A stretch of DNA of 38,708 nt from a virus (lineage: Duplodnaviria; Caudoviricetes): positions 1-38,708 of IMG/VR virus record IMGVR_UViG_3300023095_000006; one strand, 5' to 3'. Below are positions 1 through 38,708 of the stretch, piece after piece. The notes beneath the pieces were generated by a model. It did not search any database. It was not told where the DNA came from and saw only the letters and a list, made by a program, of their open reading frames with translations. Both the position numbers and the translations under genes were made by a program. Position 1 is the stretch's first letter. Every line of letters starts with the position of its first letter.

Positions 1-311
1 CCATAAGCCGTGCCGCTAAAAAAGCCTGAATTAATCGTGCTAGCTAATCCTATTGACAGTTGTCCCTCTGAAATGCTCGTCTGTAATCCCATGGCGGGGT
101 TATTAGACAATGTCAAGTAATGCGCGAGCAGGTTAGCTAATGCTAACGCTGCACAGCATCCTAATGCCCTGTCATTGACTTGACAGCGTATAGAATCTAA
201 AATTAAATTATAGCTTGCCAGCTTGATCGGATCAGTGGTAGCTAACTGAGGCGCAATAACAAACAATATTGCGAGAACTTCATCATTTGTTATTGAACTT
301 GCGCAAGCCAT
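1..311 (-). CDS. Head-tail adaptor protein (DUF4054-like), 3' end truncated by window edge
   Basis: Not in ORF track. Read manually from ATG at 311: MACASSITNDEVLAILFVIAPQL...LLAHYLTL...SISEGQLSIG...GTAYG. The AHYLxL, SEGxLS and TxYG motifs and the position after the capsid genes fit DUF4054. Confidence 0.75.
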   Translation of the reverse strand, partial: MACASSITNDEVLAILFVIAPQLATTDPIKLASYNLILDSIRCQVNDRALGCCAALALANLLAHYLTLSNNPAMGLQTSISEGQLSIGLASTINSGFFSGTAY

Positions 312-320
312 AATTTAAGT

Positions 321-626
321 CTATTTTTTATTTTTATTAGAATCAGAGTCTTTTGAATCAGTTTCAGAGGCTTTTTTAGGCGCTTCTTTAGCTGATTCTT
401 TGACATCTTTTGCTTTTTTCGTTTCAATTTCTTCTTTAGGCGCCTCGGGCTTCTCTAGTGGAAAGCCTTTAGGCACCGATAAAATACCTTGTCGAATACG
501 ATAAGCAAAAGTAGGGGACTTCATTAATTCGTAGAAGTCCTCATCTGGCACTTCAGTGTAACCCATATTGAACCGGTACTTACCTATAATCAAGTAACTT
601 GAATTTTTTGATAAAACCTGAACCAT
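321..626 (-). CDS. Hypothetical protein, probably virion-associated, with K/E/S/D-rich C-terminal tail
   Basis: ORF 321..644; likely start is ATG 626, just after the capsid stop (628-630). Lies in the head operon. Confidence 0.6.
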   Translation of the reverse strand: MVQVLSKNSSYLIIGKYRFNMGYTEVPDEDFYELMKSPTFAYRIRQGILSVPKGFPLEKPEAPKEEIETKKAKDVKESAKEAPKKASETDSKDSDSNKNKK

Positions 627-627
627 A

Positions 628-1566
628 TTAGATACCTTCTCCAATTACCATTGACAATGGATAATAAATACGAACTCCACCGAATCGAGATTCACATGGA
701 ATCACAAATTCTAGATTACGCTCTTGCGGATTATGCTGCGTAAATGCCAATGGAATTTGCATTTCTAGATTAGTTCTAGAGCGGTTGTAAGCGATCATGA
801 CATCAGCACCGTTGACACCTGCGCCGGAAAGCTGAGGCATCCAGTCAACAGTGGTAATGAACTGATTATTCAATAAAAAGAATTGAAGAATAGTCATATC
901 GCCGATATTAGATCTAGGAGTAGAAGCGATAAGCGTGTACTGCTCAAGAGGCAATAAGAGCGTATCAGGCACTTCAACACCATTTGAATTTACGACGATT
1001 TGATTAGCAATCAAATTCAGGTCGCGCAAAATCTGCTCAGGCGTTTTAGTGCTCCAAAGAGTTGATGCACCTACGCCATCAGCTGGCACAGTGACAACAG
1101 GCACGTTCGGGTTATTGACTAATCCGTAAAGACCCGCTTGAGTGTCACCTGAAATAGCAAGATCGTTAATTTTCTGATCATTAGCCATGCGAGCTGCTTC
1201 AGCTAAACGCGTAGGCAATGGTAGATTAGCCATCCTTGCTGCGCGAATCTCTTGATGTGAATAACGATAGCTAGTACCGATACCCATTACACGAGATGTC
1301 AATTGAGTTCCTAGGATTCCTGCTTCTGGCAGATCATCAGCATATGAATTGATAATTCTAGCACGTCCGACAGACTGAAAACCAGTCGCGCTTACAAATT
1401 CAGCACCCGGATCAATGTTGTAATTGATCGGAATATACTGAAATGCTTTCATCTGAGGATATTTAAAATTATATACCTCTGCCTGTACAAACTCTAGCTG
1501 TGTAGCAAAAAATACATCGCCGACATCATCGAGATTTACAGATTTGAAACCTTCTTTCTTAAACAT
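628..1566 (-). CDS. Major capsid protein (DUF2184, HK97 fold)
   Basis: 312 aa; QLEFVQAEVY, YRYSHQEIRAA, GLVNNPNV, PDTLLLP and SRFGGVRIYYP motifs; follows the protease and decoration genes. Confidence 0.92.
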   Translation of the reverse strand: MFKKEGFKSVNLDDVGDVFFATQLEFVQAEVYNFKYPQMKAFQYIPINYNIDPGAEFVSATGFQSVGRARIINSYADDLPEAGILGTQLTSRVMGIGTSYRYSHQEIRAARMANLPLPTRLAEAARMANDQKINDLAISGDTQAGLYGLVNNPNVPVVTVPADGVGASTLWSTKTPEQILRDLNLIANQIVVNSNGVEVPDTLLLPLEQYTLIASTPRSNIGDMTILQFFLLNNQFITTVDWMPQLSGAGVNGADVMIAYNRSRTNLEMQIPLAFTQHNPQERNLEFVIPCESRFGGVRIYYPLSMVIGEGI

Positions 1567-1581
1567 TTGTTCTCTCTCCGA

Positions 1582-2406
1582 TTATGGGATATTTAATTCG
1601 ATTACAGCAATTCCGCCGATTACTTGATTTGACTCTCTCCAAATTGCTTGAGTGGCAGGAATCAAAATAGTATTTCCGCCGTCTGACACACTTGTAAACG
1701 CTCCAAGCTGAGTGTTTGCACCGTTTGCAGCTACACGCAGATAAACTGCACTGTTTGCAGTAACAACCACTTCGGGCACAACGTAGATACGGCCTTGCGT
1801 TAGTGTAGGAGCCACTTGACCTTTATAGTAAGGAGAAGGCAGGCCGCTAGTAACAGTCAAGTTTTGGCCTTGTGGTGGTATCCAGTTGGCAGTTTGGTTA
1901 TAAATTCTTTGAGTAATCCCAAAAAATGTGCCTGAAACACCCGCTGCATTCGTAGTAGTTGGCTGTGATGCGCCTCCGGTAACTGCTGAGCTAGTGATAA
2001 CTGTTGCTGTGCCGGGAGAGCTAATAATTGTTAAAACTAGATTTCCTGAACCACCAACAATTGCTGACTCAACACCTGCAATCTGTGATAGCTCGCCTGC
2101 AATTGCTTGCATAGTCGCTAAATGTGATGTCGCATATGTGACAGGAGCAATAGCAACACCGTTTACAGTTGCGTTAAAAACGTTTCCTGTAATTAAAGCA
2201 GTGCTAAGCGTGATCGTGCCTGTGTTGATGCGTGGGAGCATAATTGCGTATTCTGCATTCAATGGGCGCATAACGCCTAATGCCGCAGGAATTGTCTCAA
2301 GGCAGACAGGAGATAGTTTGTTGTTAAATCCGCAATCTGCTGGACGTCCAGGGACGCCAATTGGCATATTGTAGGGATAACTATTTTGAAATGATGCATT
2401 ATTCAT
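1582..2406 (-). CDS. Capsid decoration/cement protein with an inserted ~95-aa domain
   Basis: Lies between protease and capsid. GVPGRPAD, FFGIT and GRIYV..VYLR motifs are typical of decoration proteins. Residues ~59-156 are an insertion. Confidence 0.75.
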   Translation of the reverse strand: MNNASFQNSYPYNMPIGVPGRPADCGFNNKLSPVCLETIPAALGVMRPLNAEYAIMLPRINTGTITLSTALITGNVFNATVNGVAIAPVTYATSHLATMQAIAGELSQIAGVESAIVGGSGNLVLTIISSPGTATVITSSAVTGGASQPTTTNAAGVSGTFFGITQRIYNQTANWIPPQGQNLTVTSGLPSPYYKGQVAPTLTQGRIYVVPEVVVTANSAVYLRVAANGANTQLGAFTSVSDGGNTILIPATQAIWRESNQVIGGIAVIELNIP

Positions 2407-2421
2407 CTGATATGCCCTCTG

Positions 2422-3591
2422 TTATTTGCATAGTTGCGATTGATTTTTGATCATATTTGCTCTCGCATCTACTGCAAGATAACCAGTTGTTTGAGCATCA
2501 GCACGGCCTAGCGCTACGCTTGATGAAACATTGTCGCAATTTACTTTTTTGCTAGTCGATTTCTCGTCTACGATAGTGTCAAACATCGCTTCTACATAAA
2601 TGTCGCTTTTTCCATCTAAATTAATCGATTTGCGGCATTCTGAAATGATCGTTTTTTTAATATCGATTGCATTCATAGAATCTAGATTTGAAGTTTTTGC
2701 TTTTCCTAGCGTCTGTTCTGCAAATTGATAAAGCTTAATTCTTTCATTAACAGCTTTTTTAAATGCTGCTGAATCCATATTAGTGCTCATATTCATCATT
2801 GCTGAGGATTTAACTCTATCGCGCATTGAGTCGCGTTCAGCTTCTGAGCGTTCAAGCTCTTTTCTAGCATTTGCTAGCTCTGCTTTTTGCTCGTCTAGTT
2901 CGCGTCGTACGCGTTCCATTTCGTCCGTTAAATTACGTACGTTTGCTTCTAAATGATCGATATGATCGGCAGCGCTTTCTTCAATGAAAAGCTCGTCATT
3001 ATCAATTTTAATTTTACGTTTTGCCATTTCTGGAACCTCTTTTATAAATTCTTCTGCATCTAAACTATCTAGAGCTATGCGCGCTTCAGAGCCTGCGCGG
3101 GCTTTATCAACTATAGCGAGATGATTATAGCGTACATTCGTTTGTCTAGCATCGTAATCATCGCCATTATAGTTTCCGGGCGTTTCATCTAAATCAACTA
3201 GATAGCCTAGTGATAGCTCGCGACGATTATTATTTTTTATTGCATTAACTGTCTCATGATCTGTAATTACCATGTTTGCTAATACAAAGTCGCCATTTTT
3301 TTTGATTGTTTCGCCTGTAAAACCGACAGCTAGTCGTTTGTAGTTTTCGGCTGTGACTAGTCTTTCGTTTGGATGGCCGTTAGTGACAGGTATTAACTGC
3401 ATAGAAGAAATGCTTTCATCGTTCCATACGTCGTCCGGGTGTCTTAGCTCGCGTCGTAAAGATCCGTCAGCATTGCGATAATTGAAAATGCCTGTACGCG
3501 TCACGATAGCATTTGCGCGTATGTAGCCTTCTTCAGTGATAACAGCATCGCCTTGGACTGAACCGCGATCGAATCTCGCTACATCTTTCAT
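2422..3591 (-). CDS. Prohead protease/scaffold (DUF2213)
   Basis: TEEGYI, RTGIFNY, PVTNGHP, ELSLGY and YNHLAIVDKARAG motifs; coiled-coil C-terminal scaffold region. Confidence 0.92.
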   Translation of the reverse strand: MKDVARFDRGSVQGDAVITEEGYIRANAIVTRTGIFNYRNADGSLRRELRHPDDVWNDESISSMQLIPVTNGHPNERLVTAENYKRLAVGFTGETIKKNGDFVLANMVITDHETVNAIKNNNRRELSLGYLVDLDETPGNYNGDDYDARQTNVRYNHLAIVDKARAGSEARIALDSLDAEEFIKEVPEMAKRKIKIDNDELFIEESAADHIDHLEANVRNLTDEMERVRRELDEQKAELANARKELERSEAERDSMRDRVKSSAMMNMSTNMDSAAFKKAVNERIKLYQFAEQTLGKAKTSNLDSMNAIDIKKTIISECRKSINLDGKSDIYVEAMFDTIVDEKSTSKKVNCDNVSSSVALGRADAQTTGYLAVDARANMIKNQSQLCK

Positions 3592-3617
3592 TGATAATCC
3601 TGAATGATTATGCTAGT

Positions 3618-4577
3618 TTAAAGACCATCAAATACGCCCTCAAGTATACCCAGAGGGACACAACGACACTGAACGTCTTGTGAAGTATGCGATAAAGTTC
3701 CGCCGATCGTTGAGCGATTTTCCCATTTCTGAGACTGCTCATTAAAATAAACGGTAGGATCAGACCAACGGCATCTTTTGCCTTGCATTACTCTATGATC
3801 AGCTCGCACGCGTTCATCATTAGACGTCTGCCATATGTAATCGGTCACACCTAGCTCGGTTTGACGCAATTTAGTAAGCGAGCCGTTGAGCTTAGTTGTT
3901 TGATCCCTTGCAATCAACTTAGCATGCCTTCTAGTAATTCCAAAAGATTTTTCTATATCATCTGTAATATAGTCTAAACTTGAACCTTCCTGCAAACCAC
4001 GTTGAATGATTCCACTGACTCGTTCTAGCTCATTTTCAGTCATATTATCGATTAATTGCGCATTTTGATTAGCGAATAGCTCTAGCTGAGTTTCTAGCCA
4101 TGGCTCTTCTAGAAATATGTCTACGCCTAGGACTGAATTAGTAGTTTTTCTGTACTGAACTTGATTGAATCGAGCAATTTGCAAAGCTATGACAGTTGAT
4201 GAATTGATAGCGCGCGACTGCGGTTGCTCTAATAGCTGAGCAATAATTAGCAGTGTGTCATTGAGATCGCCAATTATGTCATCTATTAGTGAATCCATAT
4301 TTGAGAGCTTGCGATTAGCTGCTAGCTCTGCCGGTGTTGAAATGACTGGATCAGGATTATGAATCGTTGCGCCGAGTAGCCAGCCTGGGATTTTCGGCAA
4401 TAGCTGTTCTGAAATAGTTTTACGAATCTGAAAAGTATAAGCGTAAAGCGAGGCGATATATTCTCGCTCTGAAGCATGCGGGAACAACCATTTCGGCGAG
4501 TGTTTGAACTTTTTTAGCTGTCCATTCTTCTTTGTGTGTCGAGCTTTTAGCTGAGCTAGAAATGTTTTTGAAGGCAT
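3618..4577 (-). CDS. Minor head morphogenesis protein (Mu gpF / SPP1 gp7 family)
   Basis: AKLIARDQTTKLNG, YIWQTSNDERVRADH and QCRC motifs. Start moved to ATG 4577 because a small upstream ORF ends at 4582. Confidence 0.9.
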   Translation of the reverse strand: MPSKTFLAQLKARHTKKNGQLKKFKHSPKWLFPHASEREYIASLYAYTFQIRKTISEQLLPKIPGWLLGATIHNPDPVISTPAELAANRKLSNMDSLIDDIIGDLNDTLLIIAQLLEQPQSRAINSSTVIALQIARFNQVQYRKTTNSVLGVDIFLEEPWLETQLELFANQNAQLIDNMTENELERVSGIIQRGLQEGSSLDYITDDIEKSFGITRRHAKLIARDQTTKLNGSLTKLRQTELGVTDYIWQTSNDERVRADHRVMQGKRCRWSDPTVYFNEQSQKWENRSTIGGTLSHTSQDVQCRCVPLGILEGVFDGL

Positions 4578-4581
4578 AAAA

Positions 4582-4746
4582 TTACGGGGTAGTGAGAAAT
4601 GGCACTTCTTTAGTTTCTCGCGAGATGAATTCACTAGGATCTTCATTTAGCCAGTTGTATGCGTACTGATAATCCTGCGTAACTGCAACTATACGCATAC
4701 GAGCATCACAGCCATTAAGATAATATTCTATGAGAACTATTGCCAT
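4582..4746 (-). CDS. Small hypothetical protein (54 aa)
   Basis: Not in ORF track. MAIVLIEYYLNGCDARMRIVAVTQDYQYAYNWLNEDPSEFISRETKEVPFLTTP fills the gap tightly (3 nt after the previous stop, 4 nt before the next ATG). Confidence 0.6.
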   Translation of the reverse strand: MAIVLIEYYLNGCDARMRIVAVTQDYQYAYNWLNEDPSEFISRETKEVPFLTTP

Positions 4747-4749
4747 TCT

Positions 4750-5058
4750 TTAAACTTTTTGTTTTTGTAAAAAATCCCATGCACGATCTATTGCATAACG
4801 GAAAGATAGAATTTTATTTTCCAATTCACAGATAAATTGAATGATTGAGCTCATAAAAAGCATTTTTAATTCATATGAATATATCTTGCCGTCCTTAAAT
4901 TCTTTAAAATTTATAGAGCAATATTCATGAATTTTACCCGTACAATCAGTGATATAAATTTCATAAATGTTTTCATCTGCTTGAGAGTCATCAATTTCAT
5001 AAGAAATAATGTGATCTAAATTATAAAATTTGCCGGTCTGTGCTTCAATTATTCTCAC
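4750..5058 (-). CDS. Hypothetical protein, AT-rich insertion in head module
   Basis: 102-aa ORF with GTG start immediately after the portal stop. Confidence 0.65.
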   Translation of the reverse strand: MRIIEAQTGKFYNLDHIISYEIDDSQADENIYEIYITDCTGKIHEYCSINFKEFKDGKIYSYELKMLFMSSIIQFICELENKILSFRYAIDRAWDFLQKQKV

Positions 5059-5061
5059 TTC

Positions 5062-6531
5062 CTATCTCACTACAATTATTTCGTTATCATCGTCATCGCT
5101 AGGCCCGATAGCAGCTTCAGGCGGCATTTCTTTAATCTCTTGCGCTTTCTGATATTCAAGATCTGCGATTTCATCAGGGTCGTAGCCATTTTCACGAGCT
5201 TTGACATCGATTAGCGTATTCATTGACCAGCGATCGCCACCGAAGCGAGAAATAGCTACTTCATTTGCGTCGAGCACTCCACGATCAATATAAATCGCAT
5301 CTGTTTCAGCAACTGTGCGACGCATCGCTGCTTCTTGCTCTTCTGTATTCTGCCAGAGCGGTGCGAATTGAATTGACCAGTTTTCAGGCTCAACGCCGTT
5401 GAATGGCCCGTTGATTGAGCGCATTAAATAGTAAGTGAGCTTCTCAAGCACAGGTTTGAGCTTCATTTCTTGATATTGTTTAATCATATCATAGTAATTT
5501 CGTGTCTCTGAATCTCCTGTAGCATTAAGTCCGGCAGGGGAGCGACCAAAAAGCAGTGTTGCAGGTATTCCAGTGACTGAACAGACTGAAAGCATAAAAC
5601 GATCAAGCATTTCGCTAAGACCCGCTACGTTCGTAGATAGCTTCTCGAATGATTCCTCACCGTCCAAAACCATCATTCCTTGCGCACCTTTTGTCATATT
5701 AGCAAAATTAAGCCTGCGCATTAACAGATTTTCATTTTCGCTGCATGATGTTGATATCATCTGACTAAGGCCGGGGATTTTTATGACTCCATTTACGAAG
5801 TCGTGCATGATCGTGGACATATTTCCGAAAGCTGCACCCAGATTTTTGAGTTCTTCGTAAATCGGAACGATTGCAGAATCACACCAGCCGTTATTGCGAT
5901 TACGCTCGCGCGGTGACAATGTGCCCCAATCCATGCGCAATATACGACTGTGATGCACTAGAAACGTGTTTCCAGTCCATGAGTCATTAATTTGATAAAA
6001 ATCCGGACAACCATAATTGCAGCTATTGAAATCATTGCAGATATAATCACGTTGAACAACACATTGATAGCGGTCATACACTTGCATCCATGCGATTTCT
6101 TGAATGTTATTTTCATTTACAGGCATGTCAAGAGGCCTGCCATCCACAATGCCTAACAGAATAACTGCGCCACCGTAGAGCCTAGACCACTGGATTAATT
6201 GAGTGATTTTAGAGTAGGCTTGCATTTCTTCGAGCTGTGAAACAATGGCACCTTCGGGGTCTCCATCAACCTCCCATCCTTGCCTTGTCATATCACTAGC
6301 AACAATGTCAATAATGCGCCGTGTGATACCGCTTGCAGCATATAAATCATCAAGCTCAATCAATGAAAATACTCTGCAGGCTGCGAAAAATGTTCCAGTG
6401 GCTTTATCGCGTCCGCCTTGACCGAGTCCGGTATAACCGTTCATCCATGAGTCAGAACGTATGCGCTCGACTTTCGTATCGATCGATTTTGCGCGACTAA
6501 ACATCTGTTTAATTTGATTGAACATTATCAC
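5062..6531 (-). CDS. Portal protein (DUF1073)
   Basis: 489 aa after terminase; DSWMNGYTGLG, WSRLYGGA, VHHSRIL and IPATLLFGRSPAGLNATGDSE motifs. Confidence 0.92.
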   Translation of the reverse strand: MIMFNQIKQMFSRAKSIDTKVERIRSDSWMNGYTGLGQGGRDKATGTFFAACRVFSLIELDDLYAASGITRRIIDIVASDMTRQGWEVDGDPEGAIVSQLEEMQAYSKITQLIQWSRLYGGAVILLGIVDGRPLDMPVNENNIQEIAWMQVYDRYQCVVQRDYICNDFNSCNYGCPDFYQINDSWTGNTFLVHHSRILRMDWGTLSPRERNRNNGWCDSAIVPIYEELKNLGAAFGNMSTIMHDFVNGVIKIPGLSQMISTSCSENENLLMRRLNFANMTKGAQGMMVLDGEESFEKLSTNVAGLSEMLDRFMLSVCSVTGIPATLLFGRSPAGLNATGDSETRNYYDMIKQYQEMKLKPVLEKLTYYLMRSINGPFNGVEPENWSIQFAPLWQNTEEQEAAMRRTVAETDAIYIDRGVLDANEVAISRFGGDRWSMNTLIDVKARENGYDPDEIADLEYQKAQEIKEMPPEAAIGPSDDDDNEIIVVR

Positions 6532-7883
6532 CTTGCTAGTGCAGCTAGATTATAGCTCGGTTCGTTTATCATCATGAATGCGCCTGACAAGCTGTCGATT
6601 TGATCATCGTGAGAACCTTCAGGGAAGTTTTCAATCTCTTTAAAAAATTCATCATTCCACGCAGCTCGCAGTACTTTTATGTTTCCCGCTTCTGCTTGAG
6701 CGCTCACGGGTTTAGCGCGCGTAACTTTGTCTTTAGTGACTCGATTACGCTTCACATTAAAGCCTTGTAAAAAGCGCGTGAGATGCTCTGCTTCGCTTAT
6801 TCCAGCCTGACCCGGGTCTTCCTCAATACCTATGCGCACATTAATTCCGTCGCGTATCGCTGTATTTCTGATCACAGTCTGAACGCCAAGGGGACTATCT
6901 TGAATCCTTACAATATCAGTTATATATAAAATATTGTTAGCATCTTTTTCTAGCTTTATTCCTACGGTAAAATCAGGATCGTTAGTTTCTGTTTTTCTTG
7001 TAGCTGCTCTATCCCAATAGCGGATTTTCTCTTTAGTGAGGGGAATTGCATCTATGATTTCGAAGTAGCCTTTTTTAAAATAAAGGCCAGCGCTTGGCTT
7101 TATGTTCCAATTTCCATTTAGCAGGCGTTCTCGCTCTACTCGTGATAATGCATGAAGATTAGCTAAATATCCTGGATCAACTTCTAAAAGTTTTTTATTA
7201 TCAAAAATAGAACCAGGAATAAAAGTAAAAGATTTGGGCAAACAATCAGGGTATTTTTCCTGAAGCTCTTCTTTAGAATCCGCCCATAGCATTTTATCAT
7301 TTAGCATGATAAACCATCTAAGCACTCCAGAACGTGCGGGGATTGCATAGCCCGTTTCTGGATCTATCCACCAATCAACTAGCTCTCTAACCCATGAGTC
7401 TGCATCAGGGTTACAGGTAGCTCGTACATATGGTTTAACGCCACACATTGACCGGTTTCTTGAGAGCATGTAAAAAAATTGATTTCTTGAAAAATGTGTT
7501 AATTCGTCAAAAATTAACAATGTGATTTGCGAGCCCTGCCACCCGTAAATGTCTGATTCATGATCGAGATGACTATATTTATAATGAGCCCCACTAGGAA
7601 AATTCCATTCCAGGGTTGTTTCTTTTGGCACTCCTCCGAAATCTCGAAACATTTCTTGTGAGCCTTGCCAAAGTCCTCCCGGACTTTTGAGCTGAACCGC
7701 GTTTTTTCTAAAAATAGCGCATGTGAATCCAGGCTTATCATGATTCCAAAGACTTTCTAGAAGTAAGCAATAAGTTTTCCCAACGCCAGCGCCACCACCC
7801 ATTAGGCAGATTTGAGCTTTAGTTTTTAATGCTTCTGTTTGAGGGCCGGGCTGAGGTCGATAAACTTTTCTATCTTTCGCCAT
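6528..7883 (-). CDS. terL: Terminase large subunit
   Basis: PQPGPQ, Walker A GGGAGVGKT, Walker B LIFDELTHF, TCNP, and nuclease motifs WDRAA and HDDQIDS. Confidence 0.95.
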   Translation of the reverse strand: MAKDRKVYRPQPGPQTEALKTKAQICLMGGGAGVGKTYCLLLESLWNHDKPGFTCAIFRKNAVQLKSPGGLWQGSQEMFRDFGGVPKETTLEWNFPSGAHYKYSHLDHESDIYGWQGSQITLLIFDELTHFSRNQFFYMLSRNRSMCGVKPYVRATCNPDADSWVRELVDWWIDPETGYAIPARSGVLRWFIMLNDKMLWADSKEELQEKYPDCLPKSFTFIPGSIFDNKKLLEVDPGYLANLHALSRVERERLLNGNWNIKPSAGLYFKKGYFEIIDAIPLTKEKIRYWDRAATRKTETNDPDFTVGIKLEKDANNILYITDIVRIQDSPLGVQTVIRNTAIRDGINVRIGIEEDPGQAGISEAEHLTRFLQGFNVKRNRVTKDKVTRAKPVSAQAEAGNIKVLRAAWNDEFFKEIENFPEGSHDDQIDSLSGAFMMINEPSYNLAALAR

Positions 7884-8391
7884 TGTCGGGAAGCTCTAAA
7901 ATAGCTTTTTGTGAAATTTCAACTGTGGAATTCATATCCACTCTTTCTCGATTTCCCCATTTCTCAGGATTTTTACGCGCTAGGTATTCTTTACCCGCTT
8001 GCCAGTTTCCAGGAATGCAATCTCTCCAATGCTGTAAAATCTCATCTTCACATGCTGACTCTGCTTTTTCAACGGCGTCCAGAAATATTAAATATTTACA
8101 GGTATGCTGAGAGGCTTCTCTTGATTCTCTACCCTTTCTAGTCCATGCACAGAAGCTAGAATATGAAATATTTGCTAACATACATGAATTTTCGTAGGTA
8201 TTTCCACGTCGAATAGCTGCAATAATTATAGGAGCTTTTTCTTCTAATTTTGAAGGCTGCCCAACGGGTTTAGCAAATAAAGAAGTATCGCGCTTTACCT
8301 TAATTCCCTTTAATGCGGAAGGTGGTTTGTCTTTTTTTGCTGTGACTTTGACTTCTTCATTAATTTTAGGTTTTAGCTTTGGCTTGGCCAT
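7870..8391 (-). CDS. terS: Terminase small subunit
   Basis: Immediately upstream of terL; GQPSKL, HTH-like segment and WQAGKEYLARKNPEKWG motif. Confidence 0.85.
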   Translation of the reverse strand: MAKPKLKPKINEEVKVTAKKDKPPSALKGIKVKRDTSLFAKPVGQPSKLEEKAPIIIAAIRRGNTYENSCMLANISYSSFCAWTRKGRESREASQHTCKYLIFLDAVEKAESACEDEILQHWRDCIPGNWQAGKEYLARKNPEKWGNRERVDMNSTVEISQKAILELPDNGER

Positions 8392-8461
8392 TTTTTGCCT
8401 TAATAGATAAAATTAATTTAACTACATTTGAGGGTATTTTTATTGCCAGACATGAAGATAT

Positions 8462-8887
8462 TCATAGAGAAACTTCCATCATGTCATAAGTTTTAGAATA
8501 TTCTTTATATACTTGATGAATATTCCACAGATGCTGAGGTATGCAAAAACAATTTTCTAAACAATCAAATGAATTAAAAAAATCAATATATCCAAGGTAA
8601 TATAAATTATTATTATTATCTTTAACTTTATAAAATCCTATTTCAATTTCTGACATATCTGCGATTTCTTCATCAAATTTTTTGTATTGAAATTTTTGTG
8701 ATGTATACGGTTTTGAACTATGACTGCAAATGCAGTATCTTTTTAAAAAATGCTCAATGCCTGTATTAACAGGCCATGAAAAAAAAGCAAATGAATCTGA
8801 ACTTAGAATTGGAATCATAACTTTATCATCATCTTCAGCTTCTGAAAAAAAGACTTTTTGAATTAGATTTATCAATTTACAACTCAT
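8462..8887 (-). CDS. Hypothetical protein
   Basis: 141-aa AT-rich ORF coupled to the upstream gene by a 4-nt overlap. Confidence 0.55.
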   Translation of the reverse strand: MSCKLINLIQKVFFSEAEDDDKVMIPILSSDSFAFFSWPVNTGIEHFLKRYCICSHSSKPYTSQKFQYKKFDEEIADMSEIEIGFYKVKDNNNNLYYLGYIDFFNSFDCLENCFCIPQHLWNIHQVYKEYSKTYDMMEVSL

Positions 8888-9150
8888 TTTTCTTTTGAGA
8901 TTTTTAAATATAATTCTGAGTTTCTTTTAATGCCACAAAGTCTTTGCTTATGCTCAAAGTCTTTCTGAGCTGAAAGCGGATCATAAATTTTATGGCTTCC
9001 GAGTCTATTCGCTTCTCTTCTGATTACTGATTTACATCTACCAATGCTTTTGCTCATTTCGCCATAACTAAGATGGTGAGCGATGCCTTCAGCGATTTTT
9101 ATTCGTTCTTCAATTGTCAGGGGATTTCTCACTTTGAATTGAAAAACCAT
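8884..9150 (-). CDS. Stand-alone IS30-type HTH (HTH_38-like) DNA-binding protein
   Basis: LTIEERIKI..LSYGEMSKSIGRCKSVIRREANR..YDPLSAQ matches the IS30 N-terminal HTH; no DDE domain follows. Confidence 0.75.
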   Translation of the reverse strand: MVFQFKVRNPLTIEERIKIAEGIAHHLSYGEMSKSIGRCKSVIRREANRLGSHKIYDPLSAQKDFEHKQRLCGIKRNSELYLKISKEK

Positions 9151-9151
9151 A

Positions 9152-9487
9152 TCAGCCTATTATTTCATAAATTTCGAAAGCATTTTTAACGACTTCAATT
9201 TTGATCTTGTAAATCTCTTCAACTTGCAATCTTTTCATTTTTCCGATAGCAAGATCTTTGCCCTTTGCTTCTATGAAGATTACGCCTTTTTCGCTAAATA
9301 TTGCAAAATCGATCTTATGAATGAAAGGGCCGGGCAGATCGAATGCGACTTGACGTAAGAAAAAATCTATTTTCTTATCTTTTACAGCTTGCTGTAGTAC
9401 TAGATAGCAATTGCGTTCAAGCAGTGATGGGAATTTTATGCCTTCGCTTTCGCATCGCTTAGCTTTGTATTTGCTAGACATCTTCAT
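9152..9487 (-). CDS. PD-(D/E)xK endonuclease, DUF1064-like (possible Holliday junction resolvase)
   Basis: KYKAK..GIKFPSLLE..RQVAFDL..IDF..IEAKG motifs. Confidence 0.8.
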   Translation of the reverse strand: MKMSSKYKAKRCESEGIKFPSLLERNCYLVLQQAVKDKKIDFFLRQVAFDLPGPFIHKIDFAIFSEKGVIFIEAKGKDLAIGKMKRLQVEEIYKIKIEVVKNAFEIYEIIG

Positions 9488-9713
9488 CTACTGCTTTTTG
9501 TTGATGAATAGAATCAGCAAAGCAGACGCCTAGATTTTGTATTTTGCATTGAATAATAGATAGCCATGCAAGCTCTCTTTCGCGTTCATTGTCAAATTCG
9601 ATTTCTAAACCTGTACAATTTCCCATAGAAAACATGATTTTGAATTTACCATCTTTTTCAAATGAGATCATATTTTCTAAATTTATGCATGCATCTTTAT
9701 GAATAAAAAACAT
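9474..9713 (-). CDS. Hypothetical protein
   Basis: ORF 9474..9749; likely start ATG 9713 (MFFIHK), downstream of the GC hairpin at 9730-9754. Confidence 0.6.
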   Translation of the reverse strand: MFFIHKDACINLENMISFEKDGKFKIMFSMGNCTGLEIEFDNERERELAWLSIIQCKIQNLGVCFADSIHQQKAVDEDV

Positions 9714-9765
9714 TTTTTTTCCATATAAAGCGGCGTAGTATGGCGCCACGCCGCAATTATTATTA

Positions 9766-9996
9766 CTATTCTTGAGGCTGCTGAGGTTGCTCTGGATGTG
9801 CCGGCGGTGTTACTGGCGCGTCTTCCGCTGAAGCTGCTTGATAGATTTGCTCTATGAATGCACCTAGGAAGAGGTACGCTGTTTCCATTTTATCGCCTGT
9901 TACTTTTGAGTAAAAGTACATCAGTTTGTTAGAAAGAGCCTGAGCTTGTTCTTTAGACAATGATTTCAAAATTTTATCGTCGTTCATAAAGATCAC
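9766..9996 (-). CDS. Hypothetical protein with P/Q-rich C-terminus
   Basis: 76-aa ORF overlapping the end of the upstream HTH gene. Confidence 0.6.
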   Translation of the reverse strand: MIFMNDDKILKSLSKEQAQALSNKLMYFYSKVTGDKMETAYLFLGAFIEQIYQAASAEDAPVTPPAHPEQPQQPQE

Positions 9997-10234
9997 CTTT
10001 TTTTTTGTGGTTTGAGCAACTCTTAACCCAATCTACAACATCTGATTTTAAAAATCTAATTTGGTGCCCGAATTTTAAGGATGGAATCGTTTGAAGTTTG
10101 TGAGCGTTATAGAAAATAGATTTTTCAAGCCCTGTTATTTCACTCAATTCAGTGACAGAAAACATATTTTTCTGCATATTCTCAATCTGTCTTAAGAATT
10201 TTTCAATTCCTTCGTATGACGCTTTTTCTTTCAT
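9974..10234 (-). CDS. Excisionase-like HTH_17 DNA-binding protein
   Basis: FSVTELSEITGLEKSIFY..IPSLKFGHQIRFLKSDVVDW is a MerR/Xis-type winged HTH. Confidence 0.8.
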   Translation of the reverse strand: MKEKASYEGIEKFLRQIENMQKNMFSVTELSEITGLEKSIFYNAHKLQTIPSLKFGHQIRFLKSDVVDWVKSCSNHKKKGDLYERR

Positions 10235-10262
10235 TCGACTTACTCTATATGTTTAAAGCTCT

Positions 10263-10291
10263 ATTTTATCATTCTGTTAATTATTTTACAA
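10263..10291 (-). promoter_or_regulatory. Sigma70-type promoter for the HTH_17 operon
   Basis: TTGTAA-17bp-TAAAAT with extended TG on the minus strand. Confidence 0.6.
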
Positions 10292-10299
10292 GAGAGAAA

Positions 10300-10330
10300 T
10301 AAAAAAGGACTGTCATTGCTGACAGCCCTT
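10300..10330 (-). terminator. Rho-independent terminator
   Basis: Minus strand AAGGGCTGTCA-GCAA-TGACAGTCCTT followed by a T-run. Confidence 0.75.
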
Positions 10331-10453
10331 AACCCACTCTAATTACACAAGCCACCCATTACGGTGCAACGTTATTTTCTGCCCAGATCCACCCGCGAGT
10401 TCATGCGCAGAGCATCCGTACTCTGCGCTAATGAAAACAGAAAATACGCGTCT
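10300..10453 (-). ncRNA. Candidate structured small RNA (~150 nt)
   Basis: Own promoter (TTTACA-17-TAAATT, 10488-10460), nested stems and terminator; no meaningful ORF. Confidence 0.5.
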
Positions 10454-10492
10454 AATTTTAATTTATCAGCGTATGAATTTGCTGTAAATTAA

Positions 10493-10795
10493 TTATTCTT
10501 TGGGAGCTTCCACTTCATCTCTGCGCTCGTTTGCGCAGCCGCTTTCATTAGATAAAGTTTTAGTAGTGGTCTCAGTTTCTTTGACTGTTTCGACTTGTTC
10601 TACTTGATCCATTTTAGTGACTTCTGCTTCTTCGTTTCTGATTTGATCTTTTTCCATATCTAGGCTCCTGTTATTTTTACGAATTTTTTGGACAGCTTCT
10701 TCAAGAGAAGATGCTATCACATTATGAATTTCTATGGGCTCGCGCATGTTTTCTGCGCTAAATCTTTTAATGCTGTACAAGTCTTGTTCTTCCAT
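10493..10795 (-). CDS. Hypothetical protein with acidic low-complexity C-terminus
   Basis: 100-aa ORF with GGAG SD right after the SSB-like gene. Confidence 0.65.
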   Translation of the reverse strand: MEEQDLYSIKRFSAENMREPIEIHNVIASSLEEAVQKIRKNNRSLDMEKDQIRNEEAEVTKMDQVEQVETVKETETTTKTLSNESGCANERRDEVEAPKE

Positions 10796-10807
10796 ATGCT
10801 CCAGAAA

Positions 10808-11218
10808 TTAAAATGGCAAATTGTTTTCAGGCTCTGGATATTCGAGCGGCAAGCTGTTTGATTGGTTATTCGAGTAATATGAAGGTTGAGCTTGCTGCTG
10901 CGGTGCTTGAAATGCTGAATGTTGCGCTTGCGCTTGAGATAAGATGCGATTGACATTTTCTTCAACGAATGATTCGATATGCTTTTTCTCAAAAGAGCTG
11001 TCAAATTCAAATGCGTCTTCGTAATTGTCTTTTCCGTCTTGTCTTGTTCCGCATTTATAAGCTGCTTTAGTGATCCAGAGAGAATTAGTGTTAACGCTAG
11101 GCGAGACTTTAAATCGAAAAACAAATCTGCGATCGAGTCTAACTGTAGCTATGCCGATATGCTTTTCGCCTGGCGTTTTGACAAATTCTAAAAATTCTAA
11201 TCCATTGCTTGGCATCAT
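10808..11218 (-). CDS. Putative single-stranded DNA-binding protein (SpoVG/PC4-like fold)
   Basis: Beta-rich N-domain, Q-rich linker and acidic tail ending in LPF, the classic SSB C-terminal tip. Confidence 0.65.
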   Translation of the reverse strand: MMPSNGLEFLEFVKTPGEKHIGIATVRLDRRFVFRFKVSPSVNTNSLWITKAAYKCGTRQDGKDNYEDAFEFDSSFEKKHIESFVEENVNRILSQAQAQHSAFQAPQQQAQPSYYSNNQSNSLPLEYPEPENNLPF

Positions 11219-11295
11219 TTGTATAAACCTTTTTTGTAATTACTTGAGATTCTTCTTTCTACAGTGTTTTTGTTAGAATATTACATTCTAGTACG

Positions 11296-11324
11296 ATTTT
11301 ATCATTCTACTGCGTTTTTGTCAA
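11296..11324 (-). promoter_or_regulatory. Strong sigma70-type promoter upstream of the SSB-like gene
   Basis: TTGACA-17bp-TAAAAT with extended TG on the minus strand. Confidence 0.75.
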
Positions 11325-11522
11325 CATGATCTCGTTATAAATGTCAGTGATATTGGAGAACTGCGCATCGTTTAGAAAGCCCCTTCTGCGCTTGCAGCTT
11401 GAGCAGTGGTGCACATATAGTCTATCACTCTCGCTAATCGATTTATCGACATCTACAATCGATTCTAGAATGTTTAAAAGATCCCTCTCACGCTCTAATC
11501 TCTCTAAATTATTCGTCTGCAT
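11307..11522 (-). CDS. Hypothetical protein
   Basis: 71-aa ORF overlapping the upstream gene end. Confidence 0.55.
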   Translation of the reverse strand: MQTNNLERLERERDLLNILESIVDVDKSISESDRLYVHHCSSCKRRRGFLNDAQFSNITDIYNEIMLTKTQ

Positions 11523-11772
11523 TTTGATTCCCTGGTTTCACGCGCTTGAGCTTTCGCGTTGGATACATAGCCGGGCAGACATCGCCGTAGCGCTTGATCA
11601 CAAGCTTTTGCAGCACGTCGCGTGAGTTGTCATCAATGACTTCATAGCCATATAGAGTTTTTATCGCATTCTGACAGCTCCAAAAAACATCACCAGGCGA
11701 TAGCTCAATCTCATGAACTGCGCCAAGCTTTCCTTGGATAGGGCTGCATAAAGGTTTTGGTCTTGGGGCCAT
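11509..11772 (-). CDS. Hypothetical protein
   Basis: 87-aa ORF with AAGG SD. Confidence 0.6.
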   Translation of the reverse strand: MAPRPKPLCSPIQGKLGAVHEIELSPGDVFWSCQNAIKTLYGYEVIDDNSRDVLQKLVIKRYGDVCPAMYPTRKLKRVKPGNQNADE

Positions 11773-11794
11773 CAGAATGCCTTTTTGTTAAGTG

Positions 11795-12544
11795 TTAGCC
11801 GGGCATGAATTGATTAAATTTCTTTGCTGCTTCGTAATCATCATCGGGATTATATGAAACAGGCTTATAATTAAAAAATTCACATAAGTCTTTAAAATAA
11901 TTTAAATTCACTACTCCAATTTCGCCGTATTTGTTTTTAGAAAAAATAATCTCTGCCATGCCAGGCTTATCATTTGCATCGTAGTATTCTCGCCTAAGAA
12001 TAAACATAACAACATCTGAAATATCCTCAATTCCGCCACAGTCTCTGAGATCTGTAAGCGTAGGCCTATGACCCGGTCTTTCCTCAACCTTTCTTGAAAG
12101 AGGAGAAGAAAAAACAATGGCTATTTCTTTATCTAAACAACATTTTTTTAACTTTAAAAGAATTGCTTTTTTTCGTTCATAAGAATTTTCAAAAATTTCT
12201 TTATCGTTAATGCATTCTATCGAATCTATAAAAATCACATCACCTTTTTCACAGCAAATTGCAATATGATCTATAATTTCATCTATCTGCCTAAACTTTC
12301 TATCGTCAAGTATTTTTGAATGATCAATGCCTTGTTTAAAACTCAATATTTGTGTTTTTGAATTCTCTAAAGAAATATAAATATATTTCTGCTTTATTTC
12401 TTCCATTCTCTGCATCATAGTCAGAATCAAAGCAGTTTTCCCCATTGCAGGCCTTGCGCCAATGCAAACCAGGCTTGGGCATTCAAATCCCTGACCTAGC
12501 ATAATATTTAAATCTTTAAATCCTGTTTGTGCTTTCATTTTCAA
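11795..12544 (-). CDS. Truncated, degenerate DnaB-like helicase (C-terminal RecA domain only)
   Basis: TGFKDLN, GARPAMGKT, SLE, IFID and LSRKVEERPGHRP..DLRDCGGIE..RREYYD..KNKYG; no N-terminal domain. Confidence 0.85.
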   Translation of the reverse strand: MKMKAQTGFKDLNIMLGQGFECPSLVCIGARPAMGKTALILTMMQRMEEIKQKYIYISLENSKTQILSFKQGIDHSKILDDRKFRQIDEIIDHIAICCEKGDVIFIDSIECINDKEIFENSYERKKAILLKLKKCCLDKEIAIVFSSPLSRKVEERPGHRPTLTDLRDCGGIEDISDVVMFILRREYYDANDKPGMAEIIFSKNKYGEIGVVNLNYFKDLCEFFNYKPVSYNPDDDYEAAKKFNQFMPG

Positions 12545-12559
12545 TCCTTTTTTTGTGTT

Positions 12560-12808
12560 CTACTGTTTTTTGTCTGTGTAAATGTAATCATTTATTTTTT
12601 CATCGAAAATAGCATAGCCATTCTCTCTAAGCTGCTCTAACATCAAATCGACTTCTTCATCTGACGTGTCATTTAGAAATTTTGTAATGTCGCCCTGTTG
12701 ATCAAGTAAAAGCGTTAGAAATCCTTTGCATCTAAAGCTTACATTTTGATCTTCCATGAAAGCTCTTGAGATCATCAGCGGCTTATTAGGGTCAGGTATT
12801 ATTGTCAT
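12560..12808 (-). CDS. Small winged-HTH protein resembling the N-terminal domain of phage replication initiators
   Basis: ISRAFMEDQNVSFRCKGFLTLLL..LEQLRENGY; likely start ATG 12808 after GGAG. Confidence 0.6.
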   Translation of the reverse strand: MTIIPDPNKPLMISRAFMEDQNVSFRCKGFLTLLLDQQGDITKFLNDTSDEEVDLMLEQLRENGYAIFDEKINDYIYTDKKQ

Positions 12809-13061
12809 TTTCTTTAACTCCTTCAATTGCATGTTCAATTTTATGAATTAGCTCTTGCTTTTCGTCCATAGCTGTAATTAAAAGATCGGATAAATAAAAA
12901 ATTATTTCTTCAAAAGAGTAGCATATGTCTTTTGCTTTGCCATTTATTTGCCATCGAATATTTTTATCTACTAAGATTATTTGAATGTTATTATGCGAGC
13001 CTTGGACAACTGAAATTTCTTTCGCGTTTAAGACATCCAAAGTCTCTTTGTCTAGAATCAT
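12792..13061 (-). CDS. Hypothetical protein
   Basis: 89-aa ORF coupled to the rep stop by a 4-nt overlap. Confidence 0.6.
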   Translation of the reverse strand: MILDKETLDVLNAKEISVVQGSHNNIQIILVDKNIRWQINGKAKDICYSFEEIIFYLSDLLITAMDEKQELIHKIEHAIEGVKENDNNT

Positions 13062-14005
13062 AATTTTCCTTTATAGTTTTCAATATAATTATTTAAAGCA
13101 TTTGTGAACGCTTGAGGTTGTAAATTTAGAAAGAGAGTTTCGGGCGCCTCTTTTAAATTCTTCTTTAACTTAACAACAGTTTTAAGAATCAATAATCCGG
13201 TAAGATTGTGTTCTTGCTTCATGCATTCTGCATATATTTTATTCTGCCATGTGTTTGTTTCTCCTTGAGCATAATTGTGCTTAATATAACCTTGAAGCAT
13301 TTGCTCATAACTTTTTTTAGGTTGAATTCCTTTTTTTAATTGCTCTTCAAAATACACCACAGTTCCCCTTAGCCTATGCATGTCATTTTCTGAGTATTTA
13401 GCTATGCTTCTGCGCATATGAAGAGAAATGCAAGTTCCGTCAGGGAATTTATACGTATCAGGATCAAAAAAAACGATATCGGAAGATTGAAAAGAAGAAC
13501 GATCATCTGTAACGTTATTATCGTTCTTCTTAGGTATCTTCTCTTCGTTTTCTTTATATATATGAGGGGTTTGCCCCTTTCGGACAATCCGGTTTGCCCC
13601 TTTCGGACAATCCGGTTTGCCCTTTTGTGACAAACTGTAATCTTTTTTTAAGAGTCCATAAATCTCTAATATTTTCTCATCAATCAATCTAAAATGACGT
13701 TTATTGCCTAATTGAAAGTTTTCCTGTTCTATGAGTCCATTTTCTACAAGAATTTCAATTGCAGTCAGTTGTTCTTTTCTGGAAAGTGACGTTCGGTCTT
13801 CAACTTTTTCGATAGTCATGTAAAACCATCCTTCTCCATAGCGCTGGTCACTTACAAGCTCATCCCTAGTAGTATGATATTGCCTTCTCTGCGCAAGCTC
13901 GCTAAGCAATACAGATGCGTTTAAAGACTTCAGATGCTTTGCAATTGATCGGCTGTAAATGCCGTAATCTTGTTGATAAAGAAAAAAGAGGGGATCTATT
14001 GACAT
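13058..14005 (-). CDS. Replication initiator (lambda O-like, N-terminal wHTH, internal iterons)
   Basis: SLNASVLLSEL..GWFYMTIEKVEDRTSLSRKEQLTAIEILVENGLI wHTH; internal 23-bp repeats; start ATG 14005 after AAGGA. Confidence 0.8.
   Translation of the reverse strand: MSIDPLFFLYQQDYGIYSRSIAKHLKSLNASVLLSELAQRRQYHTTRDELVSDQRYGEGWFYMTIEKVEDRTSLSRKEQLTAIEILVENGLIEQENFQLGNKRHFRLIDEKILEIYGLLKKDYSLSQKGKPDCPKGANRIVRKGQTPHIYKENEEKIPKKNDNNVTDDRSSFQSSDIVFFDPDTYKFPDGTCISLHMRRSIAKYSENDMHRLRGTVVYFEEQLKKGIQPKKSYEQMLQGYIKHNYAQGETNTWQNKIYAECMKQEHNLTGLLILKTVVKLKKNLKEAPETLFLNLQPQAFTNALNNYIENYKGKL
13568..13636. repeat. Replication origin iterons: 3 x 23 bp GGTTTGCCCCTTTCGGACAATCC
   Basis: Two exact copies (13568-13590, 13591-13613) and one 18/23 copy. 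The unit length is not a multiple of 3. An AT-rich tract lies adjacent (13540-13565). Confidence 0.8.
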
Positions 14006-14044
14006 AGTAATTCCTTTTAGTGGAATAACCATTCAAGTAAACAA

Positions 14045-14131
14045 TTAACTTTGCAATAAAAGAAATAAATAGCTATTTACAAAAATTCGCGAATGCGTTA
14101 AATTTGATGCATAACCATCGATTGGCGTCAT
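14045..14131 (-). CDS. Possible leader peptide (28 aa) upstream of rep
   Basis: MTPIDGYASNLTHSRIFVNSYLFLLLQS after AAGGA, although the SD-ATG spacing is long (12 nt). Confidence 0.3.
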   Translation of the reverse strand: MTPIDGYASNLTHSRIFVNSYLFLLLQS

Positions 14132-14247
14132 ATCAAGTTAATTCCTTGAGTGGTTACCAGATTGCTTCAACAATCTGTATTGTTTTTGTTTGTTCTTGTG
14201 TAGTATTTTCTTTGTGAAGCCCGCACCAGTTGCGGGCTTTCGCTTTT
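14076..14247 (+). ncRNA. Candidate antisense RNA to the rep leader, including its promoter and terminator
   Basis: TTTACA-17-TAAATT (14076-14104); hairpin CAGATTG/CAATCTG; terminator AAGCCCGCA-CCAGT-TGCGGGCTT followed by TCGCTTTT. Confidence 0.5.
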
Positions 14248-14256
14248 AAACATCTC

Positions 14257-14285
14257 ATTTTATTATCTTCTGAATATAATCTCAA
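14257..14285 (-). promoter_or_regulatory. Promoter of the rep leader transcript
   Basis: TTGAGA-17bp-TAAAAT on the minus strand. Confidence 0.55.
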
Positions 14286-14356
14286 CTCAATTCTAACGCG
14301 CTGAATGCTTTTTTATTATATGCATATTAAATAATTAAATATATTATAATATTACA

Positions 14357-15265
14357 TTACTCGCAGTCCTTCTCGTAGCTATCAATAGCCCGCTGTAGAT
14401 ACCACTGCGCTTTTTTAAAGTCCTCCAGGGCGTCGCCTTTTTTGCCTGCGCGCAGCAGATATTTTATGACATTTCCTGTGAGAAAATTCAGCTGGAATGC
14501 TTCGATGATGTCGATTACTTCCATTTTTGATGACTGATAATATGACGGGTGATTAATCGCTCTATTTTTTATCGTTTTCTTTACAGATTCGTAATCTGTG
14601 TCGACAAAAGTGTTATTTTCTGATTTTTTTCGTTCATCTAGCTTTACATTAAGCTTTTTGCACTGCTCGCATGTTAGAGAGCTTTTGCATAAACCATGTA
14701 AATCCCATCCATTTGTAGCTAAACAATGACCACAAAATAAAGTCTGTATTTGAAATGATTCGGTTCTTTTGTGATTAAAATCATCCAGCATTTTTTTCAA
14801 TTTTTCTTGCTTTTCTTTAAATTCCTCATTATTTTCGCTATGAATTTGATAGGCTTCTTTTTGTGATAATTTGCATTTAACGCAAAACCAGTCATTACAA
14901 TCTTCACTTTTTCTAAAAAATTTTTTTTCCTCACATGAAAAACAATATGCAATCGTTTGATGTTCCGGCTTTATATTAAGATCTTTGCATTCTTCGCATT
15001 CTAAAGAAGCTTTCCAAAGCGAGGGCATATCCCAGCCATGGACATATTTGCAATCGTCGCAAAATGATCTTGAAACATCTGAATCGTTGCTTTTAGCGTC
15101 ACACTCAAAAATAGCTTGTCGCAGTGCTTCTTTGTGTATGTCATTTGATTCATTGTTTTTTTTATCTACTGGCTTGCAGTCATGACAATAAATTTTTCCT
15201 GATTGAATAACAGTAGAACACAATTTGTACTTTTCACACTGATCACAAAAAGCATATGCAGTCAT
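14357..15265 (-). CDS. DUF3310 (T7 gp1.7-like) domain protein with four N-terminal Cys4 zinc fingers
   Basis: C-terminal INHPSYY..EVIDII..FLTGNVIKYLLRAGKKG..EDFKKAQWYL; eight CxxC pairs upstream. Confidence 0.8.
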   Translation of the reverse strand: MTAYAFCDQCEKYKLCSTVIQSGKIYCHDCKPVDKKNNESNDIHKEALRQAIFECDAKSNDSDVSRSFCDDCKYVHGWDMPSLWKASLECEECKDLNIKPEHQTIAYCFSCEEKKFFRKSEDCNDWFCVKCKLSQKEAYQIHSENNEEFKEKQEKLKKMLDDFNHKRTESFQIQTLFCGHCLATNGWDLHGLCKSSLTCEQCKKLNVKLDERKKSENNTFVDTDYESVKKTIKNRAINHPSYYQSSKMEVIDIIEAFQLNFLTGNVIKYLLRAGKKGDALEDFKKAQWYLQRAIDSYEKDCE

Positions 15266-15304
15266 TTTTAAATTCCTTTGTTAATCTATCTATGTAAAGC
15301 GGAT

Positions 15305-15517
15305 TTACATCTGTTTTTTCTGAGCTAAAATTTCTAATGACATTTTTCCTGCGATGATCATTTCTGTTAGAGCTTTGTGAGACTCTATTAATTTATCTAG
15401 CAAAGTTGAAAAATTTATTTTTGAATCTGAAGCCATTTCATCTGCTTCTGCAAGCTTTTCAGACATCAACTGGCCTTTTCTGCCAAATTCTTCTCTAAAA
15501 TCTTCTAGCGTTTTCAT
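15305..15517 (-). CDS. Hypothetical helical protein
   Basis: 70-aa ORF with a 4-nt overlap to the upstream gene. Confidence 0.6.
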   Translation of the reverse strand: MKTLEDFREEFGRKGQLMSEKLAEADEMASDSKINFSTLLDKLIESHKALTEMIIAGKMSLEILAQKKQM

Positions 15518-16008
15518 TTTTGATCTCCGAAAATATCTATCTGCGAATTTAATTTGAACGCTTCTTCTAAAGCTGCTCTAATCATGTCATTTGTCGACAC
15601 TGTGCTGTTTGTCTCTATCGATTTTTTGTTAGCTTGTAGGCGAATTAAAGCGTAAAGATCACGATTTATGCGAAAGCATACGCTCACGCCTTCACTTCCT
15701 ATGATTTTTCGCTTAGCGTTATTCGAGTTGACGTGTTTTTTTGCGCCAGATTTTATGTAACACCAAGAAAAGTTAAACTTTGAGAATGCTTTATTTGATT
15801 CGTCTAAAAGCTTCATGCCGTTGCACATTTCCGGCATAGCGCCGACATCATTGAAAAAAGCGTCGAATGTTGACCATTCCTCAGGCCATGTGATGCCTCG
15901 CTTGCCGTAGTGTGAGAATTTTGGATCCGTCGGCTTCGTGCATGCTCGTTTCATTCGCGCCCAGGCTGAATATTCTCGCAGATATTTTTCTCTCAGACTC
16001 ATTGTCAT
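15514..16008 (-). CDS. Degenerate HNH-endonuclease-derived domain fused to a ribbon-helix-helix
   Basis: EYSAWARMKRAC..YGKRGI..EW..FDAFFNDVG resembles phage HNH proteins; C-terminal VSVCFRINRDLYALIR..STNDMIRAALEE is RHH-like. Confidence 0.65.
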   Translation of the reverse strand: MTMSLREKYLREYSAWARMKRACTKPTDPKFSHYGKRGITWPEEWSTFDAFFNDVGAMPEMCNGMKLLDESNKAFSKFNFSWCYIKSGAKKHVNSNNAKRKIIGSEGVSVCFRINRDLYALIRLQANKKSIETNSTVSTNDMIRAALEEAFKLNSQIDIFGDQK

Positions 16009-16462
16009 TTTCTCCGAAATTGAATTCTAGTTGATCATTTTGTACGGGATATTTTTCTAGCACGCAACCGCGCATTAATTTTGAAAATGTTTTTCCAGTG
16101 TCTTTTGCCAGCTTTTTAATTGCGATAAAATTCTCGACCGGAATTGTAAAGCTAACTTGCACATAGTCGCGCGGGTGCCATAGCCTTACTAGCGTAGTCT
16201 GTTTGATACAGCGTGGGTTTAGATCGCTGTATTTTCGATGCACTGCGCCGTGGCATGTATTGCATAGCCATACGACTTTTAACGGGTTTCCGTAGTCTGT
16301 GTGATGCGCAACGGTTTTGTATTGCACCCTACAGCGTTCGCAGTGAGAAGCGCGCGTTAATTCGCCGCGTTTAATCATATCATTAGTGATGCGTCTAGCT
16401 GTTGCTTTCTGCTTATATTCTATAAAATCTTTATTACTGATTTTGTATTTTAGAGTTGTCAT
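15881..16462 (-). CDS. HNH-like zinc-binding domain fused to a ribbon-helix-helix
   Basis: CERC..AHHTDYGNPLKVVWLCNTCHGAVH, then VQVSFTIPVENFIAIKKLAKDTGKTFSKLMR. Confidence 0.7.
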   Translation of the reverse strand: MTTLKYKISNKDFIEYKQKATARRITNDMIKRGELTRASHCERCRVQYKTVAHHTDYGNPLKVVWLCNTCHGAVHRKYSDLNPRCIKQTTLVRLWHPRDYVQVSFTIPVENFIAIKKLAKDTGKTFSKLMRGCVLEKYPVQNDQLEFNFGENDNESERKISARIFSLGANETSMHEADGSKILTLRQARHHMA

Positions 16463-16531
16463 TTTGATTATTTTGCAATTTCAATTAGCATTATTTATTG
16501 TTTCATGAAACAAATGTGGGAATGTTCATAA

Positions 16532-16759
16532 CTATTTAGCTATGGCATTCTTAAATTGTCCGCCGCGATTTTTTATTTGCGGTTGGACTTCAGAATTAGT
16601 GATAAAAAAAACTTTTCTAGCTATTGTTTCGTCTACAGCTTTGTTTTTTTTAATCGCATAGACAGTGTTGCGATGGCAGCCGATCATTTCAGCGAATTCA
16701 TACATTTTTAAATTATTTTTACGCAGCCATCTTTCTAAAGGAGTTATTTCATTATTCAT
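16532..16759 (-). CDS. Cro/XRE-type HTH transcriptional regulator
   Basis: LERWLRKNNLKMYEFAEMIGCHRNTVYAIKK; start ATG 16759 after GGAG; first gene of the leftward arm. Confidence 0.8.
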   Translation of the reverse strand: MNNEITPLERWLRKNNLKMYEFAEMIGCHRNTVYAIKKNKAVDETIARKVFFITNSEVQPQIKNRGGQFKNAIAK

Positions 16760-16788
16760 TTTATTTTCTCCATTTGCTTTTGCCATAT

Positions 16789-16862
16789 AGCTTATCATAA
16801 ATAATAGTATTTTGCAAATACGTATTTATAACATTGCAAATATCATAAAAATATGCTATGCT
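16789..16862. promoter_or_regulatory. Divergent early promoter pair with palindromic operator
   Basis: Minus: TTGCAA-17-TAAGCT (16817-16789). Plus: TTGCAA-17-TATGCT (16834-16862). Both have extended TG. The palindrome AAATACGTATTT (16816-16827) lies between them. Confidence 0.65.
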
Positions 16863-16919
16863 TAACAAAAAAAATGAGGTGGATTATGAGTCAAAGAAAC
16901 AAACAAAAAAGGATTTTTT

Positions 16920-17105
16920 ATGATTGTCAAGTTAGAAACTGCTAGCGAGAGACCAAAAGTAAAAATAAATTATGTTACTAAAAGCCGTGCAAAAGTTATG
17001 AGTAACAAAATTTTTACTTTAAAAGATGTTATACTTCTATCAATTACGATTTTTACAGCTGGTCTAACGCTAGGTATAGCAATAATGCAAATTATGTCTC
17101 ATTAA
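16920..17105 (+). CDS. Small protein with C-terminal transmembrane helix
   Basis: AAGGA SD; hydrophobic VILLSITIFTAGLTLGIAIMQIM. Confidence 0.65.
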   Translation: MIVKLETASERPKVKINYVTKSRAKVMSNKIFTLKDVILLSITIFTAGLTLGIAIMQIMSH

Positions 17106-17197
17106 CTGCAACAAAAAAATTATAACGCAAATAAAATTCGCTAGGGTGCTATATATGCAATTACAATCGCAAATAACAAATTTTAATCAGTTAACAT

Positions 17198-17380
17198 GTG
17201 ACATATCTAAATTTGAATCAAAGATTAGAGCTATCGTTAATGAAAAATCAAAAAAAACTCTTGAGCGCTATAAAAATAACAATAGCATGTTATCAAAAAA
17301 TCGCGACTGCTACACTGAAAAATAGAGAATGGCTGGAATTAATGAGCAACTTGAGAATTAGAAACAACAAATTTTATTAA
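17198..17380 (+). CDS. Hypothetical basic protein (start uncertain, perhaps ATG 17240)
   Basis: 60-aa ORF in the early operon with a weak SD. Confidence 0.35.
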   Translation: MTYLNLNQRLELSLMKNQKKLLSAIKITIACYQKIATATLKNREWLELMSNLRIRNNKFY

Positions 17381-17401
17381 ACTTTCAACAGAGGATTTTA
17401 C

Positions 17402-17740
17402 ATGAAAAAACTTTTTACACTGGCATTAGCCTGCGTTATGTCTTTATCAGCATGCAATTTAACTGCGTCTGAAGATGCAAAAATTTACGTGAGAACAGAG
17501 AATGCTTATCAATGCAACAATCATTTTAGAGTGCAGTTAGATAGCGGCGACTGGATCGATGTTGGATCAGTCCACGGCGATCAGCAAGGCGTTTTTGTAT
17601 ATGCATCTTCTATTTTGCAGGGCCCTGATTGCTGGGAAATAGTGCAAGAGAAGACATGGAAATGTAAAAAATGTGGCAATAGCTGGCCTGTGCGTTTTCA
17701 AACATGTCCTAACGCAAATTGCCCCAACGAGTGGAAATAG
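17402..17740 (+). CDS. Exported protein/lipoprotein with C-terminal Cys4 motif
   Basis: GAGGA SD; MKK plus hydrophobic stretch and LSAC lipobox; C-terminal WKCKKCGNSWP..CPNANCP. Confidence 0.75.
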   Translation: MKKLFTLALACVMSLSACNLTASEDAKIYVRTENAYQCNNHFRVQLDSGDWIDVGSVHGDQQGVFVYASSILQGPDCWEIVQEKTWKCKKCGNSWPVRFQTCPNANCPNEWK

Positions 17741-17743
17741 CAT

Positions 17744-18052
17744 ATGAATAACGATTATTTAGATAGTGAAACGCGTGCTTTAGAAAATGAGATAAAGCTG
17801 GCTAAAAAAAATAAACGATCTGACAACAGATGTTTTATTATGCTAGCGATGATTATTCCCATGTTTTTTTTTACATTATCAGCAGATGCTAAGACACAGC
17901 ATGCAAAAAAGACTGAAAATGTGAAGAAAGGCAAAGGGAATGGCAAGAATTTTAAATGCCGTGACTGTAATGTAAATTATTGGATGTCGACTTCAGAAGC
18001 TGACTGGATGGGTAAATATTACTGTTCGCGCTGCGGAAAAGCTCTGAACTAA
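17744..18052 (+). CDS. Membrane-anchored protein with C-terminal Cys4 motif
   Basis: TM/signal segment CFIMLAMIIPMFFFTLSADA; CRDC..W..CSRCG. Confidence 0.7.
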   Translation: MNNDYLDSETRALENEIKLAKKNKRSDNRCFIMLAMIIPMFFFTLSADAKTQHAKKTENVKKGKGNGKNFKCRDCNVNYWMSTSEADWMGKYYCSRCGKALN

Positions 18053-18082
18053 AAAACGCGCTGTGAATAGGACACAGCGCGT
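18051..18082 (-). terminator. 10-bp GC hairpin with T-run oriented against the plus-strand operon
   Basis: AAAAA ACGCGCTGTG-AATAGGA-CACAGCGCGT on the plus strand. Confidence 0.55.
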
Positions 18083-18123
18083 CAGAGACAACACAAACAG
18101 ATTAACACTAAACAGGAATTCTC

Positions 18124-18744
18124 ATGAAAAAACAGCAGGACAAAAACGGATATATTCGCGTTACTCAAGTGCTAGCGCCTTTTTCCGATTTCTCGAACGT
18201 CCCTGCGGAGACTCTTCGAGCGGCGTCAGAACGCGGAACGCTAGTACACGAACTATGCGAATTATATGCGCTGGACTCATTAATAGAGCCTATTCCAGAT
18301 AATTGCAAGGGTTTTTTTGAATCATTTAAAAATTGGTTTGATTACAACGTTCACAGAGTCATTAACGTAGAAGAACGTCTCTATTCTGAAGAGCAGTCCT
18401 TTGATGAGTTGTTAGAAAATGGCGTGCATTTAAGCGAAGATCATTATTTTAAAAATATGAATTTAACTGGTCAATACGATTTGCTATGCACGCTGAAAGA
18501 TGCGCCTGATAAAACAATTCTAGTTGATTATAAGACCCCTGAAAGCTCTTCAAAAACTTGGCCCTTGCAGTCCGCTGCTTATAAAATGCTATTGCGTGAA
18601 ACACGCGGTATTAGCGTAGATCGTCGAATAGCGCTTATGCTAAAAGAAGACGGATCAGATGCTTTCGCATTAGAATTCACTGATTCGAATGACGAGCGTA
18701 ACTTCATGAAAGCCTACTGTCTGCACATTTATTTCAATTCGTAA
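18124..18744 (+). CDS. PD-(D/E)xK exonuclease (RecB/Cas4-like)
   Basis: RVTQVL, ERGTLVH, EERL, GQYDLL, LVDYKT and LQSAAY motifs. Confidence 0.85.
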   Translation: MKKQQDKNGYIRVTQVLAPFSDFSNVPAETLRAASERGTLVHELCELYALDSLIEPIPDNCKGFFESFKNWFDYNVHRVINVEERLYSEEQSFDELLENGVHLSEDHYFKNMNLTGQYDLLCTLKDAPDKTILVDYKTPESSSKTWPLQSAAYKMLLRETRGISVDRRIALMLKEDGSDAFALEFTDSNDERNFMKAYCLHIYFNS

Positions 18745-18782
18745 TCGTCATATTTTCAATGATTTATGTTCTTTTATTGTTA

Positions 18783-18829
18783 AATGAACATATTCAATCC
18801 TTGTGTGAATATGTTCATTATGTTATATT
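18783..18829 (+). promoter_or_regulatory. Promoter overlapped by a 14-bp perfect inverted repeat (operator)
   Basis: AATGAACATATTCA-9nt-TGAATATGTTCATT; TTGTGT-17-TATATT with extended TG. Confidence 0.6.
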
Positions 18830-18924
18830 AGTGGTATCAAAGCAAGTCTCACTCGCAGCAAATAGCTAACAGTTTGTAGCAGCTAAGATGACAAACACTA
18901 ACATAAAAAACAGAGAGATTGAAA

Positions 18925-19188
18925 ATGAAAAAGCAAATAATTTTTAAAGGTGAATCATATGACTTCGATAAATTTGAAAATGAAATAGAAGTTTTTGAAT
19001 TGAATGATGAAGAGCTAGACGAATATTTTGACTTACTTCCTAAATACTCATCTGATTTTTCAAAAGAAACAATTACTTGGACGGGTGATGAATACATTAA
19101 AGGCTATAAAACTTTCTTAAATGATGAGCGTTATGAAGATGATGAAATTTTAGAGATGAGAAATTTTTATAAAACTAATTTTAACTAG
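18925..19188 (+). CDS. Highly acidic small protein
   Basis: 24 D/E in 87 aa; first gene after the operator-bearing promoter. Confidence 0.7.
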   Translation: MKKQIIFKGESYDFDKFENEIEVFELNDEELDEYFDLLPKYSSDFSKETITWTGDEYIKGYKTFLNDERYEDDEILEMRNFYKTNFN

Positions 19189-19201
19189 GAATGTTTTTAA
19201 A

Positions 19202-19345
19202 ATGTTTGATGATTATTTCGATTATGAATCTTTTGAAAATGAGATCGATCCGGGCGACTATTTAGAAGAAATAGATCGCACAGAAGATGACTGCCCAGGG
19301 TGTTCGGGCAGGGGTTGCAATTATTGTTTATGTGTTAATTATTAA
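19202..19345 (+). CDS. Acidic 47-aa protein with C-terminal Cys cluster
   Basis: Not in ORF track: MFDDYFDYESFENEIDPGDYLEEIDRTEDDCPGCSGRGCNYCLCVNY, with an AGGA SD. Confidence 0.7.
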   Translation: MFDDYFDYESFENEIDPGDYLEEIDRTEDDCPGCSGRGCNYCLCVNY

Positions 19346-19359
19346 AAAAGGAAAATAAA

Positions 19360-19614
19360 ATGAAAAAGTTAATTTTAATTATGTGTTGCTTAATTTCTGT
19401 TTGTCATGCAGATAAATTAGATGAGCAAGTTTTAGCAAATATGAGCTTTGAAACTAGGCAACAAATATTTATTAATGCTGAAAAAGAATGGCCCGGCAAT
19501 TATAAAATGATGGTTTATGAAGCTGAAAGACAATTTGAAGCATATATAAAATATGAAAAAGCAAAAATGATTATTCTTGTTAAACATGCTAATGATTTTA
19601 ATACGAAAAATTAA
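19360..19614 (+). CDS. Secreted small protein
   Basis: Signal peptide MKKLILIMCCLISVCHA; AEKEWPGNYKMMVYEAERQFEAY motif. Confidence 0.7.
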   Translation: MKKLILIMCCLISVCHADKLDEQVLANMSFETRQQIFINAEKEWPGNYKMMVYEAERQFEAYIKYEKAKMIILVKHANDFNTKN

Positions 19615-19678
19615 AATTAAATTGAAAATGCAATAAAAAGTTTTTAAGTAATTTTAAATTATTATAAGGAGTTTGAAA

Positions 19679-19840
19679 ATGAATAGAGGCGGATTTAGCT
19701 GGAAAACATTCCTAGGAATGACAGCGCAAAAAAGAAAATTATCAAAGTCAATCGGCGTGCCTTTAACAAAATCCGGCAGAAAATACGCTGCGGGCAATGG
19801 CAATATTTGGGCAATGATTATTAATTTATTATTTAAATAG
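19679..19840 (+). CDS. Small basic protein of a widespread phage family (GFSWKxxLG...GxPLTKSGR)
   Basis: Not in ORF track: MNRGGFSWKTFLGMTAQKRKLSKSIGVPLTKSGRKYAAGNGNIWAMIINLLFK, with an AAGGAG SD. Confidence 0.7.
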   Translation: MNRGGFSWKTFLGMTAQKRKLSKSIGVPLTKSGRKYAAGNGNIWAMIINLLFK

Positions 19841-19855
19841 AAAGGTAATATAAAA

Positions 19856-20113
19856 ATGGAATGTAGAGCACCGACTGAATACGAAAATGAGAGAATTAAA
19901 GAAATTTTAAATGATATATTTAAACTATTAAATGAAAAATTAACAAAAGAAGAAATGGAAGATTTTAATTTGCCTGCAAATATGCTAATTACTGCATTAA
20001 TAAATCTTTCTTTTCCTTTCATTAGAACGATTGAATCTAAAAAAAAATTTGCTTTTCAGGTTGCAGCAGGAATGATTAAAATTTTTGAAGCAAAGGAAAA
20101 AAATGGAAATTGA
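19856..20113 (+). CDS. Hypothetical protein
   Basis: 85-aa ORF with AAGG SD. Confidence 0.6.
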   Translation: MECRAPTEYENERIKEILNDIFKLLNEKLTKEEMEDFNLPANMLITALINLSFPFIRTIESKKKFAFQVAAGMIKIFEAKEKNGN

Positions 20114-20720
20114 TTTTGATAAAATAAATGATGAGATTTTAGTAAATGACATCAATCACATTGACGATACGATAGAATTTACAAAATCATTGATGATGCG
20201 AGATGCGGGAGCGGGGGAGTTTTTAGAAAAACTAGTCGATTTTAAAATTATTGATCGATCATCAGCTAAAGAATGTCTCACGCTCTCGCTTCAAGCGCGA
20301 AAAATCAGAAAAGAGCTTGATAAACGACGGCTAGAAATCATTAAGCCGTATTTTGAATTTCAAAAATCAATCAATGCTTTTTCTAAAAATCTGAAAGAGC
20401 AGCTTGAAAAAATTGAAAATGATCTTAAAGAAAAACTAGTCGCTTATGTAGAGAAAAGTAAAGAGAAAGGCTTAGAATTTCTGCTCAATAAATCAATAAA
20501 AGTTGATGATGGCAAATTCTCAACAAAAAAAGAATGGCTGTTTAAGCTCGAAAACGTTGATAAAATTCCACGCGAGTTTCTTTGCGTTGATAAAATAAAA
20601 ATAAAAAAAGCAATCGATCAAGGTGTTAGAAATATTCCGGGAATTTACATTTATGAGACTGATAAATTTTCAATTCGCGTGAATAATTCAATTGAAAAAC
20701 AAATAGAGTTTGATGTATAA
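20103..20720 (+). CDS. Coiled-coil recombination-associated protein (gp157/Gam-like architecture)
   Basis: Coiled coil, then KEWLFKLENVDKIPREFLCVD..GVRNIPGI; adjacent to ERF; start ATG 20103 after AAGGA. Confidence 0.65.
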   Translation: MEIDFDKINDEILVNDINHIDDTIEFTKSLMMRDAGAGEFLEKLVDFKIIDRSSAKECLTLSLQARKIRKELDKRRLEIIKPYFEFQKSINAFSKNLKEQLEKIENDLKEKLVAYVEKSKEKGLEFLLNKSIKVDDGKFSTKKEWLFKLENVDKIPREFLCVDKIKIKKAIDQGVRNIPGIYIYETDKFSIRVNNSIEKQIEFDV

Positions 20721-20768
20721 TATCGCTTGTAGAGACAATATGAACGCGATTACACAAGGAAAAATATT

Positions 20769-21482
20769 ATGAATACTGAAAATAAATATCAGTCAGAATC
20801 AATTGATTTGCTAGCTATATCATTAGCTAAAGCACAAGGAAAGATCACTGTAGCTATTGAAGATAAAAAAAACCCGCATTTTAAATCGACATATTCAAGT
20901 TTAAATAGCATTTGGGACGCGTGCAGGTCTGCAATTTCTGAAGAAGGCCTTTCAGTAACTCAAATTATGCAGCCAAGCGCTACATCAATCGATTTAATTA
21001 CTATTTTGCTGCATGAGAGCGGGCAGTGGATTAAATCAGTTTTGCCTATTCCGTCTTTACAGCTAACACCGCAGCAACTAGGCAGCGCAATTACTTATCT
21101 GCGTCGTTATAGTTTATCTGCAATCGTTGGAGTTGCGCCGGGCTTTGAAGATGATGGCGAAAGTGTTAGAAATGAAAAGATTCAATCGACACCGTCAGTT
21201 AAAGCTTTATCAAAATCTGAAATTGATTCTTTTGTTAAGCGTAATTCAATATTTGAAAAAACGCAAATTCATGAATATTTAAATCACGTTGCAGAATCTA
21301 AAAAAATGAGCTTTGATGAATGTTTGCAGTTATGTTGCAAAAACGAAAAATCCTTTTTGCAGGCTTTTAATGAACGTAAAGCCAGACAAAAAAGATTAGA
21401 AGAGGAAAGCACAAAGAATGAAACTGAATGTAAAGCGGATTTACATGCAGAAGAAACACAATCTGAACAAGAAAATCAATAA
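20769..21482 (+). CDS. erf: ERF-family single-strand annealing recombinase
   Basis: LAKAQ, NPHFKSTYSSL, LLHESGQWI, QQLGSAITYLRRYSL and EDDG motifs. Confidence 0.92.
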   Translation: MNTENKYQSESIDLLAISLAKAQGKITVAIEDKKNPHFKSTYSSLNSIWDACRSAISEEGLSVTQIMQPSATSIDLITILLHESGQWIKSVLPIPSLQLTPQQLGSAITYLRRYSLSAIVGVAPGFEDDGESVRNEKIQSTPSVKALSKSEIDSFVKRNSIFEKTQIHEYLNHVAESKKMSFDECLQLCCKNEKSFLQAFNERKARQKRLEEESTKNETECKADLHAEETQSEQENQ

Positions 21483-21694
21483 GGCATACACCCCGTTAAA
21501 TTCTTTGGTGGCTCTACTGCATTCGGCGCAGTAGGGCCATCTTGACATAATTCTAGTCTAAGCGACTTAATTTTTTCAATTTCTTTTTCATTTAGAGAGT
21601 AACGAGGAAAGAATAAAATAACTAGAATTAGAAATGTAAAATAAATAATTATCATATAACGCAAGCTTTTATCATCTTTCAATTTACTATTCAT
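21476..21694 (-). CDS. Single-TM membrane protein (possible lysis component)
   Basis: YMIIIYFTFLILVILFF TM segment; last gene of the late operon. Confidence 0.55.
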   Translation of the reverse strand: MNSKLKDDKSLRYMIIIYFTFLILVILFFPRYSLNEKEIEKIKSLRLELCQDGPTAPNAVEPPKNLTGCMPY

Positions 21695-22266
21695 AATAAA
21701 ACTTCTTGAGAATTTTTAAACGTAAAAGTCGGTGTGCCTAAGTTATTAGCTGTGCGTAGTCTAACGTAAAGGCCAGCTTCTACAATTCTGCTTATGTCAG
21801 CTGTTTCAGTCTGATTTAAATTTAGTCCGACAGCTAGCGCGCCAGTATTCGCATTCGTAAAAGAAGCGATCGTTTTAACATTTGTTGTGAATGCTAAATT
21901 CTCTGCTGTCTCAAAAAAGACAGTTCCTGAAGCTCCTGCAAGCAAAGAAAGTGATGTTGTTATGTCTATGCTGTATGAAGCCTGGCAATCGCGCGTTACG
22001 CTTATTTGATAGACTGTATTAAGAGTGCGAACAGGGTTTGAAAAAATTCTTTTCGGGATCATCGCTTGAACTTGCGACATGTATGTTAACTGTGTCCAGA
22101 CTTGGGAAACACCGCCATCGATACAGAAATACAGAATATTTGTTAAAGAATTTAAAAAATATTCTCCTAAGCTTGCATATGTTCCAAAAGAATTATGAAC
22201 GCTAGTGTCCGGAACGCCCGCGTAAACCCACAATCTTCCACCGGCATTTAAAAAATTAGTTTCCAT
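21691..22266 (-). CDS. Tail-fibre-associated structural protein
   Basis: 191 aa, beta-rich C-domain; follows the long fibre gene. Confidence 0.55.
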   Translation of the reverse strand: METNFLNAGGRLWVYAGVPDTSVHNSFGTYASLGEYFLNSLTNILYFCIDGGVSQVWTQLTYMSQVQAMIPKRIFSNPVRTLNTVYQISVTRDCQASYSIDITTSLSLLAGASGTVFFETAENLAFTTNVKTIASFTNANTGALAVGLNLNQTETADISRIVEAGLYVRLRTANNLGTPTFTFKNSQEVLL

Positions 22267-22280
22267 AATCCTTCCTTTTT

Positions 22281-25200
22281 TTAACTCACTTTAGTAACAC
22301 TAAAATAGGTCCATTGTCCGAAAAAGTCCCCTTGGTAACCCACGGTTTTAGTCGCTCCGCCGACAAAGCCGCTCATTTTCATTGTTTGCCCGGCTGTTAA
22401 ATATTTTGCAAGCAATATGCTTTGAGAAAAAATATTATTAATGCTTCTTGAAGCGGCCGGATTTCCCTCGATCAAATGTTGACTTCCATCACTGCAATTT
22501 AAAACGACTTGTGAGCGCGTATTAGAAGAGTCTAGATTAATCCACGCGATTGTACCTATGAACTGATAAAGGCCTGTGCTCGGTGCTGTATAAACGCCTG
22601 TTGTCGCATTATAGTTTGACCCTCCTTGCTGGAAAACAATCGTATCACAAATAATATCTACTAATACGTAGCTATCACCCGTAACATTCGGAACACTTGC
22701 CGAGGAAACTCTAGCAGAAAGGACAGGCTGAACAGGCAAAGTTGGCGTTGCCCATGTCGCATCTCCACGCCAAAACGTTGTAGCGCTTGCTGCTGTACCG
22801 CTATTTAAATTCGCAACCGGTAAATTTCCAGTAACGCTATTTGCTAAATTTACTTGTGTCCATGTCGCATCACCGCGCCAGAAAGTTGTAGCGCTTGCGC
22901 CTGTGCCGGAATTAAGATTCGTTACAGGGAGATTCCCAGTCACGCCATTAGTTAAGTTAACCTGTGCCCACGCAGGATTATTAGTAGTGCCTGTATTTGA
23001 TAAATAGCGCGTAGCTGTAGCACTTTTCGCTAATTTAGCAAGCGTATTCGTTGCAGAAGCGTATAAAATATCTCCTTGCGCATAACTTGTTTGCGCAGTT
23101 CCTCCGAACGTTGCTCCTATAGCAGTTGCATTCCAAGTGCCTGTTGTGACAGTTCCCAAAGTTGTTATTGAAGCCTGTCCAACATAGCTAGCAGAAATAT
23201 CAACAGTAGCTGCCGGGCCTGTGCCATTCGTTACACTGACTCTATTTGTTGTACCCGTAATACTTGTAATTGAACCCGCAGAAGCTTTCCAAGTGGGACT
23301 ATTTCCAGCACCATTACTTGTTAAAACATAATTTAAAGTTCCAAAACCAAGATCGCTCAGCTGACCCGAGCTATTTACAGCGACAGGGGAAGAGGCTGCA
23401 ACTGTTACTGCATATATACCGGCTGTGAAGTTTCGAGTTTGAAGTGATTGAGTTCCTACTCTCAAAGTATTAGATTCTCCCGAGACTCCCGAACTCCCAA
23501 TACAAATATTTCTAGATTCTGAACTGCTATATGCAGAACCTGCTTGAGATCCTAAAGCTGTGTTATATTCACCAGTTAAAAGATTTTCTAATGCGTGATT
23601 GCCTATGCCACAATTAGAGTTTCCTGAAACCAGCTGAAAAAGTGTATTTCCACCCACGGCTAAATTATCAGATGCTGTAACAGCTCTTTTTAATGCAGCG
23701 TATCCAAAACCAACGTTTGATATAGCATCTGTTATGCTCGATCCTGCATCAAATCCAAAAAAAGTATTTGTTGAACCTGTCGTTATAGAGGCACCTGACG
23801 AACCGATCATCAGATTATCTATTCTAAAATCTAATGTTTGCGTTCCTGTAGTGCCGACAAATTTAAGTGTCGTATTTGCAGTTAATAAATTAATATTTCC
23901 TGACACCGGTGAGATAGGGCCCGGTGAATTTCCTGTAATAGTTTGAATACCCGTAGCTGTTGGTGTGGCCCATGTGCCGTCGCCTCTCCAAAATGTAGTT
24001 GCACTAGCAGATGTGCCGCTGTTTAAATTAGTGACTGGTAAATTACCGATAACACCTGTTGTCAAACTAACTTGATCCCACTGCGGGTTGTTCAGAGTAC
24101 CTGTATTAGCAAGATAACGCGTAGCAGTAGTGCTTTTGGCTAGTTTAGAGAGTGTGTTAGTTGCAGAAGCGTATAAAATATCTCCTTGCGCATATGTGGT
24201 TTGCCCTGTTCCCCCGAAAGTCGCTAAAATTGGCGAACCGTTCCAAAATCCTGTAGTTACTGTGCCGAGCGTGGTGATACTAGTCTGTCCTACATACGCA
24301 GCATCTATATCAATGATCGGATTAACTCCGCCGGTGGACGTGATTCTATTAGCTGTGCCAGATACGGAATTTACGTTACCGACTACAGGAGTTTGCCATG
24401 TAGGAACGCCTGCAATAATTGTTAGAACCTGATTTGTTGCGCCGGCGGTCAGCTTTGAGAGTGCGCTAGAGCTTGAAGCATATAAGATATCTCCAACGGC
24501 ATAGCTTGTCTGTCCTGTTCCTCCGTAAGTAGCAGTTAGGGGAGTGGCATTCCATGTTCCTGTAGTCACTGTACCGAGAGTAACGATTGATGTTTGTCCC
24601 GCATACGTCGCAGCGATATCTATTACAGGATTAGCGCCACCCGTTGAAGTAATGCGGTCTGTAGTTCCGAGAACGCTGTTAACTCCCGTAAATGTTGGTG
24701 TGGCCCATACACCATCACCACGCCAGAACGTTGCTGAGCTTGCTCCAGAGCCAGAATCTAGATTTATAGGTGCTAAATTTCCTATAACTCCGTTTGCTAA
24801 ATTAACAAAGTCCCACGCTGGATTGTTATTAACGCCTGTGTTAGCTAGATAGCGAGTAGGATTTGATGCTTTAGAGAGCTTTGCAAGTGTGTTTGTTACA
24901 GAAGCATAGAGTAAATCGCCTTGCGCGTAGCTACTCTGTCCTGTACCTCCGAATGCCTCTGTAACTATAGAAGCGTTCCAGGTGCCTGTAGTGATTGTGC
25001 CGAGAGTTGTTATCGAAGCTTGACCAACGTAATTAGCTGCAATGTCTATAACAGGGTCTTGACCGCCAGTCGAGGTTATGCGATTTGCGGTACCGGTGAC
25101 ACTGTTAACACCTGTTGTATTCGCGCTAGCCCACGTGCCATCTCCACGCCAAAATGTCGTAGCACTAGCGCCTGTGCCGGAATTTAGATTATTTACAGGG

Positions 25201-25610
25201 AGATTGCCTGTTACTCCGTTCGCTAAATTTATCTGATTCCAAGCAGGAGTATTTCCAGGCCCTGAATTTGATAAATATCTAGAAACATTCGTATCGATAG
25301 CTAGTTTTGAAAGAACATTCGGTGCAGATGCATAGAGAAGATCACCTGTGGCGTAGCTTGTCTGACCAGTCCCGCCGAATGTTGGCCCTATGGGAGATCC
25401 ATTCCATGTGCCTGTTGTGACAGTGCCTAAAGTCGTTATTGAAGCTTGTCCAACATAGTTAGTCGCGATATCAATAACGGGATTAGCGCCCCCGGTAGAC
25501 GTAATGCGATTCGGCGTGCCGAAAACCGCTTCAACATTCCCGCCGCCGCCTCCACCATCTCCCGTTCTGTCAAATTTTGATGTAAACTGGTTGATGATGT
25601 AGCGCGCCAT
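22281..25610 (-). CDS. Long repetitive tail fibre/adhesin with C-terminal C1q-like domain
   Basis: Five ~142-aa repeats, a 14-residue-periodic NxxxG beta-solenoid block, and C-terminal [18 protein letters not shown]. Confidence 0.85.
22740..25535 (-). repeat. Intragenic ~426-bp repeat units in the fibre gene (starts at 25535, 25109, 24683, 24374, 23270)
   Basis: Repeated [11 protein letters not shown]..[14 protein letters not shown]..GDx[17 protein letters not shown]. There is a 35-bp exact DNA match between 23050-23084 and 24160-24194. Confidence 0.9.
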
Positions 25611-25643
25611 GGGGAAACCTCGATTTTGTATTTAGATAAATTC

Positions 25644-25904
25644 TTATGAAAAATAGCTAGCCCTCTGCGACCAGGCATACTTAAACCCGACACCCCCTAG
25701 CGGAAGCCTGCTTCTTACAGCTATATCACCCACGTACTCAGTTTTTTGAACGTACCATACAAGCGCATCTACTGAAGCATCTACTATCGTAGTCCAGCCT
25801 ATGTAGATTACATTCCCATTTCCATCACTCTCATAACGACGCTCTAGCATGTCATCGTTATCTAAAATGCCTGCAAATTGCTCAAAATTCGTATAGGGAT
25901 TCAT
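25644..25904 (-). CDS. Small virion protein, putative fibre adaptor
   Basis: VIYIG..WYVQK..FKYAWSQRASY motif directly upstream of the fibre gene. Confidence 0.55.
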   Translation of the reverse strand: MNPYTNFEQFAGILDNDDMLERRYESDGNGNVIYIGWTTIVDASVDALVWYVQKTEYVGDIAVRSRLPLGGVGFKYAWSQRASYFS

Positions 25905-26254
25905 TCTAGCTCCAACGTTCTAGGTTTTTTTAACGATAATGCAATAGCGTCACTCAAGATTTCATTCTGAGCGCATAAAGAATTATTTTGTAGTATTAAT
26001 TCTTTAATTACTTTCTCTAAATTTGAAACTTTAAAATTTAATTGCTCGATTGCGCTTTGCATGCAAATAGTTTGATGCAATAAATTATTTTGTTCGAACA
26101 TGAACTTTTTCGGGAAGCAGTCTTTGACAAGTTTCGGCTGCGGTTTATCGTGATGTGTCCACACCGATTCTACGTAAAATGGGCATTCGCGATCTGTTTT
26201 GCAGAAGCCTGATTTTACGAATGAGCAATTTTCTGCGCAGTTAGTACAGTCCAT
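25901..26254 (-). CDS. Cys-rich hypothetical protein with coiled coil
   Basis: CTNCAENC..C..CP..W..DC, followed by a heptad region. Confidence 0.6.
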   Translation of the reverse strand: MDCTNCAENCSFVKSGFCKTDRECPFYVESVWTHHDKPQPKLVKDCFPKKFMFEQNNLLHQTICMQSAIEQLNFKVSNLEKVIKELILQNNSLCAQNEILSDAIALSLKKPRTLELE

Positions 26255-26263
26255 AAATAAAGC

Positions 26264-26884
26264 CTATAATTTCACGCAAATGCGTCCACAACACGCTGCA
26301 GGCCTAAATGAATTCCCGTGGTTATGGCCTATGCCACCTCCGGCCGGAAGCGATTGTTGAACTCCTGACACACTGTTTTTTCCTGAACCTAATTTAAGAT
26401 CTGAGACACTGCTTAAAGTTGCATGAACTTCTACACCGTGCGTATGAATTGGCATTTCTAATTCTGTTAACGTGTGATTGTCTTGCTGCCATGTGCCATG
26501 TTGACCCGCGTTATTATAAATGCCTGTACCGCTGTTTGATATAACTGCTAAAACTCTGTCCCCTTGACCTGCAACTATACTCCACCCAGCAGGTGCATTT
26601 TGTGAGTAAAACCACATTTGAGTGCCTGCTAAAAATGCTACATCAGTAGCCAGCATTTTATAATTCTGATAATTTCCACCGCCCACATCTCGACCAACTA
26701 AAAAAACATCATTAGCTAGCGGGGCGTTTGTAGCTGTTGAGAATGTTCCAAAATCGAAATTATTTAGCTGAGCAACTGTTGCTTTTCTGTCATTTAAGCC
26801 CTGTCTGACTAAAATTAAATCGTTAGCAGGATCTATAGTGCTTGCAGGATCAAGTTCAGGAATGGTTATCGGTGGAAAGCTCAT
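26264..26884 (-). CDS. Short tail fibre / collar-type protein
   Basis: AGTQMWFYSQNAPAGW and HTLTELEMPIHTH..GGGIGHNHG collar/tip motifs. Confidence 0.75.
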   Translation of the reverse strand: MSFPPITIPELDPASTIDPANDLILVRQGLNDRKATVAQLNNFDFGTFSTATNAPLANDVFLVGRDVGGGNYQNYKMLATDVAFLAGTQMWFYSQNAPAGWSIVAGQGDRVLAVISNSGTGIYNNAGQHGTWQQDNHTLTELEMPIHTHGVEVHATLSSVSDLKLGSGKNSVSGVQQSLPAGGGIGHNHGNSFRPAACCGRICVKL

Positions 26885-26890
26885 AAAAAC

Positions 26891-27376
26891 CTACGGTGTT
26901 GGAATTAAACTTGAACGGCCATTAACTATAAGACTGGTAGCATTTGTTCCGCCTAATATTGGCTGATCGCCCGCAACTGTTCCGGTTCCTAGCGTTAAAC
27001 CACCTCCGGCCTGAATTGCAGATGCGTCAAAAATGGGAGCACTTAGCGCAGGCTTTATGCCGATAGCTCTAAGCCATTTTGCGGGATTCACGCTGTCAAT
27101 TACATCTAGTGTTATCAGTGCACCATTGACAGTGAAAAGACCTAAGCCTGTATTGCTTGTCGTTACGCTGTAGCTTTCTTGCTGAATCAGCCATGCAATG
27201 TTGTCATATGTTGTTCTTCCTACCCAGTTCCAATATTGACGGTTAGGCTTTTCTTTTATTGTCCATCCGGCTTCTTTTACTTCAATAGGTGGCTCAACTA
27301 CGTTATATTGCCCTGAAGCAGGATCTACTTGATCTTCTGAAGCCCATTGGGGCAATAAAAGAGGTTTATCTACCAT
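26891..27376 (-). CDS. Baseplate-anchoring tail fibre N-terminal protein
   Basis: PQWAS..NVVEPP..GW..EKPNRQYWNW motif directly after the baseplate wedge gene. Confidence 0.7.
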   Translation of the reverse strand: MVDKPLLLPQWASEDQVDPASGQYNVVEPPIEVKEAGWTIKEKPNRQYWNWVGRTTYDNIAWLIQQESYSVTTSNTGLGLFTVNGALITLDVIDSVNPAKWLRAIGIKPALSAPIFDASAIQAGGGLTLGTGTVAGDQPILGGTNATSLIVNGRSSLIPTP

Positions 27377-27378
27377 TT

Positions 27379-28140
27379 CTAAAATCTCCGTGGCGGAAAA
27401 TTACCGCCTTTCTGAATTAATTCCGCGAATGCTCCTGCCCAAGGTGATGGGTAATTTAATTCTGCAAGTCCGCCGTCTTCACCTGTTTCTTCAACACCAC
27501 CGGCATTTACTGCTAAAATCGGATTATCTACATAGACTTCCATAGATAAATTATTTAGTTGGCTAGGATCATCGCTGTTAGGAGCAACGAAAAGAGGCTG
27601 TACAAGGCTATCACCCGAAAAAACCAATGAGATAGGAACATTATAAGTAGCAACAATGGGAGCGTAATTAACGCCGGCAGGGGATAACGAAAATATTCCA
27701 TCGTTTAAAACATTCGGCGGGTTCGGAAACGTCAAACCGTTCGTTTCTAGCTGAAAAAATGCAAAATCTCTCTCAAAATAGCCGATATTGTCACCTTTTG
27801 TGAAAAAGGCAAGTGCAGCTATGACTTGTTCAGGCGTTCCACTTGAACTATTTATAAATATCTGAAATTGCAGTCGCTCTCTATAAGATTCATCAGATTC
27901 ATTGATATTGCGTGGCAATCCTAGCAGTATGCCTATCTCGTCTAGCTGCTGTCCAACAGCGCTTGAAAGCCAACGCTCAGTTTTTAGCTGCCAGTTGACA
28001 TCCTCAGCTTCCTGTCCTAAGCTGCAAATAGCCTTAATGAGTTTCTGAAAATTCGTTAAATCGCCATTTGGCTTCTCTCTGCGAAACTGAGAAACCAAGA
28101 GCGATAGCGTTCTTTCAAATGTATTTAGTATTTGAACCAT
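27379..28140 (-). CDS. Baseplate wedge protein (DUF2612 / P2 gpI-like)
   Basis: AVGQQLDEIGILLGLPR..DESYRERL..SGT..PAGV motifs; follows gpJ. Confidence 0.85.
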   Translation of the reverse strand: MVQILNTFERTLSLLVSQFRREKPNGDLTNFQKLIKAICSLGQEAEDVNWQLKTERWLSSAVGQQLDEIGILLGLPRNINESDESYRERLQFQIFINSSSGTPEQVIAALAFFTKGDNIGYFERDFAFFQLETNGLTFPNPPNVLNDGIFSLSPAGVNYAPIVATYNVPISLVFSGDSLVQPLFVAPNSDDPSQLNNLSMEVYVDNPILAVNAGGVEETGEDGGLAELNYPSPWAGAFAELIQKGGNFPPRRF

Positions 28141-30128
28141 TACACCACGCTCACATTTATTCTAGACACGTCCCAGGCTGAAACTTCTGTATCTGCGATT
28201 AAAATATTCGTCGAAACATACGTTGGAGTATCGTTTGGATTATTTGTCCTCGCAAGCTGAATTGTCGCGCTAGCAATCCCGGGAACCGTGAATACAGCTG
28301 CTTGCACACGCTGAATAATGACATCTGTTCCAATACCGAGCGTGTTTCCGTATGCTGCTATGGCTTGAGCTACTAGTTCTTGACCATTCGCCGGGAATGT
28401 TTCCTGAGGATTGAGTGTCAGAACAACTGTAGCGAACATATAAACAGGAACCCCGCGAGTAAAAAATATTTGCTGCGTGTTGCCTTGAGAATCAATGATC
28501 GGCACATTCGTATTACCGTAAGATCGAATTCCGGCCGGCTTTGTCAGCCATATCATGTCAGCGACTGCTTGATCACTTCCACCTTCCACAACTGCTTCAA
28601 ATGACTTTGCAGGGCGTCCACCGGACAGAGTGTAATTCGGAATTGACGGCCCTGTAATGTTGAATGAAATTTCTACGTCTTGACCGTCAACATATGTCAC
28701 TAGAATTTGATGATTGCCTGTGCCCATGACAACTGCTGATAATATGCTGTCACTCATTTCTAGCATTGCAGCAACACTTTGCATAGTGACTAGATTACTC
28801 ATTGAGTAGCCAACGTTTCCAACTAATGCGCCGTCAACATAAACTCCTATCACATTGCCGTTAACAAAGTCCTCAGCAAACGTCACAAGTGTAGGCTCTT
28901 GAACCATTGTGACGTTTTCAAACATAAAGACTGAAGTCACGCCCGGCACGCCTTGCAAAATTCTAGCTCTAATCGCTTCAAGTGTTGCACTGCCACCGAC
29001 ACGTAAAGAAGCATTCCTGCGCGCGCGTAGCTCTGCGTCCGTCTCTGTGTTTCTTCCAGTGATTCCAGCCTGAAAGTTCGTTAATGAATTCCATCCGGCA
29101 ATTGGCGTTAGAATCTCTGTCAATGAATTTGCAGGTACTGCAACAGGCCCGTAGGTTTGAGCAGCAAAAGGAACAGGCGAGCTAACAGAGCTAATGCGTA
29201 GTCCTGTGCCGACTGAAAGCGCGTAAGGCAGTTCTGTATTAACCGCTCTAACTGTAAAAAATGTTTCGCCTATATTCCAAGTCGCTGTTAAATTTGAAGC
29301 GGCATCAATTGCTGCTGCTAAAAATTGTGCTACTACATTTTGTGCGGGCACTCTAAATATTGTAGTCGCAGTAGGAGCACCAACACCATTGACCTGTAAA
29401 TTAGTGACAGAAATTGAGTAGCCTATAGCTGGCACTATGTCTATTCCGTTTTGCGCTCCGTTAACTGTTGCTGTTGCTACAGCAGGGGAGTTTGTTTGAA
29501 TAACAGAAGCTAAATTAGTCAATGTGGCTAGATTTCCGCCTGCATAATTGACTGTTGGCATGTTCACGCCATTAATGCGCACATTGACTGAGTTTCCAGA
29601 AACAAGATTTCCAGAAAATAAAATCGTTGGGAGCGAATAAATGTAGCTAACGCCATTGATGACTACTCGATATTCTTGCGCTGTTGTAGGACTCTCAACT
29701 TGAATCACGTTTTGAACCGCATTTCCACTACTAATAAATGCATTCGCTGTAGAGAAAAAAACCTGTCCGTTAGCTAATCTAGCTAGAGAACCAGCAGGAA
29801 TTTGGGTATTTTCTTGACCTGTCGCAACTCCAATCACTGTTGTTCTGCGAGCCGGCAGACGAGTAATTCCGTTTAGCTGTACTACGTTATCAAGTGAGAT
29901 GCCACTAGCAGAATTTGGATACTGACTTAAATAAACGTCTTGTTGATTTTCCCAGATGTCTGCAAACATCTTTGAGAAGATCCCGATTATCTGCCCTGTT
30001 ACAGATTGGGGATCTAAATTGATATCTCCGAACTCAGCAATAAATGCATTTTCAAGTTCGTTTTTGACTTCAATCAGTCGCTTTACTTTAAAACCTTGTG
30101 GCGTTACGCCGTATTCGGGAGTTGTCAT
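28140..30128 (-). CDS. Baseplate J / Mu gp47-family protein enlarged by inserted domains
   Basis: YGVTPQGF, ASGISLD, ETDAELRAR, VPGV and KPAGI motifs; 662 aa, well above the usual length. Confidence 0.9.
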   Translation of the reverse strand: MTTPEYGVTPQGFKVKRLIEVKNELENAFIAEFGDINLDPQSVTGQIIGIFSKMFADIWENQQDVYLSQYPNSASGISLDNVVQLNGITRLPARRTTVIGVATGQENTQIPAGSLARLANGQVFFSTANAFISSGNAVQNVIQVESPTTAQEYRVVINGVSYIYSLPTILFSGNLVSGNSVNVRINGVNMPTVNYAGGNLATLTNLASVIQTNSPAVATATVNGAQNGIDIVPAIGYSISVTNLQVNGVGAPTATTIFRVPAQNVVAQFLAAAIDAASNLTATWNIGETFFTVRAVNTELPYALSVGTGLRISSVSSPVPFAAQTYGPVAVPANSLTEILTPIAGWNSLTNFQAGITGRNTETDAELRARRNASLRVGGSATLEAIRARILQGVPGVTSVFMFENVTMVQEPTLVTFAEDFVNGNVIGVYVDGALVGNVGYSMSNLVTMQSVAAMLEMSDSILSAVVMGTGNHQILVTYVDGQDVEISFNITGPSIPNYTLSGGRPAKSFEAVVEGGSDQAVADMIWLTKPAGIRSYGNTNVPIIDSQGNTQQIFFTRGVPVYMFATVVLTLNPQETFPANGQELVAQAIAAYGNTLGIGTDVIIQRVQAAVFTVPGIASATIQLARTNNPNDTPTYVSTNILIADTEVSAWDVSRINVSVV

Positions 30129-30490
30129 ACAGGTAGTTCAAATTCCTTCAGCAGCTCTTCGCCGCTAATCGATCTAGCACCAAAATTTACGTAAAAAATG
30201 CGCGTATTTTTATTAAAATCTGCTGAGAATCGCGTTAACTCAACGATTCCTCGCGTATTGACGATTTCTTCTTTCAATATACTCTCTATTTGAATTTGAT
30301 TAGGAGCTTTAATAAAGAAAAATTCGTAATAGGGAATGCCCTGTGTGATGTCTAAATACCATTCTGCTAGGAAGAAACGCAGGCGAATAGCTAAATTTTG
30401 CGCTATCTGATTAGTGTCATCGACAAGCGCAAGATCAAAATTGGTAAAAACTAAATCATTTGTTATGGGATCAAGCGCAATATCTATCAT
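30125..30490 (-). CDS. Baseplate sheath-initiator protein (gp25/gp46-like)
   Basis: QNLAIRLRFFLAEWYLDITQGIPY motif. Confidence 0.85.
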   Translation of the reverse strand: MIDIALDPITNDLVFTNFDLALVDDTNQIAQNLAIRLRFFLAEWYLDITQGIPYYEFFFIKAPNQIQIESILKEEIVNTRGIVELTRFSADFNKNTRIFYVNFGARSISGEELLKEFELPV

Positions 30491-31137
30491 GTGATTGTCC
30501 CTTTTAGAGCATCAATACGATTTTGCAACAATAAAACTTGAGCTATAAATGCAGGGTTTAGAGGCCCTCCAAATGCTGTGCCCATTACCGCGCTGCCTTG
30601 AAGCAATGCCATTAGCTGAGATATCATATCTAAAACTTCAGTTACAGGATTTCCAATTGCAACAGTACTTGCAGTTTTGATCTGAATTGCTCCATCTTCT
30701 CCAATTTTTATTGAACTACCTGCAAAATTAATCTCAAAATCAGTGTTATTTCTATTAGAAAAGTCACCGTTGAGTGGTTGAAGCCCGGGAATAGCTATCG
30801 CGTCTGAAAGATCGAATTTACGTGGATCTTTAGGCGTCACTTGACCACCAACCGATTTCCACAAATCAATGGAGCGCTCAATAAAAATCAGTAAAACGTA
30901 ATCGCCTACGTTCACCGGAAATGTAATATTAAAGCTCGCTCCACCAGGAAACATAACAGGTACATTATTCAAAATCGGCATCGGTTGTTCGCCCGACTTA
31001 AAATTCTTGTTCAATGCCGGTTGCACAGTGGCAATATTCTTTGAAGCATCATAAGCTGTGATAATGCCGGGTAGGGCAGTATGCACATTATTAAGAACAC
31101 CCCAAATAGAATTATTGATTACGTCGTTAGGCGTCAT
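30487..31137 (-). CDS. Baseplate central spike (Gp138 N-terminal family)
   Basis: HTALPGII, VPVMFP, GDYVLLIFIERSIDLW and RKFDLSDAIAIPG motifs. Confidence 0.9.
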   Translation of the reverse strand: MTPNDVINNSIWGVLNNVHTALPGIITAYDASKNIATVQPALNKNFKSGEQPMPILNNVPVMFPGGASFNITFPVNVGDYVLLIFIERSIDLWKSVGGQVTPKDPRKFDLSDAIAIPGLQPLNGDFSNRNNTDFEINFAGSSIKIGEDGAIQIKTASTVAIGNPVTEVLDMISQLMALLQGSAVMGTAFGGPLNPAFIAQVLLLQNRIDALKGTIT

Positions 31138-32009
31138 ATGCTAGATACCTCAAAAGTCGATTCAAATTGCGGTCCCCAATTGTCTCCTTCGTGTCTAGCT
31201 GACAAAACTTGAAACACTGCGTTAACATCTGCACGCTGTGAACGTAATCTAATTCTATCGCCGGGAAGTATCTCAGGTCGCAACAATGTTTTGACTTTCC
31301 ATCCGGGCTCTGCTCTGCCATTTTTGGGCAACGGCTTATATAGATACTGGTTTTTATCTGTAAATCTTTCAGGCGTGCCTATCATTCCAGTATCAGCATT
31401 GATATCAAAAGGAGGTTTTAAATTTCCTAAATTGTAGTCTAGAATATAAAGATCGCCGTTTTGGACTGTAGGAATTAGATTTAAATAATCACATACTTTT
31501 TTGAGTGCATCTATTGCTAGCCCTGCAAAAGAAAAACCATGCGTATATGTGTAATTTTCTGTGGGAGCAAAACGAACAATATTTAATTGCATGCGCTGTG
31601 CAATGTCTTCAACAACGCTACGCGCGCTAGTCTCGCCGGCATATGAAAGACTAATAATGACATTATTTACAGATTTGTCACCGTCTGCGCAGTCTAGTGA
31701 TGTGATAATTTCAGGCTCTGCGAATAAATGCGAAACCTGCGTCGTGTCACCGATAAAGAGAACTTGCGGGCCGTTAGCGTTTCGATATCCGGCAGAAACT
31801 CTGACTTGATCACCGTACAAAGCCAATCTATTTCTCTTGTCAGCGCTCAAATTATAAACTTTAAAATTACAAGTGTTTGTCGAGCTTGAACGGCTTTTAT
31901 AAATTGAAAAAGTCATGCGCAAATTATCAATTGAAAGCAAACCGCGATAATTAAAACTTTCTGGATCTCTTAGCCTGACTTGAGCATTTATTACGCGATC
32001 AAACTGCAT
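31134..32009 (-). CDS. Baseplate hub protein
   Basis: KVYNLS, SAGY, DCADGD, TGMIGTP, LLRPEI and HEGDNWG motifs; likely start ATG 32009. Confidence 0.85.
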   Translation of the reverse strand: MQFDRVINAQVRLRDPESFNYRGLLSIDNLRMTFSIYKSRSSSTNTCNFKVYNLSADKRNRLALYGDQVRVSAGYRNANGPQVLFIGDTTQVSHLFAEPEIITSLDCADGDKSVNNVIISLSYAGETSARSVVEDIAQRMQLNIVRFAPTENYTYTHGFSFAGLAIDALKKVCDYLNLIPTVQNGDLYILDYNLGNLKPPFDINADTGMIGTPERFTDKNQYLYKPLPKNGRAEPGWKVKTLLRPEILPGDRIRLRSQRADVNAVFQVLSARHEGDNWGPQFESTFEVSSI

Positions 32010-32352
32010 TATCTGCCTCAAGCGCTTCTAATTCTTGAATCTCGCCATCTTCGTAGTAGAGCAGAAGAAACTTTTGAGACATGTCGAATCTGCCGATAAA
32101 ATCGCTAGCGCCGACAATGTTTTGACAAACTATATCGCCAGGCGGTAGGCCAAATGTGGCATAAATGCTAAGCAAGCTCAGATTAACAACGATTTTAACG
32201 CCGACTACTAACGGTACTTCGTTGCTATCTAGAACATCCATCGTCCAAAATTCATTTAAAGAATTCCAAGTGAAATTGAGAAAATAAATGACACCTGTTA
32301 ACTGAATTTGCTCACGCCATGCACTGGGGTCTTTGAATGGTATTATTTGCAT
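31999..32352 (-). CDS. Small baseplate/tail-tip protein
   Basis: FTWN..WTMDV..GVKIV..LL motif between the tube initiator and hub. Confidence 0.75.
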   Translation of the reverse strand: MQIIPFKDPSAWREQIQLTGVIYFLNFTWNSLNEFWTMDVLDSNEVPLVVGVKIVVNLSLLSIYATFGLPPGDIVCQNIVGASDFIGRFDMSQKFLLLYYEDGEIQELEALEADNAV

Positions 32353-33011
32353 TAAGGCTGCCTATTTTCTGTATAGTCGACAATGTTTCTCCAAAAATCT
32401 CGTAATCTCTCATAGATTCCACCTGGTACAGGCTCTAGATTCTGTATGCCTGCATCTACCGGCGAGCTTGCCTGATCTTTGAGCGTAGTAGGAGGGTCAT
32501 TGCGCATAAATGGAAAATTATTAGTTTCTGCGACAATATCGCGCGGGATTTTGTCCTGCGCTTTTGAAAAAGGATCGTTTTCATTAAGAAGTAGCCTAAC
32601 TGAAGTATCAATAAATATTTTCTGTAAATCAATGATGAAAGTCAAGCTCTGGCCTGTCTGCATATTGCGAGGCACTTGTAGAGCTGTCATAATCATGTTT
32701 GTATAGACTTTTATGCCTGTTACTACTGTGACAGGCTCTCGATTCGTATGTATGCGCACAAGCCGATTAAACGCGTCTACAGATCTATTGAAGGGCGCTA
32801 GAATGGTTAGGGGAGTGTCACTCACAATGCCGGTTATTTGAAGAGTTTCTGGCTCGTTAATCACGTGATCAGAAATAATGCGCCCATCTTCTACGGGATA
32901 ATTTGTAACGCGAGAATTATAGATGTGCTCTTCACTAATCGTAGCATCTAAAAAGATGCCTCCAATGTTACTTTGAGCGTATTTCTTGCCGAATAATAAT
33001 GATAAAACCAT
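32352..33011 (-). CDS. Tail tube initiator / Dit-like baseplate protein
   Basis: LDATISEEH..VTNYPVEDG..ISDH..VVTG..YTNM motif directly after the tape measure. Confidence 0.85.
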   Translation of the reverse strand: MVLSLLFGKKYAQSNIGGIFLDATISEEHIYNSRVTNYPVEDGRIISDHVINEPETLQITGIVSDTPLTILAPFNRSVDAFNRLVRIHTNREPVTVVTGIKVYTNMIMTALQVPRNMQTGQSLTFIIDLQKIFIDTSVRLLLNENDPFSKAQDKIPRDIVAETNNFPFMRNDPPTTLKDQASSPVDAGIQNLEPVPGGIYERLRDFWRNIVDYTENRQP

Positions 33012-34127
33012 TTATTCGACCTGTGGGTTATCGTATTGAATTGCTCTAAAAACGCCCCAAACACCTTCTCTAATTGCATCGATGACTTGATCGGTAATGC
33101 TTTCAGACTGCTCTAGATTTGTTCCAGCGGGTACATTGATTTCAACGTTATTAGTCACAGCCATAGCATTATTTCTAGCAGCAAAAGGATTTAGATAAGG
33201 ATTAACCTCATAGCCAGCTTCTCCGTTTAAATATCTCTGATAATCATCAGCAGTATTTATCGTGCCAGTCTGTTTACCAAGGTCTTTGAAAAAATCTGCT
33301 ACTTGATTAAGACCTGTAGCATTAAATGCAGGGTCTAATAATGCGCTGCCTTGTTCTAATCCTTTTTTAAGAAGATTTTTATCACCTGAAAAAATGCCTG
33401 AATAAAAATTAGTGAGTGATTCTAAATATTGGACAAGTTTTGTTAGTACAGGAAAAGCAACTATAGCTAGAGACTGCGCAAATTGATTGAAAGCTGTACT
33501 AAGTTGCGTCACCGCAGCGGTGTAGTTTTTTACATTCTCTAATGAATTCTCTAGGTTATTTCCAGCATTTTCAAATTTAATGACATTCTCAGTTAATAAT
33601 CCGATATTTTGTGACATTTCAGAGATACGAGGCGCTAAAGCATCACCAAAAATATTTGCAGCTACTCTAATGCGCTCTTGCTCATTCTCAATCTTAGAAA
33701 TACCTTCTAAAATCTGTTTGAATACGACTGTAGGGCCAGCATTTCTATCGATTTTAAAATTAAAAGCATCGGCGATCTGTGCTAACTCATTATTTGCGCC
33801 AGTTCTAAAATCAACAAAGAGCTTATTGACTGTTTTAAGAGTTGTCGCTATTTGAGAATCATCAAGCCTGAAAGTTTTTAAACCCGCTGATAATTGACCG
33901 AATTGCTTTAAAGACAAGCCTAAAGCTTTAGCAAGATCATCCGAATCAAGAGTCGCTTGTGCAACACCGTTGAAAAAACCTGTTATTTTGCTAATAGCGA
34001 ATGTAGCAGCAGTAGCAGCAAGAGCAAAACGAGTTCTGAAACCTGTAATTGCACTATTAGTCGCGTTGATAGCTTTTTTGTCTGTGACAAATCCGATTCT
34101 GACTAATAACTCTCTGACAATTGCCAC
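33012..34127 (-). CDS. Tape measure protein (short, 371 aa)
   Basis: GTG start, IVRELLVRIGF N-terminus, helical Ala-rich body; follows the chaperone genes. Confidence 0.85.
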   Translation of the reverse strand: MAIVRELLVRIGFVTDKKAINATNSAITGFRTRFALAATAATFAISKITGFFNGVAQATLDSDDLAKALGLSLKQFGQLSAGLKTFRLDDSQIATTLKTVNKLFVDFRTGANNELAQIADAFNFKIDRNAGPTVVFKQILEGISKIENEQERIRVAANIFGDALAPRISEMSQNIGLLTENVIKFENAGNNLENSLENVKNYTAAVTQLSTAFNQFAQSLAIVAFPVLTKLVQYLESLTNFYSGIFSGDKNLLKKGLEQGSALLDPAFNATGLNQVADFFKDLGKQTGTINTADDYQRYLNGEAGYEVNPYLNPFAARNNAMAVTNNVEINVPAGTNLEQSESITDQVIDAIREGVWGVFRAIQYDNPQVE

Positions 34128-34135
34128 AGATACGC

Positions 34136-34306
34136 CTATTTTTTGTTTTTAGAATGTTTATTCTGCATTGATTTTCTGTGATCTTCCATAAAGGCTGCTT
34201 TAATCTCTAGCGTGTCATGTGCTCTGAATAAATCGTCTAGGCTCCAATGAGTTTCTATCTCTTTCAATGTCGCTATTTTTTCAGTGACTAGCGTCCACAC
34301 GATCAT
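34136..34306 (-). CDS. Tail assembly chaperone, downstream part (lambda T-like), probably expressed by -1 frameshift
   Basis: Not in ORF track: MIVWTLVTEKIATLKEIETHWSLDDLFRAHDTLEIK...; its frame stays open back to the slippery sites in the upstream gene. Confidence 0.8.
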   Translation of the reverse strand: MIVWTLVTEKIATLKEIETHWSLDDLFRAHDTLEIKAAFMEDHRKSMQNKHSKNKK

Positions 34307-34326
34307 TTCGGCTTTTAAAGATTCGT

Positions 34327-34770
34327 CTATTTTTCTTTCAATTGCTGAGGAGGCATTTCTGTCGACGGGTTGAATATTCCGTTTAAAATACCTCCGGGGA
34401 GAAAAAAATCTCCGAAATTCACCTCGAGAACAAATTGCAGGACTAAAAAGAGCGTATTGAGATTTCCCGCAAATTCCATATCTAGCACTTGGGGGGTCAA
34501 CTCAAAATTATCTTTGCGAACACCTTGCATTAATTCCATAACTAAAGAATCAAATGTTTTTTCATCTAGCTGATTAACAAGCATGAGAATTGCTTGAGGC
34601 AAACATTGCTCCGCTTCTGTGATTGATTTACCTGACTGCGATAGCATAACCCCTGCACTAGGGCCAATCAATTTCATAAGCTTTGCTTGCATTGCTAGAG
34701 CTTTGCGAGCTGTCATTTGTGTAACGGTATACGTATTTCCGTTAATGACTTTATCTTCTGCTTTAATCAT
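34327..34770 (-). CDS. Tail assembly chaperone (lambda G-like)
   Basis: INGNTY..EFAG..VLEVNFGDFF motif between tube and tape measure. Confidence 0.85.
   Translation of the reverse strand: MIKAEDKVINGNTYTVTQMTARKALAMQAKLMKLIGPSAGVMLSQSGKSITEAEQCLPQAILMLVNQLDEKTFDSLVMELMQGVRKDNFELTPQVLDMEFAGNLNTLFLVLQFVLEVNFGDFFLPGGILNGIFNPSTEMPPQQLKEK
34381..34408 (-). promoter_or_regulatory. -1 programmed ribosomal frameshift sites
   Basis: In-frame heptamers T TTT TTT (34408-34402) and T TTA AAC (34387-34381). Confidence 0.7.
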
Positions 34771-35204
34771 TAGTTAAAAACTCCGTTTCCGCCTAGAAAT
34801 GTGTCAGCTTCTGCCATTTCAATGACCCACGCGCGGGTGTTAATCTCATTACCAAACACTGCATCAGGTATTTGCTGAATCCATGCTGTTCCGGCAAAAA
34901 TGATTGTGCTTCCGCTCATGTCTTTAATAAGAATCGGAAAAATACCGTTATTGCTCAGCCTGTCAGCTGCTGCTAATGCTGAAAGGACATCATTAGATGG
35001 TGATGACTGCGCTAAAGTAATTGTAGCTGTTGCGCCATAGTTATTAGACTTTACACGCGTAGTGTAACCGTCCGCACCGGTAGTTTTAGTAAACTGCTGG
35101 ACGTCTTGTGTAATTTCTAGAAAAGTTCCGTCAGCGTAACCGCTTATGGGTACTCCTCCAACGATAATCAACACTTCCTTCGGATTAAATGAGCTTACAG
35201 CCAT
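34770..35204 (-). CDS. Tail tube protein (DUF3277)
   Basis: FNPKEV..GYADGTF..GADG..TITLAQSSPSNDVL motif. Confidence 0.9.
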   Translation of the reverse strand: MAVSSFNPKEVLIIVGGVPISGYADGTFLEITQDVQQFTKTTGADGYTTRVKSNNYGATATITLAQSSPSNDVLSALAAADRLSNNGIFPILIKDMSGSTIIFAGTAWIQQIPDAVFGNEINTRAWVIEMAEADTFLGGNGVFN

Positions 35205-35206
35205 TT

Positions 35207-35815
35207 TTAGGGCTCCTTTTTATTTCTATGCAGATCTTTATGACATCCAACGCAAAGCCATTTAACATCTAAAGGTCTAGAGTAATCCTCATGATGACCT
35301 TCAATTCTTTTAAATTCAATTAAGCAATTCTCGCATTTTTTAGGCTTATTTATTTTTTTTCTATGGACGGCATCCCTTAAAATGCATCTAGCTTTGTATT
35401 TTAAAGGAAATTTTTTTCTTTGAAATACTGTATTCTCAATAAATGCTTTTGCGTTTTTTAAAGACCACTCTTTATGAGAAGCAATTTTTTTCTTTCTGAA
35501 TTCTTCATTCGACCAGTAATATTCTTTGTAATAATCTGGATTTTTTTTAAACCAATTCTTTGTGCTTTCATTTTTCTTTTTAAGCTTCTCTGGATCTAAT
35601 TTAACTTTTTGGTAATCTTCTTTCGATTTATTAGGATATCTTTTGCGATATTCCGCCTGTTTTTTAGCTCCTAATTCAGGATTTTCAGCATATTTCTTAT
35701 TTGCTGCTAATGCAGCACATTTTTTGCACTTTGCTGAAACACCCTGAAGACAACCTTTATTAGGTGAAAAATCATTTAAATTCTTTTCAATCCCGCAATA
35801 TTTACAAATTTTCAT
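35207..35815 (-). mobile_element. Free-standing HNH-type homing endonuclease gene between sheath and tube
   Basis: KICKYC..CKKC N-terminal finger; CENC..EGHHEDYSRPLDVKWLCVGCHKDLH; AT-rich compared with its flanks. Confidence 0.75.
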
Positions 35816-35880
35816 AAAACCCCTTTTTAGGGGGTAATTATAACATACTTAGGATTTAAAAATCACCCGTAAAGATTACC

Positions 35881-38064
35881 TCAAATACTCAAATTCCCAA
35901 AAATTTGCACCGCATGAATAGCACCGCTTAGAGTAGCTTGGAAGCGCACATTTCTTAAAATTCTGTTAGCTTTATCAGCCGGCGGAACGTCCTCAGCTAG
36001 AGGAACAGTCACAGTAGGTGCAGGATCATCAGAGATAAATTGATTAGAAATACCCAACTCTAGAGCGCGTAAAACTTGAGCTTGAATAACCGCTATACCT
36101 GCATTTGTATAAGGAATTTTTGGAACATTTACAAGAGTGCTAAAGACAAACTCTTGAATTCGAGCAGTCAGCCAGTCAATTCCCCTGACGATATCAATGT
36201 ATTCGCCTTGTGCCACAGTGCCATTTTCAGTGATCCCAACTCCAGCTACGAATTCATAAACATTTGCACGCTTTGCAAGAGCATTATTGCTTTGCGTAGT
36301 TGTCAAATTGCTGTAAGAGATTGTATTTAGAGTTTTAAATTTCCATGTTTCTGAACCCGGTTCTAACGGCAATACTCTTCCAAACCAGGCAGCTTCTGGA
36401 TAGTCAAAGTCAGCATCTTGGTGATACATCACAAAGGTTCTAACATAGCCCGCTTGATTAAGTTGCGCTGCAATGCTTGTGGTGTCTGTGCCGGCAGGGG
36501 AGTTAATAATAACTGGATCGCTGGAAGCTGTTCCGAATAATTTAATCCTTGTCTCTACCCAGTCCGCAATAGCTTTTACAGTTGCTTGCGTTCTTTCTGT
36601 AGCAATTAGAGCATACCAAGTATTGTTTGCATTATTGATGCTAGTCAAGTCGTCGCCCACTGCATTCACAGCAACAAGCGGAAGCTGAATTAAACCGATT
36701 TGGGTTTCCATAACATCAGGTGTTACACTTAAAGAGAATGTGGAAATAATTCCGCCTGACTCTATATTTAAGACGCCTTGCCCGACATTCTCCGCTGTCA
36801 CGTCAACCATCTGAGGAGCTCTATTAATTTCAGCCACAAGACCGTTAACAATCTCTTCAGAGCTTTGAACTAGATTGCTTGAAATATAAGTATAAGGAAT
36901 TCCGTTCAGAGTGACTGTGTAAGCCTGATTCGGCGTAACCTGCGTAATACGCACGCGTGCATTATTAGGATTACGAATCGTTGTTGATGTTCTCAGGCTG
37001 TAAGCTACGCCGGGAAAGCGATTCGTAATATTTACAATGCCGTTGCCTGTTGTTGCAGCTGCAATAGGAAATGTTGGATCAGTCGTAGGAACGTTATTAA
37101 TAGCTGTAACAATTTGAGTTGCAACTTGAGCCGCTGTTAATGGCTGCTGGGGCTGCGTTATTGTTGCTGTTGGCTGACTTGCTCCGCCTGTGACAGTGAA
37201 ATTATTGACTGTTGCTGTAGTATTTGGAGGCCCTATGACAGTTAGAACTCTGTCATTTAGTCCTGAAAGGAATGCTGATTGAACCCCAGCTACTCCGGCA
37301 ATAGCTGCTCTAATGAGTTCCATTGTGTTTTCATGACTAGTCGTAAAGACGAATCCGCCTTCATCAATTGTCGCAATCACAGGATTTCCACCAACGGTGT
37401 AAACTGTATTTACTGAATGATTTCCCGGTGCTCCAAAATTTACAGTAATTTGATTGGGCCCTGTAATTGTTGCCGTTCCGCCTGCGCTAGCTGTTTCTAT
37501 TTCAGCTCTAACAAGTTCTAAAGTAGCAGCATTGCTCGTAGTATAGTTGATCGGAGTTAGATCAAACGCGTCAACGCGGGGCGTAATCACATTGCCGGGG
37601 TTAAAATCATTATCGAAATTGATGATTGACGTTGTCGTGCCGACATTTGTTCCATTCACTGAAACCGCAATTCTATTTTGCGGAACAAGATCAGCGTTTA
37701 GCTCAACAACTGAAAAAGTGGCACTTGATGTCACAGGAATAGAGATTTCATTGCCATTGACAGTAAAAATGTAATCTTCGCCAGGCATTGGCGTTTCTAC
37801 TAGAATATTGACATCATTAACTAGCCTGCGTCCGATAGCGATTTGCGCGGGCGAGATAACTTGAGAGAAAATGTCTTGCGCAGCGACGTATTCAGGATCA
37901 GTAGGAGCAAAATCAACAGCAACCTCATCCATTCCTGAATAGAATCTAATTAAATCAGTGAAACGAACGTTCGTTCCTAAAATCATCGGAATGCCAAAAC
38001 CAGCCTCTGAAACTGTTTGAGTCTGTCGAGTTATAACTACGTTGACAATATCATTTAAAGGCAT
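35881..38064 (-). CDS. Tail sheath protein (DUF3383) enlarged by ~375 aa of inserted domains
   Basis: LNDIVNVVI..AGFG, TWKFKTL, GEYIDIVRGIDWL, KIPYTNAGI and LSGAIH motifs; likely start ATG 38064. Confidence 0.92.
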   Translation of the reverse strand: MPLNDIVNVVITRQTQTVSEAGFGIPMILGTNVRFTDLIRFYSGMDEVAVDFAPTDPEYVAAQDIFSQVISPAQIAIGRRLVNDVNILVETPMPGEDYIFTVNGNEISIPVTSSATFSVVELNADLVPQNRIAVSVNGTNVGTTTSIINFDNDFNPGNVITPRVDAFDLTPINYTTSNAATLELVRAEIETASAGGTATITGPNQITVNFGAPGNHSVNTVYTVGGNPVIATIDEGGFVFTTSHENTMELIRAAIAGVAGVQSAFLSGLNDRVLTVIGPPNTTATVNNFTVTGGASQPTATITQPQQPLTAAQVATQIVTAINNVPTTDPTFPIAAATTGNGIVNITNRFPGVAYSLRTSTTIRNPNNARVRITQVTPNQAYTVTLNGIPYTYISSNLVQSSEEIVNGLVAEINRAPQMVDVTAENVGQGVLNIESGGIISTFSLSVTPDVMETQIGLIQLPLVAVNAVGDDLTSINNANNTWYALIATERTQATVKAIADWVETRIKLFGTASSDPVIINSPAGTDTTSIAAQLNQAGYVRTFVMYHQDADFDYPEAAWFGRVLPLEPGSETWKFKTLNTISYSNLTTTQSNNALAKRANVYEFVAGVGITENGTVAQGEYIDIVRGIDWLTARIQEFVFSTLVNVPKIPYTNAGIAVIQAQVLRALELGISNQFISDDPAPTVTVPLAEDVPPADKANRILRNVRFQATLSGAIHAVQIFGNLSI

Positions 38065-38074
38065 AATCAAGCTC

Positions 38075-38611
38075 CTAAGGAGTAGGAATTAAAAAAGTTT
38101 CATTATAAATTACTGTAGCCACTTGATCAATAAATTCTTCAGTTAATTCTATGTGATCAAAGAAGCCGGGACTATCAGCGTATACTTGGCCTATGCCAAA
38201 TAATACGTCTAAATGCGCTCTACGCTCATATTGAGAGTCGACAAGCTCTGTAATATCGTTGATTGTCAATGATGAGTAGAACGCTATTCCGTTGGCTCGT
38301 AGAGTATCTAATACAGACTGCTTTTGCAATGATGTTCTAATATTTTCCATTAGTTCCATCGGATCTGCGCCGTAAGCTTGAATCTCTAGCGTAAATTGAC
38401 GGTCGCCTTTCATTGCTATGGCGCCGTTCACATCTGTAACGCCAGATGACCAATCCTGATTGACTGCTGTAATCTGAGAAATAAAAAGCGTAATGTAGGG
38501 AACTTTAGGACGGGGACTATTTAGCTGCCAATAAATGACGGGCATGCCGGAAGGAGCTACACTCACAACCCAATTATAAAGAGCCAGTCTAAGAGTTGCA
38601 AAATTAATCAT
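38075..38611 (-). CDS. Tail terminator / neck protein
   Basis: NSPRPKVPYI..G.R..TLEIQAYG..YERRA.LD motif upstream of the sheath. Confidence 0.8.
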   Translation of the reverse strand: MINFATLRLALYNWVVSVAPSGMPVIYWQLNSPRPKVPYITLFISQITAVNQDWSSGVTDVNGAIAMKGDRQFTLEIQAYGADPMELMENIRTSLQKQSVLDTLRANGIAFYSSLTINDITELVDSQYERRAHLDVLFGIGQVYADSPGFFDHIELTEEFIDQVATVIYNETFLIPTP

Positions 38612-38708
38612 TAGGGTATTGCTTCCAATGCCTGAGCGTAAAATTTATAATGATTAACAATGCCGAACACCGGCGGATTATTCTGCCAAATTTGGACTTG
38701 AACGATTT
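38611..38708 (-). CDS. C-terminal fragment of head-closure protein (5' truncated)
   Basis: IVQVQIWQNNPPVFGIVNHYKFYAQALEAIP-stop; TAATG overlap with the next gene. Confidence 0.6.
   Translation of the reverse strand, partial: IVQVQIWQNNPPVFGIVNHYKFYAQALEAIP

Follow-up and report, generated by a model that had tools for sequence, protein, structure and literature searches.

Introduction

The gene at positions 11795-12544 of an uncultured virus genome codes for a DnaB-like protein with a motif of chlamydial type, and it raises the question of whether a tailed phage may infect chlamydiae. The stretch of DNA analysed, called the window here, is a single virus contig of 38,708 bp, which according to its record is linear and 93% complete; it holds 58 open reading frames (ORFs). 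According to excerpts of a 2025 review, all known chlamydiaphages are small single-stranded DNA Microviridae (PMC12474301).

Phage genes have been reported on chlamydial plasmids, which are referred to below as phage-plasmids where they carry a virion module. A phage origin was assigned to 7% of the Criblamydia plasmid proteins (Bertelli 2014, PMC4208316), and the accessible parts of two other papers describe 20 phage proteins on plasmid pRm2 of R. massiliensis (Bou Khalil 2016, PMC4791399) and a "phage group", a putative prophage, on the Criblamydia plasmid and pRm2, its genes being listed in Data S2C (Kostlbacher 2021, PMC7846284). Excerpts of further work mention Protochlamydia CRISPR spacers without a match (Bertelli 2016, PMC5010888) and unclassified viruses predicted on Chlamydiales, listed in Supplementary Data 5 of a 2025 single-cell study (PMC12644861). 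In the main texts of the mostly open-access literature searched, neither free tailed chlamydial phages nor a parS site of chlamydiae were found to be described; the excerpt of a parS paper (PMC11318664) contains nothing on chlamydiae. Because tailed-phage genes on chlamydial plasmids are already published in the three plasmid papers, the novelty is limited to the free form without ParA.

Genome organization of the window

PHROG and Pfam scans of the 58 ORFs, which are intact, revealed the full gene plan of a tailed phage. The features are as follows.

628-8391, minus strand: head and packaging module (PHROG/Pfam and comparison with the Criblamydia plasmid)
628-1566, minus: major capsid protein (PF09950)
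1582-2406, minus: cement protein (PF22758)
2422-3591, minus: protease of the head module
3618-4646, minus: Mu-F-like protein of the head module
5062-6531, minus: portal protein of the head module
6528-7883, minus: large terminase TerL, directly adjoining the portal gene
7870-8391, minus: TerS, head module
9152-9487, minus: Holliday junction resolvase (DUF1064), common to the Criblamydia plasmid (47%)
10808-11218, minus: probable single-strand DNA-binding protein with a SpoVG-like lead, an acidic/Phe tail at the C-terminus and a homologue on the Criblamydia plasmid
11795-12544, minus: DnaB-like protein truncated to the C-terminal motor domain with its RecA fold (Pfam DnaB_C, 249 aa)
13058-14032, minus: replication initiator of the Lambda-O type, located upstream of the DnaB-like gene
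15293-15309, unstranded: palindrome copy 1, one mismatch from TGTAAAGCnGCTTTACA, parS-like, overlapping the stop of ORF 15305-15517
15514-16798, minus: HNH-like pair (15514-16008 and 15881-16462) and Cro-like HTH gene (16532-16798), common to phage-plasmids
17402-17740, plus: small signal-peptide/Cys-rich protein, member of a family in many environmental chlamydial genomes
18124-21482, plus: recombination module of exonuclease (18124), a presumed Gam-like coiled coil (20085) and ERF annealase (20769)
21429-21445, unstranded: palindrome copy 2, the same 17 letters as copy 1, inside the 3' tail of the ERF gene
22281-25610, minus: repeat-rich tail fibre of 1109 aa, its C-terminus matching the C1q-like cluster of the phage-plasmids
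25644-38611, minus: contractile tail module (PHROG/Pfam and comparison with the Criblamydia plasmid) with terminator (38075), sheath (35881), HNH insertion (35207), tube (34770), chaperone, short tape measure (33012), Dit-like, plug, hub, spike, wedge, baseplate J (28140) and fibre-proximal genes

The capsid, portal and large terminase belong to the families PF09950, PF06381 and PF03237/PF17289, and the sheath, tube and baseplate J, hub and spike families are represented by phrog_205, PF11863, PF11681, PF04865, PF22759 and PF18352. A contractile tail, as had been proposed from the sequence alone, is confirmed by genes for sheath, tube, baseplate wedge, hub and spike, and tail terminator. The cement (PF22758), hub (PF22759), plug (PF22479), tube (PF11681) and sheath (PF11863) families are common to the myophage modules of the Pam3/E217/KPP10 type. 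For the protein at 10808-11218, the SpoVG lead corresponds to 17% of the cluster members in the ESM Atlas.

Both ends of the window lie inside neck genes. The same two genes adjoin each other in the relatives, and a contig of 39,666 bp codes for the same proteins as the window. This allows us to infer that about 1 kb of neck genes is missing, with no space left for an integrase or a partition cassette. No ParA, recombinase, primase-helicase or cargo was found in the window, where tblastn was run for ParA, its partner and the primase-helicase with nine members each. The PHROG and Pfam scans of the window ORFs also detected no endolysin or holin family and no CI-like repressor; a weak PHROG label of "endolysin" on 32352-33011 was rejected, being outscored by tail/Dit-like matches. 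As far as its genes tell, the window is a near-complete, complete-looking contractile-tailed phage of the myovirus type. A search of sequencing runs placed a relative of about 90-95% identity in two watershed metagenomes of one study and listed no RNA sequencing runs holding the window.

Several smaller features were also recorded. Short hydrophobic ORFs are located at 21476, 16920 and 17744. The HNH-type gene 35207-35815 sits between the sheath and tube genes, an insertion site that is also filled in genome G151. The cement (1582-2406) and baseplate J (28140-30128) proteins cross-match, and 35881-38070 is listed with them, suggesting a shared plug-in domain. A perfect 16-bp palindrome at 16498-16513, with the Cro-like gene on one side and the HNH-like pair on the other, is a candidate operator.

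The truncated DnaB-like protein

The peptides LSRKVEERPGHRP (12062-12100) and RREYYDANDKPGMAEII (11945-11995) are both coded on the minus strand within ORF 11795-12544, in agreement with the two DnaB peptides that the sequence-only reading had located within 11924..12100. The Pfam match to DnaB_C has an E-value of 6.5e-39. It had also been claimed that the motif is typical of chlamydial DnaB and unlike that of most bacteria. This holds for the sequences compared: of 30 Chlamydiota DnaBs, 22 have both halves of the motif pair, 23 have the first and 28 the second, whereas the pair is present in none of 77 others. The latter number derives from a random 1/64 sample of GTDB with 558 DnaB loci, which is not a census. 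Among the best-scoring 80 of these, three carry the pair and all three are chlamydial, L016 by its title and L017 and L018 by tree; the genome of L018 (G003) is also part of the Chlamydiota phylum sample. The motif pair is diagnostic of Chlamydiota within the samples examined.

The best named matches of the protein are helicases of Waddliaceae and Waddlia, and its best plasmid match by score is the DnaB of a Simkania plasmid. Bit scores separate the two groups, with 127-153 for 30 chlamydial DnaBs versus 85-112 for 75 others, both sets being top slices; L019 and L020, two short paralogues that have no motif, reach 127 and 116 bits. In a 41-row tree, the short DnaBs together with Chlamydiota are split from 18 other bacteria with support of 100/99, and the short DnaBs of the window's type are sister to Chlamydiota DnaB (97/91) and not nested in it. 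This tree omitted 55 rows, including four motif-less short paralogues and the longest branches of the short family. In a quick tree of 96 rows, the motif-less L019, L020 (from a Gastranaerophilales genome), P0055 and P0072 share a stem with the short DnaBs, so that long-branch attraction is possible. Of the phylogenetic placement that the sequence-only reading had looked to, the grouping with Chlamydiota against other bacteria is retained, but the position is that of a long-branch sister and not one inside the phylum. For this reason the DnaB-like protein, taken alone, carries less weight than the structural genes do.

The protein consists of the motor domain, with no N-terminal collar domain or linker according to Pfam and the predicted structure. 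The predicted fold (pLDDT 89) is similar to E. coli DnaB with a TM-score of 0.82. Like replicative DnaB helicases, it has the RecA-fold motor domain, the Walker A motif and the catalytic Glu. Unlike them, it lacks the N-terminal domain, and the Walker B context, the motif-3 Gln and the arginine finger are changed. These altered motifs differ from 29-30 of 30 chlamydial DnaBs, the motif-3 Gln being present in 29/30 and the arginine finger in 30/30. The best NCBIfam model, PRK06321, which we take to be the chlamydial DnaB cluster, gives 144 bits against a cut-off of 751. The protein is probably not an autonomous helicase and appears degenerate and likely catalytically dead. The two closest complete relatives of the window, G006 and G007, have no DnaB match, and IMG/VR gave none when it was scanned with the DnaB-like protein as a single query sequence.

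Short DnaB paralogues with the same motif were also seen in chlamydial genomes away from virion clusters (G033:C18:56895-57389, G054:C1:725905-726483 and P0049). A separate paralogue family of about 285 aa (L019, L020, P0054-P0073) has one member in Gastranaerophilales, and the motif is absent in those inspected. Two host DnaB genes contain long in-frame insertions, probably inteins (G139:C1:141129-144014 and G151:C11:41904, with frames of 976 and 647 aa).

Comparison with chlamydial phage-plasmids

The window was compared with plasmid 1 of Criblamydia sequanensis CRIB-18 (NZ_LK031773, 89.5 kb; PMC4208316). Among 72,556 plasmids this one gives the best TerL match (60.4%, 593 bits); the next full-length match is at 35%, and partial Sinorhizobium matches reach 50-55% over about 40% of the length. 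Thirty of the 58 window ORFs match the plasmid, early genes included, and the virion genes of the head and contractile-tail module follow the same order, with identities of 60% for TerL, 57% for the portal and 54% for the capsid. The closest named relative of the window is thus a virus-like megaplasmid of a cultured amoeba-dwelling chlamydia, and since that plasmid is closed, the chlamydial link does not depend on binning.

Related elements were found in other chlamydiae. Capsid matches occur in 11 of 400 Chlamydiota genomes, ten of them at 54-55% (G015 was not scored in the capsid, DnaB and 17402-family counts). Prophage matches in Chlamydiota genomes had been named as a check on the host, and the same gene set is present in 10 of the 400. 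The syntenic head-and-tail module is seen in eight of the ten carriers in the first stretches fetched, in two parts in G110 and as an 8-kb fragment in G281. Five of the 11 matching contigs are circular by assembler-type terminal repeats of 55/77 nt and measure 70-96 kb. Nine carrier contigs have ParA, its partner gene and a primase-helicase, seven have a tyrosine recombinase, and their scanned ORFs include AbiE and metal or small-molecule cargo. The carrier ParA tested has its best matches on Criblamydia (66%) and Protochlamydia (60%) plasmids. All ten carriers have DnaB of chlamydial type (first motif 10/10, second 9/10). A fixed chromosomal locus resembling a gene-transfer agent (GTA) was considered for these clusters and rejected, as the flanks differ and five of 11 contigs are circular. 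In 714 control searches of Planctomycetota, Rickettsiales, Pseudomonadota and Bacteroidota genomes, the large phyla being only sampled, there was no capsid match at 50% or more, and three matches at 29-38% were obtained. Some of the ten carrier genomes may be the published ones.

The TerL matches in the family of G139, which has 129 genomes, include only two of the ten carriers; the carriers therefore belong to more than one family. The carrier capsids (L178-L187, L244) are 93.6-100% identical despite host DnaBs of 61-88% identity, which suggests that the phage-plasmids recently spread between chlamydial hosts.

The window differs from this class. It has no ParA with partner, tyrosine recombinase, primase-helicase, methylase, AbiE or cargo block, all of which are features of the Criblamydia-type plasmids, and it lies outside their range of 70-98 kb, being less than half the size of the Criblamydia plasmid. 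TerL adjoins the portal gene in the window, while cargo splits the two in the phage-plasmids. The window has an O-like initiator, the truncated DnaB and ERF, and the plasmids have RecT. The palindrome described below is present in the window and absent from the plasmids.

Some observations concern the chlamydial genomes themselves. Broken TerL remnants of the phage-plasmid type occur at G141:C1:2005388, G157:C3:8201, G325:C4:33612 and G299:C25:14370; three of the four are beside AbiE genes, and the remnant contigs include a 2.28-Mb chromosome. The phage-plasmid cargo (L223-L226, L217, L243-L244) includes resistance to copper and arsenic, numerous GNAT and methyltransferase genes, members of the beta-lactamase and phosphotransferase families and a protein with RHS repeats. 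A 39-kb contig binned in a chlamydial genome (G297:C2) is a more distant myophage, with a capsid at 47%, no ParA and no palindrome.

The free phage clade

At least 120 capsid clusters are as close or closer to the window than the chlamydial elements are, and none has a named host. The 120 best are 55-97% identical to the window capsid and are mostly found on contigs of up to about 43 kb. The 400 Chlamydiota genomes yielded no member of the window's own clade, for which a capsid above 65% identity was required. The IMG/VR genomes G006 (41.9 kb, with terminal repeats) and G007 have the same gene order, 55-79% identity in most virion genes and no ParA, compared with 45-63% between the window and the chlamydial elements.

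Trees of the portal (98/98) and the capsid (97/97) unite the window clade, ParA-less phages of 42-43 kb (G1159 and G1160) and the phage-plasmids. The portal tree gives G1159 as the sister of the phage-plasmids (99/99). The window belongs to a large free clade of about 40-kb genomes which is sister or otherwise related to the phage-plasmids, and is not a member of them. The megaplasmids would then have arisen from free phages by gain of a plasmid backbone; the capsid tree leaves the order open. The best of 50,697 deposited phage records reaches only 36.6% for the capsid. The nearest deposited capsids, those of Faecalibacterium phage Brigit and Erwinia Loessnervirus (35-37%), fall outside the chlamydial clade in the trees.

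A different lineage is represented by G008 (L195-L196), a 37-kb IMG/VR record with terminal repeats, a P22-type portal, an integrase and a full-length DnaB nested inside Chlamydiota. It has a methylase and a resolvase in common with the phage-plasmids and is likely a temperate short-tailed chlamydial phage.

The 17-bp palindrome and the 17402-17740 protein

The window contains two identical copies of a 17-bp palindrome at one mismatch from TGTAAAGCnGCTTTACA and a third site at three mismatches, and shuffled versions of the window gave a mean of 0.31 sites even at three mismatches. The pattern was derived from loci of this analysis, G006 and G007 among them. It is present in 38 of 45 Chlamydiota genomes in 1-5 copies, with zero for a reversed-pattern control, and in none of the ten non-chlamydial genomes that served as controls. 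In G014, the one chromosome tested, four copies between 387.7 and 475.5 kb lie on both sides of the GC-skew switch, which is located at about 445-455 kb. The nearest copy is 48 kb from parB in G014, G018 and G027.

These properties resemble those of chromosomal parS sites, which are 17-bp palindromes, 1-5 per genome, flanking the origin near parB. The palindrome is therefore proposed as a candidate chlamydial centromere site; its sequence differs from what we take to be the Bacillus-type parS consensus. The ParA-less phages carry several sites (window 2, G006 5, G007 5, G1159 5 and G1160 3), and in relatives of the window one lies at the end of the annealase gene. No site at one mismatch or less was found in about 817 kb of 11 phage-plasmid sequences, namely ten MAG contigs, nine of them with ParA, and the Criblamydia plasmid. 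This contrast is partly circular, because the palindrome led to G1159 and G1160, and G006 and G007 helped to define it. Clade members identified by their capsid alone (L002, L004, L005 and L008) have the palindrome too. Among 82 viral loci with an exact copy, only eight carry structural genes of the window's family at 50% or more.

The protein coded at 17402-17740 contains the signal peptide and the motifs VHxDxxG and EKxWKCxxCxxxWP..C as they had been described, and its proposed resemblance to a family of Parachlamydiales genomes is confirmed in the form of an environmental-chlamydial family. A profile (A3) built from 12 chlamydial homologues only matches the window protein at E 7.3e-22. The family is present in 34 of 100 Chlamydiota genomes, often in several copies and on long chromosomal contigs, and is absent from 101 Planctomycetota and 101 Pseudomonadota (0/202). 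A direct search with the protein gave one close cluster and weak matches in 17 of 301 Chlamydiota genomes, and the ESM Atlas gave only leads below 0.9. Another 40.4-kb element, G1163 (L484-L485), has unrelated virion genes, a gene of the 17402 family and two palindromes; it is possibly a third chlamydial phage lineage.

Host and lifestyle

The proposal that the window is a contractile-tailed phage of environmental Chlamydiae is supported by the C. sequanensis plasmid, by the gene set in 10/400 chlamydial genomes versus 0/714 control searches, and by three independent host marks, the DnaB motif pair, the 17402 family and the palindrome. The structural genes are considered the strongest indication of the host. 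We therefore regard it as highly probable that this phage, which has no ParA or integrase and belongs to the free clade of about 40 kb akin to the Criblamydia-type phage-plasmids, infects environmental Chlamydiota.

A host among other protist-associated or aquatic bacteria, with the DnaB fragment, the 17402 gene and the palindromes exchanged inside amoebae and only the phage-plasmid branch infecting chlamydiae, appears improbable. The clade of the window has no named host, most of its virion genes are fairly distant from the chlamydial elements, and the controls cover few phyla. However, three unlinked chlamydial marks would all need to be imported and retained, the palindrome recurs in the clade members found by capsid, and the portal tree places the phage-plasmids among free phages that lack ParA. 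It is scarcely credible that the window is only part of a chlamydial phage-plasmid, or that it is a domesticated cluster resembling a gene-transfer agent. The virion module is common to the phage-plasmids and the record is linear and incomplete, but this reading is already contradicted by the neck genes at the window ends, which adjoin in relatives, by the 39,666-bp contig, by the cargo-free junction of TerL and portal, by the window's own replication and recombination genes, and by the close relative G006, a terminal-repeat genome without ParA.

For the lifestyle of a chlamydial phage, a virulent or carrier-state cycle is preferred with some reservation, because no integrase, ParA, CI-like match or close member in 400 host genomes was found. 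The same phage could instead be a temperate episome, unintegrated and held by host ParB on the parS-like sites, which the phage-plasmids would later have swapped for their own ParA cassette. This is a real possibility, though a lesser one. The presence of palindromes in ParA-less phages and their absence from phage-plasmid sequence are consistent with it, as are the sites around the skew switch of G014, the nearest of which is 48 kb from parB, and the Cro-like gene and divergent early operons of the window. Against the episome stand the partial circularity of the palindrome contrast, the lack of a detected CI-like repressor and the fact that ParB binding is a prediction; no 40-kb element close to the window is binned in the 400 chlamydial genomes.

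In the mechanism that we propose for the chlamydial phage, the particle would adsorb to extracellular elementary bodies and ride into the protist, and the phage would replicate in reticulate bodies. These steps are modelled on the chlamydiamicroviruses (Chp1-4, phiCPAR39 and phiCPG1; Microviridae), with which the window would share the host phylum and, by analogy with excerpts of the 2025 review (PMC12474301), entry through elementary bodies. They are tail-less phages of Chlamydiaceae with 4.5-6 kb of single-stranded DNA, whereas the window is double-stranded DNA of 39 kb (38.7) with tail genes. The O-like initiator would open the phage origin using the host helicase. The truncated DnaB domain would have been taken up from a chlamydia and would serve as a loader or decoy by recruiting or mimicking that helicase, and the two palindromes would bind the host protein that organises the origin, probably ParB.

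A wider scenario can be outlined, which as a whole we hold to be doubtful. A family of well over 100 uncultured tailed phages of about 40 kb would prey on environmental chlamydiae, persisting with no integrase or ParA by means of copies of the host centromere site, to which some members would add an inactive helicase as a decoy. A single lineage would have fused with a chlamydial plasmid backbone to give the Criblamydia-type megaplasmids. These would still be moving as virions between chlamydial families, as the near-identity of capsids across hosts with divergent DnaB suggests.

Gene exchange among the obligate intracellular chlamydiae is described as an open question in the available part of PMC7846284. 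A family of free tailed phages would provide a vehicle for this exchange and would explain where the phage half of the megaplasmids came from, and the palindrome points to a candidate chlamydial centromere site. The question of chlamydial gene exchange thereby becomes testable in a cultured amoeba symbiont, C. sequanensis.
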